DNA from: Methanomassiliicoccus luminyensis B10
GTDB lineage: Archaea > Thermoplasmatota > Thermoplasmata > Methanomassiliicoccales > Methanomassiliicoccaceae
Assembly: GCF_000308215.1 (NCBI RefSeq)
Contig: NZ_CAJE01000012.1
Coordinates: 504,894-568,893, forward strand
Direction: 5' to 3'
Length of the DNA: 64,000 nt
Positions 1-64,000 of this stretch are shown here, one piece after another. Position 1 is the stretch's first letter; every line of letters begins with the position of its first letter. Made by a program: the position numbers and the translations under genes. The notes under the pieces were generated by a model. It did not search any database and had not been told where the DNA came from. It saw only the letters and a list, made by a program, of their open reading frames with translations.

Positions 1-82
1 GCACTTCATGCCTGCGGCGAGCGGGGAGGTTGGATAGATAGTTGTGCTTGGGATTCGCTGGCGATAGGTCCCCGAAAATGCC

Positions 83-499
83 TCATGGATCGATCCATGC
101 CACCAGCACTTCGCCGTAGGGCGCGCGAGTGCTGTCGCCGGTGAGCACGTGTCCGTCCAACGTCTCGATGCTCACCGTCAAAATGCCGAAGCCCTCATCG
201 ACCTTCTGGACAGCCGCCCCGGCATGCATGCTGTCGCTGTCCCGCTGTATGTTGTACGATGCCAGCCCGGTTCCCTTATATATGGCAGAATCGGCGCCGC
301 CGAGTGAAGCGATCCAGCTGCCGTCGTAGTTGATGACCACCTTGACCTGCATGATCTTGCTGTCGCCCCCATCGGACAACGTGACCGTATCGATGGCACA
401 AGCGGCGATGATGACCCAGGCTACCACCATCAATACAAGTGTAAGGATTGCCAAGCCTTTGGCTTTCCCCTTTGTAATATCCGGCTGCGTGTCGGTCAT
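83..499 (-). CDS. hypothetical membrane-anchored protein (N-terminal TM helix)
   Basis: 138-aa ORF with an N-terminal hydrophobic segment (LAILTLVLMVVAWVIIAACA) followed by a Gly/Ser/Thr-rich soluble region. No recognisable family. Confidence 0.4.
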   Translation of the reverse strand: MTDTQPDITKGKAKGLAILTLVLMVVAWVIIAACAIDTVTLSDGGDSKIMQVKVVINYDGSWIASLGGADSAIYKGTGLASYNIQRDSDSMHAGAAVQKVDEGFGILTVSIETLDGHVLTGDSTRAPYGEVLVAWIDP

Positions 500-658
500 T
501 GATGATGAAATAACTACTTGAATAAAAATAATTTATTGATTATGATGCCTGCAGAAATGCGCTGAGAAATAGATGCATATCCATTGGGTTCGCCGGGGAG
601 ACGTCGGCGATGCTGTTTTGTTATATATTCACAGGATGATGTCGGCGGCGGGGGCGAC

Positions 659-1180
659 ATGAGCGCGTCGAGAGAGGATCGGGCATGGCGGGCGGTGCTG
701 GTCGTGGCGCTGGTAGTGATCGCGATACTGTCGGCCGCCATATGGCAGGACATCGCGCAGGCCAACGAGCCGATCGACGGGGACAACAAGAAGTACTCTC
801 CCCAGACGCTCCCGGCTGGCTCCAACAGCAACAGCGCCTCCAAGGTCGAGGTCCACGAGCTGCGGGGGATCGAGGCCGGAGATACTTTCCCCGTCGACCT
901 CACTGGGTACAACGTCCCGGAGGGGACGAAGCTCCTGGCCCTCAATGTCACGCTGACCAACAATCTCAGGGTCGACGACACGGTCTACAGCTTCCTGCTC
1001 ATCACCGACGACGGGGGCAGGCACTACCGCACCATCCTGGAGCCGGACAACGTCCCCGCGACCATTGGGAGCAATAGGACCTCTGCAACGTTCTGGCTAG
1101 TATATGAGGTGGACGAGGATGCCACGGCCGCTCAGCTGGAGTACGCCAAGCCATCCTTTGAGATCCTTGTCCCACTGTGA
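659..1180 (+). CDS. hypothetical membrane-anchored extracytoplasmic protein (DUF4352-like beta-sandwich?)
   Basis: ORF 584-1180 with an internal ATG at 659 preceding a signal-anchor (AVLVVALVVIAILSAAIW). Non-repetitive composition and plausible codon usage. Confidence 0.45.
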   Translation: MSASREDRAWRAVLVVALVVIAILSAAIWQDIAQANEPIDGDNKKYSPQTLPAGSNSNSASKVEVHELRGIEAGDTFPVDLTGYNVPEGTKLLALNVTLTNNLRVDDTVYSFLLITDDGGRHYRTILEPDNVPATIGSNRTSATFWLVYEVDEDATAAQLEYAKPSFEILVPL

Positions 1181-1348
1181 CCATGGCTTGTTGATCATCA
1201 AGGCCTCCGGATTTGAGAGCCCGCTCTCGGTAGATGCCTGCATCCCGGGCAGCTGCCGACCGAGGCAGCCGCTCGATGTCAGCACGTCCCTGCCGCCCAA
1301 GGCTCAAAGGTGCTCGGGTCCACCCCGGTCGCAATAGGGCTTAGCGCT

Positions 1349-1855
1349 TCACTGCTCCTCGGGAGGCTTGTCGCCTATCGTTATCGGGGTGGGGGTGTCG
1401 CAGAGGGCCTCGTCCTGCTCCAGCTCGTGGTCATGGTCGTCGTCGCCCTTCTTGGCGCCCGGGGGCAACGGTGGTTCCCTTCCCTGCTTCCGGAGATAGT
1501 CATGAATGGCCTCGTGCAGTGCGTCGGCCGCCAGGTTGGAGCAGTGCATCTTCTGCGGGGGCAGTCCGCCCAGCTCGCTCGCGACGTTCTGACGGGTTAT
1601 CTTAAGCCCCTCCTGGATGGTCTTGCCCCTCGCCAGCTCGGTGACCATGCTGCTGGTGGCGATGGCCGCGCCGCAGCCGAAGGTCTTGAACTTGACATCG
1701 GTCAGAATGTCGTCCTTGACCTTGATGTAGATCCACATTAAGTCGCCACAGATCGGGTTCCCTACTTCGCCTATCCCGTCGGCGTCCGGTATCTCTCCTA
1801 CATTGCGCGGGTTGGTGAAGTGGTCCATCACCTTCTCAGTGTACTGTGGGGACAT
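1349..1855 (-). CDS. iscU: Fe-S cluster assembly scaffold protein IscU/NifU-like, with acidic C-terminal extension
   Basis: N-terminal NifU/IscU motifs (GDLMWIYIKV, FKTFGCGAAIATSS, MHCSNLAADAL). Overlaps the upstream cysteine desulfurase gene by 20 nt, consistent with an operon. Confidence 0.85.
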   Translation of the reverse strand: MSPQYTEKVMDHFTNPRNVGEIPDADGIGEVGNPICGDLMWIYIKVKDDILTDVKFKTFGCGAAIATSSMVTELARGKTIQEGLKITRQNVASELGGLPPQKMHCSNLAADALHEAIHDYLRKQGREPPLPPGAKKGDDDHDHELEQDEALCDTPTPITIGDKPPEEQ

Positions 1856-3032
1856 TGTATTTCACCTCGTCAGACAGTGGGGACATCTTCCTCAGGTTCG
1901 CGATGATGGGCGGGAGGACCTTGATGAACTCCTCCGCCTCTTCCATCGTGTTGAATTTTGATAGGGACAGTCTCAGGGAGCCGTGGCACTGCTCGTGCCT
2001 CAGGCCCAGCGCTCTCAGCACGTGGGACGGCTCCAGGCTCTTCGTCGAGCAGGCGGAGCCAGTCGACGCCGCCACGCCCTTCATGTCGAGGTGCAGGATC
2101 ATCCCCTCGCCCTCGATGTAATCGAAGCGGAAGTGAGCGTTGTTGCACAGCCTCTTGCCGCTCTCGGGCCTCGGCCCGTTCAGGTACGATCGCGGCACCG
2201 CGGCCAGCACACCCTCGATCAGGCGGTCCCTGATCTTGATCATCTTGGCCACGCTCTCGTCCATCTCGTTCATCCCGATCTCGATGGCTTTTCCCATTCC
2301 CACGATGCCGGGGACGTTCTCGGTGGACGACCTGAGCCCGCGCTCGTGCCCGCCGCCATACACTATGGGGCGGAGCTTAACCCCCTTGCGGAGGTAGAGG
2401 GCCCCCACGCCCTTGGGGCCGTGGAACTTATGGGCCGACAGAGCCATGAGGTCGATGCCCAGCGCGTCGACGTTGACCGGCATCTTGGTGATGGCCTGGA
2501 CCGCGTCGGTGTGGAATATCGCGCCGCCCTCGTGGGCGACCGCGGCCAGCTCCTTGAGCGGCTGGACGGACCCAATCTCGTTGTTGGCGGCCATGATGCT
2601 GACCAGGGTGGTCTCCTTGGTCATGGCGTTCTTGAGGCTTTCGACGGGCAGAAGGCCCTCGCTGTCCGCTGGTATGTAGGTGACCTTGAATCCCTGCTTC
2701 TCCAGGAACTGGCAGGTGTGCAGTACCGCGTGGTGCTCCACCGCGGAGGTGATTATGTGCTTGCCTTTGGCCGCATTGGCATAGGCGGCCCCCTGCAGGG
2801 CAAGGTTGTCCGATTCCGTTCCCCCGGACGTGAATATGACGTCCCGGGGCTGGGAGCCGATGGCCTTGGCCACCTCCTCCCTGGCCGCTTCCATGCCGTC
2901 GTAGGCCTCATGGCCGAACGAATGCAGCGAGGAAGGGTTGCCGTACTTCTCCAAGAAGTAGGGCATCATGGCCTCGATCACCCGATCGTCGACCTTGGTA
3001 GTGGCGCTGTTGTCAAAGTAGATCCTGTCCAT
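1836..3032 (-). CDS. iscS: cysteine desulfurase (NifS/IscS, class V aminotransferase)
   Basis: 398-aa ORF with a PLP-lysine motif region (SAHKFHGPKGVGALY). The N-terminus (MDRIYFDNSATTKVD) is typical of NifS/IscS. Confidence 0.9.
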   Translation of the reverse strand: MDRIYFDNSATTKVDDRVIEAMMPYFLEKYGNPSSLHSFGHEAYDGMEAAREEVAKAIGSQPRDVIFTSGGTESDNLALQGAAYANAAKGKHIITSAVEHHAVLHTCQFLEKQGFKVTYIPADSEGLLPVESLKNAMTKETTLVSIMAANNEIGSVQPLKELAAVAHEGGAIFHTDAVQAITKMPVNVDALGIDLMALSAHKFHGPKGVGALYLRKGVKLRPIVYGGGHERGLRSSTENVPGIVGMGKAIEIGMNEMDESVAKMIKIRDRLIEGVLAAVPRSYLNGPRPESGKRLCNNAHFRFDYIEGEGMILHLDMKGVAASTGSACSTKSLEPSHVLRALGLRHEQCHGSLRLSLSKFNTMEEAEEFIKVLPPIIANLRKMSPLSDEVKYNVPTVH

Positions 3033-3236
3033 CAGTTCGCCTCAGAGCGCATATTTTCTTGCATTATTTTAAACTTCACGATTGTGAAACGATTTCTTGG
3101 AAGAGTAATGGCCCGCCGCGCGGGCGCACGATACATCCAATAGGCGCTTCAGAGCTTATAATTCATTGGGAGGGTCCGCTTTTTCCCGTTTTTCCCAAAC
3201 CTGATATACGAGATAGCCGAATCCCAGGTCGTTCCC

Positions 3237-4448
3237 ATGGATGCTGAGAGGCTGCGCGAGGACTTTCCCATATACTCGTCCCAGGATAGGGACATCATCT
3301 ACCTGGACAACGCGTGCCAGACCTTCCGCCCCCGCCAGGTCATCGAGGCTATGAACAGCTATTATGCCGACTTCCCGGCCTGCGGCGGCCGCTCCGTCCA
3401 CCGCCTCGCCACGCTGGTATCCCTTAAGCTGGACGAGGCCCGCGAGAAGGTGGCCGGATTCATAGGCTGCTCCGACCCCGACCGCATCGTGTTCACCAAG
3501 AACTGCACCGAGGCGCTGAACCTGGTGGCCAAGGGCTACCCGTTCAAGAAGGGCGACGCCGTACTCACCACCGACATGGAGCACAACAGCAACCACGTCC
3601 CCTGGCTCCAGATGTCCGAGCGCGCCGAGCTGAGGCATCGCTATGTCGCGACCCCGTCGTCCGGCATCTTCGACGTCCAGGCATACCGCGGCGCGCTGAT
3701 GCCGGACGTCCGCATGGTCTCCATGGTCCACACCAACAATGTCACCGGGACCACCATCCCCGAGAAGGAGGTCATCGAGCTGGCGCACGAGCGCAACATC
3801 CCCGTGATGCTGGACGGCGCACAGTCGGTCCCGCACCGCAAGATCGACGTGGAGGCCCTGGATGTGGATCTGCTCACATTCTCCGTGCACAAGATGCTCG
3901 GCCCCGCCGGGGTGGGGGTGCTGTACGCCAAGGAGGGTATGCTGGAGAGGATCGAGCCGCTCATAGGGGGCGGGGGCGGCGTCGGAACCACGGACTACGG
4001 CAGCGCGGAGTTCCTTCCACCACCCGAAAAGTTCGAGTCCGGCCTCCAGAACTATTCCGGGATCATCGGCTCGGGGGCGGCGGTGCAGTACCTCGAGTCC
4101 ATCGGCATGGACGAGGTCAGGGAGCACGAGGCCCGGCTGAACACCCTGGTGACTGACGGACTCAAGGACATCGAGCAGGTCAGCATCCTCAAGCCCCTGG
4201 ACCCCCGCCTCCGCAGCGGGGTGTTCTCCTTCAACGTGCGGGGGATGAGCTCCCATGACGTGGCCATGATCATCGACGAGATGGCCAAGGTGCAGATGCG
4301 CTCCGGCATGCACTGCGTGCACCCGTTCTTCCTGTCCCGGAACATTGACGGGTGCGCTCGCGCCTCATTCTATGTCTACAACACCGAGGCGGAGTGCAAG
4401 AGGTTCGTGGAAGCGGTGAAGGAGATCGTGGACACCTTCTCGAGCTGA
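3237..4448 (+). CDS. cysteine desulfurase, SufS/CsdA-like class V aminotransferase
   Basis: 403-aa ORF with the IYLDNACQT N-terminal motif and a PLP Lys region (FSVHKMLGPAGVGVLY). Divergent from iscS-iscU. Confidence 0.8.
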   Translation: MDAERLREDFPIYSSQDRDIIYLDNACQTFRPRQVIEAMNSYYADFPACGGRSVHRLATLVSLKLDEAREKVAGFIGCSDPDRIVFTKNCTEALNLVAKGYPFKKGDAVLTTDMEHNSNHVPWLQMSERAELRHRYVATPSSGIFDVQAYRGALMPDVRMVSMVHTNNVTGTTIPEKEVIELAHERNIPVMLDGAQSVPHRKIDVEALDVDLLTFSVHKMLGPAGVGVLYAKEGMLERIEPLIGGGGGVGTTDYGSAEFLPPPEKFESGLQNYSGIIGSGAAVQYLESIGMDEVREHEARLNTLVTDGLKDIEQVSILKPLDPRLRSGVFSFNVRGMSSHDVAMIIDEMAKVQMRSGMHCVHPFFLSRNIDGCARASFYVYNTEAECKRFVEAVKEIVDTFSS

Positions 4449-4852
4449 ACCGTCACGAGCACTTTGCTGTCCACTATTCTGTTCTCCAGGCGCACGCTCT
4501 GCCCGTACCGCAGCTCCAGCGTTGCGGCGGCCTCGCCGTTGGAACACAAGAGCACGGGGGCGCTGCACTCCACCGCCGTCCTCTTCCCGTCGTGCATCGT
4601 CCATACCGAACCGTTGGCCACGATCAGGCTGTGCTCGGGGGTCGGCAGGAACCTCGACGCCTCGATCACCATGCTGGCTCCCTCCCCGCACCCCGGAAAA
4701 CGCTCCAGGAGCTCGCCGAGCTCAGTGGCACCGTCGATCGCGGCCCGGTCCGTGCTGGAATCGTCCAGCGAGGCGAAGGAGGCCATGATGACCGCCATCA
4801 CCGCCAACCCGCAAGCGGTCAGGGCCACCCGGGACCACAGGAACTCGATCAC
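4376..4852 (-). CDS. small membrane-anchored protein, third gene of pilin-like operon (GTG start)
   Basis: In-frame GTG at 4850-4852 overlaps the stop of the upstream gene (GTGA). It encodes a hydrophobic N-terminus (VIEFLWSRVALTACGLAVMAVIMA) followed by a soluble domain. The 3' end overlaps the convergent sufS-like gene by ~70 nt. Confidence 0.4.
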   Translation of the reverse strand: MIEFLWSRVALTACGLAVMAVIMASFASLDDSSTDRAAIDGATELGELLERFPGCGEGASMVIEASRFLPTPEHSLIVANGSVWTMHDGKRTAVECSAPVLLCSNGEAAATLELRYGQSVRLENRIVDSKVLVTVQLEKVSTISFTASTNLLHSASVL

Positions 4853-5328
4853 GCCGTCACCTCCATCAGGACCACCAGGCGGCTGTCGGAGCGGATGCAG
4901 GACAGCGTAACTTCGGTGATACCGGGACCGATGCTGATCTCGCCGCCCGGGGCGATGAGGTGCACCGGAGGATCGCTCATGTACTCGGTATGGAACACCG
5001 CGCCGTTGTACACGCAACGCACCCCTAAGGAGAATGAAATGCCTGTGGCACCGCCGACCTCGATCCGCCCGTCGCCGCGGGAGGCCGATGAGGATATCTC
5101 CACCGCCACGGTCCTGACGTTGCCCTCCCCGGCCACCAGGACCTCGGTGGCGGCTGCGGCAAGCTCCTCGGCGGAGGTCCGCATTGACGCCTTGGCCACC
5201 GATGCCTCGTAGCTGTCGAGGCTCCCTATCACGGCGGGGAGGGCGAGGGACACCATCAGGCTTATCAGCATCAGCTTCAGCGGAAGGCCTTCGATGCCCC
5301 TCTTGTTCCAATTCTTCATCCTTATCAC
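4849..5328 (-). CDS. archaeal type IV pilin-like protein (class III signal peptide-like N-terminus)
   Basis: 159 aa: MIRMKNWNKRG|IEGLPLKLMLISLMVSLALPAVIG, i.e. a basic stretch, Gly, then a hydrophobic helix, followed by a Thr/Gly/Ser-rich beta-rich domain. Overlaps the upstream gene by 4 nt. Confidence 0.55.
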   Translation of the reverse strand: MIRMKNWNKRGIEGLPLKLMLISLMVSLALPAVIGSLDSYEASVAKASMRTSAEELAAAATEVLVAGEGNVRTVAVEISSSASRGDGRIEVGGATGISFSLGVRCVYNGAVFHTEYMSDPPVHLIAPGGEISIGPGITEVTLSCIRSDSRLVVLMEVTA

Positions 5329-5801
5329 TCAGAGACGACCGGTATGGTCAAGCTGTTGTCGCTGCCCATGCCGCTCTTGGTGGCGGTGACGGTGATGAAC
5401 CCGACGGACTTACCGGTCTGCGAGGCCGTGAGCCCGGTGAAGGTCACCTTGCCCAGGCCGTCGGTGGTCCCATGCACCTGCTTGCCGTCCTTGAGCACGT
5501 TGCACCCGTCAAGCACCACGGTGGTGCCGGGCACGGCGTCCCCGTTCTGGTCCATGACCGTGATGGTCAGGCTCATGCCGGAGATGGTGTAGATCCCATC
5601 CTTGTCGCCATCGGCCAGCACTATCTCGGTCGGATTGGAATACACGGCGTCGATGGAGCTGGGGGCGCTCAGCCCGCCCATCCATCCCAATATCAGAGCG
5701 GTCCCCAGCCCCGCTATTACGACCATTATCATCAGCTGCAGGGGCAGTCCCTCGATCCCGGCCTTCTTGTCGTTCTTTATGCTCTTCTTGAACAGGCTCA
5801 T
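5325..5801 (-). CDS. archaeal type IV pilin-like protein (class III signal peptide-like N-terminus)
   Basis: Internal ATG (MSLFKKSIKNDKKAG|IEGLPLQLMIMVVIAGLG) within ORF 5325-6020. It shares the conserved GIEGLPL[KQ]LM motif with the downstream paralog and is Thr/Gly-rich. Confidence 0.55.
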   Translation of the reverse strand: MSLFKKSIKNDKKAGIEGLPLQLMIMVVIAGLGTALILGWMGGLSAPSSIDAVYSNPTEIVLADGDKDGIYTISGMSLTITVMDQNGDAVPGTTVVLDGCNVLKDGKQVHGTTDGLGKVTFTGLTASQTGKSVGFITVTATKSGMGSDNSLTIPVVSE

Positions 5802-5871
5802 GTTTCTCCCGGGGTCGGGGAGGGCCGGGTGGAGTATCAATGACCTGCGACTACAGTGAATATTCGGCCGG

Positions 5872-6432
5872 CTACGGGCTGTTGAGGACGATCTCTTCCA
5901 GGGTAGTATACTGGGGGCCACACCGGGTGAGCACGCTCTTCTTGAGCTGGATGCGGTCCACCCTCTGCTCGCCGAAGTCGTCTTCAGCGTGGTTCTCGAT
6001 GATCTGCCGCAGGGTGGCATTGGACGTCTCCACCTTGGCCCGGGCGACCGTGAGATGGGGCGCGAACGCCCTGGCCTCTCGGGAGAAGCCCAGTTCGGTC
6101 AGGCTTTCGTCCAGCCTACCGGCCATGGTGGCCATGGGCAGAGCGTCGTTCATCCCCACCCAGATCACTCTGATCCTGGATCTGCCGGGGAACGAGCTGA
6201 CGCCCTTGAACCTGATGGTGAAAGGGCCCACACCCTGGGCGGCGTCCCTCATGGCCTCGGCGAGGCGGGAGACCAGCTTCTCATCGGTGTCGCCCAGGAA
6301 CTTCAAGGTCACATGGATCTGCCCCGGGTCCACCACCTTAAGCGTTGGGTCAGCGTTCTTCAGCTCGGCGGCGAAGTCCTCGATCCTCTGCTCCCTGGCG
6401 AGGTCAACGGAGATGAAGGCCCTGATGGTCAT
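5872..6432 (-). CDS. thpR: RNA 2',3'-cyclic phosphodiesterase (2H phosphoesterase, LigT/ThpR)
   Basis: Two H-x-T-x motifs (HVTLKF and HLTVAR) within a ~185-aa protein. Confidence 0.8.
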   Translation of the reverse strand: MTIRAFISVDLAREQRIEDFAAELKNADPTLKVVDPGQIHVTLKFLGDTDEKLVSRLAEAMRDAAQGVGPFTIRFKGVSSFPGRSRIRVIWVGMNDALPMATMAGRLDESLTELGFSREARAFAPHLTVARAKVETSNATLRQIIENHAEDDFGEQRVDRIQLKKSVLTRCGPQYTTLEEIVLNSP

Positions 6433-6481
6433 CCATGGAGCATCTGCTCCGGTGAGGCATCAAGCTATCGACCGCACGCCG

Positions 6482-6952
6482 TCACCTGTTCGCCATCGTG
6501 CTGGCCGGGACCCCGACTCGGGTCAGCTCGGCCTGGGTCTTCCGGTACTTGTCAGCGAGCTCGTTGATCTCTTCCTGGGTGAAGTGGCCCGCTATGGCCC
6601 CGAAGGTGATGTCCTCCTCCGACTCCATATGCCTCTGGAAGAGGTCCCGGAGGAGCTGCAGCTTGGCCGTCCAGTGCTCGTGATCAAGGCCCTTGTACAG
6701 CAGGTCGTTGAGCACCGCCCTGGCCATATAGTGGTCCTCCTCGTTGCGGAGCCCGATCGAACGGTACACGCCCTGCAGCTGCTCTATCGCCGGGTATATG
6801 GAGTGCTCTTCCGCGCTCATGTGCGTGAGCGCCCTGACGATCAGGTCCCCCATGGTATCGACCCGATCGGCGGGATCGCTGCCGATCAGGCGTTCCGTCG
6901 CTTTCATTATCTCCTTGTGCTCCTTGCGGATCATCTCGAACAGGTCCATCAT
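6482..6952 (-). CDS. hemerythrin-like (HHE cation-binding) domain protein
   Basis: The likely start is the tandem ATG at 6950-6952, 4 nt downstream of a GGAGG RBS. The His/Glu-rich helical protein (EHxxI, HMxxEE, HEHW) is typical of hemerythrin-like proteins. Confidence 0.7.
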   Translation of the reverse strand: MMDLFEMIRKEHKEIMKATERLIGSDPADRVDTMGDLIVRALTHMSAEEHSIYPAIEQLQGVYRSIGLRNEEDHYMARAVLNDLLYKGLDHEHWTAKLQLLRDLFQRHMESEEDITFGAIAGHFTQEEINELADKYRKTQAELTRVGVPASTMANR

Positions 6953-7220
6953 CGGCCTCCTGACAGCGCCACACATGTCATTTCTGTCCCTAACGTACAA
7001 AATAATACCCCTGTCCGGCCGCCTCCGCAGGGCGCGCCGGGGACTGTTCGGGACGCCATGATGCAGTGCGGACGGCCCGCCCGCAACGGTAGTATATGGC
7101 CGTTGCGCGCACGCTCCCGGCGGACGGCGCCCGGGATCCGCCGCTCCGGCAACGGTTTCCGAGGCCAGGTCCATTTAATGGCGAAAGTCTAAATTATTAT
7201 GGCTTGATTAACAACATTGC

Positions 7221-8165
7221 ATGTTGTTCGATCTCATTATCATTGGGGCCGGGCCGGCAGGCCTCACCGCGGGCATCTACGCCAGGACCCGCAAGCTCAA
7301 CACTCTCATCATCGACGCGACCGTTCCCGGGGGGCAGCTGGCGAGCCTGTACCCGGAAAAGGCCATCGAGAACTACCCTGGACTGGTCCAGACAGAAGCG
7401 GGGGCGCTGTCCGGCAACCTGGTCAACCACGCCAAGAGCATGGGGTGCGAGCTCCGGGAACACGAGAGGGCCCTGGGGATCGAGAACGCAGGAGATCATC
7501 TGAGGGTGAGGACGGAGAAGGGCACCCACGAGACCAAGGCAGTGATCCTGGCCATCGGGATGGGGCTGTTCAAGCCCAGGAAGCTGGGGGCCAAGGGCGA
7601 GACGGAGTTCGAGGGCAAGGGGGTATATTACAAGATGCCGGAGAAGGAGACCTTGCTCGGCAAGGACGTGATCTTCGTGGGCGGCGGCAACTCCGCACTG
7701 GAGATGGCCCTGCTCGCCTGCGACAACTCAGGCGCATGCGTCGTGCATCGCCGGGACCTGTTCCGGGCCGACGAGGCCATCGTGGAGAGGGTCCACAGCT
7801 CCAACATAGAGACGATGATGACCTCGGAGGTCGTGGAGATCAGGGGCAAGGACCGCGTGGAGAGCGTAGTGATAAAACAAGGCGACAAGCTCATCGAGCG
7901 GAAGGCCGACGCGGTGGTGGTCAACATCGGCACCGCCAACGAGCCCGAGGACATGACCAGGTGGGGGGTGGAAGCGGAGGGCGGCCTCATAAAGGTGGAT
8001 ACCGACATGTGCACCTCCCGCAAGGGGGTGTTCGCCTGCGGGGACGCGGTGGCTTACCGGGGCAAGTACAAGCAGATCGTGGTGGCCTGCGGGGAGGCCG
8101 CCATAGCGTCCAACAGCGCCTACAAGTTCATCAAGGAGCCGTACTGGGCGGAGACCCACAAATAA
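7221..8165 (+). CDS. thioredoxin reductase-like FAD/NAD(P)-binding flavoprotein (ferredoxin-NADP reductase type, no CxxC redox motif seen)
   Basis: GxGxxG FAD motif (IIGAGPAGLTAG), a second NAD(P) motif (FVGGGNSALE) and a C-terminal FACGD motif. The canonical TrxB CATC dithiol was not found. Confidence 0.8.
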   Translation: MLFDLIIIGAGPAGLTAGIYARTRKLNTLIIDATVPGGQLASLYPEKAIENYPGLVQTEAGALSGNLVNHAKSMGCELREHERALGIENAGDHLRVRTEKGTHETKAVILAIGMGLFKPRKLGAKGETEFEGKGVYYKMPEKETLLGKDVIFVGGGNSALEMALLACDNSGACVVHRRDLFRADEAIVERVHSSNIETMMTSEVVEIRGKDRVESVVIKQGDKLIERKADAVVVNIGTANEPEDMTRWGVEAEGGLIKVDTDMCTSRKGVFACGDAVAYRGKYKQIVVACGEAAIASNSAYKFIKEPYWAETHK

Positions 8166-8171
8166 GGATTT

Positions 8172-8921
8172 TCAGGCATTGTACCCTCCGATGCGCCAGC
8201 GGAGGTACAGCACCACCGCGAAGACCAGGACCAGAGAGAACAGCAGGCCGAACAGGGAGGCCGACGAGCCCAGCCTGCCCTCGAAAAGCTCTCCGAACGA
8301 GGCGAACAGGTTGAACGATGCGTGCATGAGCACGGCGATGCCGAAGTAGGGCCACCAGCGCCCCCCGTAGACCTTGGCCCTTGCTACCCCGTACCCAGCG
8401 ATGGAGGAGGCCGATGCGTGCATGAGGGTGGACGAGAAGCTCCTGACAATGGCCACGGCGAGGAACGCGGAGTACCCTCCCTGGAACAGGGCGGTGCTCT
8501 CGTACAGGAAGTTCTCGGTGGCGGCGAAGCCCAGGCCGCTGGCGGCCCCGAACACCAGGCCGTTGCGCGGCCTCCAGATATAGCGGGAGGAGAACCGTAT
8601 CACCCCCAGCACCTTGGCGAGCTCCTCCACCAGGGGGGCGATGACGATGATCAGCAGGAACGTGGCGGTGCTGGGGTTCCGGACGAAGAACTCGTACTCC
8701 CGCAGGATAACGAAGTCCAGCAGGGTGGTGGCCACCAGCTCCAGGGCGGTGGCGAACACCGCCGCCACCACCGCCCCGAAGAGGTAGGTTGGGATTATGT
8801 GCTCCCACCGCTCCTTCCTCCCTCTCTCCCCGGAGCGGAGCCAAAGCAGCGCCAGCAGCGTCGGCACGAAGGCGGCGAAGAGCAGCACCAGAACTGCCGC
8901 CACGTTATCGAGGGGGGACAT
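8172..8921 (-). CDS. PrsW-family intramembrane metalloprotease
   Basis: Multi-TM protein with EELAK, FAATEN and HASFN motifs characteristic of PrsW/CPBP-type proteases. Confidence 0.75.
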   Translation of the reverse strand: MSPLDNVAAVLVLLFAAFVPTLLALLWLRSGERGRKERWEHIIPTYLFGAVVAAVFATALELVATTLLDFVILREYEFFVRNPSTATFLLIIVIAPLVEELAKVLGVIRFSSRYIWRPRNGLVFGAASGLGFAATENFLYESTALFQGGYSAFLAVAIVRSFSSTLMHASASSIAGYGVARAKVYGGRWWPYFGIAVLMHASFNLFASFGELFEGRLGSSASLFGLLFSLVLVFAVVLYLRWRIGGYNA

Positions 8922-9037
8922 GCAGGCGTTATTTCAGGCCTGAAGGTATATGAACGTGCCCGGAGCAGGCCGGGGACATGATGAAAATCAAAGAAGGGTG
9001 GAGCGAAGCTCCAGTTGGGTGTGGTCCGACGGAACGT

Positions 9038-9211
9038 TCAGTCCATCGAGATGGCGGAATTGGGGCACTCGTCAACGCAAGCGCCGCAGTCAACGCAGTC
9101 CTTCTCGTTGATGACCGCGATGTCGTTCTCGATCTTGATGGCCGACTGGGGGCAAACGTCCTCGCAGGCTCCGCATCCAACGCACTCTTCGTTCTTTACT
9201 TTCACTGCCAA
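9038..9211 (-). CDS. 2x[4Fe-4S] ferredoxin
   Basis: Two CxxCxxCxxxCP motifs (CVGCGACEDVCP and CVDCGACVDECP). The likely TTG/GTG start lies just after a GAGGTG RBS; the ORF was trimmed from 9038-9289. Confidence 0.75.
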   Translation of the reverse strand: MAVKVKNEECVGCGACEDVCPQSAIKIENDIAVINEKDCVDCGACVDECPNSAISMD

Positions 9212-9327
9212 ACTGAACACCTCGATTGTGGAAGTGCGAAACGAATGTTTGTATAAAAATCCTTTCACTGCGGCATCTACGTCCATCAATCAAAATAAAG
9301 AAAGAAAAGAGGTGAGGCGGGGGCGCC

Positions 9328-10746
9328 TCAAGAGAAGATATTGTACCTGAATTCGTAGCCCTCGGTCCTCACCAGGTTCGGCAGCTCCCCCCGGCCTATG
9401 AGCTGGAAGGCGTGGCGGATGACGGCCTCATAGAACTCGCAGTAGGGGCTCTTTCCGAAGATGGTGCCATTCTCGCTGTACACCTCCCCGGGGCACGGCG
9501 CCCCGCAGATGTTGCGCAGGGCGCAGGTGCCACAGGTAGGGATGTTCTCCGCCCAGCGGGACCGGACCAGAGAGAGGGCGGGGGACCTGACGGCCCTCTC
9601 CACCCCTCCGGCCTGGAACACGCTCTCGGTCCTGAAGTCCGCCAGGCCGAGGAATTCGCTGCACGGGTAGATGGAGCCGTCAGAGGCTACCGAGACAAAG
9701 CACCGCCCCCCGCCGCAGGGAGTGATGTCGCACATCAGCCTCCGGCCCATGGGGGCGATGATCCCCAGGACCAGGTTAGAGAAGTCGGCGATGGTGATCC
9801 TCTGCCCGCCCTTGGTCCTCTCCACCGCCCTCTCTACCGCGGCCATGAACTGGGGGATCAGCAGCTCGTTGGCCGGCCTGATCTTCCTCGCCACCTCTTG
9901 CGTTCCCCTCACCGGGTTCATCAATACAGAGGGCACTTTCCTGTCGGCGAGGAAGTCGATCATCTGAGGCAGCGTGCCCACGTTCATCGAGCTGATGGTG
10001 CAGATGACGCTCATCGCCTTGTAGCCATCGAGGCGCTCGATCACGTGGACGGCCTTATCGTAGGTCCCCCCGCTCCCTCCGCGCAGCGGCCGGATGCGGT
10101 CGTTGACCTCCTTTATCGGAGAGTCAAGGGACACTCCGACCGACACTTTGTGGTCCATGAAGAAGTCGCAGGTACCGTCATCGAGGTGAAAGCCGTTGGT
10201 CTGGACCCCGAAGGCGAAGCGGTCGGAGTAGTCGAGAACCACCTGCTTCAGGACGTCCTTCACCAAGAGCGGCTCGCTGCCGTGGAAGATGATCACCGGG
10301 CGCTTGCCGTCGCGGTTGCGCATCACCGAGCCGGGATAGTTCTCGAAGAAGTCGTGGAGATTGTCCAGGGCCAGGGACACCTGGGCATAGGTCATGTGCG
10401 GCCCCGCCGCCCTGAGGTCGTCGGGGAGATAGCAGTACTTGCAGCTGGCGTTGCACATGCCGGTAGGATTGAAGTACACCGCGCTGAAGCGCTCCGATTC
10501 ACGGAACTCGCGAAGCTCCTTGCGCATGCTCTCGGCGTGCTCGCTGTACATAGGGAGGATCTCGTTCTGCAGGGACGAACTTAGGTCCCGGTCCTTGGAG
10601 ACCATCGCCCAGAACATGGTGTCGGGGTCCAACAGGGCGTACCATTGCCCTACATCTATGAGCTGGAGATGCGGCCCTTGGCCGGAGTTCAGCCCGAACG
10701 GGATCACAGAGCTTGCGCTGGGTTGGGGATTTTCTGACATCATCAA
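9328..10746 (-). CDS. radical SAM/SPASM-domain enzyme (peptide-maturase/anSME-like) with ~100-aa N-terminal extension
   Basis: CNASCKYC (Cx3Cx2C) radical SAM cluster motif. The C-terminal SPASM cysteines are present (CDITPCGGGRCF ... CSEF ... CGTCALRNICGAPCPGE). An AGGTG RBS lies upstream of the ATGATGATG start. Confidence 0.85.
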   Translation of the reverse strand: MMMSENPQPSASSVIPFGLNSGQGPHLQLIDVGQWYALLDPDTMFWAMVSKDRDLSSSLQNEILPMYSEHAESMRKELREFRESERFSAVYFNPTGMCNASCKYCYLPDDLRAAGPHMTYAQVSLALDNLHDFFENYPGSVMRNRDGKRPVIIFHGSEPLLVKDVLKQVVLDYSDRFAFGVQTNGFHLDDGTCDFFMDHKVSVGVSLDSPIKEVNDRIRPLRGGSGGTYDKAVHVIERLDGYKAMSVICTISSMNVGTLPQMIDFLADRKVPSVLMNPVRGTQEVARKIRPANELLIPQFMAAVERAVERTKGGQRITIADFSNLVLGIIAPMGRRLMCDITPCGGGRCFVSVASDGSIYPCSEFLGLADFRTESVFQAGGVERAVRSPALSLVRSRWAENIPTCGTCALRNICGAPCPGEVYSENGTIFGKSPYCEFYEAVIRHAFQLIGRGELPNLVRTEGYEFRYNIFS

Positions 10747-10784
10747 ATATCACACCTTTGAGGAAAAGGTTTGGGGAAAGGGGT

Positions 10785-10880
10785 TTAGAAGGGCAGTTCG
10801 CCCGCACCGTCGTAGATGATGTAGTGCGAGAGCCCGTTTCCGTCCACCTTGCACTCCATCCTACACATCACAACGCTCAT
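10785..10880 (-). CDS. candidate 31-aa precursor peptide MSVVMCRMECKVDGNGLSHYIIYDGAGELPF
   Basis: Small ORF immediately upstream of the rSAM/SPASM gene on the same strand (38-nt gap). An AGGAG RBS sits 11 nt upstream of the ATG. A TATA box and palindrome lie upstream. It contains two Cys residues. Confidence 0.35.
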   Translation of the reverse strand: MSVVMCRMECKVDGNGLSHYIIYDGAGELPF

Positions 10881-10897
10881 TTTTTCACACGCTCCTC

Positions 10898-10918
10898 AGT
10901 TGGATGATACATCCAACT
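10898..10918. promoter_or_regulatory. 21-bp perfect palindrome AGTTGGATGATACATCCAACT just downstream of a TATA box (minus-strand promoter of peptide/rSAM operon)
   Basis: Read directly from the sequence. A TTATATA element (plus 10945-10951) lies ~25 bp upstream on the minus strand. The same 15-bp core recurs at 59193-59211. Confidence 0.6.
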
Positions 10919-11077
10919 AACACGGAAACTAAAATCCCGACTATATAACCATTACTGCATGTAAATTACAGTTGGATGTATGCTCCAACCAATCTGGCCC
11001 ATTGGATTGTTTCCACTTTTTTCAAGGCGATGCCGCACATACATGTTTGAAATACTGGGGTCCCGTTTTTCTCCCCG

Positions 11078-12145
11078 ATGCAGTACGTTTCGGGGCAGCT
11101 GCTGACCGAGGAGGGCTTCGTCGAGGGGCACGTCGGCTTCGAGGATGGGGTCGTCGCCGAGGTGGGCAGGGGGAAGGCAAAGGACAGCGTGTCCGAGGGG
11201 CTCATCCTCCCCACGTTCGTGAATGCGCACACCCATATCGCCGACTACGTCGTGCCGGTGGACCCCTTGCTGTCCCTGGCCGAGGTGGTAGCGCCGCCCC
11301 ATAGCCTCAAGTACCGTGTGCTTGCTGCTACACCTGAATCGAAGCAGCGGGAGGCCATCGGCTACCTCTCGGAGCGCATGGCTAGGGGCGGGACCTCGGT
11401 GTTCTCGGACTTCCGCGAGGGCGGCATTGGCGGCGCGAGGCTGATGTCCTCGGCCGAGGGAGCGAGGGCGTTCGTCCTCGGAAAGCCCCAGGCCCCTCAT
11501 TTCGACCGCGAGGAGATCTCCGCCCTCCTGGATGTCGCTGAGGGCATCGGCCCGTCGGCCATCTCGGACTGGGACTACGAGGAGCTGCGGGAGCTGGCCT
11601 CGTTCGTCCGCTCCCGGGGGAAGGTGTTCGCCATCCACTGCTCTGAGAGGATCAGAGAGGACCTGGACAAGGTCCTGGACCTGAGGCCGTCGTACCTCGT
11701 CCACATGACCCAGGCCACCGACGCGGACCTGGAGAGATGCGCCCAGCTCGACGTTCCCGTGGTGGTGTGCCCGAGGTCCAACATGTTCTTCGGCATGGCC
11801 CCGCCCCTGGCCCGCATGGTCCGCCACGGCGTGACCGTAGCGCTCGGCACCGACAACGCCATGATATCCATGCCCGACCTATTCGTGGAGATGGAGTTCG
11901 CGGGGAGACTGCTCCGGCAGCAGGGCGAAAAGCGGCTGGACTGCGTAATTCGTATGGCGGCCAGTCATGGCAGAAAAATTATAAATCGTAGCCCACTAAT
12001 AGAGATTGACCCGGGCGCGCCATGCGACTTCATGGTGGTCCGGTCCCAGAACGGCGATCCCGTCACCGACCTTGTCCTGCGGACCGCAGGGGAACAGCCC
12101 CTCCTGGTATGCATGGGAGGTAGGACATGGAGAGGACCACAATGA
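11078..12145 (+). CDS. amidohydrolase-family metal-dependent hydrolase (chlorohydrolase/deaminase-like)
   Basis: N-terminal metal-binding HxH motif (FVNAHTHIADY) and later H/D residues. Length ~355 aa. Confidence 0.7.
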   Translation: MQYVSGQLLTEEGFVEGHVGFEDGVVAEVGRGKAKDSVSEGLILPTFVNAHTHIADYVVPVDPLLSLAEVVAPPHSLKYRVLAATPESKQREAIGYLSERMARGGTSVFSDFREGGIGGARLMSSAEGARAFVLGKPQAPHFDREEISALLDVAEGIGPSAISDWDYEELRELASFVRSRGKVFAIHCSERIREDLDKVLDLRPSYLVHMTQATDADLERCAQLDVPVVVCPRSNMFFGMAPPLARMVRHGVTVALGTDNAMISMPDLFVEMEFAGRLLRQQGEKRLDCVIRMAASHGRKIINRSPLIEIDPGAPCDFMVVRSQNGDPVTDLVLRTAGEQPLLVCMGGRTWRGPQ

Positions 12146-12591
12146 ACCAGTTCAAGAGGATACTTATACCAACAGACGGAAGCGAGTACACCAAGGCCGC
12201 TATAGCTCAGGGTCTGGAACTCGCTAGGCTCATGAACGCCGAGGTCACCGCGTTGTACGTGGTGGACCAGACATCGTTCGTCAACTTCCCCATGGACTCC
12301 ACCGTGGTATCGGTGTACTCTCTGCTGGAGAAGGAGGGCAAGGATGCGGTCGACTACGTCAGGCAGGAAGGCGAGAGGCTGGGCGTGAAGGTCGACGTGG
12401 CGGTGGTAGAGGGGTCCCCGGCCAAGAAGATCGTGGACGAGGCCAAGGACTATGATATGGTGGTCATGGGCACTCTCGGCCGCAGCGGATTCTCCAAGCT
12501 CCTGCTGGGCAGCGTGGCCGAGAGGGTCGTCCGGTTCGCTCCCTGCCCCGTGCTGGTGGTGCGCGCCGCCCCCAGGGAGGAGAAGGCATGA
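12127..12591 (+). CDS. universal stress protein (UspA family)
   Basis: USP motifs (ILIPTDGSEYT ... VVMGTLGRSGFSKLLLGSVAERVV). Confidence 0.8.
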   Translation: MERTTMNQFKRILIPTDGSEYTKAAIAQGLELARLMNAEVTALYVVDQTSFVNFPMDSTVVSVYSLLEKEGKDAVDYVRQEGERLGVKVDVAVVEGSPAKKIVDEAKDYDMVVMGTLGRSGFSKLLLGSVAERVVRFAPCPVLVVRAAPREEKA

Positions 12592-13433
12592 CCACGGTCG
12601 AACAGGTCATGACCCACAACCCCATCGTAGGACAGATACCGGGCTCACGCACCGATGTCCTCAAGCTCATGGTAAAGCACAACCTGACCGGCATCCCCAT
12701 CGTCAAGAAGAACGATGGCTCGCTGGCCGGGATGATCACGCGCAACGATATATTCCAGAAGCCGGAGGAGGACCAGCTGGCCATGATCATGACCAAGAAC
12801 CCCGTCACCATACTCCCCGGCTGCCAGGTGGAGGAGGCGGCCCGCCTGATGCTGCGGACCCAGGTCACCCACATGCCGGTGGTGGACGACGGGAAGCTGG
12901 TAGGCATACTCACCCCCACCGATCTCCTGTACGAGGTGGAGAAGAAGGCCTCCGGCGTTCCGGTAGGGGAACTGGCCCTGTCGCCGTGCGTGCCCATCTA
13001 TCAGGACGCTCCATTAAGAGTGGCTTTGATGACCTTCCGGGTGAGCAAGGTGAACGCGCTCCCGGTCCTGGACAGCAATGGAAAGCTGGCTGGCATCCTC
13101 ACCGACCGCGACGTGTTCAACAAGAGCCTCATCAACGGCTCCATGGCCATGTCCGCCCTGGGCATCGCCGGGGACGAGGACGAGTGGACCTGGGAGGGGC
13201 TCCGCGACGTCATGAAGCTGTGGTTCGAGGTCTCCAAGATCGAGCTGCCTGCCGTCCCCGTCAGGGACATCATGAGGCGCTCGCCCACAACAGTTTTTAG
13301 TAAGACCAACGTATCCGAGGCCGCTAGGACCATGCGCCGCAACGATTTCGGGCAGCTTCCGGTGGTCGACTCCAAGGACAACCTGGCGGCAATGCTCTAC
13401 GACATCGACGTGGTGTCGATACTGGCCAAGTGA
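12588..13433 (+). CDS. CBS domain-containing protein (4 CBS repeats)
   Basis: Repeated CBS-domain pattern (hydrophobic-x-hydrophobic ... G-hydrophobic-hydrophobic-T-x-x-D). Translationally coupled to usp (ATGA overlap). Confidence 0.8.
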   Translation: MTTVEQVMTHNPIVGQIPGSRTDVLKLMVKHNLTGIPIVKKNDGSLAGMITRNDIFQKPEEDQLAMIMTKNPVTILPGCQVEEAARLMLRTQVTHMPVVDDGKLVGILTPTDLLYEVEKKASGVPVGELALSPCVPIYQDAPLRVALMTFRVSKVNALPVLDSNGKLAGILTDRDVFNKSLINGSMAMSALGIAGDEDEWTWEGLRDVMKLWFEVSKIELPAVPVRDIMRRSPTTVFSKTNVSEAARTMRRNDFGQLPVVDSKDNLAAMLYDIDVVSILAK

Positions 13434-13454
13434 TATCCCAATAGAGGAATTCAG

Positions 13455-15161
13455 ATGGATGCTTCGGACGTTCTTTCGCTCTGCAAGCGCAGAGGCTTTC
13501 TATTTCCCTCTTTCGAGGTGTACGGCGGCGTCGCCGGCATGTACGACTACGGCCCGCTGGGCACGGCGTTGAAGAACAACATCGTGGAGATCTGGAGGAG
13601 GCTCTACACCCTTGGCGAGGGGTTCGTGGAGATCGATTCCGAGACCATCGGGCCGGAGATCGTGTTCAAGGCGTCCGGCCACGTGGACGAGTTCGCCGAC
13701 AAGATGGTGAAGTGCAAGTCCTGCGAGGAGCCGTACCGCGCCGACCACCTGGTGAAGGACAAGCATCCTAATCCAGGGGTCCTTAAGGAGAAGGAGCTGG
13801 ACGATCTCATCCGCGCCAACGGCATAGTCTGCCCCGCTTGCGGCGGCGAGCTATCCTCGGTGGAGGAGTTCAATCTCATGTTCAAGACCGTCATCGGCCC
13901 CGGCTCCGGCCGGGTCGGGTACATGCGCCCGGAGACGGCCCAGGGCATCTTCGTCAACTTCCCCAACCTGTACCGGTACAATCGCGAGAAGCTTCCCCTC
14001 GGCGTCATCCAGGTAGGCCGCGGGTACCGCAACGAGATCTCCCCCCGCCAGGGCGTCATCAGGCTGAGAGAGTTCAACATGATGGAGTGCGAGCTGTTCG
14101 TGGACCCCGAGGACAAGACCTGGCCGCGCTTCGACGATGTCAAGGACGAGAAGCTGAAGCTCCTGGCCAACGACGGCCGGGACATCGAGATCACCGTCGG
14201 TGACGCCGTCGAGCAGCGAGTCATCTGCAACCAGGTGCTCGCCTACTTCATGTGGTTCACCCAGGAGTTCCTCAAGGCCGTGGGTGTGGACGGGGCGCGC
14301 ATGCGCTTCCGCCAGCACGAGAAGGACGAGATGGCCCACTACGCCGCGGACTGCTGGGACGTGGAAGCTTTGCTCACTTACGGCTGGACCGAGATCGTGG
14401 GCATCGCCGACCGGGGCTGCTGGGACCTATCCAGGCACAGCCAGTTCTCCGGCGCGGACATGACCGCGTTCAAGCGGTTCGATGAGCCCAAGGAGATGGA
14501 AAAGGACGTCATCAAGCCGAAGTACGACCTGCTGGGCCCGAAGTACAAGGGCAAGGCCGGTAAGATCGGCAAGGCCATGGAGGCCGCCGACCCCAGTTCC
14601 ATGAAGGACGGGGCCATCACCGTGGAGGTGGATGGGGAGAAGTTCACGCTCGGCAAGGAGACCTTTGAGGTCGCCAGGGTCAAGGAGAAGGTCACCGGGG
14701 TCAAGGTCATCCCCCACGTCATAGAGCCGTCGCACGGTCTGGACCGCATCACCTACACGGTCCTGGAGCATGCCTTCAGCCAGAACAAGGAGAGCGCCGT
14801 GCTGAGGCTGTCGCCCGCCGTCGCTCCCATCAAGGTGGGGGTCTTCCCTCTGATGAACAGGGACGATCTGGACTCCATCGCCGAGGAGATCGAGCAGGAG
14901 ATCCGCTACAGCGGCATCGAGACCAACTACGACGATTCCGGGTCCATCGGCCGCCGGTATGCCAGGATGGACGAGATCGGCACCCCTTGGTGTATCACCG
15001 TGGACTATCAGACCAAGGAGGATGGTACGGTCACGATCAGGGAGAGGGATACCAACAAGCAGATCCGGGTCCGTGCCGGCGACGTGGTCAACGTGGTCCG
15101 CGCGGCCCTGTGCGGGATGGACCTGCAGCAGTTCGCTGTCGGCACTGAGCCGTCGCAATAA
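13455..15161 (+). CDS. glyS: glycine--tRNA ligase (archaeal/eukaryotic-type dimeric GlyRS)
   Basis: 568 aa with class II aaRS motifs. N-terminus is RGFLFPSFEVYGGVAGMYDYGPLG and the C-terminus contains an anticodon-binding domain. Confidence 0.9.
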   Translation: MDASDVLSLCKRRGFLFPSFEVYGGVAGMYDYGPLGTALKNNIVEIWRRLYTLGEGFVEIDSETIGPEIVFKASGHVDEFADKMVKCKSCEEPYRADHLVKDKHPNPGVLKEKELDDLIRANGIVCPACGGELSSVEEFNLMFKTVIGPGSGRVGYMRPETAQGIFVNFPNLYRYNREKLPLGVIQVGRGYRNEISPRQGVIRLREFNMMECELFVDPEDKTWPRFDDVKDEKLKLLANDGRDIEITVGDAVEQRVICNQVLAYFMWFTQEFLKAVGVDGARMRFRQHEKDEMAHYAADCWDVEALLTYGWTEIVGIADRGCWDLSRHSQFSGADMTAFKRFDEPKEMEKDVIKPKYDLLGPKYKGKAGKIGKAMEAADPSSMKDGAITVEVDGEKFTLGKETFEVARVKEKVTGVKVIPHVIEPSHGLDRITYTVLEHAFSQNKESAVLRLSPAVAPIKVGVFPLMNRDDLDSIAEEIEQEIRYSGIETNYDDSGSIGRRYARMDEIGTPWCITVDYQTKEDGTVTIRERDTNKQIRVRAGDVVNVVRAALCGMDLQQFAVGTEPSQ

Positions 15162-15168
15162 GCCTTCC

Positions 15169-15212
15169 GGGGGCCCGCCCCCGTTCTCGTTGTTTTTCTG
15201 TTCTTTTTCGAA
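15169..15212 (+). terminator. GC hairpin (CGGGGG-CCCG-CCCCCG) followed by a T-rich tract
   Basis: Read from the sequence immediately after the glyS stop. Archaeal oligo-T terminator-like. Confidence 0.5.
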
Positions 15213-15367
15213 GCATTCTGTCGGATTTCCTACTAACACCTCCTCTATTTCTGATAATCATAAGCAACATTGAATACCATAGAACGCCCATCAATGGCTG
15301 TCAGAACAGTTGAACGACCGCAAGGTAAACCGCTTCAAATCTTTCCCAACTCGTTTGGAGGGAAAAA

Positions 15368-16567
15368 ATGAACGCACAGGAACTAGCGGGAATGAAGAAG
15401 AGAGAGCAGCTGAGGTCGATTATCGAGTCCATGACTATCGGCGACCTCATGAGCAAGGGTTTTGAATATGTAGGCCCGGACGAACAGCTCTCCGATGTGC
15501 TCAAGAAGATGGGGGCGCTCGACCTTCACGAGATCCCCATCAGCCCGGACGGCAAGAGGCTGGCAGGAGTGGTAAGCTACGGCACGCTCCTAAAGCGCAG
15601 GAACCTCTCGACCTCCACCAAGGCCGGCTCCATCGCGGTAATGCCGCAGGAGATCGGACCGGATTCCTCGGTCACCGAGGTAGCGGAGGCCTTCCTCACC
15701 TCCGGATACAGACAGATACCCGTCGTCAAGGGAGGCATGATCCAGGGGATCATCTCCCGCGCGGACCTCATCAAGGTGGTCCCCAACATCCGCGACCTCA
15801 AGGAGCTGAAGGTCGAGGACATCATGACCGAGGAGGTCCAGACGGTCCGGTCCGCGGACCCCGTGGAAAAGGCCCTCATGACCATGAAGAACCTCAGCAT
15901 TCGGACCCTGCCGGTGGTCGATGACGCCGGCGCGCTCACCGGGATCGTGGGCATCAAGCAGGTCGCCGACTACAACTGGAGGGAGCGGAAGCGCGAGACC
16001 GTCGGCGAGATCACCGGCAGCAACACCCCGGTGGAGGTGAAGGTGTCCTCCATAGCTCACGACACGGTCTTCACCACCGAGGCGGACGCCGAACTGGGCA
16101 AGGCCGTCGACCTCATGCTCAGCAAGAAAGTATCCACCCTCCCAGTGATGGACGGCGATGAACTGGCGGGGATACTGACGAAGTACGATATCATCGAGCT
16201 ACTGGCGTCCTTCCGCCAGAGGGACATGGTGTACACGCAGATCACCGGCCTGGAGCAGGACGACCGCTTCGCCCTGGACCAGATGGAGAGGGAGATCACC
16301 ACCTCGCTGCAGAAGATCGCCAAGATCTCCCGGCCCATGCTGTTCACCATGCATGTGACCAAGTACAACTCCCAGGGCAACAACTACAAGTACGCGCTCA
16401 ACGGGAGGCTCATCACGGAGAACAAGATCTGGGTCGCCTCGGCGGTGGAGTGGGACCTCATCAAGTCCACGCAGTCCCTGATGCAGCATTTCGAGCGGAG
16501 GGTCATCGAGAGGAAGGAAGAGAAGCTGAACCACCGCAAGAGGGCCCGCACCATCGGTCACTCTTGA
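15368..16567 (+). CDS. CBS-domain pair protein with C-terminal uncharacterised domain
   Basis: At least four CBS repeats in the N-terminal 280 aa, followed by a ~120-aa C-terminal domain. Confidence 0.75.
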   Translation: MNAQELAGMKKREQLRSIIESMTIGDLMSKGFEYVGPDEQLSDVLKKMGALDLHEIPISPDGKRLAGVVSYGTLLKRRNLSTSTKAGSIAVMPQEIGPDSSVTEVAEAFLTSGYRQIPVVKGGMIQGIISRADLIKVVPNIRDLKELKVEDIMTEEVQTVRSADPVEKALMTMKNLSIRTLPVVDDAGALTGIVGIKQVADYNWRERKRETVGEITGSNTPVEVKVSSIAHDTVFTTEADAELGKAVDLMLSKKVSTLPVMDGDELAGILTKYDIIELLASFRQRDMVYTQITGLEQDDRFALDQMEREITTSLQKIAKISRPMLFTMHVTKYNSQGNNYKYALNGRLITENKIWVASAVEWDLIKSTQSLMQHFERRVIERKEEKLNHRKRARTIGHS

Positions 16568-16584
16568 GCGAATCCCTAACGGAA

Positions 16585-16620
16585 CGGGGCCCCGAGCCCT
16601 TTTTTTCTTGTTTTCTTTTC
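16585..16620. terminator. bidirectional terminator-like element: CGGGGCCCCG palindrome plus T-rich tract between convergent genes
   Basis: Read from the sequence between the CBS gene (+) and the MATE gene (-). Confidence 0.5.
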
Positions 16621-17998
16621 ATTTGATCTCCGGCCCTGAGAGGGTGGAAGACCCCTCACTCGCGCCTGCGCTCATGTCCTTTCTGTAGTGGGTCCTCAGG
16701 ATAACAATGGCCAGGACCGCGGTCGTCAAGCACGTGAACGGCATGTTGAGCCAGAGCCCGTCCAGTCCGAGAGGTCCCAGTAGGAAGAGGAACGTGATCG
16801 GAAAGACGAGGACCATGGATAGGGATATAGCAGCCGCATGGCCCGGTTTTCCAATCGCGGACATGTAGCTCTGCGTGGCCAGCGATACCCACCGGGTCAG
16901 GTAGGCGAAAGCGAACAGGGACAGCGCGTGCACTGACAAGGCGACCAGGGCCGCATCCTCCGCTCTCACGAAGATGCTGACGATTGGTTCTTTCGCGAAC
17001 GTCATGATCGCGGCCATCGCCATGGACAGCACTGCGCAGGCGCCGAAACATCGGCGCATGATGGCCGAGATGCGGCGGTAGTTCTTGGCTCCATGGTTGT
17101 ATCCAACGGCTGGTTGCAGGGAATCGCAAAGGCCGTAGAGTACCGGCTGCATGATGCTGTCGGCATACATCAACACTCCATATGCCGATACCGCCATGGC
17201 CCCGCCTAAACGAAGCAGGAACACGTTGATGATTATCTCGGTGAAACGGCCGGCGATGTTGTTGAGGAAGGTGGGGGCACCGTTCATGAAGATGATCCTC
17301 ATTGTCTTGCGGTCGATCCTTGGCCTGGTGAAACGAAGCTGCATTTTGCCACGGAAGAACGGCACGAAGGCGATGATGACGCATATGGACATACCCAGGC
17401 AGGTCCCCAGCGCTGCGCCCCATATGCCGAAGCGCAGAACGAACAGGAACAAGAACTCCAGCGATATGCTGAGGACCGCCATAAGTATGTTTACCACCAT
17501 GCTGTAGTGGACCTTGCCGCAGATGCGGAGGTAGTTGTCCACCGCGAACAGGATCGTTGTGAACGGCGAGAAGGCTGCGTAGACGCGCAAATATTGAGAG
17601 CCCATTAACACCAGCTGTTCGTCGGCGCCTATGATCCGCACGAAGCTCTCGGCGAAAATGAAAATGATCACGCCGAGAACTATCCCTGCTCCGACTATCA
17701 TCAGGCAGGCGCTTGAAAAGATGTTGTTTGCCCCTTCCTCATCCTTTTCACCGAGCTTGATAGCAATGGGTACCGATGAACCGACACCTATCAGATCGGC
17801 GATTGAAAAGTTGATTATCACGAGCGGCATGACGAGGGTCAGTGCGGCGAACGCCTCGGAGCCCAGGATCTGCCCGACGAACGCCCCGTCGATGATCACA
17901 TATAGTGACGACACGAGCATGCTGATGATGCCAGGGATCGCAACGATGACGAATAACCTGGTCGGTGGTGTTTTTTCGTATAACGCCTTGTAGTCCAT
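16619..17998 (-). CDS. MATE-family multidrug/oligosaccharidyl-lipid/polysaccharide efflux transporter
   Basis: 459 aa, ~12 TM helices, typical MATE N-terminus (IPGIISMLVSSLYVIIDGAFVGQ). Confidence 0.85.
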   Translation of the reverse strand: MDYKALYEKTPPTRLFVIVAIPGIISMLVSSLYVIIDGAFVGQILGSEAFAALTLVMPLVIINFSIADLIGVGSSVPIAIKLGEKDEEGANNIFSSACLMIVGAGIVLGVIIFIFAESFVRIIGADEQLVLMGSQYLRVYAAFSPFTTILFAVDNYLRICGKVHYSMVVNILMAVLSISLEFLFLFVLRFGIWGAALGTCLGMSICVIIAFVPFFRGKMQLRFTRPRIDRKTMRIIFMNGAPTFLNNIAGRFTEIIINVFLLRLGGAMAVSAYGVLMYADSIMQPVLYGLCDSLQPAVGYNHGAKNYRRISAIMRRCFGACAVLSMAMAAIMTFAKEPIVSIFVRAEDAALVALSVHALSLFAFAYLTRWVSLATQSYMSAIGKPGHAAAISLSMVLVFPITFLFLLGPLGLDGLWLNMPFTCLTTAVLAIVILRTHYRKDMSAGASEGSSTLSGPEIK

Positions 17999-18287
17999 GT
18001 GGTGCCTGTCTTATCTCGCTTGTCGTTCTTCCTCAACCGTCCTTTGTCGTTCGTGCGTTGGTGCCATTATTTCATAGACATGCCGTTCGTCATCGAGTTC
18101 GGCAAGATGAGATGTGGATCGTCTCTCCACCTACCGAGCCTTGTTTAGCAAGTACATTGGCCGCAACCGGTCGTTCTTGTCCATGACAGATGTGCGCCAT
18201 TCAACCCACAGGAGGAACGCTCCCCTTTCCGGCGCATTCCGACGGCGTCGCGAACGGACCACATGCCGCTGATGCAGGGTCGGCAAT

Positions 18288-18782
18288 TCAGTGGTACCGG
18301 TCGTTTTTCAAAAAACGTTCCGATTCCGCCCGGAACAGCTCATGATATTTTCGGCTGCATTCCATTAGGGTTCTGCGCTCAACATGGTTCATTTTCTGGA
18401 AAGCTAACTGCTCCGCCTCAAAAACCATGTCGATATTTTCCTGAGCGAATTTAACGCCCTTCTCGGTGAGAATGACATATTTTCCGCGCCTATCGATTTC
18501 CGACGGTTCCAAAGTGATATAGCCTCTCTTTTCCAGTCCCTTCAGCGCGGAGTTGATGGTCTGCTTGGTTATGGCCCATTGATCGCAGATCTCCTTTTGA
18601 GTACGTTTCCCATCCTCTTCTCGAATCGAACACATCAGCCAGAAGGCACTGATCGACAGACCGCTCTGTTTGGCAAATTCACCATATATCGCATCGCCTT
18701 CCTTGAAAAGAGAAATGAGTTCTCTCAGTTGTCGATGTGCCTCCTCGCGGTCCGAAGCATTGCCTAATTGGTCCGATTTCAT
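18288..18782 (-). CDS. MarR-family transcriptional regulator
   Basis: Winged-HTH region (QKEICDQWAITKQTINSALKGLEKRGYITLEPSEIDRRGKYVILTEKG). The internal ATG at 18780-18782 is taken as the start. Adjacent to the MATE transporter. Confidence 0.75.
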   Translation of the reverse strand: MKSDQLGNASDREEAHRQLRELISLFKEGDAIYGEFAKQSGLSISAFWLMCSIREEDGKRTQKEICDQWAITKQTINSALKGLEKRGYITLEPSEIDRRGKYVILTEKGVKFAQENIDMVFEAEQLAFQKMNHVERRTLMECSRKYHELFRAESERFLKNDRYH

Positions 18783-19240
18783 ACTAAATAGGGCATACTG
18801 AACATTCCATATATAAGCTGCGGTCAAGACATTTCATGGGCACATACCAAGCCCAGTAGAAGGAGGGCATTCCCAGGAATCGGTGTGATAAGCACCTCTC
18901 GGCTACCTTTTCGTTGGTATGCTGGGGAACAACAGACCTCAATCTATCATGAAATATTCGTATGTGCCCCCTGTGCGGCGGAGCACTAGACATTATTATT
19001 TTATTTAATATTATATGAATGAATATATCTGAATCAATTTATCTTTAACTTTCCGTGACGGGTCAAAAGTAAGTAGCAATCCTGCGGGCCGGATCATAGC
19101 CCCCTGCCCTCACTCATCAGCCAGAATGTGGCAACAGATAAAAAAAATAGAAGTTATGGCCAGTGGCGGTCTTTTTAGACCACACTAATCGAATGAAAAG
19201 ATGCGGTTAAGACTATGGTTGGTGGTCGATGTTCGTCATC

Positions 19241-19885
19241 TCACGAAGTACTATCCGCTCGGTCCCGGGCGAGCTCCTTAGTCCGGGCCAAAGCTTCGGC
19301 CAAAACAGACAGTGTTCCCCCTCTGCATTCATGCCTCAGCTTCAGTTCAGCGGCGAACTGCCTAGATAGATCCATGTACTCTCCCATGTCGCCCCCACAC
19401 CCGTCGTCGATGAACAGTATCCTGGAGTATCCGTTGTACAACATTTCAAGGTACCAGTCGACGGTGAGGCCGAGTTCCTTGTAATTAGGCATCTCTCTCC
19501 TAAGCCATTCCTCATGCCATTCTCTGCCCTGAAGACTGAAGTAGGGAGTGTTGTAAAACGTTCCAGCGCACTTCTTCCTCTCGCGGTCGTACTCCTCCGG
19601 AGTAAGCAAGATCGCAATGCAATCATCACCAACCGGCTGCACCGTTGGGACCCGAAACTGCTTGGTGATATCCTTCAGCGAATTGCAAACACCATAGCCT
19701 AGGAGGACCGCATCCACCCTTCCTTCTAGATCGTTGACCTTTTCTATGACTGTTTTCTTCAAATTATCCGGCACCATATGAAGGCCAAACTCGAGATATT
19801 CTACGTATACGACGTCCGGATCTCCCTGTGTGAGATGATCGAGATTGCGCTTGAATGCTTCGCAGGCGATGATGCCTATTCGCAT
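19241..19885 (-). CDS. DUF1638 domain protein
   Basis: The likely start is MRIGIIACEAF (ATG at 19883-19885). The family is frequently found next to corrinoid methyltransferase genes in methanogens. Confidence 0.6.
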   Translation of the reverse strand: MRIGIIACEAFKRNLDHLTQGDPDVVYVEYLEFGLHMVPDNLKKTVIEKVNDLEGRVDAVLLGYGVCNSLKDITKQFRVPTVQPVGDDCIAILLTPEEYDRERKKCAGTFYNTPYFSLQGREWHEEWLRREMPNYKELGLTVDWYLEMLYNGYSRILFIDDGCGGDMGEYMDLSRQFAAELKLRHECRGGTLSVLAEALARTKELARDRADSTS

Positions 19886-19940
19886 TAGGCCACTCCCAGA
19901 ACGTGCACGTTTGTAGTCAAGTTCATGCCTTTCATCCCGG

Positions 19941-19954
19941 GTCGCTCTAGAGCG
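19941..19954. promoter_or_regulatory. 14-bp perfect palindrome TCGCTCTAGAGCGA in divergent promoter region
   Basis: Read from the sequence. It lies between the DUF1638 gene (-) and the ArsR-like gene (+). Confidence 0.45.
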
Positions 19955-19969
19955 ATGGAAATATTTATT

Positions 19970-19982
19970 TATGACTGAGTCA
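19970..19982. promoter_or_regulatory. 13-bp palindrome ATGACTGAGTCAT ~18 bp upstream of ArsR-like regulator start, adjacent to AT-rich TATA-like element
   Basis: Read from the sequence. Confidence 0.45.
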
Positions 19983-19999
19983 TACTTTATTATTACATT

Positions 20000-20728
20000 A
20001 TGAAGGACACAGATATCCAAAAGCAGCTGGACATCATGCACGAGGAGATCAGGAATGTGAATGCTTTCCTCTCCCGCCTCAGACCAGAAGACATCAGAAC
20101 GGTGTTCGGAGATCAGACGAAACCTATCCTGATGGAATGGATAGAAAGATTTTTCCAGCAAAGAGCACAGAAGGTAGGGAAAACTAAAGAAGATACATGT
20201 CTCAAGGCTCGACTAATCGAGGCTGTGGAGGGTACTGACCGGGCAGTGCGGGGGGAAGGCCGAGACGAGGCCAAGATGATCCTCAATCAACTCGAGGGGG
20301 ACTTTGTATCGCCATCCTCAGCGAACGACCCCGACCGCCGAAGGTTTGTGCTCGATCTCATCAGGCAGGCCAGATGGTACATCGAAGAATCCGACAGAAT
20401 GATATGGATAGCGGGTGAGCAAAGAGGGCCCGCCATAACCGACACGGGACCGCTGTCCCCGGGCACGGTGGAGGAGACCCTGGTGCCTCTGGCGAATTCC
20501 CTAAGGCTCCGGATAATGTTGATACTGTCGAAGGAGGAAGAGCGTCTGGTGGACCTATGCAGGGCGATGGAGATGCAGAAAGGGCACATCCAGTACCACC
20601 TGAAGACCCTAATGGGGCGTGGGTACATCAGGTATGACCGCAAAAGCAGACTATACTCCCTTACCGGCCGGGGCACAGTGGCCCTGGACGGGCTAGCTAA
20701 GCTGACCGATGATATTCTTTCGGCGTAA
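20000..20728 (+). CDS. ArsR-family winged-helix transcriptional regulator with ~150-aa N-terminal uncharacterised domain
   Basis: C-terminal HTH (LANSLRLRIMLILSKEEERLVDLCRAMEMQKGHIQYHLKTLMGRGYI). Confidence 0.6.
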   Translation: MKDTDIQKQLDIMHEEIRNVNAFLSRLRPEDIRTVFGDQTKPILMEWIERFFQQRAQKVGKTKEDTCLKARLIEAVEGTDRAVRGEGRDEAKMILNQLEGDFVSPSSANDPDRRRFVLDLIRQARWYIEESDRMIWIAGEQRGPAITDTGPLSPGTVEETLVPLANSLRLRIMLILSKEEERLVDLCRAMEMQKGHIQYHLKTLMGRGYIRYDRKSRLYSLTGRGTVALDGLAKLTDDILSA

Positions 20729-20893
20729 GAGCTTGATGTGAGGCAAAAGAGCTCTTGCCCTCCCAGTGTAATAAAAAAATATTACGGTTGAATCTATAAT
20801 TATTACTTATGCGCTAGGGAGAGGCATGTCTGACGGCTGCGGAAGATACGCAGAAAAGAATTCAGGCTAGACAAGTAGCCGTGAGGGCGTCCG

Positions 20894-23089
20894 ATGGGCC
20901 ATGTACACAACACGAAGATAGCGATATACGGCAAGGGCGGCATCGGCAAGTCCACTGTCAGCGCTAACCTGTCCGCTACTCTCGCTAATGACGACAAGAA
21001 AGTCCTCCAGATAGGGTGCGATCCAAAGCACGATTCTACTCGCATGCTTCTTGGTGGAGCGTCCGTTCCCACGGTCCTTGACTATATTAAAGAGATACCG
21101 GCGAGCAGCAGGAAGCTGGATGATATCCTGCGCTGCGGCTATGGAGGGACGAGGTGCGTGGAGGCAGGAGGCCCGCAGCCCGGCGTAGGATGCGCTGGCC
21201 GCGGCATACTCAGCACGTTCGAGACGCTCGCCGAGCTCGGCATCGACGATATTGAATTCAACATCACCATCTACGACGTCCTCGGCGACGTGGTGTGCGG
21301 GGGCTTCGCCGTCCCCCTGAGAAAAGAGTACGCCGACATCGTGCTCATTGTGACATCAGGCGAATACATGTCGCTGTACGCGGCCAACAACATCTTGCGC
21401 GGGGTGGCCAGCTACGACGGCGCATCCTCTAGAGTGGGTGGCATCATATTCAACGGACGTGGCCTCGTTGATGAGGGGAGAATGGTGAGGACCTTTGCTC
21501 ATGAGGTCGGTCTTCCCGTTCTCACGTCGATACCACGCAGCAATGTGTTCGCGCAGGCCGAGGCCAAAGGGTGCACGGTAGTCGAAGGGTACCCGGACTC
21601 TGCTGAGGCGGCACTGTTCAAAGAACTGGCAATTCGCGTCGAATCGTTGGCTTCCGGCCTGAGCCCGTTGTACCATGCACGACCGCTGACCGACGAGACC
21701 ATGGAGAGGGTGTTGCTTGGCAGGTGCCATGAGACTTCCGCGTTACCATACGCCCATCCCTCATCAGCACAGCCCGTACCGGCTACCACGGGGATGGGAA
21801 CGACCAAACGCAAGAGGAGTCGCATCGATGCTGACAGAATAATACATGGATGCGCCTTTGCCGGCGCCGCAGCAATCACTACCCAGGTAAGGAATGCCGT
21901 CACTGTGGTGCATGGGCCGCTCAGCTGCGCCAACGTCGCCCTATACTATATCTCTTGCAACCTCACTCGGGACCCCCCTGACCGTCTCGAAAGAGTCAGA
22001 CCGCTGCAGCGGATAGTTTCCACCGCCATGGACGAGAGGTCCATGGTATTCGGCGGCACATCCGACCTCGAGTACGTGACAAAGAAGGCACTCGAGAAGG
22101 GCTACGAGGCTGCGTTCATAATCACTACCTGCCCCTCCGGCCTAATGGGCGAGGATATCTATCCGGTCGCTAAGAGGGTAGAGAGTTCGATGCCGGCAAA
22201 AAAAGTTGTAGTAGTCCCTGCTGGCGGGAACATCCATGGTAACTTCTCCAGTGGGATCACTCTTGCCCTTGTGTCCGCCGCCTCGCTGATCGACCCATCC
22301 GTACCAAAAGAACAGGGAACCGTTAACATCGTTGGCGAGAAAAACATGGTCGCCAACAGGGACCGCAACTACAAGGCGATTGTAGAGATGCTCTCGAAGC
22401 TTGATATTAAGGTGAACTGTAGGTACATCAGCGGCGCCTCGGTGCAAGACATTGTCGGCTTCCAGAAGGGAGAGGTGTGCCTCCCCGCTAACCACGACCT
22501 GGCCACCAGGGAGACCATCTCTTTTCTGTCCTCCCGAGCGCAAGTAGAGGATTTCCCCCTCCCATTCCCCCGGGGATTCCAGGAGACTTCGGTCTGGCTT
22601 ACCGCCCTGGGTGAGAGATTCGGGAAGGAGAGGGAAGCGACCTCGCTCATCTCGGCGTGCCGGGGGAAGTACGAGAGGGAGATCAGCGCGCTGTCACCAG
22701 GACTGAAAGAAAAGAAGGTCCTATTGGCCTCCGCTGACCCCCAAATCAATTGGATCGCTGACCTCATAAGGGATCTGGGAATGGTGATGCTGAAGGCAGG
22801 TATAGTCTCGACGGGGAAGGATATCCTATCCGCCTCCTCGCCCCACCATAGCTACCAGTTGAATTATTCACTAGAGCTTCTGGAAGAGGATATCAAGATG
22901 CTCCATCCAGACCTCGTGATAGTCCAACCTTACCCAGGAGTGGAGAGCCTGGGAACGAGGTTTGCATTGATCCCGTACAACCCTGACGTAGGCATCGATG
23001 CCGGGATATCGATGGCAAATGAGTGGTCGGTCCTGATGAGGGTACCTGCCGTCGAAGGATGGCGAAAGGGAGCAGGGGTCCGTCCATGA
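20894..23089 (+). CDS. nitrogenase-like fusion protein: NifH-like ATPase (N-terminal ~290 aa) fused to NifD/NifE/CfbD-like catalytic subunit (C-terminal ~430 aa)
   Basis: N-terminus has the Walker A motif (IYGKGGIGKST) plus CAGRG and VCGGF [4Fe-4S] ligand motifs. After a basic linker (TTKRKRSRID), the C-terminus carries HGPLSCA, YISCN and ITTCPSG nitrogenase-component-1-type motifs. A single uninterrupted 731-aa ORF. Confidence 0.8.
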   Translation: MGHVHNTKIAIYGKGGIGKSTVSANLSATLANDDKKVLQIGCDPKHDSTRMLLGGASVPTVLDYIKEIPASSRKLDDILRCGYGGTRCVEAGGPQPGVGCAGRGILSTFETLAELGIDDIEFNITIYDVLGDVVCGGFAVPLRKEYADIVLIVTSGEYMSLYAANNILRGVASYDGASSRVGGIIFNGRGLVDEGRMVRTFAHEVGLPVLTSIPRSNVFAQAEAKGCTVVEGYPDSAEAALFKELAIRVESLASGLSPLYHARPLTDETMERVLLGRCHETSALPYAHPSSAQPVPATTGMGTTKRKRSRIDADRIIHGCAFAGAAAITTQVRNAVTVVHGPLSCANVALYYISCNLTRDPPDRLERVRPLQRIVSTAMDERSMVFGGTSDLEYVTKKALEKGYEAAFIITTCPSGLMGEDIYPVAKRVESSMPAKKVVVVPAGGNIHGNFSSGITLALVSAASLIDPSVPKEQGTVNIVGEKNMVANRDRNYKAIVEMLSKLDIKVNCRYISGASVQDIVGFQKGEVCLPANHDLATRETISFLSSRAQVEDFPLPFPRGFQETSVWLTALGERFGKEREATSLISACRGKYEREISALSPGLKEKKVLLASADPQINWIADLIRDLGMVMLKAGIVSTGKDILSASSPHHSYQLNYSLELLEEDIKMLHPDLVIVQPYPGVESLGTRFALIPYNPDVGIDAGISMANEWSVLMRVPAVEGWRKGAGVRP

Positions 23090-24378
23090 TAGGCATTGAC
23101 GGCTTCAGTGCCACCATACTCGCCGCCGAGGGCATCGCCGACGCCACCGTGCTGCTGAACGGACCGCTGGGCTGCAAGTACTATCAAGGTCGCTTCGCCG
23201 ATCGATGGTTCCCGAAAGATATTTTCCCAGGGAGATATGGGCATCTCTGCGATCTCAGCTACTTCGGCCAACCGCGAGTGCCGTGCACCTTCCTCGACGA
23301 GGAAGATTACATTGACGGCGCACAAGAGAAGTTGGAAGTGGCTCTTCCCATCGTTGCGAAGAGGGCGAGCGGACCGATCATAATTGTGAACTCCCCAGGG
23401 GCTGCGCTTATCGGGGACGATATCGGTCGATCCGTCCGGGAACTCGGCCTCACGGACCGTGCGATCATCATCGAGAGCCCCGCCTTCTCTGCGCCGGCGT
23501 CGCAAGGCTTCGAGGAAACGATGATGCGCGTCGTGGAGGCGTTGGTGCCAAAGAGGGCACCAGCGCCCGACAGGTCAGTGAACCTCCTTGGCCTATCGAT
23601 AATGCACAAGCATTGGCAGGGGACGGTTCTCGAACTGAAGCGCGTCCTTGGACTTATGGGCCTCGATGTAAAAGCGGTGCCGGGGGCGGGCTCCTCCACG
23701 GACGAGCTTCGTTCATCGGTCGACGCGTCGCTCAACATAGTGCTGTGCCCGGAGTACGGTGCGAAGCTGGCGCGATACTATAAGGAGGAGCACGGGACGT
23801 CTTACCTGGTACCGTCGAAAGGAGCACCCCTGGGCTTCGATGCCACGGAATGCTTCATCCGCGAGGTGGCCTCAGCGATGAAAATGGATCCATCACCGGC
23901 GCTGCGCGATCTGCAGGCGTCGATGAATCGAGCGGCCCAAGTCCTGGCGCGATGCGCCTCCAGATTAAATTCGGTTAAAGGATCGACGTTCGCTCTCCGC
24001 GCCGACAGTTCTATCGCCTATCCGCTCACAGAGTGGCTCTACTCATACATGGGGATGTGGCCAGAGGCCGTCGAGCTGCTACCGCGCTCAGACCCCCTGT
24101 TCAGCGAGAAGCTCCGATCGTTCCTAGAGACTATCGGCGCGATTGATGCATTGATGAGGCCGGTGGAATCGACCCCTGCCGACACGGTATTCGCAGAAGG
24201 AAGGCTGGTGGAACAGCTGAAGGAGGAGGGGCAATGCATCGCCGGAGTGGATATCGCCATGCCTGAAGGCGAGCATATCTGCTTCGCTCCGAGAACCCAT
24301 TGGGGATCGGTCGGACCGCTATACCTCCTGGAAGAGATGGTCAACGACCTGGTATGGGGGAGCGAAGACTCGGCGTAG
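23086..24378 (+). CDS. nitrogenase component 1-type oxidoreductase (NifK/NifN/BchB-like partner subunit)
   Basis: NGPLGC motif. ~430 aa. The start overlaps the stop of the fusion gene (ATGA), so the two are likely co-translated. Confidence 0.7.
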   Translation: MIGIDGFSATILAAEGIADATVLLNGPLGCKYYQGRFADRWFPKDIFPGRYGHLCDLSYFGQPRVPCTFLDEEDYIDGAQEKLEVALPIVAKRASGPIIIVNSPGAALIGDDIGRSVRELGLTDRAIIIESPAFSAPASQGFEETMMRVVEALVPKRAPAPDRSVNLLGLSIMHKHWQGTVLELKRVLGLMGLDVKAVPGAGSSTDELRSSVDASLNIVLCPEYGAKLARYYKEEHGTSYLVPSKGAPLGFDATECFIREVASAMKMDPSPALRDLQASMNRAAQVLARCASRLNSVKGSTFALRADSSIAYPLTEWLYSYMGMWPEAVELLPRSDPLFSEKLRSFLETIGAIDALMRPVESTPADTVFAEGRLVEQLKEEGQCIAGVDIAMPEGEHICFAPRTHWGSVGPLYLLEEMVNDLVWGSEDSA

Positions 24379-24568
24379 GGGCGGGAGAACTGTCCTGTGC
24401 AATATTATCGCATGTTCCGTAGGTTAATGAAAATGACTAGTTCATCAAAAGATAAAGAGATACGAGGCAACAATGACATTTGATTGGCACGATAAAAATT
24501 GCAATGTCCTGCGATATGAAAAATGCTTATTCCTATCGGAAAATGATGAAATCTGACCAGGCGAAGAT

Positions 24569-25219
24569 ATGAAAAATCCATGGGAAGAGATTGAACTGGT
24601 GGACTACGAGAACCATATGAAGTTAAGTTCGGTTTTGCAACATCAAACAATGAACATTATGATGAAAAAACAGCTTTACCAGTATCCCGCCGGAGTAATT
24701 ATGATATTAGGTATTGCGGGCGGAAACGGTTTGGAGCATATCGATCCTCGAATAATAAAGAAAGTGTATGGTGTTGACATAAACAAGGTATATTTAGAAG
24801 AGTGCGAAAAGCGCTATCCGCAACTAAACGGGAAACTACATCTTTTTTGCGTTGATTTATTGGGAGATGTTGCCACATTACCATATGCGGATCTAGTTGT
24901 TGCGAATCTACTGTTAGAATACATTGGATGTGCTTGCTTCCAAAAAGTGATAAAATGGGTTGAACCCAGATATGTGTCCTGTATCATTCAGATTAACACC
25001 GATGCATGTTTTGTATCCGAATCGCCCTACAGTCATGCATTTGACGGCCTAAGTAGAGTATATCATAAAATAGAGGAGCGATCGCTCATAAGGGCCATGG
25101 AGAACATAGATTATTGTGTAGTTTTAAGAGAGGAAATCAGTTTGCCTAATCATAAAAAACTGGTTAGATTAGATTTTGAGCAGCAAATAAAAAATATTAG
25201 CGAGCGCAGGCGGTCCTGA
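24569..25219 (+). CDS. class I SAM-dependent methyltransferase
   Basis: Motif I (IMILGIAGGNGLE) and motif II (VYGVDIN). The gene lies in a conspicuously AT-rich ~0.9 kb patch. Confidence 0.7.
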   Translation: MKNPWEEIELVDYENHMKLSSVLQHQTMNIMMKKQLYQYPAGVIMILGIAGGNGLEHIDPRIIKKVYGVDINKVYLEECEKRYPQLNGKLHLFCVDLLGDVATLPYADLVVANLLLEYIGCACFQKVIKWVEPRYVSCIIQINTDACFVSESPYSHAFDGLSRVYHKIEERSLIRAMENIDYCVVLREEISLPNHKKLVRLDFEQQIKNISERRRS

Positions 25220-25483
25220 ACTACCTCGCTCCATCTCCCTCCTGATTATCGATTAAAAAGACGATAGCCCTTGTCTTTTCATGGGGCATGGGCCGACGTC
25301 CGCACCACCAGCCGCATCCATAAAGCGATTATCCCCAATCAATGTGGACGCTAGATATATCTCGATGAGCACACGGCGTAAGGACGTCCGCGTCGGAACA
25401 GTGCCCGCTCAAAGAAAAAAGTGATTAAAGGGAGGCAAGACGCCTCGTTACTATTGCAGTGGTCTCGAGCCTCGTGAGCTCGA

Positions 25484-26692
25484 TCAGAGGGCCTTGACCC
25501 GCCGGGCCAAGTCCCTTCCCAGCTCAGTGGCCCGCTCCAGGTCTGCGCTCTCGGGCCGGTACTGGACCCCGAAGCCGTCGTTGATGACATCTATGCCCGC
25601 AGCCTTCAGGTCGGCGGAGATGAGCTTTATCGCCACCACGCTGCCGCCGTGAGAACCGAAGGCGAAGCCGAGCTTCTTCTTGCCCAGCTTCCCTGGCTTC
25701 AGTCCCTTCAGGTAGCTCAGGAAGTCCGCCACCGTTGGGTATAGCTGGTTCTGCAGGTTGGGGGAGCCGACCAGCAGCGCCTTGGAATCAAGGACGTCGG
25801 CCATGATGTTGCTGCGGTGGGTACCCTCGGACTTCCCGTCCTTGAGCAGGCAGACCTTAACTTCCACGCCCTCCTCCATGATGCCCTCGGCAAAGGCTTT
25901 AGCCAGCGTGCCCGTGGAGCCGTGCATGGAATCGTACACGATGGTCACCTTGTCCTTGGATGCCCCCTTGCTCCAGTTCAAATAGGCGTTCACGATGTCA
26001 CTGGCGTACGAGCGCCAGATCACACCATGACTTGGCGCGATCATGTTTATCACGATGCCCAACGAACCGACCTCTTCCAGCTTCTTCAGCACGCGCGGCG
26101 CCAGGGGTGTGATCAGGTTCCCGTAGAATTTCTGGGCCTCCTTCAGGGCCACGTCCCTGCCCAGCTCGTCGTCGAACCGTTCGGACGAGGCGATGTGCTG
26201 GCCGAAAGCATCGTTCGGGAAGAGGATCTTCTCCTCCGCGTAGTAGGTGAACATGCTGTCCGGCCAGTGCAGCAGGGGCGCCTCCAGGAAGGCTAGGGTC
26301 TTGCCGCCCAGGTCCAGGGTGTCCCCGCTCTTTACGACATGGAAGTTCCAGTCCTTGGTATCATAGTGCTTCTGGAAACCGGTCTTCCCGTTCGCCGTGC
26401 AGTAGATGGGGACGCCGGGCAACATCTTGGTGAGGGCGGGAAGGGTCCCTGAATGGTCCACTTCCACATGGTTCCCGATCAGCACGTCGATCTCCTTCGG
26501 GTCCACCACCGAGCGGACACGCTCGATGATCTGGTCATCGAACCCGGGATATGCGCTGTCGATGAGGGCTATCTTGTCGTCCCCTACCACCAAGTACGCG
26601 TTGTACGTGGTCCCCGGGAGCGTGTATCCATGGTAGTCGCGCAGGTCCCAATCTATCGCTCCGACCCAATATACTCCATTGACTATCTCGAT
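25484..26692 (-). CDS. fprA: flavodiiron protein FprA (type A flavoprotein; metallo-beta-lactamase + flavodoxin domains), start codon uncertain
   Basis: The listed ORF starts at a TTG (26591-26593). However, the conserved FprA N-terminus (IEIVNGVYWVGAIDWDLRDYHGYTLPGTTYNAYLV) is encoded in-frame upstream with no ATG/GTG/TTG. A GGAGGAG element and a TTTATATA element lie just upstream. Confidence 0.8.
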   Translation of the reverse strand: MEIVNGVYWVGAIDWDLRDYHGYTLPGTTYNAYLVVGDDKIALIDSAYPGFDDQIIERVRSVVDPKEIDVLIGNHVEVDHSGTLPALTKMLPGVPIYCTANGKTGFQKHYDTKDWNFHVVKSGDTLDLGGKTLAFLEAPLLHWPDSMFTYYAEEKILFPNDAFGQHIASSERFDDELGRDVALKEAQKFYGNLITPLAPRVLKKLEEVGSLGIVINMIAPSHGVIWRSYASDIVNAYLNWSKGASKDKVTIVYDSMHGSTGTLAKAFAEGIMEEGVEVKVCLLKDGKSEGTHRSNIMADVLDSKALLVGSPNLQNQLYPTVADFLSYLKGLKPGKLGKKKLGFAFGSHGGSVVAIKLISADLKAAGIDVINDGFGVQYRPESADLERATELGRDLARRVKAL

Positions 26693-26723
26693 CGATTTTA
26701 TATAAATCTCCTCCGATGTCTTT

Positions 26724-26745
26724 ATGTTCGTATGTACACGAACAT
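26724..26745. promoter_or_regulatory. inverted repeat ATGTTCG-N8-CGAACAT (operator-like) in fprA/regulator divergent promoter
   Basis: Read from the sequence. A second copy lies at 26785-26806 and a half-site at 26818-26824. Confidence 0.5.
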
Positions 26746-26784
26746 TTTGGTAAAGGCGCGAAAGAGTATTTGTAATTTAAGGCA

Positions 26785-26806
26785 ATGTTCGCACTATATC
26801 GAACGT
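26785..26806. promoter_or_regulatory. second inverted repeat ATGTTCG-N8-CGAACgT
   Basis: Read from the sequence. Confidence 0.45.
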
Positions 26807-26849
26807 TCTACGTCCCACGAACATTAATTATTTGTAGTCCCGAGGCGAT

Positions 26850-27626
26850 TTGATCCAACACAGCATGAAGACCGCCAAGAAGGGGAAAAGAACGGTCGAG
26901 ATGTTCGCCACTCCCGGCGGGATCAAGACCGTGGACAGCCAGGTCAGGATGGGCATCCTGTCGATGTTGCTTGAGAAGGAGATGAGCTTCGACGAGATAG
27001 TAGCCTCCTCGGGGAAGGTCAAGTCCACAGTGTCAGTTCACCTGAAAGGCCTAACCGATGAAGGGATCATCGGGTCGAGGCCGGACCCCCGCGATGCAAG
27101 GAAGAAGATATTTTACATAAAGTCCAGTTATTTGGGCGGCCTCTCCCAGAGAAGGAAAGTGGACAAGGACATGGAGGAATACATCTCCAACTTCACTTGG
27201 GGGTCCGGGGACCCGTTCAAGTTCTTCCGCCTCGTGTTCCGGACGTTCCGGGTCTCCCTGCTCAACGAGGGCATTGATATCGACCCCGTGCTGCATGACG
27301 CGGGCATGAGGGTGGGGGAGGCACTGTACCAAAAGGTAGGGGACCAGGACATCGATGTGCTGCTTAGCAATCTGGCAGCGTTCTGGGGCGAGCAAAAGCT
27401 GGGGCGGCTGGAGGTCGAGAGCGTCGAACCGCTGGCCATCCGCATCTATGATTGCTACGAGTGCCAGGACCTGCCGCAGTTGGGAAGGCCTGCCTGCGCC
27501 TTCGATTCTGGCATCCTGGGGAAGGTCTTTTCCATGCATTTCGGCGCCGAGATGAAGGCGATAGAGACCCACTGCTACGCCATGGGGGACGACCACTGCC
27601 GCTTCGAGGTAAAGCTTCAGGATTGA
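26850..27626 (+). CDS. winged-helix (ArsR/TrmB-like) transcriptional regulator with C-terminal V4R (4-vinyl reductase) domain
   Basis: N-terminal wHTH (MGILSMLLEKEMSFDEIVASSGKVKSTVSVHLKGL). C-terminal Cys pattern typical of V4R domains (CYECQDLPQLGRPACAF ... HCYAMGDDHCRFEV). Divergent from fprA. Confidence 0.65.
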   Translation: MIQHSMKTAKKGKRTVEMFATPGGIKTVDSQVRMGILSMLLEKEMSFDEIVASSGKVKSTVSVHLKGLTDEGIIGSRPDPRDARKKIFYIKSSYLGGLSQRRKVDKDMEEYISNFTWGSGDPFKFFRLVFRTFRVSLLNEGIDIDPVLHDAGMRVGEALYQKVGDQDIDVLLSNLAAFWGEQKLGRLEVESVEPLAIRIYDCYECQDLPQLGRPACAFDSGILGKVFSMHFGAEMKAIETHCYAMGDDHCRFEVKLQD

Positions 27627-27663
27627 GGCGGCCTCATGGCCGCGGACAATGAGGATGGCATGA

Positions 27664-27843
27664 TCATTTCGATCTGCCCTTGGGAGGCATGAACAGCGTG
27701 GCGAACTTCCCCAGCGCCACGAACGCCAGGAACCCGAACGACGCGAACATGGCCTTCCCGACGTCCAATATGGCCCGCCCTATTGCCGCGACACCCACCG
27801 AGGCCGCCAGGGCCAGCATGCTTTCTGTCAGTCCGGACAACAT
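27664..27843 (-). CDS. possible small two-TM membrane protein (59 aa)
   Basis: Hydrophobic ORF in the otherwise empty gap between the regulator and valS. Support is weak. Confidence 0.25.
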   Translation of the reverse strand: MLSGLTESMLALAASVGVAAIGRAILDVGKAMFASFGFLAFVALGKFATLFMPPKGRSK

Positions 27844-27999
27844 CGTTCGATCCCTGTCGTGACAGCTCCTAGCTGGCGCATTAGTCTTGTGAATGTATTG
27901 TCCATTCATCTCCGTAGAGCTCCAAGTCCCAATCCGGTGAACGACCCAGCCTCAGATACATAACCCTTTTAAGCATTTCTGCCATTTGCTTCCCCGTCC

Positions 28000-30615
28000 A
28001 TGTCTCAGTATGAAGCAGTTCCTACGGAAAGGAAGTGGCAAGCGAAGTGGAAGGAGTGGGAGATCTACCGGTTCGACCCGAAATCCTCTGCCCCGGTCTA
28101 CAGCATTGACAACCCCCCGCGCTACACTTCCGGCTCCCTTCACCTTGGCCACGCTACAGGTTACTCGCTCATCGACTTCGCCGCGCGGTACCGGAGGATG
28201 CGCGGCTACAACGTCTTCTTCCCCCTGTGCTTCGACGTCAACGGAACCCCGACCGAGGTGAAGGTGGAGAAGAAGTACGGCATCAGCAAGCTGACCGTCC
28301 CCCGGCAGGAGTACATTCGGCTGTGCTCGGAGTTCGCCAACTCCTTCATCGCCGAGATGACCCGCCAGTTCGAGATCCTGGGAGAGAGCATGGACCCGTC
28401 CATCTACTACCAGACGGACGCCCCGTACTACCGCAGGATCACCCAGATCACCTTCCTCCGGCTGCTGGAGAGAGGGCTGGTGTACAAGGGCTCCTACCCG
28501 GTCAACTGGTGCCCCTGCTGCATCACCGCGCTGGCGGACGCCGAGGTAGAGTACGAGGACAACATCACCAAGCTCAACTACATCAAGTTCAAGGTGAAGG
28601 AGACGGGCGAGGACGTGCTGGTCGCCACCACCAGGCCGGAGCTGCTTTCCGCCTGCCAGCTGGTCGCGGTGCACCCCGAGGACAAGGACAAAGGGAGGCT
28701 GGTCGGGAAGACCCTTCAGACCCCCGTCTACGGGAAGGAGATCAAGGTCATCGCCGACGAGAAGGTCGACCCCGCCTTCGGCACCGGAGTGGTGATGATC
28801 TGCACCATCGGCGACAAGACCGACCTGGAATGGGTCATGAAGTACTCCCTGCCGCTGGACAAGGCCATCGACGAGCAGGGGAAGATGACCGCTATCGCTG
28901 GCAAGTACCAGGGTATGAGCGTCAAGGAGGCCAAGAAGGCCATCATCGAGGATATGAAAGAGCAGGGGCTCCTGGTCAAGCAGGAGGACACCAAGCAGAA
29001 CGTGGGCTGCTGCTGGCGCTGCCACGCCCCCATCGAGTTCCTCAAGGTGCCCCAGTGGTTCCTCAAGACCATGGACTACAAGGACGAGGTGCTGAAGCTC
29101 GCCGACCAGCTCAACTGGTACCCTGAGTTCATGAAGGTCCGCCTGCTGGACTGGGTCAACAGCCTGCAGTGGGACTGGGTCATATCGAGGCAAAGGTTCT
29201 TCGCCACCCCCATCCCGGTGTGGGAGTGCAAGGACTGCGGCTACGTGGTCCCCGCCCGTGAGGAGGACGCCTACGTTGATCCGACCGTGGACAAGCCCCC
29301 CATGGACCGCTGCCCCCTGTGCGGCGGAAAGCTGGTGGGATGCACCGACGTGTTCGACACCTGGATGGATTCCAGCATCTCCCCGCTGTACAACACTTTC
29401 TGGGGCCGGGACGAGGAGATGTTCAAGAGGCTGTATCCCATGTCCATGAGGCCCCAGAGCCACGACATCATCCGCACCTGGGCGTTCTACACCCTGCTGC
29501 GGTGCCACCTCATGACCGGGGAGAAGGCTTGGAGCGACATCATGATCCACGGGTTCATCATGTCGCCGGACGGGACGCCGATGCACTCCTCGCTAGGGAA
29601 TGTCATCGACCCGGTGCCTATCCTGGAGGAGTACGGCGCGGACGCCCTGCGCTACTATGCCTGCACCTGCGCCCTGGGCGAGGACAACGCCTTCCGGGAG
29701 AAGGACGTCATTCACGGGAAGAGGCTTTGCACCAAGCTGTGGAACATCGGCAAGTTCACTGGCATGGTCGTCAAGGAGAAGCCGGAGATGAAGGGGCTCC
29801 AGCCCATGGACCGCTGGATCCTCAGCAGATACTCCAAGGTGGTGGAGAAGGCCACCCAGTACTATGAGCAGTACTCCTTCGACAAGGCCATGAGGGAGAT
29901 CGAGGAGTTCGCCTGGCACGAGTATGCTGATCATTACCTGGAACTGGTGAAGCACCGCACCAGGGAGGGCGACGACGGGGTCCGCTTCACGCTCTACACC
30001 ATCACCCTGGGCATCGCCAAGATGCTGGCGCCCCTGCTGCCGCACGTCACCGAGGACATCTACCAGGACTTCGCCGAGCTCGACGGCGCGAAGAGCGTAC
30101 ACGTCTCGAAGTGGCCGGAGCCGGTGCTCATCTCCGAGGAGGATGAGAAGCGCGGCGACCTGGTCAAGGACGTGGTGTCCGCCATCCGCGCCTGGAAGGC
30201 TGAGAATAAGCTCCCCCTGAACAGGGAGCTGGAGCTTTTGGAGCTGGTCGGTCCGGCGGCCCTTTCGCTGAAAGGCTACGAGAGCGACATACTGGAGACG
30301 TCGAGGGCCAAGGACCTCAAGATCGTGGCCGAGGCCTCTCTGGAAGAGAAAGTGATGGCGGTCAAGCCGGTCAAGTCCAAGGTCGGGCCGACCTTCAAGG
30401 AGAAGGGCAAGGAGGTCCTGCAGCTGCTGGAGAAGGCGGACCCCCAGGAGGCCGCCGCCGCGCTGGACAAGGGCGGTCTTGAGCTGACCCTGTCCGACGG
30501 CTCCATGGTGACGCTGGACCCTAGCTTCGTAGAGGTGCAGAAGAAGCTGACCCTCGGCGGCAAGGCCGTCGACACCCTGCAGGTCGGGGATATCCTCATC
30601 GCCCTGAGCCCGTGA
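28000..30615 (+). CDS. valS: valine--tRNA ligase (class I aaRS; assignment Val vs Leu from KMSKS-like PMHSSLGN)
   Basis: 871 aa. HIGH-type motif (SGSLHLGHATGY), a CP1 editing-domain region and a KMSKS variant. The length fits archaeal ValRS. Confidence 0.7.
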   Translation: MSQYEAVPTERKWQAKWKEWEIYRFDPKSSAPVYSIDNPPRYTSGSLHLGHATGYSLIDFAARYRRMRGYNVFFPLCFDVNGTPTEVKVEKKYGISKLTVPRQEYIRLCSEFANSFIAEMTRQFEILGESMDPSIYYQTDAPYYRRITQITFLRLLERGLVYKGSYPVNWCPCCITALADAEVEYEDNITKLNYIKFKVKETGEDVLVATTRPELLSACQLVAVHPEDKDKGRLVGKTLQTPVYGKEIKVIADEKVDPAFGTGVVMICTIGDKTDLEWVMKYSLPLDKAIDEQGKMTAIAGKYQGMSVKEAKKAIIEDMKEQGLLVKQEDTKQNVGCCWRCHAPIEFLKVPQWFLKTMDYKDEVLKLADQLNWYPEFMKVRLLDWVNSLQWDWVISRQRFFATPIPVWECKDCGYVVPAREEDAYVDPTVDKPPMDRCPLCGGKLVGCTDVFDTWMDSSISPLYNTFWGRDEEMFKRLYPMSMRPQSHDIIRTWAFYTLLRCHLMTGEKAWSDIMIHGFIMSPDGTPMHSSLGNVIDPVPILEEYGADALRYYACTCALGEDNAFREKDVIHGKRLCTKLWNIGKFTGMVVKEKPEMKGLQPMDRWILSRYSKVVEKATQYYEQYSFDKAMREIEEFAWHEYADHYLELVKHRTREGDDGVRFTLYTITLGIAKMLAPLLPHVTEDIYQDFAELDGAKSVHVSKWPEPVLISEEDEKRGDLVKDVVSAIRAWKAENKLPLNRELELLELVGPAALSLKGYESDILETSRAKDLKIVAEASLEEKVMAVKPVKSKVGPTFKEKGKEVLQLLEKADPQEAAAALDKGGLELTLSDGSMVTLDPSFVEVQKKLTLGGKAVDTLQVGDILIALSP

Positions 30616-30713
30616 AACCCCTTATCCACATTCCATTTTTTCCAGCCTCTTAGAGCGTACCCAGGATAAGTAAGGTTTAAATGCAAAGAGCATATTCCTT
30701 GATTCGCTCACCT

Positions 30714-30789
30714 GCGGGCGTGGTGTAGCTGGTTATCACTTAACCTTGCCAAGGTTAGAACTCGGGTTCGAATCCCGACGCCCGCACCA
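30714..30789 (+). tRNA. tRNA-Gly (anticodon GCC)
   Basis: Manual fold. 7-bp acceptor stem GCGGGCG/CGCCCGC. Anticodon stem TAACC/GGTTA with loop TTGCCAA. T-arm TCGGG-TTCGAAT-CCCGA. Discriminator A plus an encoded CCA. Confidence 0.85.
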
Positions 30790-30940
30790 ATCACATCATG
30801 ATTCTTCAGTGATGTTTCTCAATAATGCCTCTTAATGCATATGCGGGGGCATTGAACGCCCTCGCGATCTTAACACAGCGTTAATCCAAATCTCTGGATT
30901 CGTTTATAAATCCAATAGCGAATATCCCGCCGGAGAGTCC

Positions 30941-33061
30941 ATGGTAGGGATCGGAACCGTAATTGGAATTATAGCAGTCGTAGCAGTAGCGATATTCGCT
31001 TATTTTGGATTTTACCTGATCCAGGACAACCAGGTAGGAATCAAGCGAAGGAGGATGTTCGGGAAGGCCATGCCGCAGGGGCACATAATCGCCATTGACG
31101 GCGAGGTGGGCATTCAGGCAGACACTTTGATGCCCGGCCTTTACTGGAAGATGCCCATCGTCTGGAAGGTCGAGAAGGTCAATGTCATCTACATCAGCCC
31201 TGACTCCATCGGCGTGGTCAATGCCATCGACGGCGCCCCCATGCCCAAAGGCAGGGTGCTGGGCGACGAGGTGGATAGCAACAACTTCCAGGACGCCAAG
31301 CTGTTCCTGCAGAACGGCGGCATCAAGGGGCCGCAGGTGGCCATCCTGAGGCCCGGGGTGTACCGTATCAACACCGGTGCTTTCAACGTGACCGTGGCCA
31401 AGGCCACCAAGATCGGGGAGGAGATGATCGGAGTGGTCATAGCCGAGGACGGCAGGCCGCTGCCCTCGGGGTACCTCATCGCCCCCAAGCCCCCCGAGGC
31501 TGCGTCGCAGGAGTGCCCGTACGCGAGGACGCACAAGCACTTCACCGACGGGCAGGCCTTCATCGACTCCGGCGGGTACAGGGGAACGCAGCAGGAGTCC
31601 CTGCAGCCGGGTGTCTATTACATCAACCCGCTGTTCTTCACGGTGAAGCCCGTTAACATCCAGGAGGTGCCTCCGGGCTACGTCGCGGTCATCCGGTCCA
31701 ACATCGGGGTGGAGCTGGAATCGAAGCAAGGGGCCCCGAGCTTCAACACCGGGCAGGACGACATCACCACCCCGGTGCACGAGGAATCGGAGACGTTGCT
31801 GATCTCGGACAAGAACGTCCGCGGCATCTGGAAGGACCCGGTGGCGCCAGGCAAGTACAACCTGAACCCGCTGGCCTTCACCCCATATCTGGTGCCGACC
31901 AGCGCCATCACCATCGACTGGGCCAACGATCTCCAGAAGAGGCACGAGCCGGACTCGCTCAACAAGAAGACCGACGATTTCTTCAAGTTCAGCCAGCTAA
32001 AGGTCACCAGCTCCGACGCGTTCACCTTGGACGTGGACGTCAGGATGATCATCCGCATCAGGCCGGAGAACGCGCCGTTCGTCATCGCCAGGTTCGGCTC
32101 GGTGGAGAACCTGATCCAGCAGATCGTTCACCCCCTGATCGACTCGTCCTTCCGCAACAAGGCCGGGAACGAGAAGGCCATCGAGTTCATCAAGAGCAGG
32201 ACCAGGCTCCAGGAGGAAGCGCTCAACACCGCCAGGCTGGAGTTCGACAAGTACCACGTGGAAGCCCAGAACCTGCTGGTGTCGTACATCCTCGCTCCTC
32301 CCGAGCTCATGAAGACCCAGACCGACAAGGAGATCGCCGAGCAGCAGCTGGCCCAGTTCCAGAAGCAGGCCGAGGCCCAGGAGATGAGGAAGGACGTCAT
32401 GTCCAAGACCGCCCAGGCCGACAAGCAGGGCGAGGTGGTGGCGGCGCAGCTCTCCATTGAGATCGAGCGCAGCCGGGCCAATGCACGGAGGGAGTCCGCG
32501 GAAGGCGACAAAGCCTCTGCCATGATCATCGCCGAGGGCGAGAGCTACAAGCTGCAGAAGATGGCGGAAGGTGAGGCGGCCAAGATCAAGTCCATAGCAG
32601 AGGCGGAGGCCGCCAAGATCGAGATGACCGGCAAGGCGGACGGGGCCAAGATCAAGTACATCGGGGAAGCGGACGCCATGAAGGTCAAGTACATGGGCGA
32701 TGCCGAAGCGTCCCGCATCAAGGCAGTCGGGCAGGCCGAGGCCTATTCCGAGAAATCGGTCGGCGAGGGGCTGGCCGACGCGTTCAAGGCCCAAGTGGAG
32801 GCGATGGGGGGCGACAACATCGCCCGGCTGAAGATAGTGGAGGCCATCGCCGCCGGGAAGGTGCAGATCGTCCCCGAAATCCTGGTGTCCAGCAACGGGC
32901 CCAGCGGAGGCGGCAGCCTCGGCGATGTCCTGACGCTCCTATTCACCCAGAAGGTGGCGGAGGAGGCCAAGAAGGCCGAGGCCGCCAAGAAGCCGGAGAC
33001 GATAGACATCAAGAGCGCCGAGCTGCCCGTCAAGAAGCCCGAGGAAGCGGAAACCTTTTGA
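30941..33061 (+). CDS. flotillin-like SPFH/band-7 domain protein with long C-terminal coiled-coil/Ala-Glu-Lys repeat region
   Basis: N-terminal TM anchor, SPFH core, then ~250 aa of EA-rich heptad-like repeats (KIKSIAEAEAAKIEMTGKADGAKIKYIGEADAMKVKYMG...). Confidence 0.8.
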   Translation: MVGIGTVIGIIAVVAVAIFAYFGFYLIQDNQVGIKRRRMFGKAMPQGHIIAIDGEVGIQADTLMPGLYWKMPIVWKVEKVNVIYISPDSIGVVNAIDGAPMPKGRVLGDEVDSNNFQDAKLFLQNGGIKGPQVAILRPGVYRINTGAFNVTVAKATKIGEEMIGVVIAEDGRPLPSGYLIAPKPPEAASQECPYARTHKHFTDGQAFIDSGGYRGTQQESLQPGVYYINPLFFTVKPVNIQEVPPGYVAVIRSNIGVELESKQGAPSFNTGQDDITTPVHEESETLLISDKNVRGIWKDPVAPGKYNLNPLAFTPYLVPTSAITIDWANDLQKRHEPDSLNKKTDDFFKFSQLKVTSSDAFTLDVDVRMIIRIRPENAPFVIARFGSVENLIQQIVHPLIDSSFRNKAGNEKAIEFIKSRTRLQEEALNTARLEFDKYHVEAQNLLVSYILAPPELMKTQTDKEIAEQQLAQFQKQAEAQEMRKDVMSKTAQADKQGEVVAAQLSIEIERSRANARRESAEGDKASAMIIAEGESYKLQKMAEGEAAKIKSIAEAEAAKIEMTGKADGAKIKYIGEADAMKVKYMGDAEASRIKAVGQAEAYSEKSVGEGLADAFKAQVEAMGGDNIARLKIVEAIAAGKVQIVPEILVSSNGPSGGGSLGDVLTLLFTQKVAEEAKKAEAAKKPETIDIKSAELPVKKPEEAETF

Positions 33062-33818
33062 AACCCATTTTCTTTCTTATTTCTTTTTTGACCAGATAGC
33101 AAGGTTATTCTGGACAGGTGCCACTTCATAGAGAGTGTCCGCGACTGCTACACCGCGGGATGCGTGAAACCGCAGAAGTCAGTCGTCAGCCGCACCATGC
33201 TCAAGAAGACCTCAGGATCATATCCGTCCTCGAACGCCTCCCAAAGGCAGTTATGGGGCGCGAATCGTACCAGCCGATGACCTATTCCACTTTTCTTCTT
33301 TTTTTATCGAGGGGAGATTACGGAGCATCACTATATCCTGCGCGACCCTAGTCGCAGGGAGGTAACAATGCGGCATCAGGCATCCTCAGCCCGTTCCAGG
33401 TGAAGAATGTCAGCTTCGCCAACAGGGGGTCACGTCACCTATGGTGCGATTCGTGATCCCAGGCAAGGGTGACATAACGGGCGAAAAAATGATGGGTAGT
33501 TGCCTGGAAAGGCTGGCCAGGACATGCTGACAGAATATGAGCTGCCCGGAACGGGGACTCATTCATCCAAGTAGCGAGGATATGTTAGAAGACCAGCCTC
33601 GACGGCATCGATTCCCATGGGGCCACATAACTTCTTCCTGAACATGATAGCCTCCGCGCACCCCAATAAGCGAAGGGACCGTTACGGCGGCGACCTGAAA
33701 GGGAGGCTGACCCTGGCCAGATATAATGCAAAGCTAAAAAAATTCGGTTTCGATGAGACTCTTATCGAATCGCTGACATCTTTGTAATATATAAATAACA
33801 ACAATAAGGTTCTGGATT

Positions 33819-35498
33819 ATGGATTTCGATAGGAAGATATACTTTGGAGATTACAGGTGTACGAATCTCAAGAAGTTGGCAGCATACATCGAGGAGCTGA
33901 ACGAAACAATCGAGCCGTTGTTCGATGCGCACCCTTTATTTAAGGGAGAGTACGCACTCGATTACTACGAATATTTGAGTAGATGTGAGTTGAACAGCGA
34001 ACCTATCGAACCCAAAAAGGTGTTCGAGTACATCGCTCCACTATACTCGAATCTTCCAGATTGGCGCAATCCGGGAACCATGATTAATGTTATCCCAGCC
34101 GTTAATCTAGTTTCAGCGGCCACATCTAGTGTCACTCAGATGTTCAATCCGAATTTTGCTCAGGACACGTATTCCGGAAACCTCACACTTGCCGAACTCG
34201 AGTCTGTCAAGTATCTTTCGCAGATAATCGGATGGGACTGGGAGAAGAGTTGCGGTGTGTTCACTTTCGGAGGCACGGGAACTAACATGTACGCCACGAA
34301 GCTTGCATTATGTAACGCCGATGCAGAGTCTGGAAAGTACGGGGCAGTCAAGGGAAGGTACTTCACGCTTACCAGCAAGAATGGTCATCCAACTCATTAC
34401 CAGATCTGTGACTGGCTTGGGATCGGGAGCGACAGCTGCATCGAGATTGAATGCAATCCCGACGGAAGGATTAATGTTTCCGAAGTGAAAAGGGTCATCC
34501 GCGAGAACATCGAGGTTGGGAGGACATTTCTCGGCTACAATATGACTGGCGGAAGTACCAACGAGCTTATCGTGGATCCGATTAAGGAGATCTATGACCT
34601 CAATGACGAGATAGTGAAAGATTACGACCTGCCGTACAAGCCCATGATCCATGTGGATTCGGTGTTGGGTTGGATATTCTTGTTTTTCAGATATTACGAC
34701 TTCGAAAAGAATCCTAATGATTATCCAGATGATGTCTTGAAACGGATTAAGTCCATGTACGACCATGTTTTCGAGTTTAAATATGCCGATACATTGGGCG
34801 TTGATTTCCATAAGACTGGTTTCTGCCCATATATCACCAGTGCGTTTGTGGTGAAGGACCGGTCCAAATTCTTTAATCTCAACCCGTCCACTTCGATCGA
34901 TTTAAAGGATATGAAGTATGGGGATTACAATCCATTCTACACATCGTTGGAGTACTCCAGAACGGGTGTCGGACCTATGGCTGCACTTACGTGTCTAAAG
35001 TCGCTAGGCACCAATTCATTCTGTAAATTGGTGGGCGATCTTGTTTTGGCGACACACATTTTCAGGAAGAGATTGAAGGACAACCCGCATGTGTTCATGC
35101 TCAGTGATGGGTCGGAAGGATTTGCTACACTGTTCCTTCTCGTTCCACCTAGGTACGGAAAACTGACATATAGTACGGTCTTTAGTCTTACTGATGGGCA
35201 GACCAAGGAAATCAAGGATTACAATACCAGGTATGGGAAGTTCGTCCTTCGCGAATGTATAGAAAGAAAAACTAATTTCTTATTCACATCTTCCAGAAGC
35301 TATACGTTGCCTGGGACTGATATAAAGATAGGCGCCATCAAGGCATATCCATTTTCGATATTCCTTACAGAAGAGAATGCCGAGGTATTGGCCAAAGAGG
35401 TTGGTGAAAGCATCCAGAGATTTACAGACCAAGATGGCGATCAGGCATGCACTAGAGACGAGTATTTTGTGGACATGACAACTGCGGGCAAGAAGTGA
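33819..35498 (+). CDS. PLP-dependent group II amino-acid decarboxylase-like protein (559 aa)
   Basis: Conserved decarboxylase lysine context (LGVDFHKTGFCPY) and an upstream GTGTNMYA region. Confidence 0.65.
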   Translation: MDFDRKIYFGDYRCTNLKKLAAYIEELNETIEPLFDAHPLFKGEYALDYYEYLSRCELNSEPIEPKKVFEYIAPLYSNLPDWRNPGTMINVIPAVNLVSAATSSVTQMFNPNFAQDTYSGNLTLAELESVKYLSQIIGWDWEKSCGVFTFGGTGTNMYATKLALCNADAESGKYGAVKGRYFTLTSKNGHPTHYQICDWLGIGSDSCIEIECNPDGRINVSEVKRVIRENIEVGRTFLGYNMTGGSTNELIVDPIKEIYDLNDEIVKDYDLPYKPMIHVDSVLGWIFLFFRYYDFEKNPNDYPDDVLKRIKSMYDHVFEFKYADTLGVDFHKTGFCPYITSAFVVKDRSKFFNLNPSTSIDLKDMKYGDYNPFYTSLEYSRTGVGPMAALTCLKSLGTNSFCKLVGDLVLATHIFRKRLKDNPHVFMLSDGSEGFATLFLLVPPRYGKLTYSTVFSLTDGQTKEIKDYNTRYGKFVLRECIERKTNFLFTSSRSYTLPGTDIKIGAIKAYPFSIFLTEENAEVLAKEVGESIQRFTDQDGDQACTRDEYFVDMTTAGKK

Positions 35499-36343
35499 AT
35501 AATGTGAAGAACGATGCTTTGATGAATAATTTGTCCGAAGAGATACAGCGCCTGAAAGATTACTTGTTGAACGATTTGTTTTCATTGAAAATCACGTGTA
35601 TCACTGCATTCGGCAACTGTGTCCGTAACGCGACCACAGTGCCGAATTATTCGGACGTGGACATCGTAGCTTATTCGGATATGGTGAGCTATGAGAACAT
35701 AGACCTGATACTGAGGACGATTTACGGATCATACAAAGATTTCTGTGATAAACCGCCGAGGTTTATCACAGACTCCATAGCTCCTCGCATAGAATGGTTT
35801 ATGCGGATTAATGATGTCAAATTTGATCTCAATCTCATGCCCACCTATCTCCCCGGATATGAAAGGATGATGGTCGATCCAGTCCATGATACGGTCGATA
35901 TAATTATTGGAGCGATGTATCTGAATGCAATAACGCTCCATGGGGAGATACCATTCAGGCAGCTCGTCGAATCGGAGATGATTCCATTTTATAATGATGA
36001 GCTGAGGCTTAACAGGATGAAGATACTGGGGGGGAGGATTGATGAACAATTGAGCATAATCGAAGGCATTCAGGACGGTGATGGCGAGAATGTGTTGTAT
36101 TACACATTCAAAACCCAGGCATATGTGACAAAATGGATTTTCATCGCTTGTCGTAAGTACCCTCTCGATGCCCAAAGGCATCTCGGAACGCAGCTCGCAG
36201 GACTGGAATGTATGTCTTCGGAGGAGATTGAGAGCATTATGTTGAAGAACGGTGAGAATATAAAGGCGATTGTTTGGAATTTCATCAAAGGAACGAGAGA
36301 AGTCATGATTAGGTTAGGCAGACCCTCAGAGGTCGAAGAATGA
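35495..36343 (+). CDS. putative nucleotidyltransferase (Pol-beta-like NTase fold)
   Basis: GN/GS-x(9-13)-DxD-like motif (FGNCVRNATTVPNYSDVDIVAY). Translationally coupled to neighbours (4-nt overlaps). Confidence 0.45.
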   Translation: MNNVKNDALMNNLSEEIQRLKDYLLNDLFSLKITCITAFGNCVRNATTVPNYSDVDIVAYSDMVSYENIDLILRTIYGSYKDFCDKPPRFITDSIAPRIEWFMRINDVKFDLNLMPTYLPGYERMMVDPVHDTVDIIIGAMYLNAITLHGEIPFRQLVESEMIPFYNDELRLNRMKILGGRIDEQLSIIEGIQDGDGENVLYYTFKTQAYVTKWIFIACRKYPLDAQRHLGTQLAGLECMSSEEIESIMLKNGENIKAIVWNFIKGTREVMIRLGRPSEVEE

Positions 36344-37218
36344 TTGTAGAGCATGAATATGACGGAAAAAAGGTATTCATACTAGCTTGTTCCAGTTGCA
36401 ATGTTGTTTGCAAACATTGCTACATCAATTTTAAAGGTGATATGGGCCTAGAGAAACTTGTAACGACCATATACGCTCTCAAAGATAGATATGTGCTCAA
36501 TATCACTGGAGCGGAACTGCTGATTGATTCTGAATACGTTCGGAGAATAACTGAATCCAATCAGAAAGGGTTTATGACTAACGGTCTCGCTCTTTATAAG
36601 AACGTCAATCTGTTGGATAAACTCTTAGAATGGGGCGTGAAATACGTGGCCCTTTCATACCACCATATGGTTCAGGAAGAGTATTCACCCATTCCAAAAT
36701 ACAAGGTGGAATGGGTGATTAAGGAATTGATAACAAGAAGAATAGACGTGAGCCTTATGTCCACAGTGACGAAGGTAAACTATGACAAGATTGACGATGC
36801 CTGCAGAATCGCAGAATCGCTCGGGGCCAAAAGGATACATTTCACCAATTTCACGGCGCAGGGCAATGCTCGTAAGATATCTGACATGTGGAAACTGAAT
36901 GATAAGGAGATTCAGGTATTTTTTGAGAGATATCGCGAATGTGTGGAGAACTATCCAAATCTCATTGTGGAGAAGTGTTGCAGTTTCGGTAAAGATGTTA
37001 ACGAGCCCTGTGCACAAGTATGTGCTGCTGGAAAGGACAAGGTCGCGATCACTCCTGATGGAAACGTATATCCCTGTTTCTTCCTTGCCGAAAAAGGAAA
37101 TGAGATCGGGCGTTTCGATAATGGCATTATAACCATCTTCCGTGAGATCGACTGGGATGGGACAGATTGTCTTTCGAAGCGTGTTCTCAACTACAACGGG
37201 GCGCTAAATTATAAATGA
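36340..37218 (+). CDS. radical SAM enzyme with C-terminal SPASM/twitch-like Cys-rich domain
   Basis: CSSCNVVCKHC contains Cx3Cx2C. A C-terminal CAQVCAAGKDKVAITPDGNVYPCFF motif is present. Confidence 0.8.
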   Translation: MIVEHEYDGKKVFILACSSCNVVCKHCYINFKGDMGLEKLVTTIYALKDRYVLNITGAELLIDSEYVRRITESNQKGFMTNGLALYKNVNLLDKLLEWGVKYVALSYHHMVQEEYSPIPKYKVEWVIKELITRRIDVSLMSTVTKVNYDKIDDACRIAESLGAKRIHFTNFTAQGNARKISDMWKLNDKEIQVFFERYRECVENYPNLIVEKCCSFGKDVNEPCAQVCAAGKDKVAITPDGNVYPCFFLAEKGNEIGRFDNGIITIFREIDWDGTDCLSKRVLNYNGALNYK

Positions 37219-37432
37219 ATGTTGTCTGAGCGGTTTCATGCGCCCGTTTCACATGGATGAGAATCCTTCTTGACGCAATTGGTAGCGATGGGATATCAGG
37301 ATACGACTCACCAGTCACGGGGTCCAAGGTGGCGCGATATTTGCCTGATTTAATCCGAGATATTATATGGCAATAGATGGTGATGCCTCTTAGCAAACCT
37401 TTTTTCATTATCTATCATTCTGGAGTTAGGGA

Positions 37433-38212
37433 ATGAGAAGAATCGCTATCTATGGCAAGGGCGGCATAGGGAAGTCTACGACAGCATCCAATATTTCCTC
37501 GGCATTATCTGAAGTTGGATTGAAAGTGATGCAGATTGGGTGTGACCCCAAAGCTGATTCAACCCGAATATTGACGCATGGAAAAATACCGACGGTACTC
37601 GATGCTCTCTACAGCAAAGGTCATCCTGAACTGAAAGACATAATATTCGAAGGAGACAATGGAATCCTTTGTGTGGAATGCGGTGGGCCGCGTCCTGGAG
37701 AAGGATGCGCTGGCAGGGGGATAATCGCCGCGTTCGAGAAGATCGAGGAGCTTAAAGCTGTTGAGGCATACAAACCAGACGTAATATTGTACGATGTCCT
37801 CGGTGATGTGGTCTGTGGCGGCTTTGTCATGCCGATACGTAATGGGTATGCAAAGGATGTGTTTGTGATATCCTCGGGCGAGATGATGTCGCTTTATGCT
37901 GCATCAAATATAATCAGTGCCGTCAATACCATGTCGTACATGGGCTATGCCAAATTCGGAGGCATCATTCAGAATTCACGCGGCATCGTGAATGAGGATG
38001 CGATTGTGAATAAGGTTGCCGTGGAGATGGGGGCCGATGTAATCTATAGGCTCCCTAGGAGTCCAGTGGTCCAATCCTGCGAGAATGCTGATAATTCTGT
38101 CGTTTTTGGTGCACCGCAATCATACATGGCTTCGGCATACAGAGAATTATCTAAAGTTATCTTGAAACGCACCGAAGATATTGCTGGAAAAATGAAACTT
38201 TGTATTCAATAA
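37433..38212 (+). CDS. NifH-like ATPase/Fe protein homolog (CfbC/BchL/NifH family)
   Basis: Walker A (IYGKGGIGKSTT), switch regions, and both [4Fe-4S] Cys ligand motifs (CAGRG, VCGGF). 259 aa. Confidence 0.85.
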   Translation: MRRIAIYGKGGIGKSTTASNISSALSEVGLKVMQIGCDPKADSTRILTHGKIPTVLDALYSKGHPELKDIIFEGDNGILCVECGGPRPGEGCAGRGIIAAFEKIEELKAVEAYKPDVILYDVLGDVVCGGFVMPIRNGYAKDVFVISSGEMMSLYAASNIISAVNTMSYMGYAKFGGIIQNSRGIVNEDAIVNKVAVEMGADVIYRLPRSPVVQSCENADNSVVFGAPQSYMASAYRELSKVILKRTEDIAGKMKLCIQ

Positions 38213-39132
38213 TGTCCGATGGTAAGATGGTTCCCGTGGAAGACAGAAACCCCAGGATATATGCAAAATGTGCGATTGCAATGCCGTTCTTGGCTAGTAG
38301 ACACACACAAGCTTTGGAGCTGTGCATGAAGTCGATTCTGAGATACGGTCCCGAATCCATGGACATATTCATATCTGTGGATGCTAAAGGGTCTGTATCT
38401 GACATATTTCCGAAGGAAAGAATCCAGTCCATCAGCGATAGGATAAATATCATCCCTCTTGATGATAAAAATTACAAGCAGGCGTTGCTAAATTACATGG
38501 CATCGCTGGATTATGACTACACATATGTAATCCATAGTGATGTTTTCTTTACGGGAAATAAGGCCTTAAATAAGCTTTTGAAAGCATTGGTAGATAAGTC
38601 GGATGCTGTGTTGAGTTACTATGATGTTCCGTTATGCATACATGAAAGTACCTATCATATGAGCGGGGAGTCCAAACGTAAATACGTGTTGTCTCCGCGC
38701 GTCAGTACATGGATTATGTGTTTCAATGTTGGAAATTACAGAAAGATAAAGAAGAAATACGGTATGAAGATTGATTTTGTCCGTGTATGGATGAATCTTA
38801 ATGACGATTACTTCGAAGAATACAATCAGTGGATGAGGAGCCAGAAAGAATTTGATTTGATATATAGCTCCTTTCCGTTCGATGAGTATATGGTGGATAT
38901 CGGCGGACTCATTAAATACCAGATAGACACGGGGAACGTAAATGGAGTGTCCGTTGGTTCGGAGTCTAATCCGGATTTCAACTCCATGAATCTGAACAAA
39001 AGGTCCGACGAGTATGTCCATATTGAACAATTTGATCCATCGCGTTACAATGATAGATTGTATTCCAAGGGTTTGTTAGATACGAGGGCCAATCAGATAA
39101 AAGATTACATGAAGAGAAACTACCCGGAGTGA
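38200..39132 (+). CDS. hypothetical protein (possible GT-A-like fold), island-specific
   Basis: 310-aa ORF between the NifH-like and NifD-like genes, AT-rich codon usage, no motif confidently recognised. Confidence 0.4.
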   Translation: MYSIMSDGKMVPVEDRNPRIYAKCAIAMPFLASRHTQALELCMKSILRYGPESMDIFISVDAKGSVSDIFPKERIQSISDRINIIPLDDKNYKQALLNYMASLDYDYTYVIHSDVFFTGNKALNKLLKALVDKSDAVLSYYDVPLCIHESTYHMSGESKRKYVLSPRVSTWIMCFNVGNYRKIKKKYGMKIDFVRVWMNLNDDYFEEYNQWMRSQKEFDLIYSSFPFDEYMVDIGGLIKYQIDTGNVNGVSVGSESNPDFNSMNLNKRSDEYVHIEQFDPSRYNDRLYSKGLLDTRANQIKDYMKRNYPE

Positions 39133-39136
39133 GTTA

Positions 39137-40381
39137 ATGTACTGCGAGCCATTCAAATCATGTTACTTATTCGGTTCGCTTAGAATCGTGTCGAATTTCA
39201 AGAATTGTGTTTATCTGATCAATGGACCTTCAGGATGTGCCTTTTTCTGTAGGAACTCTGTTTTGTTGCTCAATGGATACACACATATGCCTTATTCAGT
39301 GAATCTGCCAAGGATATTTACCACCAATCTGACTGATAAGGATGTGGTGTTCGGTTCCACAGATAGATTGGAAGAGGATGTGCTGGAGATCGATGTCAAA
39401 TACAATCCAGATGCCATATTTATTTTCAATTGTTGTGTTTCTGAGATTATCGGCATGTATATTGAAGATTTGGAGAAGAAACTAGAAAAAATAACGAAGG
39501 CTAAGATTATTGCTGTTCCAAGCGCCGGCTTTAAAGGGGATCATAAGATAGGCATGAAGGTTGCGAATAAAAAAATCTTCGAAAAGGTCGTTAAGCGCCC
39601 CACTATGAAGGTTCCGTATTCGGTCAATATACTTGGCGATGCGGATAGATTTGGGCACACGACGAAAGAACTCAGGTCATTCCTAGATGAAAACAACATC
39701 AGCATCATCACCAGTATCCCCGGAGATGTGGATATGAAAAGTGTCTCGGAATCATCCGAGGCGTCCTTGAATATCATCGTTTGCGGTACTGCGGGATATG
39801 GTATGGCCAAACTTTACTTAGAGGAATATGGCGTCCCGTTCGTGGGAGGTCAATCGTCGGTATTCGGAATTAATCACACGTTCGAACTTTACAAAGCAAT
39901 ACTCGACCACTTCGGTAAGTCCTTGGATGACCTGGAACAAAGAAGACAGACTGCATTTGATAACATCAGAAGATTCAGAACAGAATTGTCAGATAAGAAA
40001 GCATTCATCATCGCGGGTGCACGCAGATCCTTTGGATATGCCGCTCTTTTGAAAGAGCTTGGGATGTCGGTGGAATACATATTCACGGAATCTAATGATT
40101 GTGTTCTGAGGGAAGAAGATGCCCTGAGAATGATATCTAAACAAATAATATATGATGAATGGGATGAAGAGTTACGTAACCGTATAAGAATGAAAAGGCC
40201 GGATCTGGTTCTCTCCACGCTGCCGGAGTTGATCATTCCTGAAAAATACGTCTCCAGGACACTAGATGATTTTGCTGGATTCTCCGGTGCAGAGAGATTT
40301 GCCCAGTATATCTACGATACGATAATATTGCAAAAAATGGAAGAAGTAGTATTCATCCGGGCCAAGGATGACAATCTCTGA
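39137..40381 (+). CDS. nitrogenase component 1-type oxidoreductase (NifD/NifE/CfbD/BchN-like)
   Basis: INGPSGCAFFC and FNCCVSE Cys motifs in a ~410-aa alpha/beta Rossmann-like repeat architecture. Confidence 0.8.
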   Translation: MYCEPFKSCYLFGSLRIVSNFKNCVYLINGPSGCAFFCRNSVLLLNGYTHMPYSVNLPRIFTTNLTDKDVVFGSTDRLEEDVLEIDVKYNPDAIFIFNCCVSEIIGMYIEDLEKKLEKITKAKIIAVPSAGFKGDHKIGMKVANKKIFEKVVKRPTMKVPYSVNILGDADRFGHTTKELRSFLDENNISIITSIPGDVDMKSVSESSEASLNIIVCGTAGYGMAKLYLEEYGVPFVGGQSSVFGINHTFELYKAILDHFGKSLDDLEQRRQTAFDNIRRFRTELSDKKAFIIAGARRSFGYAALLKELGMSVEYIFTESNDCVLREEDALRMISKQIIYDEWDEELRNRIRMKRPDLVLSTLPELIIPEKYVSRTLDDFAGFSGAERFAQYIYDTIILQKMEEVVFIRAKDDNL

Positions 40382-40396
40382 CTAGCATCGTTCAAT

Positions 40397-41038
40397 TCAG
40401 AGGAGGTCTTGAAGAGAATTGATGCATGTGCATCCTGTCAATTCTTTGCAAAAGATTCCACTCAGGCGATTTATAATGACGCAATCAATGTTCGCATACG
40501 CTGATGCCATAACGTCTTCTTGCTCATTTCCTACATAAACAGTACGCTTTGCATTATACGTCTCATATAGTCCCATGCATTTTAAAATTGGAGAGGGGTC
40601 GGGTTTGTGAATCTCAGTGTCTTCGAATCCGATTATGTGGTCAACGTATTGAATCATGTTATCTCGTCTCAATAATTCTTCGACCTTCCATCTTTTTTTA
40701 CCTGTGACTATGGAAACGTTCTTGCCCAACGATTTTAGGGATTTCAGAACCATTAACGAATCGGGGAAAGGCACGGATTTCAGATATGAATCACAGACGA
40801 CTTCGTTGAAAATTTTCATGTATGTTTCAGTCTCTGTCCCTCCCAGCCCGTAATATCCGCATATATACTCTGGGGATTTTCCAATGAACTCCGGCACCAT
40901 ATCCTCAGAAAGATAGATATTCATACCGTCAAGCGCCAATCTCAGAACGTGGTACACATCCATGATTTTATCATACAAAGTGTAATCGAAATCGAACAGA
41001 TATGTATCGTACTTCTGCATAAGAGTTATACTCCTTAT
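40397..41038 (-). CDS. HAD-superfamily hydrolase/phosphatase
   Basis: The start is taken at MQKYDTYLFDFDYTLYD (a DxDxT motif 8 aa from the N-terminus). Downstream motif pattern is KxxxxxxxxGNEQEDV. An AGGAG RBS lies upstream. Confidence 0.65.
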   Translation of the reverse strand: MRSITLMQKYDTYLFDFDYTLYDKIMDVYHVLRLALDGMNIYLSEDMVPEFIGKSPEYICGYYGLGGTETETYMKIFNEVVCDSYLKSVPFPDSLMVLKSLKSLGKNVSIVTGKKRWKVEELLRRDNMIQYVDHIIGFEDTEIHKPDPSPILKCMGLYETYNAKRTVYVGNEQEDVMASAYANIDCVIINRLSGIFCKELTGCTCINSLQDLL

Positions 41039-41063
41039 ATCCAAAAATATATTTGGCGCATAG

Positions 41064-42791
41064 ATGCGACCTAAGTTGAACTTCGAATTATTGAAATCCA
41101 ATCTATTGACCATAGCATCCATAACAGGTATAGATTCGTTTGTCGTTCGCGGCAAGTATAGCATTTATCTCCTGTCCCAGGATGTTGCAGATGGTATGAT
41201 AGATATCATTGTGAAACCACATATCTTCAATTATTGTGTGGAATCGCTCCCACGCAATGATATCGGTTGTTTTCGGTATCAGATGTGCTTTAGAGGTCGC
41301 AGATATGATGCAGTTCAAATAAAGATCCCATGTGCGATTGTACGGTTGATCGCCATGGATGATGATACGGACTATTGTCTAATAAATTATGATGTGTGTT
41401 CAATAAAGTATCCTTCGATGGAAATCGAAAACGTATGCGAGTTGAAAGAAGAGTGTCATATACTACCGGGCGATATCTGTCCTCTTCCTGGAAGTCCGTT
41501 TGAAATCATTCGAAGAATCATCGGGTCTGCTTTTATATCCGACACAGAGGAATCTGAAGACAACATAGTACGTTGCATCGAATCCGTTTTACAGATGGCA
41601 TCGTTTCGTAAGATATGTGACGAATATTTTGATTTGATAGCTCCGCTGAACTGTTTGGAAATGATATGTAGCTGTAGATACTTGGGAGACTGTTCGATGC
41701 GCGATCTGTTGATCCACATCATTCGTAAGATCATTCCAAAAGCTGACATATCGTTTGTGTCGGACTATATAGATAATATGAAATCGGAACGCACAATTGG
41801 TGCTATTCCGAGCCCGGATTTTGAAGATACAGATTTCTTATTCATACTAGATCGCATGTATGAAATATTTAAGAAGGGCAATGTGGATTGCTATGAGAAT
41901 CTTTGTTTAAGATTCGCCCACATATCCGGCATCGATTCCAAATCCGAAATCCGCTCTGTGGGAATTGGACATTCTGACGACCTCAAATTCGAAGTAGTGA
42001 ACGGAAATGAACACTCCTTTGTGCGAGTATGTACGGGCGTATCTGAGAAGAGACTCGAATGCATCAAAGAGCTGTCTTCTAGAAATGGTGAAGGGAAGCT
42101 GACGGATGTTATTCGTATCAAAAATCTAGACGTATTGGTTTTTGAATGGATCGACGGAAGGTCTGTTCGCGATGTGATGAATGGAACAACAAATCGCGAG
42201 CATTTTTACTGGGGTTATAGATCAGGAATTAAACTGAAGAAACTACACGAAATCCCATTATTCGCTAAACCTGATGTTAGTAATTTCGTGAAAAGTCTGA
42301 ATGATTTGCTCGACCGCTGCAGGTATTTTTCAGAAGCTATTCCAGGCTATGATAGAATAGTGTCTCGTATACACCAGTACTTACCCAAAATAACAGAAGC
42401 TGATTTTGCTATTTGTCACGGAGATTACAATGTTGACAACATACTTGTCTCCAATCAGGAGTTAATGGTGATAGATTTCGAATATTCCCGGATTGGAAGT
42501 GTATATGAAGATGTGGACACCTTGATGCTATTTGATGGATACGATCCTTACTTCTCTGCAGGTATGATCTATGGATATTGTGGCGGATTCGGAGATCAAA
42601 GCTTTTGGAGAAATTTATCATTCTATCACAATGTTTACCTGTTGAATTATTACTGTAGGACATTCGTATATAATTACGGCAACATGGCATTATTACATCG
42701 AGTCGATGAATATAATTACAAATATTGCGAGGATGGGCAAGGAGTCCCGGGGTGGTTCGTCAAAATCCTCGATGAAATGGCATTGCTATGA
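41064..42791 (+). CDS. aminoglycoside/choline-kinase-like phosphotransferase (APH fold) with ~270-aa Cys-rich N-terminal region; start uncertain
   Basis: C-terminal catalytic motifs (ICHGDYNVDNILV and MVIDFEYSRIG). Confidence 0.6.
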   Translation: MRPKLNFELLKSNLLTIASITGIDSFVVRGKYSIYLLSQDVADGMIDIIVKPHIFNYCVESLPRNDIGCFRYQMCFRGRRYDAVQIKIPCAIVRLIAMDDDTDYCLINYDVCSIKYPSMEIENVCELKEECHILPGDICPLPGSPFEIIRRIIGSAFISDTEESEDNIVRCIESVLQMASFRKICDEYFDLIAPLNCLEMICSCRYLGDCSMRDLLIHIIRKIIPKADISFVSDYIDNMKSERTIGAIPSPDFEDTDFLFILDRMYEIFKKGNVDCYENLCLRFAHISGIDSKSEIRSVGIGHSDDLKFEVVNGNEHSFVRVCTGVSEKRLECIKELSSRNGEGKLTDVIRIKNLDVLVFEWIDGRSVRDVMNGTTNREHFYWGYRSGIKLKKLHEIPLFAKPDVSNFVKSLNDLLDRCRYFSEAIPGYDRIVSRIHQYLPKITEADFAICHGDYNVDNILVSNQELMVIDFEYSRIGSVYEDVDTLMLFDGYDPYFSAGMIYGYCGGFGDQSFWRNLSFYHNVYLLNYYCRTFVYNYGNMALLHRVDEYNYKYCEDGQGVPGWFVKILDEMALL

Positions 42792-43043
42792 TTGAGGAGC
42801 AGTCATAGCAATGCCATTCGGGTTTGTAATACTGTTCTATCATTATTCAGGCAGATATGCCCGATCGGATATGCCAGGGCCAGTTATGCAATTCGCTAAA
42901 GGCAACTGGGAATCATCTTTAACATGCCATCAAATTCATATACACTGAAGAAAAGGAGAGTTAGCGACCCGTGGACGTATGCTAAGGGACAGAGTCCCTG
43001 CCTAGCAGAATCACATACTTGGGATCGCGGATGGCTTGAGCCC

Positions 43044-44234
43044 TCACTCCACGCCCCTCACTCTGAGGGCGTCGTGGAGCAGGGAGTTCCCGTCGCACCG
43101 GAAGCAGTGATTGTCCGTACCGGGCGGCACTCCGGCCGACTTCACTATGTCAGCCGCTTCGAGCATCGTCTCGACATACCACTCGCTCGACGGGGCCCGA
43201 TGGCCTTCCAGCTTCGAGCCGGGGTTGGGCGCCCACACGAACGGCAGGACGTTCGCGCCGATGGAGGACAATTCCCTTATTCCTTCCAGGAAGGTCTTCT
43301 TCGGCTCCAGTCCCGCTACGAATACGGCCCATGCGTTGCCCTCGCCGAAGATGTCCACGGCGTGCTTGACCGACTGCACGAACTCGTCGTGGCTGACGCT
43401 CTTGGACTTCCCGGGGCACACGGCCTTGTACATCTTCTCGTCCCAGATCTCAAGGCTGAAGCCTATGCCGTTGATGCCCGAATCATAATACTTCTGGAGG
43501 TCCTCCTTCCTCTTGGCCGGGGAAGGAAGGATAGTTCCGGGCACGCGCTCGCGCCCGATGTGCTCGGCGATGGAGCCGACAATACGGGAAACAAGTTCGA
43601 TCTCCTTCTGGGAGTTCAGGCACCCTCCCGTCATCATGATGTGCTTCGTCTCTCCCTCCCTGAACGCCTCGGCGGCCACCTCCCCGATGTCCTGGGGGCT
43701 CTTCTTCCGCATGACCGAGTCGTAGGTGTCCGAGGTGGACACCAGATTGCAGAACAGACATTGTTCGTCCCTGGCGAAGTGGCTGCAGTAGTTCTGGTAA
43801 CAGAAGAACAGGCAGTCCGCCCCGCCGAGCTGCCCGATCCTCACCATGTCATGGCCGGACGAGGTCTTCTTGCTATAGAACTCCGGCTGGGGGAGCCATT
43901 TTACCGTGCACAGGTCCTCCTTCCCATTGCTCAACACGAGCTTCCCGTCCCTGAGGTCTATGAGATAGGGAGAGCGGCGGTTCTTCCGGAACTGTACGAT
44001 GGTGCCGTCGGGGAGCTCGAAATCATCCGGGACCGCCAAGTCCACGTGGTTCTCGAAGTCCCAACCGAACAGGCCGTGGTTCTGGGCCTTGTACGATGTA
44101 CCCACTCCCTGCAGGGCCGCGGGGGTGGCCTCCAGGCCCACGGTGAGAAGCTCCGCCTTGATCTCCAAATACTTCGTGCCGCTATTCTCGAACAGGTCGG
44201 TGTTGCTGTGACCCAGGTAATCGGTGTTGCTCAT
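43044..44234 (-). CDS. hypothetical Cys-rich protein (CLFFCYQNYCSHF...CLFC; radical-SAM-like or metal-binding), co-oriented with corrinoid protein and MtaA-like methyltransferase
   Basis: 396-aa ORF with coding-like composition, whereas the plus-strand overlap ORF is not. Cx3Cx4C-x7-CxxC cluster plus an MMTGGC glycine-rich stretch. Confidence 0.5.
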   Translation of the reverse strand: MSNTDYLGHSNTDLFENSGTKYLEIKAELLTVGLEATPAALQGVGTSYKAQNHGLFGWDFENHVDLAVPDDFELPDGTIVQFRKNRRSPYLIDLRDGKLVLSNGKEDLCTVKWLPQPEFYSKKTSSGHDMVRIGQLGGADCLFFCYQNYCSHFARDEQCLFCNLVSTSDTYDSVMRKKSPQDIGEVAAEAFREGETKHIMMTGGCLNSQKEIELVSRIVGSIAEHIGRERVPGTILPSPAKRKEDLQKYYDSGINGIGFSLEIWDEKMYKAVCPGKSKSVSHDEFVQSVKHAVDIFGEGNAWAVFVAGLEPKKTFLEGIRELSSIGANVLPFVWAPNPGSKLEGHRAPSSEWYVETMLEAADIVKSAGVPPGTDNHCFRCDGNSLLHDALRVRGVE

Positions 44235-44399
44235 GAGATATCACCTTAGATTGCATGGTGAGAGACTGAATGGCCGGAGCGCCCGGTCCATTCACAATCG
44301 TTAATGCACATGGGAATGATGTTGCTTTCGGATTTGCGGGCCGATGCGGCGGCCGCGCGCGAACATAAAGAATTGATGGGGGGTTTGGGGCCGGGAGGC

Positions 44400-45239
44400 T
44401 CAGTGCTGCTCCTCCCTGACCGTTCTCCAGTCCTTGCCCGAGGCCACCTTCTCAGCGATCCTCACCGCGTCGATGGGGGACTTGCCGTACACGGCGTTGT
44501 CGAACGTCTCCACGAAGGTCTTGGAGACGGCGGAACCACCTGCGGCCAGGGGGACATCGAGCTTCCCATCCTTGATCATCTCCGCGATCTGCTTCAGGCT
44601 TCCCTTGGTGGTGCTCATCAGGGTGGAACCGTTGACCAGGATCAGCTTGCCGGACCTGATGGTGTCGATGACCCTCTCCGCCGGGACGTCCCTGCCCAGG
44701 TCCAGGACCTCGAAGCCGTTGGCCCGCAGGATGGCCGCCACGATGTTCTTGCCGATGTCGTGCAGGTCACCTTCGACCACGAAGGTGGCAACGGTCCCCT
44801 TCTTGGGGACATCGCCGAGCTTTTCCTGGGCGAGCCTGATGCCCTCGAGCATGGTGTTGCTGGAGATCAGTATCTCCGGGACGTAGGCCTTCCCCAGGTC
44901 GTACAGCTCGCACTGCGCCTGGATGCCGGGCATCAGGGCATTGGACACCAGGTCCACGGGGTCCGCCCCCTGCGCGATGAGGGCCGCGGTCCGCTCCTTG
45001 ACCTTGGGCTTGTTGCCGGCGATGACGGCGTCGGCGATCTCGGCGTACGAGGGGTTCTCCGGCCTGTACCGGGCGCGGATGTCCTCGGGAGTGTCGGTCT
45101 TCAACCCCTTGGCGTTGACGTCGAAGCCCAGCTCGGTGAGCAGGCCTTCGTTGACCAGATGATCGTACCGCGCGGGGTCCTTTTCCCTCACTTCGAATAT
45201 CTTCTCTATGAGCAGGTCCAAATGCAGCACCATGTTCAC
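44400..45239 (-). CDS. corrinoid (cobalamin-binding) protein of methyltransferase system (MtaC/MtbC-like)
   Basis: B12-binding DxHxxG motif ([11 protein letters not shown]) with an N-terminal helical cap domain. 279 aa. Confidence 0.85.
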
Positions 45240-46342
45240 GCACCTCCCAGGGTCTCGGCCTTGATGCGCTTGGCCTTGGCCGCACCGATGGCGCGGATGG
45301 CGTCCTCCACGTTGTCCTGGGGATCGGGTATCGGCGTCTCCTTGGCCGCCCGGACGTACGCCTTGATGTTATCCAGCGAGGTGCCGTAGGAGACGTCGCA
45401 GCCGGAGCCGACGATGTCGACCCCTTGCTGGATGCATTCCACGGTGCGGGCGTACACCTGCTCCGGGGTGCCGTTAGGCATCAGGTCGATGACGTCCAAG
45501 CTGCCGAGCAGGGACACCTTGTTGCCGAGAATCTTGCGAGCATACCACACCGGGGTCTTGACGTCGAAGGAGAAGGCATCGAAGCCCGCTTCCCTGATGT
45601 ACGGCAGCAGGGGCTTGGTGTTGCCGCAGATGTGCAGGACCTTTGGGGCGCTGATGCTGGATGCCAGCTTCTTGTGGTACGGGAGCACGAACTCCCTGTA
45701 CGTTTCGCCGGAGATCAGGTCGCCGGACGCGGACGGGTCAGCGGGGAAGAGGATGTGAGCCCCGTAAGCGGTCTGCAGCCTGCCGTATTCGATGCAGAAG
45801 TCGGTGGCGGCGGAGATGAACTTATGCGCTTTCTCCGGGTCCGTCACTGTCCACAGGACCAGGTTCTCTACGCCGGCGATGTGGCCGGCCACGGTGAACG
45901 GGGCCGTTAGCACGGGAATTATGGGAAGGTTTCCGTCGTAGCGCTTCCTCAATATGTCGATGGCGCCGAGGACGTGGGGTATCCTGTCGGCGTTCTCCAG
46001 GTCAGTAGGCCAGGTGACGTCTTTGGGATCAGTATAGGCCGGACCCGTCACCGGCGGCCGGTCGGGCTTGTTCCAATCCAGCTTGCAGCCCAGGACCTCC
46101 GCTTCCAGCGAAATATCGAATTGAGGCCTGGCGGCCTCGACGCCGCATACCTCGTGCGGCGCGGCGGCCAGATCTGCCATCAGCTTCGCGTCGTAGTGCG
46201 CCTTGGGCCATGACGCCTTCACGATGTTCATCAGCTCATTGGTCGTTTGCGCCAGCGGATTGGCTGGCGGAGTATAGTCCACTCGGCCTCCTAGCACGGC
46301 TGCCAATGCTCTCCTCGTCGGGGTCAGATCAATCCTTGCCAT
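45236..46342 (-). CDS. methylcobamide:CoM methyltransferase (MtaA/MtbA-type, uroporphyrinogen decarboxylase family)
   Basis: URO-D fold with the HICGNT motif typical of MT2 enzymes. 4-nt overlap with the corrinoid gene. Confidence 0.8.
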
Positions 46343-47064
46343 TCTGGATCACCATACAACAGATCGCAATAGTTCACGATAGTTAACTGTCCTGGAAGAG
46401 GAGTGAACCGCTATTTATTGGAAAATGCGGGGAATATTCAAAAGTGAATAATTCGATCGTAGATACCGCGGGCCTCTGGCTGACCTGGTCGCCTGACATC
46501 CAGCTTCAGATGCGAGCGGGGTGCGGACAAAATATTAATTCAAGACTGTATAGCACGGGGTGTCAATGGGCCCCGTCGCCGCAATTCTCGGAGCGATGCG
46601 TTTCTCGGTCGGCTCACTGCTCACCGCCATCTCCTTTCCGCTGTAGGACCGGAAGGTGGACGTGAACGGCCTGTACGGCGTACGCATCTCCAAGAGCTTC
46701 AAGCCGGAGGAGAGCGGAGTTACTCCCTCGGCGCCCACTTTGGCAAGAGATCATCTGGTGGGCCGCAGGCATGATATTGTTCTCCCCAATGAGCGTATTC
46801 TCCCATATCAGGGCAGCTGCACGTTCCTCATATTCTTCTCCTTCGCGCCCCCCCGCTGTTCATTGCCCCTGGTAGCGCGGACGCTGCTATACGCCCAGAA
46901 GCTGGATCGAGCGCGATATGACGCATCGGGCGGATCGTTCGGAATATCGGGGCGTGCCGAACCCCCAGAGCGGCAACAAGTCATATAATCAAAAGGCGTT
47001 ACTGCCGCCCCGTCGGCGCTCCGGCATCCGATGACGTAGTGGCGTTGACATAGGAGACCGCCGA

Positions 47065-47865
47065 ATGAACGCACAGAGAATAGCCGAGCAGTTCATCGCA
47101 CTGAGAGCCAAACGTCCCCTGGTCCACCACATCACCAACTACGTGACCGTGAACGACTGCGCCAACATCACCTTGAGCATCGGGGGCGCTCCGGTGATGG
47201 CCGAAGCGCATCAGGAGGTCGCGGAGATGGTCTCCATGGCCGGGGCGCTGGTGCTCAACATCGGCACCCTGAGGTCGGAGCAGGTCGAGGCCATGGTCCT
47301 GGCCGGCCGCCGCGCCAACGAGATCGGTGTCCCCATCGTCCTCGACCCCGTGGGGGCCGGTGCCACGAGATACCGCACCGAGACGGCCAGGAAGCTGCTC
47401 GATGAGCTTGACATCACCGTGCTCAAAGGCAACGCCGGGGAGATCGGCGTGCTCGCCGGCACCGGCGGCGTGGTCAAGGGGGTCGACTCCCACGGCATGA
47501 GCGGCGATCCCGTCAGCGTGTGCAGGGACCTCGCAGAGAGGGAGAAGCTTATCGTGGCCATGAGCGGCGCCACCGACATCGTCTCCGACGGCACGACCAC
47601 CTACCTGGTCGATAACGGGCATGAGATGATGGGGAGGATATCCGGCACCGGGTGCATGGCCACCTCCATCGTGGGAGCGTTCATCGCCTCCTCTGACGAC
47701 AAGCTGCTCGGCTCGGCCGGGGCGCTGTCGGCGTTCGGCATCGCCGGGGAGAACGCGGCGCGGAACGCCAGGGGGCCGTACGCGGTCAAGACGGCATTGT
47801 TCGACGAGGTCGCCTCCCTCACCCCCGAGGTGATGGCGCAGCGCGCCAAGGTCCGGTCGGCATGA
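47065..47865 (+). CDS. thiM: hydroxyethylthiazole kinase
   Basis: ThiM motifs ([16 protein letters not shown] and ISGTGCM). Confidence 0.85.
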
Positions 47866-48533
47866 GCGCGAGATACGATCTCTACGTAATAACGGACGAG
47901 GGGCTGTCCCGTGGCCTCACCCACATCGAGCTCGCTCGAAGGGCCGTCGAAGGAGGCGCGGACGTCATCCAGCTCCGAGACAAGAAGATGAGCGGAGGGG
48001 ACCTGTTCCTCGCCGCTTCCGAGATGCGGGACATCTGCAGAAAGGCCGGGGCGCTGTTCATCGTGAACGACCGATTGGACATCGCTCTCGCCTCCGGCGC
48101 CGACGGCGTGCATCTGGGACAGAACGACCTGCCAGTGGGAGCGGCCCGGCGCATCGTGCCGGAAGGCTTCATCATCGGCGTCTCCGTTTCCTCGGCGGAA
48201 CAGGCCGTCATCGCTGAAAGGAACGGGGCGGACTACGTGGGCTTCGGCCCGGTGTTCCCGACCAGCTCCAAGGCCGACGCGGGAGAGGAGCGCGGGTTCG
48301 CCGAGCTCGCGAGGGTACGCCGCAGCGTGCGGGTCCCGGTGGTGGCGATAGGAGGGATCAACGAGGGGAACGCCGCGGAAGTGGTCCGCGCCGGCGCCGA
48401 CGGGATCTCAGTAATTTCGGCGGTGGTTAGCCAAGAGGATGTCTCTGCCGCGGCCGCGAGGCTCAAGGCGCTGATAGCAAAGGTCAAGGCGGGCCCGCTC
48501 ACGGGACCACAGCAACTGAGTTCTACCCCCTAG
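47862..48533 (+). CDS. thiE: thiamine-phosphate synthase
   Basis: ThiE motifs ([34 protein letters not shown]). Confidence 0.85.
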
Positions 48534-48556
48534 ATGATACGGTCACGGGACGATAG

Positions 48557-49141
48557 ATGATACTGGTAGGCGTGGGTTGCGGTCCGGACCTGATAACAGT
48601 GCAGGCGGCGAAGATCATTTTCAACGCCAAGAGAGTGGCCGGCTCCTCCAAAGCCCTCGCCCTGGTCGAGGAGTATATCCAGGAGGACTGCAGGGTCTTC
48701 GTGATCGAGGGCAGCTTCAGGCTCGATGAGTATCCTGATGACACGGTCATCCTCTCCACCGGCGATCCCATGCTGGTGGGCTACGAGCCCAAGGACGGGG
48801 ACGTGATACCGGGCATATCGTCCCTCCAGGTGGCCTTCGCCCGCCTGGTGATACCCATCGAGACGGTGAGCGTGGTGCCGGCTGTCGGCAAGAGCTTTCA
48901 CGGCGGCTCGATCGAGAGCATACTGGAAGAAGCGAAGAGAGGCAGGAACGTGTTCGTGCTCGCGGACCCCCAGTTCAACGTTCCCGGTCTCGCCAAGAGG
49001 CTCAAGGATAGATCCATAAAATGCAAGATCGCGGTGTGCGAGAACCTCGGGTACGAGGATGAGAGGATCGCCGTGGGGACGCCGTCGAAGCCGCCCAAAG
49101 CGGGATCTAAGCTGTTCTCGCTGGTGGTCGGCAACTGGTGA
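48557..49141 (+). CDS. cbiE: cobalt-precorrin-7 (C5)-methyltransferase / precorrin-6Y methylase CbiE-like (tetrapyrrole methylase domain)
   Basis: N-terminal ILVGVGCGP tetrapyrrole-methylase signature. ~194 aa. Confidence 0.65.
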   Translation: MILVGVGCGPDLITVQAAKIIFNAKRVAGSSKALALVEEYIQEDCRVFVIEGSFRLDEYPDDTVILSTGDPMLVGYEPKDGDVIPGISSLQVAFARLVIPIETVSVVPAVGKSFHGGSIESILEEAKRGRNVFVLADPQFNVPGLAKRLKDRSIKCKIAVCENLGYEDERIAVGTPSKPPKAGSKLFSLVVGNW

Positions 49142-49211
49142 CCGGCCCGGCCTCGCACCGGCCACGTCTTTTCTAAATTATCCAACCAGCCAGAAAAAAC
49201 CTTATCCCTCC

Positions 49212-49640
49212 ATGGTGGTCCCGGTCAGGATGTACAAGCAGTGCCCTTCCTGCCAGGCCACCGTTCCCGCCACGTCCAAGTTCTGCCCGGCCTGCGGGAC
49301 CTTGGTGAACGCCCAGGCCCCGCCCGACCCCGTAGCTGCGGTCAAGGAGTCGGCGGACACTCGGTCCATGCTGTGCGCCATGTTCGGAGGGATGCTGCTG
49401 TTCTTCAGCTTCGGGTTCCTGCTCCCGGGCGTGCTGGCCGAGCCAGGGTTCCTCATAGTGTCAGGAATCCTGGCCCTGGCGGGGACCATCCTGATCCTCA
49501 TGTGGTACGCCATCAGGAAGCGGTCCCGCGTGAAGATCGAGGAGCTGAAGATATCGATGCGCGTGCAGTGCGAATATTGCAACGGCTCCAACCCCAAGGA
49601 GGCGCACAAGTGCGCCTTCTGCGGCGCGCCGCTGTGGTGA
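49212..49640 (+). CDS. zinc-ribbon domain membrane protein
   Basis: N-terminal CPSC...CPAC zinc ribbon, two TM helices, and a C-terminal CEYC...CAFC zinc ribbon. Confidence 0.5.
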   Translation: MVVPVRMYKQCPSCQATVPATSKFCPACGTLVNAQAPPDPVAAVKESADTRSMLCAMFGGMLLFFSFGFLLPGVLAEPGFLIVSGILALAGTILILMWYAIRKRSRVKIEELKISMRVQCEYCNGSNPKEAHKCAFCGAPLW

Positions 49641-49690
49641 GAAGAAGAGCACGAGTTCGTTCCTTTCCTGCTCATTGTTCCGGCCGTCCT

Positions 49691-50272
49691 TCACAGGAGC
49701 GTGTACTCCCCGGACTTCTGCACGCGGAGGGAGCCGTTGGACGGGTCGAAGTGCACAGTACGGCCTTTCGAACCCCCCACGTCCTCGGCTATCAGGAGTA
49801 TTCTCTCCTCCTCCAAGGTCCTCCGGGCCGTCTGGCAGTTCCTAAGGCCGATGTTCAGGAAATCGGACGATGCGAACGAGAACATCTGCGCGCCTCCCGC
49901 CATCTTGGCCCGGAGCGCCGAGCGGCTGGCGCCCATCTCCACCAGGTCGTCTGCCATCAGCATGATGGCGGAGTCGACGTATTTGGACGCCTTGGTCTTG
50001 TCCCTGCCGTCAGCGTAGCGGGGCAGCATGGCGTGGATGAGCCCGCCGATCCCCCGATCGAGGTCGAATATGGCCACTCCCACGCATGACCCTAGGCCGA
50101 TGCACATGAGCCGCCGCGGCGCCGTCACCACACTGTACTCACCCACGCCCACCACATGCTCGTCGCCTATGCGGTGGACGCTGGGGATGCCCGCGCATCG
50201 GGACGGTGACGTCCTGAAGGGATACCGACCCCCCGAAGTCCCGCTGACACTTTGATCGTGCACCGGGCTCAC
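49691..50272 (-). CDS. cheD: chemoreceptor glutamine deamidase CheD
   Basis: CIGLGSCVGV active-site region. Confidence 0.8.
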   Translation of the reverse strand: MSPVHDQSVSGTSGGRYPFRTSPSRCAGIPSVHRIGDEHVVGVGEYSVVTAPRRLMCIGLGSCVGVAIFDLDRGIGGLIHAMLPRYADGRDKTKASKYVDSAIMLMADDLVEMGASRSALRAKMAGGAQMFSFASSDFLNIGLRNCQTARRTLEEERILLIAEDVGGSKGRTVHFDPSNGSLRVQKSGEYTLL

Positions 50273-50892
50273 ATCACCCTAAATTTCTCCATCAGTGCGG
50301 CCTGGGAGCCGCGATCAGGCATATACAGCATGAACCCTAGACAGGACTCATGGCCGTACACGAACCGGGTCTTGATGACGACAGAGCAGTCGGACTCCGC
50401 CTCCGCCAGGGCGGCGGGGTACTGCAGGATGGCGCGGAGCATGTCCACCGCCACACCCGGCGGCGAGGGCAGCAGGGTGGTCCCCAGGAACTTGGCCACC
50501 GCGCTCAGGTAGGCGGACGCGCAGATGTTCCCAATCTCGCAGATGGCGTCCCGGTCCATGTCATCCAGCGCGCGCGACTCCTGGTGCTCCCGGCCCAGCA
50601 CCATGTCGGCCAGCTCGGTGGCCATGTGCTGGTCCAGTATCAGCATGATCTCCCCCTTTCCCGTCCCGTACGCTTCGAGCAGCACCGCCACCACGATCTC
50701 TTGGGCGTCGCCGAAGGCCGAGGGAAGATCCTGGGCCTTGCACATGAAGCATTCCGAGACCTCCACCAGGATGTCCTTCCCCACCAGCGTCGATAATGCA
50801 GATGACGCGTGGGCAGCCCCGATGCTGCCCATCTCCCTCAACCCGTCCATTTTCATGTCGTCCAATCCTCCCGTGATATGAATGTCTATCAT
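50269..50892 (-). CDS. cheC: CheY-P phosphatase CheC
   Basis: Duplicated CheC motifs (E-x3-N type: EMGSIGAAHAS / EIGNICAS). Confidence 0.8.
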   Translation of the reverse strand: MIDIHITGGLDDMKMDGLREMGSIGAAHASSALSTLVGKDILVEVSECFMCKAQDLPSAFGDAQEIVVAVLLEAYGTGKGEIMLILDQHMATELADMVLGREHQESRALDDMDRDAICEIGNICASAYLSAVAKFLGTTLLPSPPGVAVDMLRAILQYPAALAEAESDCSVVIKTRFVYGHESCLGFMLYMPDRGSQAALMEKFRVM

Positions 50893-50923
50893 GCGTTCCC
50901 CACCGTCTTTCGTAAGCTGCCGC

Positions 50924-52888
50924 TCATATGAACGCCCCGACGTCCAATATCATGGCGACCTTTCCGTCGCCAAGTATGGTGGCACCGGAGAAATACCCGG
51001 TCCGCCGGAGGTCCTTGCCCACGTTCTTGACCACAATCTCCTGCTGCCCGATGAGGCGGGACACCAGGAGGCAGGCGCGGCTGTCGTTCTTCTCTACTAT
51101 GATCGCGGGAGCGTCCCCAGCAGAAAGCATGGTCTCCGCTCCCCCGAACTCCTCGTTCACGTCCAGGACCGGCAGCACCTCGTCGCGCAGCTTGAACACC
51201 GCCTGCGAGGCGACCTCGTGCACGGCGTCCCGGGGCACCCGGACCGTCTCCCTCACGTTCTCCAGAGGGATAGCGTACTTCTCCGCGTTGACCTCCACCA
51301 GCATGGCCCGTATTATGGACATGCTGGGAGGGAGCCGGAGAGTGATCTTGGACCCCTTCCCGAGGACGGTGTCGAGGCGGACCACCCCGCCGAGGCTCTC
51401 GATCTTGGTCTTCACCACGTCCATTCCCACGCCCCTGCCGGAGATGTCGGTGATCTTCTCCGCAGTGCTGAGGCCGGGAAGGAACACCAGCTGGAGCTTG
51501 GCGCGGTCGTCCATCTTCTCAGCGTCCTCCTCGGAGATCAGGCCCTTCGATACCGCCTTTGCCGCGATCTTCCCCGCATCCATCCCCCTGCCGTCGTCCT
51601 CCACGGTGATGACTATGCTGCTCTGCTCCTGATAGGCGGAAAGCACCACCGTTCCCTGGGGCCTCTTGCCGGCGGCCGTGCGCGCTTCCTTGGGCTCGAT
51701 GCCATGGTCCACGGCGTTCCTCAACAGATGCACCAGGGAATCGCCGATCTCGTCCAGGAGCCCCCGGTCGATCTCGATGTCGTTCCCCTTCATGGTGAAC
51801 TCAATTTCCTTCCCATGGTCCTGGGCGATGTCTCTGACGATGCGGGGGAACCTCTTGAATATGAAGTCCACCGGGACCATGCGCGTCCTCAGCACGATGT
51901 CCTGAAGCTCCCCCACGAGGCGGGAGTTGTTCTTCAGCGCCTGCTTCAGCTCGCGGTGCTTGATGTCATTGGAGATCTGGTTGATCCGGATGTTGCTGAT
52001 CATGGTCTCGCCGACCAGGTCCAGCAGCTGGTCCAGCAGCTTGGTCCTCACCCGGATGGTGGCCACGGCGGGTACTATCGGGGAGCATTTCTCGTCCTCC
52101 TTGGTCTCCCTCTTTGGCGCCTCTTTTGCCGACGCGCTAGGAGGTGCTTCCGGCGCCCCTCTGAACGGGCAGGCCGCGGCGTCCTTGATCCCAGTTACTC
52201 CTCGGGCCGCTGCGGCGAGGTCATCCCCCGCCCGGTCGGTGGCGACCAGCAGGGTGAGCTGGGGCGCGGCGTCGGGGAGGCCTTCCACGACCGGCGCGGA
52301 AGCCACCACCACGCCCAGCTTGGACATCTCCCGCACCACCTGATAGGCCCGGCCCTCGCGCAACTTCAGGCCCGGTTCGAACGTAGCCCTGATCTCCCAG
52401 GGGCGCTTCCCCTCGGCCTTCAGCTCCTCCAGCCGGGAGAGGTGCTCGGGTGACGGCTTCAGCTCCGCCGAAGAGTCAACGCGCTCCGGGGCGGCCGGAG
52501 CGGCCTGGTCCCGCAGGATGGCCATCTTGGCGATGAGGTCCCTGGCCATCACCGAGGTCGTGCCGGTCCGCTCCAGGTCGTCCAGCATCTTCTCGATGCG
52601 GTCGGCCCCGGCGAACAGCAGCTGCAACATTGCTTTCTCGGGCGCCTCCTTGCTCTTGCGCAGGATGTCGAAAAGGTCCTCCATGACGTGGGCCAGCTCG
52701 CTGATCGGCTCGATGCCGATGACCCCCGCGGTGCCCTTGATGGTGTGGACGACCCTGAAGGCCTCGTCCATCCGCGCCTCGTCGAACCCCTTTTCCTCCA
52801 GTGACAGGAGTACGCTGTTGACCACCTGGAGGTTCTCCTTGGCCTCTTCGATGAACACGTCCAGGTACTTTGATGGTTCCATGCTCAC
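50924..52888 (-). CDS. cheA: chemotaxis histidine kinase CheA
   Basis: HPt domain (HTIKGTAG), dimerisation domain, HATPase_c domain (GRGVGMDVV), and a C-terminal CheW-like domain. Confidence 0.9.
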   Translation of the reverse strand: MSMEPSKYLDVFIEEAKENLQVVNSVLLSLEEKGFDEARMDEAFRVVHTIKGTAGVIGIEPISELAHVMEDLFDILRKSKEAPEKAMLQLLFAGADRIEKMLDDLERTGTTSVMARDLIAKMAILRDQAAPAAPERVDSSAELKPSPEHLSRLEELKAEGKRPWEIRATFEPGLKLREGRAYQVVREMSKLGVVVASAPVVEGLPDAAPQLTLLVATDRAGDDLAAAARGVTGIKDAAACPFRGAPEAPPSASAKEAPKRETKEDEKCSPIVPAVATIRVRTKLLDQLLDLVGETMISNIRINQISNDIKHRELKQALKNNSRLVGELQDIVLRTRMVPVDFIFKRFPRIVRDIAQDHGKEIEFTMKGNDIEIDRGLLDEIGDSLVHLLRNAVDHGIEPKEARTAAGKRPQGTVVLSAYQEQSSIVITVEDDGRGMDAGKIAAKAVSKGLISEEDAEKMDDRAKLQLVFLPGLSTAEKITDISGRGVGMDVVKTKIESLGGVVRLDTVLGKGSKITLRLPPSMSIIRAMLVEVNAEKYAIPLENVRETVRVPRDAVHEVASQAVFKLRDEVLPVLDVNEEFGGAETMLSAGDAPAIIVEKNDSRACLLVSRLIGQQEIVVKNVGKDLRRTGYFSGATILGDGKVAMILDVGAFI

Positions 52889-53913
52889 ATCCCCGCGCTG
52901 AGCATGACGATGATGCTCTTTGCGATGTCCTGCAGCGGGACCACCTTGTCGGCGGCCCCCAGCTCCACCACGGCCTTGGGCATACCATAGACGGTGCAGG
53001 TATCCTCGTCCTGCACCACGGTCTTCCCGCCGTTCATCTTTATGTGGCGCATCCCCTCGGCCCCGTCTGAGCCCATGCCAGTAAGGATCACCCCTACCGC
53101 CCGGGGCCCGTAGATGGGGGCCACGCTCATCATGAGGACGTCCACCGCCGGGCGGACGTAGTTGACCTTGGGGCCGTCGTCGAGCATGATCTTGTTGTCG
53201 GCCACGGTCATATGGCGGTTGCCGGGGGCCAGATACACCATGCCCTTCCTTATGTCCTCCCCGTCCTCGGCCTCCTTGACCTCCAGCGAGGTCGACCAGC
53301 TCAGCCTTTCAGCGAAGGAGTGGGTGAAGCCTTCCGGCATGTGCTGTACCACCAGGACCGCCGCCGGCAGGCTCCCGGGCAGCCGGGACAGCACCTCGGG
53401 GAGGGCCTTGGGCCCGCCTGTAGACGCCCCGATGACCACCAGCCAGTCCCCGCTCAGGGTGGGCACCGCCACCGGCTCGATGCCGAATGCGGGGGAACGG
53501 CGGGGGGAGACTTTGGCGTCGGCCGCGGCCTTGACCTTCTCCAGCACCTCCCTGCGGACGTGCTCAAGGTCCAGGGACAGAGAGCCGGAGGTCTTGGATA
53601 TGAAGTCCACCGCGCCCAGGTCCATGGCCTTGAAGGTGATGTTAGCCTGCCTCTTGTCCATGGAGCTGAGCATCACCACCGGGAGAGGGCATTCTGCCAT
53701 GATGTGCTGCAGCGAGGTCAGGCCGTCCATGACCGGCATCTCTATGTCCATGGTGACCAGGTCCGGACCCAGCTCCCTCACCATCTCGATGGCCTCGGCG
53801 CCGTTCTTGGCCGTCCCCACTACCTCCAGCTCTTCATCGGAGGACAGCAGGTCCGTGATTATCCGGCGCATCACCGCTGAGTCGTCGACCACCAGCACCT
53901 TTCGCTTCACCAT
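52885..53913 (-). CDS. cheB: chemotaxis response regulator protein-glutamate methylesterase CheB
   Basis: REC domain plus a methylesterase domain (GASTGGP, HMPEGFT). Confidence 0.9.
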   Translation of the reverse strand: MVKRKVLVVDDSAVMRRIITDLLSSDEELEVVGTAKNGAEAIEMVRELGPDLVTMDIEMPVMDGLTSLQHIMAECPLPVVMLSSMDKRQANITFKAMDLGAVDFISKTSGSLSLDLEHVRREVLEKVKAAADAKVSPRRSPAFGIEPVAVPTLSGDWLVVIGASTGGPKALPEVLSRLPGSLPAAVLVVQHMPEGFTHSFAERLSWSTSLEVKEAEDGEDIRKGMVYLAPGNRHMTVADNKIMLDDGPKVNYVRPAVDVLMMSVAPIYGPRAVGVILTGMGSDGAEGMRHIKMNGGKTVVQDEDTCTVYGMPKAVVELGAADKVVPLQDIAKSIIVMLSAGM

Positions 53914-53914
53914 T

Positions 53915-54283
53915 TCATCTCGCCGTCTTGCGGGCCGCTTCCAGCAGGTCCTTGTTCTCGAACGGCTTTACCAGGAACTCCCTGGCCCCGTTGTCCATGG
54001 CCTGCATCACCAGGCTCTTCTGGTTCAGGCCGCTTACCACCACGATGCGGGCGTCCTTATCCAGCTCCACGAGCCTCTTGACGACATCGGTCCCGTGCTC
54101 CCCGGGCATGATTATGTCCATGGTGACCAGGTCCGGCCTGAGCTGCTGGTACTGCTCCAAGGCCTCCTTTCCGTTCTTGGCCTGGCCGACGACCTCGAAG
54201 CCGTCCTTGGTCAGGACATCCTTGATCATAGCCCGCATTACCATGGAATCGTCCACGATGAGTACCCTCTTCTGACTGCTCAT
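53915..54283 (-). CDS. cheY: chemotaxis response regulator CheY
   Basis: 122-aa REC domain (DD...D...K pattern). Confidence 0.9.
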   Translation of the reverse strand: MSSQKRVLIVDDSMVMRAMIKDVLTKDGFEVVGQAKNGKEALEQYQQLRPDLVTMDIIMPGEHGTDVVKRLVELDKDARIVVVSGLNQKSLVMQAMDNGAREFLVKPFENKDLLEAARKTAR

Positions 54284-54296
54284 TTCGAAACCTCCG

Positions 54297-54821
54297 TTAT
54301 CCTGTGCTGATAGCCTTCTGCTCCCTCTCGTTCTGCATGATCTTCATCAGCTCATCCTCCCCCATGATGCGGTCCATGTCCAGCATCATGATCAGCTTAG
54401 TGGGAAGGGTGCATATCCCGTTGAGGCCGTTCACCCCGACCGCCGTGATGAGGTTCTTGGGCGGTTCGGTGATGCTCTGTTTGGGCACCCGCATGACGTC
54501 CTCGACCGCGTCCACGATGAGGCCGAGCTGGTTGCCCCCGATCTCGGCGACGATGATGCGGGACTGGGCGCTCCTCAGCTGCCCGTCCTCGGGAGCTATG
54601 TTGAACCTCTTCCGGAGATCGACCACCGTGGTGATCTGCCCCCTCAAGTTCATGACCCCCTCGATGAAGTCGGGCATCCGGGGTATCCTGGTGATGTCCT
54701 GGACCTTGCCGATCTCGCGGACCTGGGCCACCTTCACCCCGAAGGTCTCCTTGCCCAGGCGAAAGGACACTATCTGCTCCGCCTCCCCGGTTATCTCCAC
54801 CTTTTCCCGTCTCCGTCGCAT
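54297..54821 (-). CDS. cheW: chemotaxis coupling protein CheW
   Basis: CheW fold motifs (FGVKVAQVREI ... NLRGQI). Confidence 0.85.
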   Translation of the reverse strand: MRRRREKVEITGEAEQIVSFRLGKETFGVKVAQVREIGKVQDITRIPRMPDFIEGVMNLRGQITTVVDLRKRFNIAPEDGQLRSAQSRIIVAEIGGNQLGLIVDAVEDVMRVPKQSITEPPKNLITAVGVNGLNGICTLPTKLIMMLDMDRIMGEDELMKIMQNEREQKAISTG

Positions 54822-54830
54822 TCCATCACC

Positions 54831-57800
54831 TCATTCGCTGGTGTCTATCCCTCTCTTGGCCAGTGCCTCCCTGACCTTGACGGGGACCTTGGCGGCCTCT
54901 TTGACGGGGGGCTTCTTCTCCTGCTTCTTCTGGTAGACCACCCGGGGAGGCTCCTCTTCCTCCTCCGGCTCGTCCTCGTCGACCTTGAACTGGGCGGCGA
55001 TCCTCTTCAGGTTGATGGCCATCTCGCTGAGCGATTGCGCCCTGGCGGTCATGTCCTCCATCGAGGCGGTCAGCTCTTCCGTGGACGATGCCGACTCCTC
55101 GGCCGCCGAGGCGGTCTCCTCGGCGATAGAGGCTATGCCGTCCACCGACTTGGCGGCCTTCTGGGTACCCTCCTTCTGCGCCTCCATCAACGTGGCGATG
55201 GTGGTCATCTCCGACGACGACTGGGCGACGCTCGACGAGATCTCCTGGAAGGCCTTCCCGGTCTGGTCCACGATCTTCATGCCCTCGGCCGCCTCCTTGG
55301 TGCCGCGGCCCATGGCCTCTACCGCCTTGGAGGTTTCCTGCTGCACTTCCTTGATCATCTTGGCGATGCGTTCCGCGGCCTCGCGGGAATCCTCGGCCAG
55401 GTTCTTGACCTCCTCGGCCACTACCGCGAACCCTCTTCCCTGGTCCCCGGCGCGGGCGGCCTCGATGGCCGCGTTCAGCGCCAGCAAGTTGGTTTGATCG
55501 GATATATTGGTGATTACGTCGACGATCTGCCCGATCTCCTCGGACCTCTTGCCGAGGACCGCGATGACCTTGGCGGACTCCTCCACCACCTTCTGGATCT
55601 CCTGCATCTTGTTGACGGTGCTCTCCACGGCGGCCTGTCCCTTCTCGGCGGCCTCCGCGCCCTTCTTGGCGGACTGGGTGGCGAATTGGGTCCGGTCGAC
55701 CACCTGAATGACCGCGGTGGACATCTCCGCCATGGCCTTGGCCGTTTCGTCCACCTGGGCGGACTGGCTCTGCGCGCCCTTGCTGATCTGCTGGATGGCC
55801 GCGGACACCTGCTCGGTGGAGGCGTTCATCTCTTCAGCGGACGAGGCCAGCTCCTGCGAGGTGGAGGACACCATGTCCACGGAGTGATTGACCTCCTTAA
55901 CCAGCGAGGTGAGGCTCTCCCCGATCTTGTCGAGGCTGTCGGCGAAGGTAGTGAAATCGCCTTGGGTCTCCACCTCCAGGCGGGCGGTGAGGTCACCGTT
56001 GGCGAAGGAGTCGGCCACCCTCATGGCGTCCTCCAGCGGCCGTATCACCGCGTCCATGGTATCGTTGACGCCCTTCACGATGGTCTGGTAGTCTCCTTTG
56101 TGCACCGAGATGTCGGTCCTGGTGGAAAGCTGGCCGGCGATGGCCGCCTTGCTCAGCATCTCGGTGTCCCTTACCAGCGCGTCGATGGCATCGATGCACT
56201 GGTTGAGGTTTACTTTAATAGTGTTGAAGTCCCCGTTGTACTCCTTGGTGATCTTGCTGGGGATGTTGCCCTTGGAAATCCTGTCCACGTACGCCGCGGC
56301 TACCTTCAGGGGGGTTATGAGCGCATCCAGGGTATCATTGACGCCCTCGATGACCTTCTGGTACTCCCCCTGATGCTTGCTCGCGTCGGCGCGCGAGGAG
56401 AGCTTTCCCTGCACCGCCGACTTGGACAGGGTGTTGACGTCGTCCACCAGAGTGGATATGGCGTTCCTGGCCTGGCCCATGTTGTCCATTATCTTAACGA
56501 AGTTGTCGTGGATCTCCTGGGTGTACTGGTCGGGGTTGGCCACGTTGAGGTCCATGACGAGGTTGCCGCAGGCCAGGTTCTGGAGGTTCAGCGCCATCCT
56601 CTCCACCTCGGCGGCCTGGTACTTGCGCTGGCGGATGGCCTTGGTGATGTCCTGCAGCACCTCGCAGTGGCCGATGGATTCGCCCTTGGCGTTCTTGATA
56701 TATGTCGCGTCCACCTGGAGGGCCTTGCCGTCACGGTCCGAGACCGTCCTTCCGGTCCCTTCCCTAAGCCGCACTATGCCGCAGTTCTTGGTGCGGCAGA
56801 TGGGGCCGTTCCAGTTGTGGCAGGGCTTTCCGGCCATTTCCCCCTTCTTGACCTTGAGCATGTCCAGGGAGGCCTGGTTCAGGTAGGTGATGTTCATGTC
56901 CATGTCCGTGACGGACAGGGGGAACGGCACCGAGTCCAGTATCTGCTCGTACCAGAACATCTTGTCCACGACCGTGCCGAGGGTCTCGTTGACACCTTCC
57001 ACCACCTTGCGGTATTCCCCGTGATGGTTGGTGGCATCGACCCTCTGGGTGAAGTTGCCCTTGTTGGCCGCCTCCGACAGGCCGTTGACGTCGTGCACCA
57101 GTCCCCTGATGGAGTCGATGCAGATGTTGAGATTGTTCTTGATAAGGTTCATGTCCCCCTTGAAGTCGTCCTCGACCTTCTGCGACAGGTCGCCCTGGGC
57201 CACTTTCTCGATGTGCTCCGCGGTGATCAGCATGGGACTGGTGACCGCGTCCAGGGTCTCGTTGAACCCCGAGATTATGGATCGGTAATTGCCGTCGAAG
57301 CGGGATGGGTCGGCCCGGGCCTTGAGGTTCCCGGCCAAGGTCTCGTCCACCAGGCGGTGCACCTCCGAGGTTATCTCCGTCTCCTTGGCAATATCAAGGA
57401 TGAACTCCACCGCGCCGACGATATTGCCCTGCTTATCCTTGAGCGGCCCCACCATCCCGCGGATGGGGGTGTCCCCGCTGGGCAGGTGGGCGATGGCGTC
57501 CCCCACGAAGGAGCGGTCCTCGGCCATGGCGCGCCTGGTCGCGCAGTTACCGCCCTTGCAGTGATCGGTGCGCATGAACTCGTGGCAGGGCTTGCCCTTT
57601 ACCTCATCCTGGGTCCGGCCGGTCATCTCCAGGGCCGAGGCGTTCATGAACATTACCCGGAGGTCCTTGTCCATCGCCAGAACGGGAGTGGGAAGGCTGT
57701 TGAGGTAGTTTAGGTGGTCATCGTCGCCCTCATAGCGGACGTTGACGAATCCCATGGACCCGGAGGCCTTGCCGGTCTTATCCTTGAGGGGCTTGGCGCT

Positions 57801-58091
57801 CACGGTGCAGATGACCGTCTCGTCGTCGTTGTTGGTGAACTTGATGTTCTCGGCATACACGCTCCGCCCGGCGCCGATGGCCTCGAACACCGGGCAGCCC
57901 TTCTTGCCGATGGCCCCATTGAAGACGTCGCGGACCCTCAGGCCCACGGCCTCGTGGACGGGGATGCCGGTGAGCGCCTCGGCGGCCTCGTTGAACATGG
58001 TGATCTTCCAGTGAGAATCGGCCGCGTAGGCGGCGATGGGCATAGTGGCTATCAACTCTTCGACAGCGGTCTTTTCCTTCTCCGCTTGCAT
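54831..58091 (-). CDS. soluble (no TM) methyl-accepting chemotaxis protein with three N-terminal PAS domains, tandem HAMP-like repeat array and C-terminal MCP signalling domain
   Basis: 1086 aa. Contains PAS folds, repeated ~90-aa GEY..V.GVN.TLD units, and an MCP methylation/signalling core. No TM helix is apparent. Confidence 0.9.
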
Positions 58092-58297
58092 AATTCAACC
58101 CCATTCGGCCAGTTACCAGATTTTGGCCATAAATATCAATTTAGAAAAATTCTTTAGTATATATGTATTAAGAACCCAATATCGATAATGATTACAATCT
58201 TTTTATTTATGTCCTCGTCCTATGTCTGCTTCCGACATATTTATCCCTGTTCATCAATAGACAAGTTTTATAATCGCAGTTTCTCGATGGAGCGCGG

Positions 58298-59137
58298 ATG
58301 CCCAGCAAGAAGACCGCCGACCCGGAGTTCATCGCCCTGAAGAAGGAGGTTTACAGGAAGACCTCCCTCGATTGCGAGCAGTTCAAGGACTCCTATCTTC
58401 GGCGGAGGTTCGCGGCCCGCATGCGCTCCCGGGGGGTGCAGCAGTACGCTGACTACATCGCCCTGCTGGGCTCCGACCCCGCCGAGGCGGGGGAGCTTAT
58501 GAGGGACATCACCATCAACGTGACCCAGTTCTTCCGGGACGCCCCCGTGTTCAAGGCATTGGAAGAAGAGGTCGTCCCGCTCCTGATCTACCGGAAGGTG
58601 AAGGAGGGAAGGCCTATCATCAAGGTGTGGAGCGCCGGCTGCTCGAGCGGCGAGGAGCCCTATTCCGTAGCCATCATCCTGCGCGACCTCCTGGGAGAGG
58701 AGTATGATAAATTCTCCGTATCCATCGTGGCGACGGACATAGATAGGGAGTGCCTGATGTCTGGCCAGGAAGGGATCTATCTCCCACGTCAGCTGATGAA
58801 CGTGGCCCCGGAGCACTTGAGGAAATATTTCGTGCAGGAGGGGGAGAGGCACCGGGTGGTCCCGGAGATAAGGGACATGGTGGACTTCCTGGAGCTTGAC
58901 CTGTTCTCGGGGACGGCCGGCACCAACTTCGACCTCATCCTGTGCCGGAACGTGGCCATCTACTTCACCAAGGAGATGCAGGAAAGACTGTACATGAAGT
59001 TCGTCCGGGCCCTGGGCGAGGGGGGTTACTTCGTGATGGGCAACACCGAGAACCTGGTGGGGGACGCTTCCAGGATGCTGACCACGGTAAGGACCAGGGA
59101 GCGGATCTATCAGAAAGCGGCTAGGGAGCGGCGATAG
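58298..59137 (+). CDS. cheR: chemotaxis protein methyltransferase CheR
   Basis: CheR N-terminal and SAM-binding motifs (VWSAGCSSGEEPYS). Confidence 0.85.
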   Translation: MPSKKTADPEFIALKKEVYRKTSLDCEQFKDSYLRRRFAARMRSRGVQQYADYIALLGSDPAEAGELMRDITINVTQFFRDAPVFKALEEEVVPLLIYRKVKEGRPIIKVWSAGCSSGEEPYSVAIILRDLLGEEYDKFSVSIVATDIDRECLMSGQEGIYLPRQLMNVAPEHLRKYFVQEGERHRVVPEIRDMVDFLELDLFSGTAGTNFDLILCRNVAIYFTKEMQERLYMKFVRALGEGGYFVMGNTENLVGDASRMLTTVRTRERIYQKAARERR

Positions 59138-59192
59138 CCCCCTAACGTTCGTTCCAGGTGCATGTACGAATCGCATCCGATTATTTATACCA

Positions 59193-59211
59193 GCTGGATG
59201 ATACATCCAGC
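59193..59211. promoter_or_regulatory. 19-bp perfect palindrome GCTGGATGATACATCCAGC directly downstream of TATA-like TTATTTATA, upstream of cbiA
   Basis: Read from the sequence. It shares the 15-bp core TGGATGATACATCCA with the palindrome at 10898-10918. Confidence 0.6.
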
Positions 59212-59259
59212 GACGTTGGCCCGGGGTCCGCCGGGCACTTCCGGACGGAGGAAAGGACG

Positions 59260-60612
59260 ATGAAGGCACCAAGGTTCGTGATCGCCGGAGAGCGGAGCGG
59301 GGTCGGGAAATCCACCATTACCGTAGGCATACTGCTCTCGCTCAAGGCCAGGGGGCTGGACCCCCAGCCGTTCAAGACCGGCCCCGATTTCCTCGACCCC
59401 ATGCACCACAGCATCGTGCTGGGCAAGCCGTCGCGGAACCTGGACACCTGGATGTTCGGCCCGCGGGTCAAGGATACCTTCGCGCGCGGGGCCAAGGGCT
59501 CAGGGATATCGGTCATCGAGGGCGTTATGGGGCTGTTCGACGGCGACGGGGGCCGGCGCGAGGAAGGGTCCACCGCACACCTCTCCAAGGTGCTGAACGC
59601 TCCGGTGGTGCTCATCGTCAACGCGGCCAACACCGCGCGCAGCGCGGGGGCCATCGCCCTGGGGTTCAAGAACTATGACCCCGATGTCAACATCGCAGGG
59701 GTCATCTTCAATAACGTGTCCAGCAAGAGGCACCTCGGCATGCTGGAGGATTCGCTGAGGGGCATGGAAAGCCTTGGCGGCATCCCCGCGGTGAAGGACG
59801 TGCGCCTGGCGAGCAGGCATCTAGGGCTGGTGCCGGCCGGGGAAACGTACGATGCCGACAGGTACGAGCGCATCCGGTTCATGATCGAGGAGAACCTGAA
59901 CATGGACCGCCTGATCGAGATCGCCCGCTCCGTTCCGGATATGGAGGAAGCGGAGGCGCCGGTGATGAAAGGCCGGCCGCGGGCCCGTATCGGGGTCGCC
60001 CAGGACAAGGCCTTCAACTTCTACTATTATGACAACTTCGATATCCTGAGGGGGTTCGGGGCGGAGATCGTGCCGTTCTCTCCCATGTACGACGACCTGC
60101 CGGACGTGGACGGCCTGTACTTCGGGGGCGGATATCCAGAGACGTACGCTCAGCAGCTGCAGGACAACTCGTCCATGCGCCGGAAGGTGAGGGAGCGCGC
60201 CTACGAGGGCATGCCCATCTACGCCGAGTGCGGGGGCATGATGTACGCCTGCGACAGGGTGAGGGACTTCGACGGGAGAACGTACTCCATGACCGGCATC
60301 TTCGACCCCGAGGTGGAGATGACCGACAAGCTCCAGGCGGTGGGGTACGTGGAGGCGGAAGCGGAAAGGGAGAACGTGCTGTGCGGGAAGGGGTGGACCA
60401 CCCGCGGGCACGAGTTCCACTACTCCCGCGTGCTGGGGTCGGGAGAGAAGGAGTACGCGTACAGTCTCAAGCGGGGCAAGGGGATCGCCGGGAACAAGGA
60501 CGGGCTGATAGCCCACAACACCATGGCCTCGTACCTGCATCTGCACTTCGCGTCCTGCCCCCAGTTCGCCGAGCGTTTCGTGGGGAGCTGCGCCGATCAT
60601 GCGAGGCGATGA
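59260..60612 (+). CDS. cbiA: cobyrinate a,c-diamide synthase (CbiA/CobB family; could alternatively be the F430-pathway paralog CfbB)
   Basis: P-loop (GERSGVGKST) in the N-terminus and a C-terminal glutamine amidotransferase domain (ECGGMMY). The internal ATG at 59260 follows a GGAGGAAAGG RBS. Confidence 0.8.
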   Translation: MKAPRFVIAGERSGVGKSTITVGILLSLKARGLDPQPFKTGPDFLDPMHHSIVLGKPSRNLDTWMFGPRVKDTFARGAKGSGISVIEGVMGLFDGDGGRREEGSTAHLSKVLNAPVVLIVNAANTARSAGAIALGFKNYDPDVNIAGVIFNNVSSKRHLGMLEDSLRGMESLGGIPAVKDVRLASRHLGLVPAGETYDADRYERIRFMIEENLNMDRLIEIARSVPDMEEAEAPVMKGRPRARIGVAQDKAFNFYYYDNFDILRGFGAEIVPFSPMYDDLPDVDGLYFGGGYPETYAQQLQDNSSMRRKVRERAYEGMPIYAECGGMMYACDRVRDFDGRTYSMTGIFDPEVEMTDKLQAVGYVEAEAERENVLCGKGWTTRGHEFHYSRVLGSGEKEYAYSLKRGKGIAGNKDGLIAHNTMASYLHLHFASCPQFAERFVGSCADHARR

Positions 60613-60613
60613 G

Positions 60614-62419
60614 ATGAAGGATTACTGGTTCAAGGTCCGCGAGCAGCTCCGGGACTTTCGGCCCGGTCCGAACGTCCGATGCGAATGGTACCCCTGCCAT
60701 TTCAAGGGGCAGGACTGTAGTCTGTGCTTCTGTCCCCTCTACCCTTGCCACGATGAGCGCCTGGGCGAGTTCATCTCCGGCAAGGACGGATCGCGGATAT
60801 GGAGCTGCAAGGAGTGCTTCTGGCCCCACCGGAGCGACGTGGCCAGGGACATCTATGCCCGGCTCGGCGCGCCGGAGGAGCGGCCGTCCGGGGAGGACCT
60901 GAGGAGGATCAAGGAGGAGATAGAGGCCCGGCATCCCGTGTCGGCCATGCCCATCATGGTGCTCGGCGCGACATCGGGAGCGGGAAAGAGCCTGCTGGCG
61001 GCGGCACTATGCCGCATCTTCTCAGACATGGGCTACAACGTCGCGCCGTTCAAGTCCCAGAACATGTCCCTCAACTCCATGGTGACGCCGGAGGGAGAGG
61101 AGATCTCCAGGGCCCAGGCGCTGCAGGCAGCGGCGGCCCGTACCGTTCCGGACGCGCACATGAACCCTATATTGATGAAACCGAAGAAGGACGACATCTC
61201 CCAGATCATCGTGGAGGGGCGGCCGTACAGGGACATGGCCGTGCCCGAGTACTTCGGCGGCTTCACCAACGGGGAGGGGATGGAGATCCTCCGGAGGAAC
61301 TGGGAGCTGCTCCGGCGGACCCGCGACGTGGTGGTGATTGAGGGCGCGGGGTCCCCCGCGGAGATCAACCTGATGGACACCGAGATCGCCAACATGCGGA
61401 CGGCGGAGGTCGCCAGCGCGCCCTGCCTGCTGGTGGTGAACATCGAGTGGGGCGGGGCCTTCGCCTACGCCTACGGCACCATCATGCTGCTGCCTCCCGA
61501 GCAGCGGAGAATGTTCAAGGGCATAATCATCAACAACCTCTACGGAGACCCGGCGTCCCTGCAAGGCGGCATCAAGGAGCTGGAGGAGCGGTTGGGGATC
61601 CCGGTGCTGGGAATCGTTCCGCACGCCGACCACGCGCTGCCGGACGAGGATTCCCAGGACCTCCGCAAGGTGCGGGGGAAGGGAGGGCTGCAGATCGGGG
61701 TGGTGCACCTGCCCCGCATCGCCAACTTCACCGACTTCGACGCGCTCGCTCTGGAAGGCGCTTCGGTCCGCTTCGTCAAGGACCCGGGGGCGTTGAGGGG
61801 CGTGGACGCCGTGGTGATACCCGGAACCAAGAACACCGTGGCCGACCTGAAATGGCTGAGGGGGAGCGGGCTCTTCGACGCCATCAGGGAGCTGAAGGGA
61901 AAGGTGCCCATTCTGGGCATATGCGGCGGCTATCAGATGCTGGGAAAGGAGGTCATCGACCTCAAGGGCCTGGAAGGGGACGAGAAGAAGGCCTGGGAAG
62001 GACTGGGGCTGCTGGACATCTCCACCAACTTCGAGGCCTACGAGAAGAGGACCGTGCTGGTCAACGGCCGCATGAACGCCGGGAACGGCGGCAAGGTGCG
62101 CGGGTACGAGATCCACATGGGGAGGTCGGAGAGCAGGGAAGCGCCCCTGTTCTACCTGGAGGAGAACGGGAAGGACCGGCCGGAGGGGGCGATATCCCCC
62201 GACGGCATGGTGATGGGGTCCTACGTCCACGGCATGTTCGACCTGCCCTCGTTCCGCTCCTACTTCCTGGGCAAGGCGCCGGGGGAAGGGCAGCGGGCGG
62301 AAGCGGAGGTCGACTACGAGGCCTCCGTGGACCAGGGCCTGGACCGGCTCGCCGCGGTGGTGCGGGAGAACCTGGATATGGATAAGCTCGTGAGCATCCT
62401 GAAGGAGGGGCTGCCGTGA
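60614..62419 (+). CDS. cobQ: cobyric acid synthase CobQ/CbiP with N-terminal Cys-rich zf-like small domain
   Basis: N-terminal ~110 aa with CEWYPCHFKGQDCSLCFCPLYPCHDE...CKEC. It is followed by the CobQ ATPase domain (GATSGAGKS) and a GATase domain (GICGGYQMLG ... H). Confidence 0.8.
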   Translation: MKDYWFKVREQLRDFRPGPNVRCEWYPCHFKGQDCSLCFCPLYPCHDERLGEFISGKDGSRIWSCKECFWPHRSDVARDIYARLGAPEERPSGEDLRRIKEEIEARHPVSAMPIMVLGATSGAGKSLLAAALCRIFSDMGYNVAPFKSQNMSLNSMVTPEGEEISRAQALQAAAARTVPDAHMNPILMKPKKDDISQIIVEGRPYRDMAVPEYFGGFTNGEGMEILRRNWELLRRTRDVVVIEGAGSPAEINLMDTEIANMRTAEVASAPCLLVVNIEWGGAFAYAYGTIMLLPPEQRRMFKGIIINNLYGDPASLQGGIKELEERLGIPVLGIVPHADHALPDEDSQDLRKVRGKGGLQIGVVHLPRIANFTDFDALALEGASVRFVKDPGALRGVDAVVIPGTKNTVADLKWLRGSGLFDAIRELKGKVPILGICGGYQMLGKEVIDLKGLEGDEKKAWEGLGLLDISTNFEAYEKRTVLVNGRMNAGNGGKVRGYEIHMGRSESREAPLFYLEENGKDRPEGAISPDGMVMGSYVHGMFDLPSFRSYFLGKAPGEGQRAEAEVDYEASVDQGLDRLAAVVRENLDMDKLVSILKEGLP

Positions 62420-63264
62420 AGTGCGTGATGGTGCAGGGCACCAGCTCCGGCGCGGGCAAGACCACCGTCGCCGCGCTGCTGTGCCGGCACTTCGCCCGGC
62501 AGGGCCTGAGGGTCGCGCCGTTCAAGGCCCAGAACCTGTCGCTGAACTCCTTCGTCACCGCCAGGGGCGAGGAGATGGGCATCTCGCAGGCGTTCCAGGC
62601 ATGGGCCTGCGGGCGCGAGCCGGAGGGGGACATGAACCCCATCCTGCTGAAGCCCCGCTCCGAGGGGAGCTGCCAGATCATACTGTCGGGAAGGCCGTAC
62701 GCCGACGTGGGGCGAGGGGGTGCGACGGCCCACCGCGAAGCGCTGCTGAAAGCAGTGAGGGAGTCCTATGGCCGGTTGGCCGCATCGAACGATGTGGTGA
62801 TCATAGAGGGTTCCGGCTCCCCGGCGGAGATCAACCTGCGTTCGACGGACATTGCCAATATGACCACCGCGGAGATGGCGCGAAGCCCGGTGATACTGGT
62901 AGGGGATATCGAGCGCGGCGGGGTGTTCGCCGCCGTCTACGGCACCTATGGGCTGCTGGAGGAGCGCCACCGCGACCTGGTCAAGGCGTTCGTGATAAAC
63001 CGCTTCAGGGGGGACGCGTCCATCCTGGGGCCGGGGATGGCGAAGCTGCAGGACCTCATGAAGGTGCCCTGCCTGGGAGTATTGCCGTTCGTGGACCTCC
63101 GCTTCCCCTCCGAGGACAGCCTTGACCTCGGCCGGCAGCAGGGCCGGGGGGCGTCGGGGGAGGACATCAGGGAGGCCTGGCTGAAGAACCTTGACCAGTT
63201 CTACGATACGTCCCGCTCGCACATCGACTACGGGATCTTGGAAGCCATCGTGAACGGGCGCTGA
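62416..63264 (+). CDS. CobQ/CobB/MinD-type nucleotide-binding domain protein (CobQ N-domain paralog lacking glutaminase domain)
   Basis: Walker A (GTSSGAGKTT). Alignable to the ATPase half of the upstream cobQ, but it stops at ~280 aa. 4-nt overlap with cobQ. Confidence 0.65.
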   Translation: MKCVMVQGTSSGAGKTTVAALLCRHFARQGLRVAPFKAQNLSLNSFVTARGEEMGISQAFQAWACGREPEGDMNPILLKPRSEGSCQIILSGRPYADVGRGGATAHREALLKAVRESYGRLAASNDVVIIEGSGSPAEINLRSTDIANMTTAEMARSPVILVGDIERGGVFAAVYGTYGLLEERHRDLVKAFVINRFRGDASILGPGMAKLQDLMKVPCLGVLPFVDLRFPSEDSLDLGRQQGRGASGEDIREAWLKNLDQFYDTSRSHIDYGILEAIVNGR

Positions 63265-63379
63265 GAGCGCCAGGAAGACGGCAGACCGGCGCCTACAGCG
63301 ATGGAGCGGGCGTCGGGCCGTCGCGACAGTGGCCAAAGCTAATAGGCAGCATCATCTGAGATAATGTTCGGCCAAAGTG

Positions 63380-64000
63380 ATGCGGCGATCCAATTCTGCG
63401 TTCGTGCTAGGGGTCAGCACGCCCAATGGCGTGGGCGTGGTAAGAAGCCTTGGAAGGGAGGGCATACCCCTGGTTGCGGTGGATTTCGTGAAGAAAGCCC
63501 CGGGCCTTCGCTCGAGGTACGCGAGGCCTCTGCTAGTCCCCGATCCCGTGAAGGATCCCCAGGGCGTCCTGGATATCCTGCTCAGGGATGGCGATAGCGG
63601 CAGCAGGAGCGTTCTGTACCCCACCTCGGACGCCTTCGTCCTGTTCATGTCGCGGTACCGCGACGAGCTGTCGGAGAGGTTCATCTTCAACATCCCTTCC
63701 GAGAGGGTGCTGGAGGGGATGGTGAACAAGCGGCTCCAATACGAGGAGGCCAACAGAGTGGGCACGCCCATCGCCAACACCCATTACCCCACTGACATGG
63801 CGGACATCGAGAGGATAGAGCATGACCTCGATTACCCGGTGTTCATCAAGCCATTGTACTCCCACCTGTGGCACGAGCGGTTCGGGAACAAGGGATTCAA
63901 GGTGGCGAACCCCCGCGAACTAGGCGCCAGGTTCGAGGAGATCTTCGCCGCGGGCCTGGAGGCGCTGGTGCAGTCGATAATTCTGGGCCCCAATACCAAC
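63380..64000 (+). CDS. ATP-grasp family enzyme (COG3919-like), 5' partial in window (runs off the end)
   Basis: Manually translated open frame from the ATG at 63380 to the window end. N-terminus is AFVLGVSTPNGVGVVRSLGREGIPLVAVD, typical of the predicted ATP-grasp enzymes. It was not in the ORF track because it is unterminated. Confidence 0.5.
   Translation, partial: MRRSNSAFVLGVSTPNGVGVVRSLGREGIPLVAVDFVKKAPGLRSRYARPLLVPDPVKDPQGVLDILLRDGDSGSRSVLYPTSDAFVLFMSRYRDELSERFIFNIPSERVLEGMVNKRLQYEEANRVGTPIANTHYPTDMADIERIEHDLDYPVFIKPLYSHLWHERFGNKGFKVANPRELGARFEEIFAAGLEALVQSIILGPNTN

What the first reader, a model, noticed from the sequence alone, without database searches (positions are those of the whole stretch)
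9038..10920. RiPP-like operon: 31-aa Cys-containing peptide + radical SAM/SPASM enzyme with N-terminal extension + ferredoxin, under a TATA-proximal palindromic operator
A small ORF (MSVVMCRMECKVDGNGLSHYIIYDGAGELPF, 10785-10880, minus strand) with its own AGGAG RBS lies 38 nt upstream of a 472-aa radical SAM/SPASM protein. The ~100 residues of that protein that precede the Cx3Cx2C motif are the size and position of the RiPP recognition elements found in sactisynthases and ranthipeptide synthases. A 2x[4Fe-4S] ferredoxin, a plausible electron donor, follows. The architecture (precursor, rSAM/SPASM maturase, redox partner) matches thioether/sactipeptide-type RiPP loci, which are barely documented in archaea. 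Alternatively the rSAM could be an anSME-like protein maturase, with the small ORF being coincidental.
Basis: partly seen in the sequence, partly recalled or inferred. Interest (0 to 1): 0.75.

Follow-up and report, generated by a model that had tools for sequence, protein, structure and literature searches.

The report
CbpA/CbpB peptide pair, B12-regulated
The small peptide gene and the radical SAM enzyme gene are a real, conserved pair that databases already name CbpA/CbpB; its chemistry is untested, and here it appears to be switched together with the vitamin B12 synthesis genes.

Summary
All the described features are present: a 31-aa ORF (10785-10880, minus strand), a 472-aa radical SAM/SPASM gene 38 nt downstream, a 2x[4Fe-4S] ferredoxin, and a perfect 9+3+9 palindrome between the TATA box and the ORF.

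It is not new. The enzyme scores 479.7 bits (cutoff 375) on NCBIfam TIGR04163, "peptide-modifying radical SAM enzyme CbpB". The exact 31-aa peptide is already listed in NCBI/JGI as "modified peptide precursor CbpA".

A CbpA-like ORF lies directly upstream of cbpB in 76 of 80 loci from more than ten phyla, so the "coincidental ORF/anSME" alternative is refuted.

- The ferredoxin is syntenic only in the four closest genomes. A terminator and its own conserved TATA/RBS separate it from cbpB.
- The N-terminal domain (three strands plus one long helix) is not a PqqD-type RRE by sequence or by fold.

I also found a link to B12. In bacteria cbpAB sits inside cobalamin operons and/or directly behind a cobalamin riboswitch (29 of 56 loci tested). 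In Methanomassiliicoccales the same palindrome also precedes cbiA, both in this window and in 13 of 25 related loci. CbpAB therefore belongs to a B12 regulon. I found no experimental study of it, and its chemistry and role remain unknown.

The parts
10971..10989 (.). Upstream, imperfect copy of the operator palindrome (GTTGGATGTATGCTCCAAC on + strand), about 35 nt upstream of the cbpA TATA box.
   Evidence: 2 mismatches to GTTGGATG-N3-CATCCAAC. Conserved in L001-L004, L009 and L010, degenerate in L005-L007.
10941..10950 (-). TATA box of the cbpA promoter (GGTTATATAG; family consensus CATTATATA).
   Evidence: Read; conserved column block in alignment A2. Its function as a promoter is inferred.
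10898..10918 (.). Perfect 9+3+9 palindrome AGTTGGATG-TAT-CATCCAACT, the presumed repressor operator, lying over the expected transcription start.
   Evidence: AGTTGGAT-N5-ATCCAAC is invariant in all ten Methanomassiliicoccales loci. The same motif precedes cbiA in this window and in 13 of 25 related cbiA loci.
10892..10897 (-). GAGGAG ribosome-binding site of cbpA.
   Evidence: Read; 11 nt upstream of the ATG at 10880.
10785..10880 (-). cbpA: 31-aa modified-peptide precursor. Family-conserved residues are R7, C10, G17, L18, (S19), H20 and Y21. C6 is specific to the Methanomassiliicoccales clade.
   Evidence: TIGR04164, E = 1.3e-6. In-session HMM, 50.9 bits. The identical sequence is named CbpA in NCBI/JGI. 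Found upstream of cbpB in 76 of 80 loci. 64 synonymous against 9 nonsynonymous codon changes.
9328..10746 (-). cbpB: radical SAM/SPASM peptide maturase. Residues 1-23 are disordered. Residues 28-83 form a family-specific three-strand plus long-helix domain. The rSAM core has CX3CX2C at residues 98-105. The SPASM domain carries 9 conserved Cys at residues 339-436.
9292..9330 (-). Hairpin (TGAGGCG-CCCC-CGCCTCA) followed by a T-rich tract, a probable terminator of the cbpAB transcript.
   Evidence: The T-rich tract after the cbpB stop codon is conserved in L001-L004. Termination is inferred.
9252..9259 (-). TTTTTATA box of a separate ferredoxin promoter, preceded by a conserved AAG (BRE-like).
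   Evidence: Invariant block in alignment A4, about 35 nt upstream of a conserved GAGGTG RBS.
9038..9211 (-). 2x[4Fe-4S] ferredoxin (57 aa from the TTG at 9211). A neighbour with its own promoter, not a conserved component of the system.
   Evidence: Pfam Fer4, E = 7e-16. Present after cbpB only in L001-L004. Start codon and promoter inferred.
59180..59211 (+). TATA-like ATTATTTATA followed by a third operator copy, GCTGGATGATACATCCAGC, about 50 nt before the cbiA start codon.
   Evidence: Same TATA-then-palindrome layout as at cbpA. Conserved upstream of cbiA orthologues.
59260..63264 (+). Cobalamin amidation genes that share the operator: cbiA/cobB (59260-60612), a Cys-rich-domain-CobQ fusion (60599-62419), and a CobQ N-terminal-half paralogue (62416-63264).
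   Evidence: NCBIfam TIGR00379 490 bits, NF001989 557 bits and 351 bits.

Best explanation
This locus is a member of the CbpA/CbpB system. That system was defined bioinformatically (NCBIfam/TIGRFAMs TIGR04164 and TIGR04163) but has not been characterised experimentally, as far as I could find.

- **Peptide.** cbpA encodes a 31-aa peptide whose conserved segment is ...R-x2-C-x6-8-G-L-[S/T/A]-H-[Y/F]...
- **Enzyme.** cbpB, 38 nt downstream in the same transcript, encodes a radical SAM enzyme with a full SPASM domain (two auxiliary Fe-S clusters) and a family-specific N-terminal domain.
- **Inferred mechanism.** The three-strand plus helix N-terminal domain holds the peptide's N-terminal conserved stretch (V-M-C-R-M-E). 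The 5'-deoxyadenosyl radical abstracts a hydrogen from the G-L-S-H-Y end. An intramolecular cross-link forms, most likely one involving the invariant Cys10 (thioether), or otherwise a His/Tyr cyclophane. No conserved peptidase or exporter accompanies the pair, so the product probably stays in the cell as a small modified peptide.
- **Shown here.** The pair belongs to the vitamin B12 regulon. In bacteria it is embedded in cobalamin (cob/cbi/btu) operons, often next to cobT, and/or sits directly behind a cobalamin riboswitch. In Methanomassiliicoccales its promoter carries a palindromic operator just downstream of the TATA box, and that operator also precedes cbiA and other corrinoid-related genes. 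Expression is therefore most likely repressed when B12 is sufficient.
- **Inferred role.** The product most likely acts in cobamide biosynthesis or salvage. Its exact role is unknown.
- **Ferredoxin.** The adjacent ferredoxin is a separately transcribed neighbour.
For: **Family membership**
- CbpB scores 479.7 bits on TIGR04163 (cutoff 375). The next-best family, PapB, scores 114.
- Homologues carry the name CbpB in NCBI.
- The exact peptide is named CbpA in NCBI/JGI.

**Pairing of peptide and enzyme**
- A CbpA-like ORF lies directly upstream on the same strand in 72 + 4 of 80 loci. These include Methanomassiliicoccales, ANME-1, Hydrothermarchaeota, Omnitrophota, Planctomycetota, Nitrospirota, Chloroflexota, Desulfobacterota and Bacillota.
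- One locus (L067) has two tandem core repeats within a single peptide.
- The reading frame is under purifying selection.

**Enzyme class**
- The CX3CX2C motif and 9 conserved SPASM cysteines are present.
- The AF2 model has pLDDT 88.

**B12 link in bacteria**
- Recurrent neighbours are CobT (23 loci), CobS (19), CobQ (15), CobU (14), CbiB (12), a CbiX-type chelatase (12), CobC, CbiM, CbiA, BtuCDF and CobA.
- cbpB is immediately followed by cobT in 7 loci, including ANME-1 archaea.
- A cobalamin riboswitch (RF00174) on the same strand ends within 300 nt upstream of cbpA in 29 of 56 bacterial loci.
- At least 58 of the 70 loci outside Methanomassiliicoccales have one or both links.

**B12 link in this lineage**
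- The operator is invariant upstream of cbpA in 10 of 10 relatives.
- A third copy lies behind a TATA box in front of cbiA-cobQ in this window.
- In 25 related cbiA loci, 13 of the 26 motif hits in 145 kb fall within the 120 nt upstream of cbiA.
- Other copies precede a BtuF-like gene, a CbiE-like gene and a corrinoid-protein gene.
Against: - The CbpA model TIGR04164 scores 27.8 bits, below its cutoff of 35. This clade's peptide is divergent: Cys replaces the usual Tyr before the Arg, the tail is acidic, and there is almost no leader.
- In this window cbpAB is about 48 kb from the cobalamin genes, so the B12 link rests on a shared DNA motif. Its binding protein and ligand are unknown, and no expression data exist.
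- The nature of the modification is not established. HMM scores to every characterised maturase family fall far below their cutoffs.
- The nearest structures catalyse three different chemistries.
- Peptide binding by the N-terminal domain is inferred from position and conservation only. It has no detectable similarity to RREs.
- Repression by B12 would also fit a B12-independent substitute function.
Confidence: 0.75

Rival explanations
1. This is a classical secreted RiPP natural product (a sactipeptide- or ranthipeptide-type antimicrobial or signal). CbpA is the leader-core precursor, CbpB is an RRE-containing thioether synthase, and the ferredoxin is its dedicated reductant.
For: - The locus has a precursor-plus-rSAM/SPASM architecture.
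- The peptide has an invariant Cys.
- The best non-self HMM hits are PapB (ranthipeptide), QhpD and SCIFF maturases.
- CteB, a sactisynthase, is among the top sequence and structure matches.
Against: - No conserved exporter, peptidase or immunity gene appears in the 80 loci.
- The core is nearly invariant across more than ten phyla, unlike antimicrobial RiPPs.
- Many peptides have only 3-5 residues before the conserved block, so there is no real leader.
- The ferredoxin is not conserved and has its own promoter.
- No RRE is detectable by sequence or fold.
- Riboswitch control and placement in cob operons point to housekeeping B12 metabolism.
Confidence: 0.06
2. CbpAB is repressed by B12 because it provides a B12-independent substitute or back-up for a corrinoid-dependent process, as metE or nrdDG do under B12 riboswitches. 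It does not serve cobamide synthesis itself.
For: - In 29 bacterial loci a cobalamin riboswitch sits directly upstream of a stand-alone cbpA-cbpB pair.
- In 22 of these, no recognisable cob gene lies within 4.5 kb.
- The Methanomassiliicoccales operator also precedes a corrinoid-protein gene.
Against: - In at least 36 loci the pair is embedded colinearly inside cob/cbi/btu operons, typically between cobS/cobT/cbiB and cbiA/btuF. That is unusual for B12-independent isozymes.
- No B12-dependent reaction is known that a 30-aa cross-linked peptide could replace (my own knowledge).
Confidence: 0.12
3. The rSAM is an anSME-like protein maturase (or another rSAM that does not act on a small peptide), and the small ORF is a chance reading frame.
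For: - TIGR03942 gives E = 2e-24.
Against: - TIGR03942 scores 86 bits against a cutoff of 349, while TIGR04163 scores 480.
- The small ORF is conserved in 76 of 80 loci across phyla, with an invariant Cys...G-L-x-H-[YF] motif.
- Changes in the ORF are mostly synonymous.
- The peptide lacks the sulfatase C/S-x-P-x-R motif, as read from the sequence.
Confidence: 0.01

Closest known systems
CbpA/CbpB (NCBIfam/TIGRFAMs TIGR04164 'cobo_pep' and TIGR04163 'rSAM_cobopep')
   Same: The enzyme scores above the equivalog cutoff. The peptide carries the family core. The two genes are in tandem on the same strand. The identical sequences already carry these names in NCBI/JGI.
   Different: - This Methanomassiliicoccales clade has a near-leaderless peptide with a second Cys (C-R-x-x-C instead of Y-R-x-x-C) and an acidic C-terminal tail. 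It scores below the CbpA cutoff (27.8 against 35).
- It is not next to cob genes and has no riboswitch. The B12 link comes instead from a shared palindromic operator.
SCIFF/CteB (TIGR03973/TIGR03974; PDB 5WGG)
   Same: - Both are widespread, housekeeping-like peptide plus rSAM/SPASM pairs with no dedicated exporter or peptidase and unknown physiology.
   Different: - CteB has a canonical N-terminal RRE; CbpB has a three-strand plus one-helix domain with no RRE similarity.
- SCIFF has six Cys; CbpA has one invariant Cys.
- The TIGR03974 score is 79 against a cutoff of 425.
PqqA/PqqE-PqqD and MftA/MftC (peptide-derived cofactors)
   Same: - A short peptide with a conserved aromatic-containing C-terminal motif is processed by an rSAM/SPASM enzyme.
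- The system sits within primary or cofactor metabolism rather than antibiosis.
   Different: - There is no PqqD/RRE partner or domain.
- No accompanying peptidase or tailoring genes (PqqB/C/F or MftD/E equivalents) are conserved next to cbpAB.
- The mycofactocin maturase HMM scores 45 bits against a cutoff of 265.
Three-residue cyclophane synthases (triceptide maturases; ChlB, PDB 9GM3)
   Same: - CbpA's invariant H-[Y/F]-[I/V]-[L/M] could be read as an aromatic-X-X motif.
   Different: - The cyclophane-family HMMs (AmcB 84 against 425; YhhB 78.5 against 445; GrrM 62 against 310; FxsB 61 against 370) are far below their cutoffs.
- CbpA also has an invariant Cys and Arg upstream, which triceptide motifs do not need.
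Bacterial cobalamin riboswitch regulons
   Same: The Methanomassiliicoccales operator appears to co-regulate the same kinds of genes: cbiA/cobQ, a BtuF-like gene, a precorrin methyltransferase-like gene, and cbpAB. In bacteria, 29 of 56 cbpA genes are directly riboswitch-controlled.
   Different: Here the element is a DNA palindrome at the TATA box/transcription start, so regulation is by a protein. The regulator and its ligand are unidentified. No riboswitch was found or is expected in the archaeal loci.

Membership tests
CbpB (TIGR04163, peptide-modifying radical SAM enzyme) | Full-length HMM score above the curated equivalog cutoff (375 bits) | tested here: met
   479.7 bits, E = 7e-144, covering residues 32-455 of 472.
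CbpA (TIGR04164, modified peptide precursor) | HMM score above the curated cutoff (35 bits) | tested here: not met
   27.8 bits, E = 1.3e-6. However, an HMM built from 72 upstream peptides gives 50.9 bits, E = 2e-13, and the identical sequence is named CbpA by NCBI/JGI.
CbpA/CbpB system | Peptide gene immediately upstream of the rSAM gene on the same strand, with the core R-x2-C-x6-8-G-L-[STA]-H-[YF] | tested here: met
   The gap is 38 nt. The core is CRMECKVDGNGLSHY. The same arrangement holds in 76 of 80 loci.
CbpA/CbpB system | Association with cobalamin genes (implied by the family name 'cobopep'; observed here in other members) | tested here: inconclusive
   There is no synteny: the cob genes are 48 kb away. 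There is no riboswitch. The cbpA operator recurs in front of cbiA in the window and in 13 of 25 related loci.
Radical SAM/SPASM subfamily | CX3CX2C cluster motif plus the seven-Cys SPASM motif (C-x9-15-G-x4-C ... C-x2-C-x5-C-x3-C ... C) | tested here: met
   - C98/C102/C105; C349...G357-x4-C362; C405-x2-C408-x5-C414-x3-C418; C436. All are invariant or nearly so.
- Pfam Radical_SAM 45.8 bits, above its cutoff.
- Pfam SPASM 13.8 bits, below its cutoff of 21.5 for this sequence, although most homologues carry PF13186.
RiPP recognition element (PqqD-like RRE) | Sequence similarity to PqqD/RRE profiles | tested here: not met
   No PF05402 hit at E <= 1 for the whole protein or at E <= 10 for the N-terminal domains of 30 family members. 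A profile search against PDB sequences gives no RRE hit at E <= 10. RREs are divergent, and no dedicated RRE-Finder models were available.
RiPP recognition element (PqqD-like RRE) | Winged helix-turn-helix fold: a three-stranded sheet plus three helices | tested here: not met
   [not shown]
Sactipeptide/ranthipeptide maturases (SCIFF ScfB, PapB) | HMM score above the family cutoff | tested here: not met
   PapB NF047865 scores 114 against 340. ScfB TIGR03974 scores 79 against 425.
Sactipeptide/ranthipeptide | Cys sulfur to carbon thioether in the mature peptide | not testable with these tools
   Requires mass spectrometry or NMR of the modified peptide. An invariant Cys donor is present.
Anaerobic sulfatase-maturating enzyme (TIGR03942) | HMM score above the cutoff, and a substrate with a C/S-x-P/A-x-R motif | tested here: not met
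   86.3 bits against 349. CbpA has no such motif, as read from the sequence. No sulfatase search was done outside the window.
Three-residue cyclophane synthases (AmcB, YhhB, GrrM/OscB, FxsB) | HMM score above the family cutoff | tested here: not met
   [not shown]
   The ferredoxin follows cbpB only in L001-L004. A hairpin plus T-tract follows the cbpB stop codon. A conserved BRE/TATA and RBS are specific to the ferredoxin.

The most novel reading that the evidence does not exclude
The modified CbpA peptide is a so-far unrecognised component of anaerobic cobamide biosynthesis or salvage. It could be a peptide-derived cofactor, or a cobalt/corrinoid chaperone that uses the invariant Cys and His. 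It would act at the late stage (nucleotide loop and lower ligand), next to CobT/CobS. In addition, Methanomassiliicoccales would control it, cbiA-cobQ, corrinoid uptake genes and corrinoid-protein genes through one repressor binding TTGGAT-N5-ATCCAA. That repressor would be the protein counterpart in this archaeal lineage of the bacterial B12 riboswitch.
Probability: 0.35. Interest if true: 0.8.

Novelty: already known. Interest (0 to 1): 0.42.

Why it matters
As a RiPP-like locus this is ordinary: standard annotation already names both genes. What remains of interest is that the family is large and has apparently never been studied. Across more than ten phyla it is wired into vitamin B12 regulation, through riboswitches in bacteria and a shared operator in Methanomassiliicoccales.

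If CbpA/CbpB does take part in cobamide synthesis or salvage, it would add a peptide-based step to a pathway usually regarded as essentially complete. It would matter most for corrinoid-dependent organisms such as methyl-reducing methanogens, ANME archaea and Dehalococcoidia. The operator would also give a handle for finding an archaeal B12-responsive transcription factor.

Tried and rejected
- **Literature.** Nine full-text searches covered CbpA/CbpB, TIGR04163/4, 'cobopep', B12-riboswitch-controlled RiPPs, archaeal RiPPs and archaeal B12 operators. None found an experimental study of this family. The only archaeal cobalamin regulator that surfaced was Halobacterium TrmB, from titles and abstracts only (papers not opened), and no paper on a Methanomassiliicoccales B12 operator appeared. 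The library lacks most subscription journals, so this absence is not proof.
- **Ferredoxin and PrsW protease as system components.** Rejected. They are syntenic only in the four closest genomes.
- **Amidohydrolase, USP and CBS genes upstream.** These reflect local synteny only. The amidohydrolase is a chlorohydrolase-type protein scoring below cutoff, with no evidence that it is a 5'-deoxyadenosine deaminase.
- **Chemistry from structural neighbours.** Not possible. ChlB (cyclophane), anSME (oxidation) and CteB (thioether) score equally well.
- **Tyrosine-lyase-type release of p-cresol as a lower ligand.** Considered and set aside, because Phe replaces Tyr in 16 of 72 peptides.
Full report
**1. 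Observation**

The region reads as the first-stage reader described. On the minus strand:
- A 31-aa ORF, MSVVMCRMECKVDGNGLSHYIIYDGAGELPF, lies at 10785-10880 and is preceded by GAGGAG.
- 38 nt downstream, a 472-aa ORF lies at 9328-10746. It has CNASCKYC at residues 98-105 and a complete seven-Cys SPASM motif.
- A 2x[4Fe-4S] ferredoxin ORF ends at 9038.
- A perfect palindrome, AGTTGGATG-TAT-CATCCAACT (10898-10918), lies between a TATA box (about 10941-10950) and the ribosome-binding site.

Pfam confirms Radical_SAM and Fer4.

**2. Identity**

NCBIfam places the enzyme in TIGR04163, "peptide-modifying radical SAM enzyme CbpB". It scores 479.7 bits against a cutoff of 375; the next family, PapB, reaches only 114 bits. 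The small ORF is the only hit to TIGR04164, "modified peptide precursor CbpA", at E = 1.3e-6. Its 27.8 bits are below the cutoff of 35.

Homologues are named CbpB in NCBI records from Methanomassiliicoccus, ANME-1, Chloroflexota, Desulfobacterota, Nitrospirota, Omnitrophota and Planctomycetota. The exact 31-aa peptide is already in NCBI and JGI/IMG under the name CbpA, on 18 contigs. The closest relatives (81% identity) are Methanomassiliicoccus MAGs, so the window comes from a member of the Methanomassiliicoccaceae.

**3. Is the small ORF real?**

I fetched 80 loci encoding CbpB relatives from species-representative genomes.

- 72 loci have a short ORF with G-[L]-S-H-[YF] directly upstream on the same strand.
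- An HMM built from these finds four more, with G-L-T-H or G-L-A-H variants.
- Three of the four remaining loci have only about 140-650 nt of upstream sequence.
- The conserved block is [IV]-[SA]-[Y]-R-x-x-C-x6-8-G-L-[S/T/A]-H-[Y/F]-[IV]-[LM]. The Cys, Gly-Leu, His and the aromatic residue hold in all 76 peptides. The Arg is replaced by His once, in L057.
- L067 encodes two tandem copies of the block in one peptide.
- All ten Methanomassiliicoccales loci carry M-C-R-[ML]-x-C-K-[VT]-D-G-N-G-L-S-H-Y-I-I-Y.
- Against the window, the 19-codon core shows 64 synonymous and 9 nonsynonymous codon differences.

The "coincidental ORF/anSME" alternative is therefore refuted. The anSME model also scores only 86 bits against a cutoff of 349.

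**4. The ferredoxin**

tblastn finds the ferredoxin, the PrsW-type protease (8172-8921) and the thioredoxin-reductase-like gene downstream of cbpB only in the four closest genomes, L001-L004. They are absent from the other six Methanomassiliicoccales loci and from all 70 other loci.

A hairpin plus T-tract lies immediately after the cbpB stop codon. Alignment of the five syntenic genomes shows a conserved AAG-N3-TTTTTATA box about 35 nt before a conserved GAGGTG and a (T/A)TG start, at 9211 in the window. The ferredoxin is therefore best read as a 57-aa protein with its own promoter. It may still donate electrons, but it is not part of the conserved system.

**5. The N-terminal extension**

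The roughly 90 residues before the rSAM core are conserved across the family: D-P-D-T-x-F-W, with W46 and R82 invariant.

AlphaFold2 with a 30-sequence alignment gives a confident model (pLDDT 88). Residues 1-23 are disordered, strands lie at 28-31, 35-40 and 45-50, and a single long helix spans 55-83. The isolated domain folds the same way. This is not the three-strand plus three-helix winged-helix fold of PqqD-type RREs.

- No PqqD hit appears for the whole protein.
- No PqqD hit appears for any of the 30 isolated domains at E <= 10.
- A profile search of PDB sequences finds nothing relevant.

Type III secretion chaperones bind extended polypeptide by strand addition, so a peptide-holding role remains plausible. 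That is inference, and membership of the RRE family fails.

**6. Enzyme class and chemistry**

The best solved relatives by sequence are CteB (E = 4e-33) and anSME. By structure they are:
- then TigE, SuiB, SkfB and PqqE.

These enzymes catalyse cyclophane formation, Cys/Ser oxidation, thioether formation, cyclopropanation and Lys-Trp linkage, so the neighbours do not settle the reaction. The peptide's invariants lie on both sides of a loop of variable length (6-8 residues): Cys on one side and G-L-x-H-aromatic on the other. This is most simply explained by a Cys-to-C-terminal-motif macrocycle. A His/Tyr cyclophane, with the R-x-x-C stretch serving only for recognition, is not excluded.

**7. 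Link to vitamin B12**

I clustered all neighbouring ORFs across the 80 loci and annotated representatives with NCBIfam. The recurrent neighbours are cobalamin genes: CobT (23 loci), a BtuD-like ATPase (21), CobS (19), CobQ (15), CobU (14), CbiB (12), a CbiX-type chelatase (12), CobC (10), CbiM, BtuC, precorrin methyltransferases, CbiA, BtuF, CbiQ and CobA.

- In Omnitrophota, Planctomycetota and Nitrospirota, cbpAB lies colinearly inside cob operons. An example is cobU-cobT-cobS-cobQ-cbiB-cbpA-cbpB-btuFCD in L014.
- cbpB is immediately followed by cobT in seven loci, including three ANME-1-type archaeal loci.
- Rfam finds a cobalamin riboswitch on the same strand, ending within 300 nt upstream of cbpA, in 29 of 56 bacterial loci.
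- Together, at least 58 of the 70 loci outside Methanomassiliicoccales show one or both links.

This also explains the family's label "cobopep". I recall, but could not verify, that the TIGRFAMs entry notes the cobalamin-operon context.

**8. The operator and a B12 regulon in this lineage**

The palindrome AGTTGGAT-N5-ATCCAAC is invariant between the TATA box and cbpA in all ten related loci. A second copy upstream of the TATA box is present in most of them.

In the window the pattern occurs three times, against 0.28 expected. The third copy, GCTGGATGATACATCCAGC (59193-59211), lies directly after a TATA-like ATTATTTATA and about 50 nt before the start of cbiA/cobB (TIGR00379, 490 bits). That gene is followed by a Cys-rich-domain-CobQ fusion and a CobQ half-paralogue.

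To test this link, I fetched loci encoding relatives of this CbiA from metagenomes. In the 25 closest loci (at least 54% identity), TGGAT-N5-ATCCA with at most one substitution occurs 26 times in 145 kb. Thirteen of those hits fall within the 120 nt upstream of cbiA, each just downstream of a TATA-like box. Further copies precede a BtuF-like binding protein, a CbiE-like methyltransferase and a DxHxxG corrinoid-protein gene.

The operator therefore marks a set of corrinoid-related genes that includes cbpAB. Its position at the transcription start suggests repression. This lineage thus appears to do with a DNA-binding protein what bacteria do with the riboswitch. The regulator and its ligand are unknown.

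**9. Explanation and rivals**

*Best explanation (confidence 0.75 for the identity and B12-regulon parts, much lower for the chemistry).* This is a CbpA/CbpB peptide-maturase pair whose product stays in the cell and serves cobamide biosynthesis or salvage.
- Shown: family membership, conservation of the pairing, enzyme class, B12-linked synteny and riboswitch control, and the shared operator.
- Inferred: peptide binding by the N-terminal domain, an intramolecular cross-link, repression by B12, and the physiological role.

*Rivals.*
- A classical secreted sacti- or ranthipeptide (0.06). There is no exporter, peptidase, leader or RRE, and the core is extremely conserved.
- A B12-independent substitute function (0.12). 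This fits the stand-alone riboswitch loci but not the operon-embedded ones.
- An anSME-like protein maturase (0.01).

**10. Novelty and score**

The locus is already known at the annotation level, because both genes carry family names in public databases. I found no experimental work on the family and no description of the Methanomassiliicoccales operator. The interesting residue is an uncharacterised, very widespread, B12-regulated peptide system, plus a candidate archaeal B12 regulon. Interest is 0.42. The most novel reading not excluded is a missing peptide-based component of anaerobic cobamide metabolism together with an archaeal protein analogue of the B12 riboswitch. I give that a probability of about 0.35 and an interest of 0.8 if true.

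Noticed in passing
window 59180-59211; also L082, L084, L085, L088, L089, L091-L097, L102, L105: The cbpA operator palindrome (TTGGAT-N5-ATCCAA) recurs just downstream of a TATA-like box in front of cbiA in the window and in 13 of 25 related metagenomic loci. It also precedes a BtuF-like gene, a CbiE-like gene and a corrinoid-protein gene. This is a candidate Methanomassiliicoccales B12 regulon with an unknown regulator.
   Followed up: partly
window 60599-62419 and 62416-63264: CobQ (cobyric acid synthase) is fused to an N-terminal Cys-rich small domain (WYPCHFKGQDCSLCFCPLYPC...). The same domain is fused to CbiX-type chelatases in bacterial cbpAB neighbourhoods. CobQ is directly followed by a 282-aa paralogue covering only the N-terminal half of CobQ (NF001989 positions 2-246).
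   Followed up: partly
L067 5765-5950: One bacterial CbpA carries two tandem copies of the conserved core (VIAYRSKCDAKGTGLSHYILPEDK / VVAFRRKCDSKGTGLSHYILPEDK) in a single peptide behind a cobalamin riboswitch. This suggests that the roughly 22-aa block is the self-contained unit that gets modified.
   Followed up: no
window 8172-8921 (-): A PrsW-family glutamic-type intramembrane protease (Pfam PF13367, E = 5e-30) lies downstream of the ferredoxin. It is syntenic only in L001-L004, and a hairpin plus T-tract (8999-9013) separates it from the ferredoxin. There is no evidence that it processes CbpA.
   Followed up: partly
L016 4883-5836, L040 4777-5790, L047 4820-5839 (minus strand, divergent from cbpA): In ANME-1-type archaea, the gene transcribed divergently from cbpA-cbpB-cobT appears, from reading its sequence, to encode a ribbon-helix-helix N-terminus fused to an AIR-synthase/ThiL-like domain. 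It could be a local regulator. No domain search was run on it.
   Followed up: no
window 11040-11092 (+): The divergent amidohydrolase gene (11078-12145; chlorohydrolase-type, NF005552 196 bits against a cutoff of 294) has a conserved TTTGAAATA box about 27 nt before its ATG, which suggests a leaderless transcript. The upstream operator copy (10971-10989) lies between the two divergent promoters and might affect both.
   Followed up: no
window 54831-59137: A 1086-aa methyl-accepting chemotaxis-type receptor with several PAS-like and HAMP-like repeats (minus strand) and a CheR methyltransferase (58298-59137; NF007902, E = 6e-41) lie immediately upstream of the cobalamin gene cluster. The receptor's identity is from reading its translation only.
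   Followed up: no
L046 (upstream of cbpA) and L011: A second CbpB-like rSAM paralogue lies within a few kb of the cbpAB pair in a Desulfobacca MAG and in Hydrothermarchaeum. It was not examined for a peptide partner of its own.
   Followed up: no

Follow-up and report, generated by a model that had tools for sequence, protein, structure and literature searches.

Inverted-repeat promoter sites in Methanomassiliicoccus luminyensis B10 as probable operators of a vitamin B12 (cobamide) and cobalt regulon

The locus and its inverted-repeat sites

The DNA considered here, which we refer to as the window, is a stretch of 64,000 nucleotides (64 kb) from Methanomassiliicoccus luminyensis B10 (NZ_CAJE01000012.1:504894-568893), and it contains two distant promoter regions whose features are listed in Table 1. 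The first belongs to the cbpAB operon, in which the gene for a short precursor peptide, CbpA, is followed by cbpB, encoding a radical SAM/SPASM peptide-modifying enzyme, and by a ferredoxin gene; a gene of the amidohydrolase superfamily (chlorohydrolase/deaminase-like) is oriented divergently from it and is itself followed by USP and CBS genes. The second precedes cbiA (cobB), cobQ and a stand-alone paralog of the CobQ ATPase half (cobQ'). CbpB matches its protein family with 479.7 bits, against a cut-off of 375, and is at most 81% identical to its counterparts in other species; the adjacent CbpA matches TIGR04164 with an E value of 1.3e-6 and 27.8 bits, which is below the 35-bit cut-off of that model, and is 78-97% conserved in relatives. 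An enzyme above its cut-off next to a conserved peptide of the TIGR04164 type is the arrangement of the "cobopep" system, to which we assign the pair. The amidohydrolase matches PRK07213 with 195.9 bits, a score below the cut-off, and its divergent synteny with cbpA is kept in relatives. Metagenome assemblies contain the cbiA region in intact form.

Table 1. Features of the cbpA and cbiA regions of the window (positions counted from its first nucleotide)
Feature	Position	Strand	Remarks
Terminator-like hairpin TGGAGCTTCGCTCCA, then T-rich tail	8999-9013	-	Ends cbpAB operon
2x[4Fe-4S] ferredoxin gene	9038-9289	-	Last gene of cbpAB operon; Pfam Fer4; syntenic in relatives
cbpB, radical SAM/SPASM enzyme	9328-10746	-	TIGR04163 rSAM_cobopep; PF04055
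cbpA, 31-aa precursor peptide MSVVMCRMECKVDGNGLSHYIIYDGAGELPF	10785-10880	-	ORF; TIGR04164 cobo_pep match
Putative proximal operator O1, AGTTGGATGATACATCCAACT	10898-10918	.	17 nt upstream of cbpA start codon; PWM scores 36.9 and 38.1
Putative shared TATA box, TATATAA on + (TTATATA on -)	10942-10948	.	Function predicted
Putative distal operator O2, AGTTGGATGTATGCTCCAACC	10970-10990	.	Imperfect copy; PWM scores 25.0 and 22.7
Half-site ATTGGAT (ATCCAAT in cbpA orientation)	11001-11007	.	About 10 nt past O2
Amidohydrolase-superfamily gene, divergent	11078-12145	+	USP and CBS genes after it
cbiA promoter TATA box, TTATTTATA	59181-59189	+	Abuts the box, 2-3 nt gap
Putative operator O3, AGCTGGATGATACATCCAGCG	59192-59212	.	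Core 59195-59209; PWM scores 16.8 and 12.6
cbiA (cobB), cobyrinic acid a,c-diamide synthase	59260-60612	+	TIGR00379, 490 bits
cobQ, cobyric acid synthase	60599-62419	+	N-terminal Cys-rich PF04071 domain; family matches
Stand-alone CobQ ATPase-half paralog (cobQ')	62416-63264	+	No GATase domain; family matches

The two promoter regions share a 15-mer, TGGATGATACATCCA, of which exact copies are found at 10901-10915 and 59195-59209. Each copy forms the core of a longer inverted repeat, with 9-bp arms in O1 and 8-bp arms in GCTGGATGATACATCCAGC at 59193-59211 on the cbiA side. A preliminary description of this DNA had recorded both repeats and the common 15-mer, and its coordinates for them are correct; the "perfect palindromes" that it spoke of are, strictly, perfect inverted repeats around a centre, ATA, which is not self-complementary. 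A third copy, O2, which lies in the same intergenic region as O1 at a centre-to-centre distance of 72 bp, had escaped that description. Across relatives the sites conform to an 8-5-8 repeat, AGTTGGAT-N5-ATCCAACT, with an A/T-rich centre, and a symmetric consensus built on 107 distinct sites gives the 21-bp box its fuller form, AGTTGGAT-(G/T/A)WWW(C/A/T)-ATCCAACT. Arms of 8-9 bp around a centre of 3-5 nt have the symmetry expected of the target of a dimeric DNA-binding protein. The two changes in the flanks of O3 mirror each other (T to C at position 3, A to G at position 19). These flanks are weaker than those of the other sites (12.6-16.8 in the position weight matrix scan described below), an observation that counts against reading O3 as an operator. 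The half-site beyond O2, which receives no score as a full site in the same scan, corresponds to a conserved ATCCAAY column in the alignment of orthologous cbpA regions and may be what is left of a third site.

Specificity of the sites within the window

The preliminary description considered two copies of a 15-mer in 64 kb to be very unlikely by chance. As it stood, this argument was overstated, since the window contains 44 repeated 15-mers as compared to the ~6 that are found in Markov-1 random sequence; what holds is that TGGATGATACATCCA is the sole repeated 15-mer in the window with inverted-repeat arms (6 bp), and that 30 randomisations yielded none of this kind. Sequences that match it with up to three mismatches number 7, against 1.97 expected, and none of 100 shuffled sequences reached 7. 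When a position weight matrix (PWM) made from the orthologous sites was run over the 64 kb, its three highest-scoring sites were O1, O2 and O3 (38.1, 22.7 and 12.6, respectively) and the next best match scored 6.9. All three are intergenic and lie in promoters. Copies scattered through coding regions, by which the preliminary description would have recognized a repeat element, were looked for in the window and none turned up. We treated three-mismatch matches at 3125 and 27890 and a weak PWM match at 30897 as chance occurrences, and TGGAGCGAAGCTCCA at 8999-9013, which fitted a loose form of the pattern, was not retained as an operator since it is the terminator-like hairpin of the cbpAB operon.

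Promoter geometry

The TATATAA element of the cbpA region had been placed three positions off, at 10945-10951, in the preliminary description. Read in the minus direction it is followed after 23 nt by O1, and read in the plus direction after 21 nt by O2. Being flanked symmetrically by the two boxes, this single element can serve both of the divergent promoters, and a TTATATA-like block is conserved at this place in the aligned orthologous cbpA regions. O2 is predicted to span the start of the divergent amidohydrolase transcript, and the geometry suggests that the amidohydrolase gene is probably under the control of O2 and a member of the regulon. In front of cbiA the arrangement is TTATTTATA-cc-AGCTGG…, so that O3 begins 2-3 nt past the TATA box and lies 47 nt ahead of the cbiA ATG. 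A position "immediately downstream" of a TATA-like element, as was proposed earlier for both sites, thus describes the cbiA promoter well and the cbpA promoter, with its 23 nt, poorly.

The same two arrangements recur over the ~40 promoters that we compared. In one, which is seen with cbpA, an ECF operon, many btuF genes, cobT and a dehydrogenase gene, the TATA box is ~20-24 nt upstream of the box, and from the spacing that is usual for archaeal promoters the box is then predicted to span about +1 to +21 of the transcript. In the other, which is found at cbiA of the window, the cbi operon of one relative (L037), hemA, cbiK and promoters of the Nitrosopumilaceae, the TATA box lies against the box. 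At btuF the box is also found in tandem, with a spacing of 23-26 bp. All three sites of the window, with gaps of 23, 21 and 2-3 nt, are therefore located either at the predicted transcription start or in the DNA between the TATA box and that start, much as the preliminary description had it when it noted that this is the expected place for an archaeal repressor. Known archaeal repressors such as MDR1, LrpA, Phr and NrpR block the recruitment of TFB or RNA polymerase from both such positions, and it is from this correspondence that we infer repression as the mode of action.

Conservation in the Methanomassiliicoccales

A genome scan with CbpB yielded 30 loci, among which 15 from the Methanomassiliicoccales include the cbpA promoter. 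The box is present in one or two copies in all 15 of these promoters, and it always lies between the conserved TTATATA and the cbpA ribosome-binding site. In 11 loci (L001-L007, L012, L013, L026 and L030) a second copy lies 70-73 bp from O1, and in L008-L010, where the neighbouring gene is not an amidohydrolase, the distal copy is degenerate. The proximal box is still kept in L008-L011 and L013, in which the neighbouring genes differ. High-scoring matches are almost absent from the remainder of the ~21-kb cbpB loci (~300 kb of Methanomassiliicoccales DNA).

On the cbiA side, the box was found at the cbi, cbiM or cbiA promoter in all four relatives examined (L037-L040). In these relatives, cbiA-cobQ forms the end of a longer unit, which has the box at its head: it precedes cbiMNQO in L038 and L039, a cbiT…cbiA operon as well as hemA in L037, and cbiA itself in L040. 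A box also precedes a DZR-Fer4-Fur operon in L038 and a gene for a fasciclin-domain protein in L039. The sites are thus retained at orthologous promoters, the very places at which the preliminary description had proposed to look for them, as the sequences on either side diverge. In ANME-1 and in a Halobacteriota genome, cbpB adjoins cbiMNQO or cbi genes, a linkage which suggests that a shared operator has taken the place of physical linkage in the lineage of the window. Both this neighbourhood and the family name, "cobopep", link cbpAB with B12.

Gene content of the regulon

To define the regulon more broadly, metagenome contigs were scanned with the pattern AGTTGGATNNNNNATCCAACT alone, which leaves the centre of the box free, and 120 loci were obtained. 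Many of the low-GC loci among these are chance matches, an example being L042, which is bacterial. In loci with a GC content of at least 0.45, 52 of 70 sites have nothing but A or T at the three central positions, as compared to 8.8% expected (P ~6e-40). The genes that follow the box in high-GC loci encode BtuF-like binding proteins of the Peripla_BP_2 family (13 loci), an operon for an ECF S component, a CbiQ-like T component, a double ATPase, a DUF4430 protein and a secreted PQQ-propeller/PKD protein (9 loci), and a Zn-dehydrogenase of the threonine-dehydrogenase type (5 loci); cbiK, thrB, cbpA together with the amidohydrolase, and an archaeal cobT (TIGR00303, 379 bits) also occur in this position. 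The box is therefore found, in several genomes, ahead of genes for corrin biosynthesis and for the transport of cobalt and of corrinoids. A search of the window and L037-L040 at Rfam gathering thresholds returned only one tRNA and no cobalamin riboswitch (RF00174).

A box near nrdD was seen once (L053); it lies upstream of the likely TATA box, an atypical geometry, and is weak evidence for a B12 effector. As a single case of this sort, nrdD was set aside as a hallmark of B12 sensing.

Taken together, the sites, their conservation and their gene content make it likely, as far as sequence can tell, that the three boxes of the window are operators of a vitamin B12 (cobamide) and cobalt regulon in the Methanomassiliicoccales. 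Sites, conservation and promoter geometry likewise speak for the earlier suggestion that one dimeric regulator would control both cbpAB and cbiA-cobQ. The effector had been guessed to be either cobalamin or sulfur/redox status; the former fits the other genes that carry the box, and nothing points to the latter.

A candidate regulator

The preliminary description recommended a search for a transcription factor that accompanies the box. When the ORFs within 4 kb of the boxes were clustered, one recurrent DNA-binding protein emerged, a protein of 194 amino acids with an N-terminal winged helix (Pfam CggR_N, PH0730-like_N), i.e., a recognized DNA-binding fold, and a C-terminal DUF4443 domain. The only other recurrent factor near boxes is an HTH_3+CBS gene, which in some loci lies next to metK, ~2 kb from the box. 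The gene order metK, DUF4443 gene, box, ECF operon is seen in six Methanomassiliicoccales loci (L072, L085, L126, L148, L162 and L163).

The same association recurs in a second phylum. Ten low-GC loci of the pattern scan, the bacterial chance match L042 among them, share an identical AGTTGGATGGTTTATCCAACT, and in five of the ten the box comes right after a TATA element, TATTTAAAC, 50-100 nt upstream of a homolog of the DUF4443 gene. These five loci are assigned by taxonomy to the Nitrosopumilaceae. Their DUF4443 homologs are 29-37% identical, and their divergent genes are CbtB/CbtA-like (a proposed cobalt transporter), as judged from weak NCBIfam matches that fall short of the cut-off. The sequence of the box does not vary in the Nitrosopumilaceae, and its flanks diverge. 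Three lineages have in common a motif, EGS(M/I/V)(R/K)T, that falls within what is predicted to be helix 3 of the winged-helix domain. That a single-copy DUF4443 gene should lie by the same 21-bp box in two phyla, in six loci of the one and five of the other, is very unlikely to be a coincidence (by a rough estimate, 1e-4 or less).

Some observations count against such a regulator. In the Methanomassiliicoccales, the DUF4443 gene follows metK after a gap of 3 nt, metK-DUF4443 has no box of its own in front, and the adjacency of gene and box could be clade-specific synteny; L161, from the genome of the closest relative, has neither the ECF operon nor its box. In the Thermococcales a member of the family adjoins pyrF with no box nearby. 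A comparison of the DUF4443 domain with known B12-binding folds showed no resemblance and brought out no recognizable ligand-binding fold. PH0730 of Pyrococcus horikoshii (PDB 2P8T), which combines DUF4443 with a CggR-like N-terminal domain, is a structural-genomics entry without an assigned function, and our literature search found no function for DUF4443 or PH0730. On balance, we favor the view that the box is bound by a winged-helix protein of this PH0730 (DUF4443) family, encoded outside the window.

Alternative explanations

The boxes might owe their existence to chance, or to a dispersed repeat or mobile element that has no regulatory role, and repeated 15-mers are, as noted above, common in the window. 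This explanation is scarcely credible for the only one of them that forms an inverted repeat, the copies of which, three in 64 kb, are all intergenic and at fixed positions in promoters, do not ignore gene boundaries as the many copies of such an element would, and are kept at orthologous positions throughout an order and in another phylum as well. It is also conceivable that the repeat acts in RNA, as a 5'-terminal hairpin that controls the stability or translation of the message. With a TATA box ~22 nt upstream, the mRNA would begin with the 21 nt of the box, which could form a stem of 8-9 bp. We regard this as very improbable, given that the boxes that abut a TATA box (cbiA, the cbi operon, hemA, cbiK and the Nitrosopumilaceae promoters) would be mostly untranscribed, that nothing in the Rfam search of the window and L037-L040 matched at the box, and that the arms are essentially invariant, free of compensatory changes, in the 15 cbpA orthologs, in L037-L040 and in two phyla, at promoters that were found independently of the pattern.

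If the box is a protein-binding site, proteins other than the DUF4443 family could be its ligand. With a metalloregulator of the Fur family as the binder, the signal for the regulon would be cobalt or nickel ions and not B12. In L037 and L038, a Fur-family gene (PF01475, E 1.2e-14) does indeed adjoin the cbiMNQO operon or form part of it, TTGGAT boxes occur in the same intergenic regions as these Fur and cbiMNQO genes, and the 6-5-6 geometry of TTGGAT-N5-ATCCAA resembles that of the Nur box of Streptomyces, the site of a Fur-family protein with a metal-uptake regulon (tTGCaa-N5-ttGCAA, also a 6-5-6 inverted repeat). The Nur box nevertheless differs from ours in sequence, the promoters of the Fur genes carry a Fur-box-like 7-1-7 palindrome of their own, TAGTAATCATTACTA, and no Fur homolog is found near ~60 other loci that bear the box, which as an 8-5-8 repeat containing G and C is not of the AT-rich 7-1-7 type. 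A repression of corrin synthesis and corrinoid uptake by cobalt would, moreover, make little physiological sense. We thus set a Fur-family binder aside as quite unlikely. Another helix-turn-helix protein is likewise an unlikely regulator, be it the ArsR-type protein encoded at 20000-20728, the ArsR+V4R protein at 26850-27626 or the HTH_3+CBS protein beside metK. A gene in L011 (8100-8840) whose product is 34.5% identical to that of 20000-20728 does lie 1 kb from cbpA, and V4R is predicted to be a small-molecule-binding domain; the adjacency is confined to this one locus, however, homologs of the window's helix-turn-helix proteins were not found near boxes in the 120 scan loci, and the PWM scan detected no box at their own promoters. 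The two ArsR-type factors and a MarR protein (18288-18827) were rejected as candidates for the latter two reasons.

Proposed mechanism and effector

Under the explanation that we prefer, that of operators of a B12 and cobalt regulon, a dimeric winged-helix repressor would recognize the 21-bp inverted repeat. At cbpA, two boxes flank one TATA box, and each would cover the predicted start of one of two divergent transcripts, cbpA-cbpB-ferredoxin in one direction and the amidohydrolase in the other; at cbiA-cobQ-cobQ', the box would take up the interval from the TATA box to the start. Once bound, the repressor may block either the recruitment of TFB and RNA polymerase or initiation itself. The effector would be the end product of the pathway, with a corrinoid as co-repressor, so that the logic of the B12 riboswitch would be run by a protein. 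What argues for end-product feedback by a corrinoid is that one and the same box covers cobalt import, corrinoid import and corrin synthesis. Were Co2+ the co-repressor, B12 synthesis would be turned off when cobalt is plentiful, and were it the inducer, cobalt uptake would be turned on under the same condition; both versions are disfavored on these grounds. From the coherence of the regulon a corrinoid thus seems the somewhat more plausible co-repressor, and cobalt the main alternative to it. In genomes with a Fur-type regulator at cbiMNQO, that protein would contribute a metal input of its own.

Relation to known systems and biological significance

Archaea, in particular methanogens and the marine Nitrosopumilaceae, make and use much of the cobamides of the biosphere. 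We know of no B12 riboswitch in archaea and of no characterized transcription factor that controls archaeal B12 metabolism, and our literature search found no characterized archaeal B12 regulator. In kind, the element described here is an ordinary promoter-proximal operator. The regulon of the Methanomassiliicoccales, its reach into the Nitrosopumilaceae, the inclusion of cbpAB and the candidate regulator appear to be new.

Its nearest precedent is the "CBL-box", which Rodionov et al. (2003, J Biol Chem 278:41148) are reported to have described as the signal of a hypothetical archaeal B12 regulator. By its description, the CBL-box is, like our box, a DNA signal and not a riboswitch, it precedes archaeal genes for cobalamin biosynthesis and transport, and a protein regulator was postulated for it. 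That work, which predates the genomes of the Methanomassiliicoccales and Nitrosopumilaceae, is reported to have put no name to the regulator and to have left cbpAB out. The regulons of bacterial cobalamin riboswitches (RF00174) cover the same functions (cbi/cob, cbiMNQO, cbtAB, btuF-type uptake and cobT genes) and follow the same logic of end-product feedback, but there B12 is sensed directly by a leader RNA, whereas the element here is a symmetric DNA site in the promoter. With MDR1, LrpA, Phr, NrpR and regulators of the TrmB family, our system shares a palindromic operator over the start site or TATA-proximal DNA; it differs from them in its motif, its regulon and, apparently, its protein family (winged helix plus DUF4443). 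CarH and LitR are transcription factors of the MerR family that bind DNA in dependence on a bound cobalamin, but these are bacterial light sensors with the canonical B12-binding domain, PF02310, which our candidate lacks.

A broader reading, which we put forward tentatively and would not bet on at even terms, is that the DUF4443 family comprises the B12-responsive archaeal repressors that have long been postulated; they would bind AGTTGGAT-N5-ATCCAACT, replace the cobalamin riboswitch in at least two phyla and sense the corrinoid by means of a domain that is unrelated to the known B12-binding folds. The two would be represented by the Methanomassiliicoccales (Thermoplasmatota) and by the Nitrosopumilaceae as marine B12 producers. 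In this same reading CbpA and CbpB, since they would be co-repressed with the pathway, would be a component of cobalt or corrinoid handling.

A precisely defined putative operator of 21 bp, a probable regulon and a candidate protein family with a crystal structure (2P8T) are now in hand. The modified peptide of the CbpA/CbpB system is tied to cobalt and B12 physiology through regulation, beyond the evidence of gene neighbourhood. The surface proteins that are found behind the box, i.e., the PQQ-propeller/PKD, DUF4430 and BtuF-like proteins, are likely parts of the machinery with which the methanogens of guts and wetlands capture corrinoids.

Cobalt uptake and gene neighbourhoods

In one ANME-1 genome and one Halobacteriota genome, cbpB, the gene for the radical SAM/SPASM enzyme that accompanies the precursor peptide CbpA, directly adjoins cbiMNQO and genes for corrin methyltransferase and CbiC. 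This adjacency corresponds, at the level of gene neighbourhood, to the regulatory link in the window. A palindrome distinct from the TTGGAT box (the putative operator of the proposed B12/cobalt regulon), TAGTAATCATTACTA, has a 7-1-7 geometry resembling that of a Fur box; it lies upstream of a Fur-family gene attached to cbiMNQO, at a distance of about 10 nt. The sequence AGTAATG-N5-CATTACT, which is related to it, stands immediately upstream of the TTGGAT box of cbiM. These palindromes suggest that cobalt uptake has a separate metal-responsive input.

Coordinates of the features discussed (L-numbers are loci of other genomes or metagenome contigs)
Locus	Position	Feature
Window	11001-11007	Half-site ATTGGAT
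Window	20000-24378	ArsR-type HTH gene and nitrogenase-like genes
Window	33800-42800	Low-GC island
Window	60599-62419	cobQ
Window	62416-63264	CobQ ATPase-half paralog
L015	1-6350	cbpB with cobalt/corrin genes
L025	1600-7900	cbpB with cobalt/corrin genes
L037	2544-2558	TAGTAATCATTACTA palindrome
L038	6227-6241	TAGTAATCATTACTA palindrome
L038	6677-6695	Related palindrome AGTAATG-N5-CATTACT
L039	15960-16010	Two weaker boxes
L053	2849-2869	Box at nrdD
L084	100-223	Box-like array
L094	241-414	Box-like array
L161-L163	4700-6585	metK and DUF4443 gene
L072, L126		metK and DUF4443 gene

In the window, CobQ carries a Cys-rich PF04071 domain at its N-terminus, and its gene is followed by that of a free-standing CobQ ATPase-half paralog, which has no glutamine amidotransferase domain; the trio is kept in the relatives L037-L039. 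The gene of the candidate box regulator, a wHTH protein with a DUF4443 domain, starts 3-6 nt after the archaeal S-adenosylmethionine synthetase gene (metK) in Methanomassiliicoccales, and the two are presumably co-transcribed.

Elsewhere in the window, the gene for an ArsR-type HTH protein of 242 aa, whose homolog in another genome (L011) is encoded 1 kb from cbpA, stands ahead of those for a NifH-NifD-like fusion of 731 aa and a second protein resembling nitrogenase component 1. An island of GC 0.41-0.45, as against about 0.60 elsewhere, was probably acquired horizontally; its ORFs include NifH-like, nitrogenase-component-1-like and radical-SAM-like ones.

Further and atypical boxes

About 10 nt past the distal operator of the window, the half-site ATTGGAT forms no recognisable full site and is kept in most orthologous regions. 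Three box-like copies, AGTTGGAT-N5-ATCCAACT, recur about every 51 bp in contigs of GC 0.43; their centres are not A/T-only, and they may constitute a repeat array outside the regulon. Two weaker boxes immediately upstream of a gene for a fasciclin-domain protein, with an ABC transporter divergent from it, may make both additional regulon members. A further box lies 129 nt upstream of nrdD, the anaerobic ribonucleotide reductase gene, and differs from all other sites in being upstream of the likely TATA box; if real, it would parallel the bacterial control of B12-independent isozymes by B12.

Follow-up and report, generated by a model that had tools for sequence, protein, structure and literature searches.

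The 64,000-nucleotide stretch of the Methanomassiliicoccus luminyensis B10 genome that we analysed (hereafter the window) carries on its forward strand a gene, here termed HD (positions 20,894–23,089), whose 731-residue product joins an Fe-protein domain, a linker and a catalytic α-type domain in one polypeptide. The open reading frame (ORF) is uninterrupted, and Pfam profiles delimit the two domains as Fer4_NifH at residues 8–273 (E = 6.6e-87) and Oxidored_nitro at residues 320–676 (E = 8.6e-57), matches that lie far beyond chance. Its translation contains every motif on which a preliminary description of this DNA had based a single-polypeptide NifH-NifD/E fusion, namely the P-loop GKGGIGKS, CAGRG, VCGGF, TTKRKRSRID, HGPLSCA, YISCN and ITTCPSG. 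The same description had placed an ATGA-overlapping NifK/N-like gene directly downstream, and this gene, K (23,086–24,378, forward strand), indeed encodes a NifK/N/BchB-type subunit of 430 residues with the motif NGPLGC and a match to Oxidored_nitro (E = 1.1e-42). The K start codon ATG at 23,086 overlaps the HD stop codon TGA at 23,087–23,089 (ccATGAt), and a purine-rich GGGAGCAGGGG lies 8–18 nt upstream of the K ATG.

Given that certain related organisms encode H and D as separate, closely set genes (60 nt apart at locus L076 and overlapping by 22 nt at L078), a single sequencing or assembly error, for example a frameshift or the loss of a stop codon, could in principle have merged a nifH-like gene with an adjacent nifD-like gene. 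Independent assemblies refute this explanation. The identical 731-residue product is found, with its gene context unchanged, on at least nine separately assembled ENA and JGI metagenome contigs, and its 90% cluster includes WP_019177180.1 of M. luminyensis. A 73%-identical homologue (locus L084) is likewise fused, with architecture and neighbours as in the window. Furthermore, nearly all of the best 120 database matches are fused, with one or two NifH domains, as are 60 genome loci with linkers of many lengths. The read-through is thereby confirmed as authentic, and the probability of an artefact is negligible.

The H domain (20,915–21,712, forward strand) contains a whole NifH-type ATPase, including the P-loop, switch regions I and II and the two inter-subunit [4Fe-4S] ligands Cys100 and Cys135. 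Across 99 homologues, the segments GKGGIGKS, CDPKHDST and DVLGDVVCGGF are invariant, as are Cys42, Cys88, Cys100 and Cys135, and the AF2 model of the domain superposes on solved NifH chains with a target-normalized TM score of 0.91 and an rmsd of 2.0 Å at ~42% identity. The linker that follows (residues 274–318; 21,713–21,847, forward strand) shows no conservation and varies from 39 to 132 residues among the 99 homologues. The basic TTKRKRSRID, earlier described as the joint between the domains, is present, but it is just one instance of this unconserved segment. With AF2 pLDDT values below 50 across residues 280–317, the linker (about residues 274–318) is predicted to be disordered.

The D domain (residues 319–731; 21,848–23,086, forward strand), likewise complete, is a NifD/E-type subunit whose best solved relative by sequence is MarD (9d9u/9fmg, E = 1.6e-17). 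Its Cys320, Cys345 and Cys413 are invariant in 99 sequences and occupy the α-subunit P-cluster/NB-cluster ligand positions, where they pair with the VnfD cysteines at chain positions 49, 75 and 138 in the alignment to VnfD; Cys509 is specific to the family. In K, Cys30 of NGPLGC is the sole invariant cysteine (42 of 42 partners), and the two remaining NifK P-cluster positions are non-Cys in all 42. The best relatives of K in both NCBIfam and the PDB are DPOR BchB proteins, and Cys30 aligns with BchB position 36 in an alignment that is short and low-scoring over the motif and rests mainly on xGPxG(C/D). An α-type and a β-type PF00148 subunit would thus contribute three and one cysteines, respectively, to a bridging Fe-S site, a pattern that at the level of sequence matches the [4Fe-4S] site of DPOR and COR and not an [8Fe-7S] P-cluster. 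FeMo-co and FeV-co are held by a cysteine (NifD Cys275, VnfD Cys257) and by His442; opposite VnfD Cys257, the aligned family sequences have the consensus LNLxAxxD and no conserved cysteine.

Upstream of HD lie the two genes named in the preliminary description. The ArsR/SmtB-type winged-helix regulator (20,000–20,728, forward strand; 242 residues; Pfam HTH_5, E = 3.7e-8) carries its HTH at residues 159–226, preceded by a long N-terminal domain without assigned function, and scores below the cut-off of the NCBIfam HTH_metalloreg model. Divergent from the regulator and the HD-K operon is a DUF1638 gene (19,241–19,885, reverse strand; PF07796, E = 1.7e-29); the mechanical ORF reaches a TTG at 20,161, and the gene calls on four independent metagenome contigs give 214 residues. 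The DUF1638(−)/HTH(+)/HD/K module recurs at L084 with the regulator in the same position, and DUF1638 adjoins HD-K in two Methanomassiliicoccus-type genomes. Palindromic operators had been suggested here, and conservation between two species lends them modest support as candidates. The DUF1638-ArsR intergenic region is 86% identical to its counterpart at L084 and contains an almost invariant AT-rich inverted repeat (19,960–19,994), a candidate operator or promoter element with the core ATGACT-g-AGTCAT at 19,971–19,983 and a TATTAC motif at its end. A second, imperfect AT-rich inverted repeat 5′ of HD (20,768–20,806; GTAATA...TATTAC...TATTAC) may be an archaeal promoter or operator, and its TATTAC-containing blocks are also conserved at L084. 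The proposal that a downstream methyltransferase acts as a tailoring enzyme found no support, because the Pfam matches of this gene are all sub-threshold, its GC3 is 0.40 and it is missing at L084, the closest related locus.

The fusion had been considered unusual; it is instead widespread. The HD plus K arrangement was found at 60 fused loci, each in its own genome (28 archaeal and 32 bacterial), and the database matches span Methanosarcinales, Methanomicrobiales, Methanomassiliicoccales, Clostridia, Deltaproteobacteria, Chloroflexi and Spirochaetes. A sister form of about 1,100 residues, H-H-D, has two full tandem NifH domains and is followed by a K gene, an arrangement consistent with dimerization of H in cis. 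The clade of the fusion also contains relatives in which H, D and K are separate genes.

At 39 of the 60 fused loci, a B12-specific marker (cobalamin riboswitch, CbiZ, CobN/ChlID, CbiK, CobA-type adenosyltransferase, CobD-like or CobQ) lies within 10 kb. When Btu-type and ECF uptake genes are added, 44 loci have a tetrapyrrole or uptake marker and 16 have none within that distance; at the M. barkeri locus no B12 neighbours were seen. FecCD/Peripla_BP_2 transporters also move haem and siderophores. The archaeal operon runs CbiZ-ChlI-ChlD-(TIM-barrel)-BtuF-like-FecCD-ABC ATPase-HD-K-CbiK-CobN, and in Methanomassiliicoccaceae the neighbours of HD-K include CobD, CbiB, CbiS/CbiZ and CobS. One spirochaete has the order CobB(CbiA)-HD-K...CobD-CobQ-CobA and Christensenella has HD-K-CobA, while the Gram-positive operon comprises a riboswitch, ECF components, SLH/DUF4430 surface proteins, HD-K and an ECF S-component. 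At L081, H-H-D-K occurs with a TonB-dependent receptor, BtuF-like and FecCD genes.

Cobalamin riboswitches (RF00174) are present at 15 of the 32 fused bacterial loci. They lie directly 5′ of HD at L007, L014 and L065, stand at the start of gene strings that continue on one strand into HD-K at L033, L034, L038 and L055, and stand farther upstream on the same strand, with an opposite-strand ORF between, at L016 and L048; none was found among the H-H-D or unfused loci examined. The HD-K locus of the window itself contains no transporters, chelatases or riboswitches, so that DUF1638, a family genetically tied to the reductive reactivation of B12 from cob(II)alamin to cob(I)alamin (PMC5764234, PMC12478193), is its only link to corrinoids.

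Given that its relatives lie in B12 uptake and synthesis operons of many anaerobes, HD-K probably reduces a B12-type molecule and not nitrogen. Our reading, to which we assign a probability of roughly 0.55, is that HD and K form a corrinoid/tetrapyrrole reductase that is driven by ATP, has its Fe protein tethered and is neither a nitrogenase nor CfbCD. Family-wide context and the cobalamin riboswitches point to a corrinoid substrate, either imported or newly made, and with such a substrate its role would lie in the salvage or the biosynthesis of cobamides. In this two-gene nitrogenase-like (NFL) system, a flexible, unconserved linker tethers H to D, D would pair with K, and an (HD)2K2 assembly would bring together one H domain from each HD chain as a dimer around one [4Fe-4S] cluster; in the sister H-H-D form, both H domains sit within one chain. 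The H dimer would hydrolyse ATP and send low-potential electrons one at a time to the D/K cluster, from which they would pass to the bound tetrapyrrole. The tether would hold the donor at its acceptor and may make one catalytic half work at a time. Because the AF2 models lack a confident inter-domain geometry (pTM 0.68 and 0.52), we infer docking in cis and half-sites behaviour rather than read them from the models.

The specific reaction is the least certain part of this proposal. We favour a reaction in which ATP drives the conversion of Co(II) to Co(I) before adenosylation, a step that would feed CobA/CobO and then CbiZ or CbiP. Such an activity leaves the frequent CobN/ChlID and CbiK chelatases without explanation. 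The main alternative, which we hold to be rather unlikely, is that HD-K acts as DPOR, COR and CfbCD do and reduces C=C bonds of a cobalt-containing or metal-free tetrapyrrole, or of a salvaged oxidized precursor, for the neighbouring CbiK or CobN/ChlID then to metallate; such a reaction would yield either a precursor of cobamides or a tetrapyrrole cofactor not yet described. The precedents favour this chemistry, since the characterized tetrapyrrole-acting NFL enzymes (DPOR, COR and CfbCD) all reduce ring carbons and not the metal (PMC13474568). The 3 + 1 cysteine pattern and the kinship of K with BchB are consistent with it, as are the CbiK and CobN/ChlID chelatases that share an operon with HD-K at at least 16 loci and a CobB/CbiA-type a,c-diamide synthase directly upstream at L044, which parallels CfbB-CfbCD. 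However, the strongest and widest association of HD-K is with uptake of finished corrinoids and with CbiZ and CobA, whose substrates already have a complete corrin ring, and control by cobalamin riboswitches speaks against a non-cobamide product. The ring-reduction steps of the canonical anaerobic B12 pathway, moreover, are all assigned already.

Two further readings have far less in their favour. The database name 'NifH/NifE' and the closest solved relatives of D (MarD, VnfD, NifD and NifE) would suit a nitrogenase, a NifEN-type cofactor scaffold or a MAR-type sulfur-compound reductase with a complex carbide-containing cluster. What makes any of these highly improbable is that nitrogenase and NifEN have six P-cluster cysteines, three per subunit, whereas K keeps only one of the β-subunit three; that the segment of D aligned with the cofactor-ligand cysteine has the family consensus LNLxAxxD, with no conserved cysteine; that the Nif, Vnf, Anf and NifE equivalog models score 65–85 bits against cut-offs of 486–874; and that no neighbour family found to recur across the loci is NifB-like or related to sulfur metabolism. 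An F430-biosynthetic CfbCD, or a paralogue making a modified F430, would accord with the methanogen host and with the CfbC model being the best NCBIfam match of the H domain, yet this reading retains hardly any probability. CfbD is described as needing no K-type partner (PMC13474568), whereas a K gene is always adjacent to HD; CfbCD has a single catalytic subunit type and is confined to methanogens and ANME, whereas about half of the fused loci (32 of 60) are in non-methanogen bacteria; and the NflD/NifH-like/MurF-like F430 cluster of M. luminyensis is found under other accessions (Borrel et al. 2014).

The preliminary description had asked whether the fused system or the island NifH/NifD pair elsewhere in the window is the CfbCD orthologue. 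Neither is: relative to the curated cut-offs of 402 bits for CfbC (NF033200) and 268.4 bits for CfbD (TIGR03282), the fused H and D domains score 317.8 and 30.7 bits, and the island proteins 313.7 and 45.8 bits.

Among known systems, HD-K resembles DPOR (BchL/ChlL with BchNB/ChlNB) and COR (BchX with BchYZ), the nitrogenase-like enzymes that reduce tetrapyrroles in (bacterio)chlorophyll synthesis, in joining a heteromeric PF00148 pair with a NifH-type ATPase whose subunits share a [4Fe-4S] cluster, and apparently in a bridging cluster held by three α-type cysteines and one β-type ligand (Asp or Cys). K is closest to BchB, a tetrapyrrole is probably the substrate in both cases, and a class I chelatase (CobN/BchH-type with ChlI/D) adjoins both. 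The fused system differs in the covalent joining of its Fe protein to the α-type subunit, in its non-phototrophic anaerobic hosts and non-photosynthetic neighbours, and in its setting among cobalamin riboswitches and genes for the uptake and synthesis of cobamides. Its H (192–200 bits), D (26.6–44.6 bits) and K (85 bits) all score far below the DPOR and COR equivalog cut-offs of 324–490.

The methylthio-alkane reductase (MAR) MarHDK (PDB 9d9u, 9fmg) is also similar, MarD being the solved protein closest to D by sequence and MarH superposing on the H-domain model. MAR, however, relies on MarB/NifB, and its cofactors are of the P-cluster and L-cluster types (PMC13474568), whereas HD-K has an incomplete K cysteine set with a single member and lacks both a cofactor ligand and a neighbour of the NifB type. 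With CfbCD, the fused system shares the affinity of H for the CfbC model and an occurrence in methanogens, and the CfbC-CfbD complex is reported to persist (PMC13474568), an association that fusion would make permanent; the sub-cut-off scores, the K subunit, the many bacterial hosts and an F430 cluster elsewhere in the genome set the two apart. RamA and RACE, which use ATP to activate corrinoid proteins reductively, would share with HD-K the proposed chemistry, in which an ATP-coupled low-potential electron takes a corrinoid from Co(II) to Co(I), and their partner DUF1638 lies divergently beside HD-K at a position conserved in this lineage, a link drawn from gene neighbourhood only. RamA and RACE differ in acting on protein-bound corrinoids, and their folds are unrelated to NFL folds; no NFL enzyme is known to act on protein-bound corrinoids. 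Group VI NFL systems (Elusimicrobia-type) form a distinct clade with separate H, D and (K) genes amid many radical SAM genes; no radical SAM genes lie beside the fused operon of the window, and none are among the conserved neighbour families of the 70 related loci.

As the preliminary description stated, the reductase is separate in characterized systems: a 2026 review of nitrogenase-like enzymes (PMC13474568), in which the words 'fused' and 'fusion' do not occur, describes a separate Fe protein in every biochemically characterized system that it covers, whereas H here is joined to D in one ORF and is no separate homodimer that docks and dissociates. That description had also allowed that such fusions might already be a named and characterized family. 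They are named, as 'NifH/NifE' in databases, and were mentioned in passing in 2012 and 2014, but we found no characterization of the family in the literature. Dos Santos et al. (2012) gave the fusion one sentence with 'data not shown', and the entry 'fused nifH/nifE' appears in Borrel et al. (2014). The architecture (fused nifH/nifE, then nifN-like) and the taxa (Archaea, Firmicutes, Deltaproteobacteria and 'Ca. M. intestinalis') are the same as ours, although those reports only mention the fused sequences, leave them out of the phylogeny and do not cover ligands, context, H-H-D forms or function. To these earlier mentions, the present analysis adds the cluster ligands, the gene context and the H-H-D forms.

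HD, the fused gene at window positions 20894–23089 on the forward strand, is an uninterrupted ORF of 731 aa that Pfam divides into a NifH-type domain (H; Fer4_NifH, aa 8–273, E 6.6e-87) and a NifD/E-type domain (D; Oxidored_nitro, aa 320–676, E 8.6e-57). The preliminary description had read it as a single-ORF NifH–NifD-like fusion; all the motifs quoted there are present, and the profile matches now fix the domain bounds. The NifK/N-like gene it had placed 3′ of HD is K, a 430-aa gene (Pfam Oxidored_nitro, E 1.1e-42) whose ATG at 23086 overlaps the HD TGA (23087–23089), and Pfam likewise identifies the genes described 5′ of HD, an ArsR-type HTH gene (20000–20728) and a divergent DUF1638 gene. 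A read-through created by sequencing or assembly error is ruled out: the identical 731-aa protein occurs with the same neighbours on at least nine separately assembled contigs (ENA and JGI metagenomes), and homologue P0002, 73% identical to HD, is likewise fused. The HD 90% cluster includes WP_019177180.1 of Methanomassiliicoccus luminyensis, and nearly all of the best 120 matches among 5.8 billion proteins contain both domains. The fusion is genuine, and HD is a member of a widespread, already noticed, uncharacterised family; the first reading of the locus is confirmed in what it observed and upheld in part in how it interpreted it.

A D-domain profile scan of one genome per species yielded 70 loci, 60 of them with a fused H–D ORF (28 archaeal and 32 bacterial), and so provides the further H–D fusions that the preliminary description had suggested looking for, in both archaea and bacteria. 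A K-type gene of ~430 aa overlaps or closely trails HD in the 42 loci where the gene after it could be resolved by simple ORF calling. Archaeal hosts include Methanolobus, Methanococcoides, Methanospirillum, Methanoregula and Methanomassiliicoccales, and bacterial hosts include Clostridium, Marinisporobacter, Syntrophomonas, Urinicoccus, Christensenella, Desulfobacterales, Chloroflexi and termite-gut spirochaetes. Family members are also found in Methanosarcina acetivorans (AAM05435.1/Q8TP84) and M. barkeri, and the Methanosarcina proteins bear the UniProt name ‘NifH/NifE’. Dos Santos et al. 2012 mentioned the fusion as ‘data not shown’ and dropped fused sequences from their tree, Borrel et al. 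2014 have ‘fused nifH/nifE’ in their list, and the words ‘fused’ and ‘fusion’ are absent from a 2026 Chemical Reviews survey of nitrogenase-like (NFL) enzymes (PMC13474568). Our full-text literature search found two passing mentions only and no characterised fusion or functional study. The HD architecture is noted in the literature but uncharacterised. What we infer beyond these mentions is a likely cobamide role, a 3+1 Cys cluster site and sister forms with two NifH domains (H-H-D).

An alignment of 99 single-H fusions shows the P-loop and switch regions retained in the H domain, along with four invariant cysteines, two of which (C100 and C135) are cluster ligands. The H part of the AF2 model of HD (mean pLDDT 86) superposes on solved NifH with a TM score of 0.91 and an rmsd of 2.0 Å; the matches listed by Foldseek against the PDB fit the NifH-type domain alone, and none spans more than about one third of the model. 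The inter-domain linker shows no conservation in the 99 fusions, with lengths of 39–132 aa, and is disordered in the model (pLDDT <50 at aa 280–317) between two confidently folded domains.

In the D domain, the three invariant cysteines of the 99 fusions (C320, C345 and C413) pair in a phmmer alignment with VnfD cysteines at chain positions 49, 75 and 138, the α-subunit P-cluster ligands in the V-nitrogenase structure; a fourth, C509, is family-specific and conserved in 97%. Opposite the cofactor-ligand Cys of VnfD, the alignment places a stretch with the family consensus LNLxAxxD, in which no Cys is conserved. In the same alignment VnfD C257 lands near query H534; judged by eye, NifD Cys275 would instead correspond to query C529, and neither is a conserved Cys. 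Among 42 K partners, Cys30 (NGPxGC) is the sole invariant Cys, and the other two β-subunit P-cluster positions are never Cys (0/42). Cys30 aligns with BchB position 36, where wild-type DPOR has the Asp that ligates its NB cluster (Muraki et al. 2010). By sequence, D is nearest to MarD (9d9u/9fmg), followed by VnfD, NifD, NifE and BchN, and K is nearest to BchB. As judged from these alignments, the predicted D/K cluster site is a bridging [4Fe-4S] of the type found in the (bacterio)chlorophyll reductases DPOR and COR, held by three Cys and one Cys, with no P-cluster.

These features separate HD–K from its better-known relatives. Identity with nitrogenase, NifEN or methylthio-alkane reductase (MAR) is rejected by the incomplete P-cluster ligand set and the absent cofactor ligand, and no NifB-type gene was found among the annotated neighbour families of the 70 loci. 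Identity with CfbCD, the F430 pathway enzyme, is rejected on three grounds: scores under the two curated cut-offs, the presence of a K subunit and the many bacterial members. The preliminary description had proposed deciding whether HD or an unfused NifH/NifD pair at 37433–40381 is the CfbCD orthologue; neither is, as the unfused pair also misses both cut-offs (CfbC 313.7 bits versus 402; CfbD 45.8 versus 268).

That pair belongs to a second, unfused nitrogenase-like system in an AT-rich island (33819–42791; GC 0.40–0.47 versus ~0.62). The island comprises a PLP-decarboxylase-like gene, an uncharacterised 282-aa ORF, a radical SAM/SPASM gene (36340–37218), the free NifH-like gene (37433–38212), an uncharacterised 310-aa ORF (38200–39132), the NifE/D-like gene (39137–40381; 414 aa) and a kinase-like gene (41064–42791); the radical SAM gene is reminiscent of the Group VI NFL loci reported from Elusimicrobia. 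The window also holds a gene cluster for cobamide or F430 amidation (59158–63264), with a CobB/CbiA-type a,c-diamide synthase that has a near-equal CfbB-model score (487.7 bits, cut-off 560), a CobQ of 606 aa whose N-terminal extension of ~115 aa is Cys-rich, and one more CobQ-like ORF.

We asked how much the immediate surroundings of HD–K reveal. The flanking genes in the window (MATE, MarR, DUF1638, ArsR, methyltransferase, flavodiiron, V4R) do not recur beside HD–K in the 70 loci, except that the DUF1638/ArsR pair is found in the closest relative, L084, the locus of a 73%-identical homologue, where the whole DUF1638(−)/ArsR(+)/HD/K module is kept. Functional inference therefore rests on the family, the gene's own context saying little. 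We compared the promoter regions of this module (window 19886–19999 and 20729–20893; L084 1236–1348 and 2087–2330). The two loci share 86% identity in the DUF1638–ArsR intergenic region, more than the 73% of the proteins; this region carries the palindrome ATGACTgAGTCAT, which is conserved, and a TATTAC motif that recurs 5′ of HD. The palindromic operators described previously gain modest support from this conservation, and the palindrome and the TATTAC motifs are candidate operators for the ArsR-type regulator. In Phaeobacter, DUF1638 and a RamA-like protein are required for B12-dependent methionine synthesis, and DUF1638 has been read as contributing to the reactivation of cob(II)alamin to cob(I)alamin (PMC5764234, PMC12478193). 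DUF1638 is the sole local hint to function, and it agrees with the family-wide corrinoid context.

The methyltransferase-like ORF downstream (24569–25219), once considered a possible tailoring enzyme, is not counted here as part of the system: its class I methyltransferase matches are sub-threshold (E 4e-4 to 5e-3), its GC3 is 0.40, and it is missing from L084. Its absence from that locus, the closest relative, makes an independent insertion outside the HD–K operon probable. The block at 18000–25300 (MarR, DUF1638, ArsR, HD, K and this ORF) has a GC of 0.46–0.60 and a GC3 of 0.40–0.72, whereas the aminoacyl-tRNA synthetase genes flanking it have a GC3 of ~0.9; for the HD–K genes themselves the value is ~0.69, against 0.85–0.91 in neighbouring housekeeping genes. 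This contrast is compatible with horizontal acquisition of the HD–K module.

Clustering of neighbouring ORFs over the 70 loci, with annotation of cluster representatives, gave the family-wide context. In Methanosarcinales and Methanomicrobiales, HD–K lies in a long same-strand operon of CbiZ, ChlI, ChlD, (a xylose-isomerase-like TIM barrel), Peripla_BP_2, FecCD, ABC ATPase, HD, K, CbiK and CobN, and in one Methanomassiliicoccaceae genome its divergent neighbours are CobD, CbiB, CbiS/CbiZ and CobS. One spirochaete shows the order CobB(CbiA), HD, K … CobD, CobQ, CobA; in Christensenella a CobA-type adenosyltransferase lies immediately 3′ of K; and in Gram-positive cocci HD–K has genes for SLH/DUF4430 surface proteins on one side and for an ECF S-component on the other, with ECF energising components upstream. 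An H-H-D–K locus (L081) continues into a TonB-dependent receptor, Peripla_BP_2 and FecCD. A B12-specific marker is present in 39 of the 60 fused loci and any tetrapyrrole or uptake marker in 44, enrichment being judged qualitatively.

Cobalamin riboswitches (RF00174) point the same way. At least one is present in 15 of the 32 fused bacterial loci: directly 5′ of HD in L007, L014 and L065, at the head of a same-strand gene string running into HD–K in L033, L034, L038 and L055, farther upstream on the same strand in L016 and L048 (with an opposite-strand ORF between in L048), and elsewhere within 10 kb in further loci. None was found in the H-H-D and unfused loci searched. Several Gram-positive HD–K operons (L034, L038/L039, L055, L031, L053) co-transcribe large SLH- and DUF4430-domain surface proteins, one with a weak α/α-toroid match, and also hold ECF transporter parts under cobalamin riboswitches; the surface proteins look like cell-surface corrinoid-binding proteins.

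A role of HD–K in cobamide metabolism is likely. Domain content, ligand pattern, tether and gene context are direct observations; the mechanism we propose is one in which the H-domain dimer would drive ATP-dependent single-electron transfer to the D/K [4Fe-4S] cluster and from there to a bound corrinoid. The gene contexts converge on steps around corrinoid adenosylation, which CbiA precedes, CobA/CobO performs and CbiP follows; CbiZ is described as acting on adenosylcobinamide. Imported corrinoids need reduction ahead of adenosylation, and going from Co(II) to Co(I) demands a low potential; in other organisms ATP-coupled activases serve this step. Given this convergence and the need for prior reduction, corrinoid Co(II) to Co(I) reduction is the favoured reaction. 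The specific proposal, that HD–K is the anaerobes' missing ATP-driven corrinoid reductase, acting on Co(II) in imported cobinamide/cobalamin or in cob(II)yrinic acid a,c-diamide and enabling adenosylation by CobA/CobO, is tentative, and we put its probability at roughly one in five. Its main alternative, reduction of ring C=C bonds of a tetrapyrrole, has precedent in DPOR, COR and CfbCD and draws support from the neighbouring chelatases, which Co(II) to Co(I) reduction leaves unexplained. Riboswitch control might also suggest a B12-independent isozyme, a reading that we judge unlikely because HD–K lies within transport and salvage operons.

The roles of NFL enzymes so far are N2 fixation and the metabolism of chlorophyll, F430 and sulfur compounds. 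Through the link to riboswitches, corrinoid uptake, CbiZ, CobA and chelatases, cobamide metabolism would join this list, and HD–K might fill an unassigned corrinoid-reduction step in anaerobes. Genetic tools are established for M. acetivorans and M. barkeri, and the presence of the HD family in both makes it tractable. The lack of genetically tractable NFL hosts has been named the main barrier in the field (PMC13474568).

The tether itself varies within the clade. About 23 of the best 120 matches are H-H-D proteins of 1080–1106 aa, with two complete tandem NifH domains followed by D (P0013, P0019 and about 20 others; loci L075 and L079–L082) and a K gene 3′. The AF2 model of H-H-D (pTM 0.52) has three folded domains, a short H1–H2 linker and a long H2–D linker; neither it nor the HD model (pTM 0.68) gives reliable inter-domain geometry. 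Exhaustive searching with the D domain also recovered full-length unfused D proteins, at loci where H (275–277 aa), D and K are separate genes in that order. On one archaeal contig (L076–L077), the genes after unfused H-D-K encode DUF134, two NifX/NafY-like Nitro_FeMo-Co domain proteins, DUF169 and an ARMT1-like protein, a context unlike that of the fused forms. The clade thus spans H/D/K, HD/K and HHD/K, which implies that permanent tethering of the donor is compatible with the catalytic cycle and that H acts as a cis dimer. If each chain brings one H, a (HD)2K2 complex would have a single H dimer serving two catalytic halves, a stoichiometry that would argue for alternating half-site action.

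In the textbook nitrogenase cycle, the Fe protein docks, hydrolyses ATP, passes one electron and dissociates. Whether all NFL systems need Fe-protein dissociation is considered an open question (PMC13474568), for which the H-D and H-H-D fusions and their unfused sister forms offer a ready comparative system. Because the complex cannot fall apart, H-D and H-H-D are also attractive targets for cryo-EM. Should HD–K prove to be a corrinoid reductase, it would be the first NFL enzyme whose Fe protein never leaves its partner, component dissociation would be shown not to be obligatory in the nitrogenase superfamily, and turnover would be forced to alternate between half-sites by the (HD)2K2 stoichiometry. 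HD–K would then also be without precedent among nitrogenase-like enzymes in reducing the metal of a tetrapyrrole, not the ring. In its cluster ligands, HD–K, with three Cys and one Cys, matches the scheme of three α-type ligands and one β-type ligand that holds the bridging cluster of DPOR and COR.
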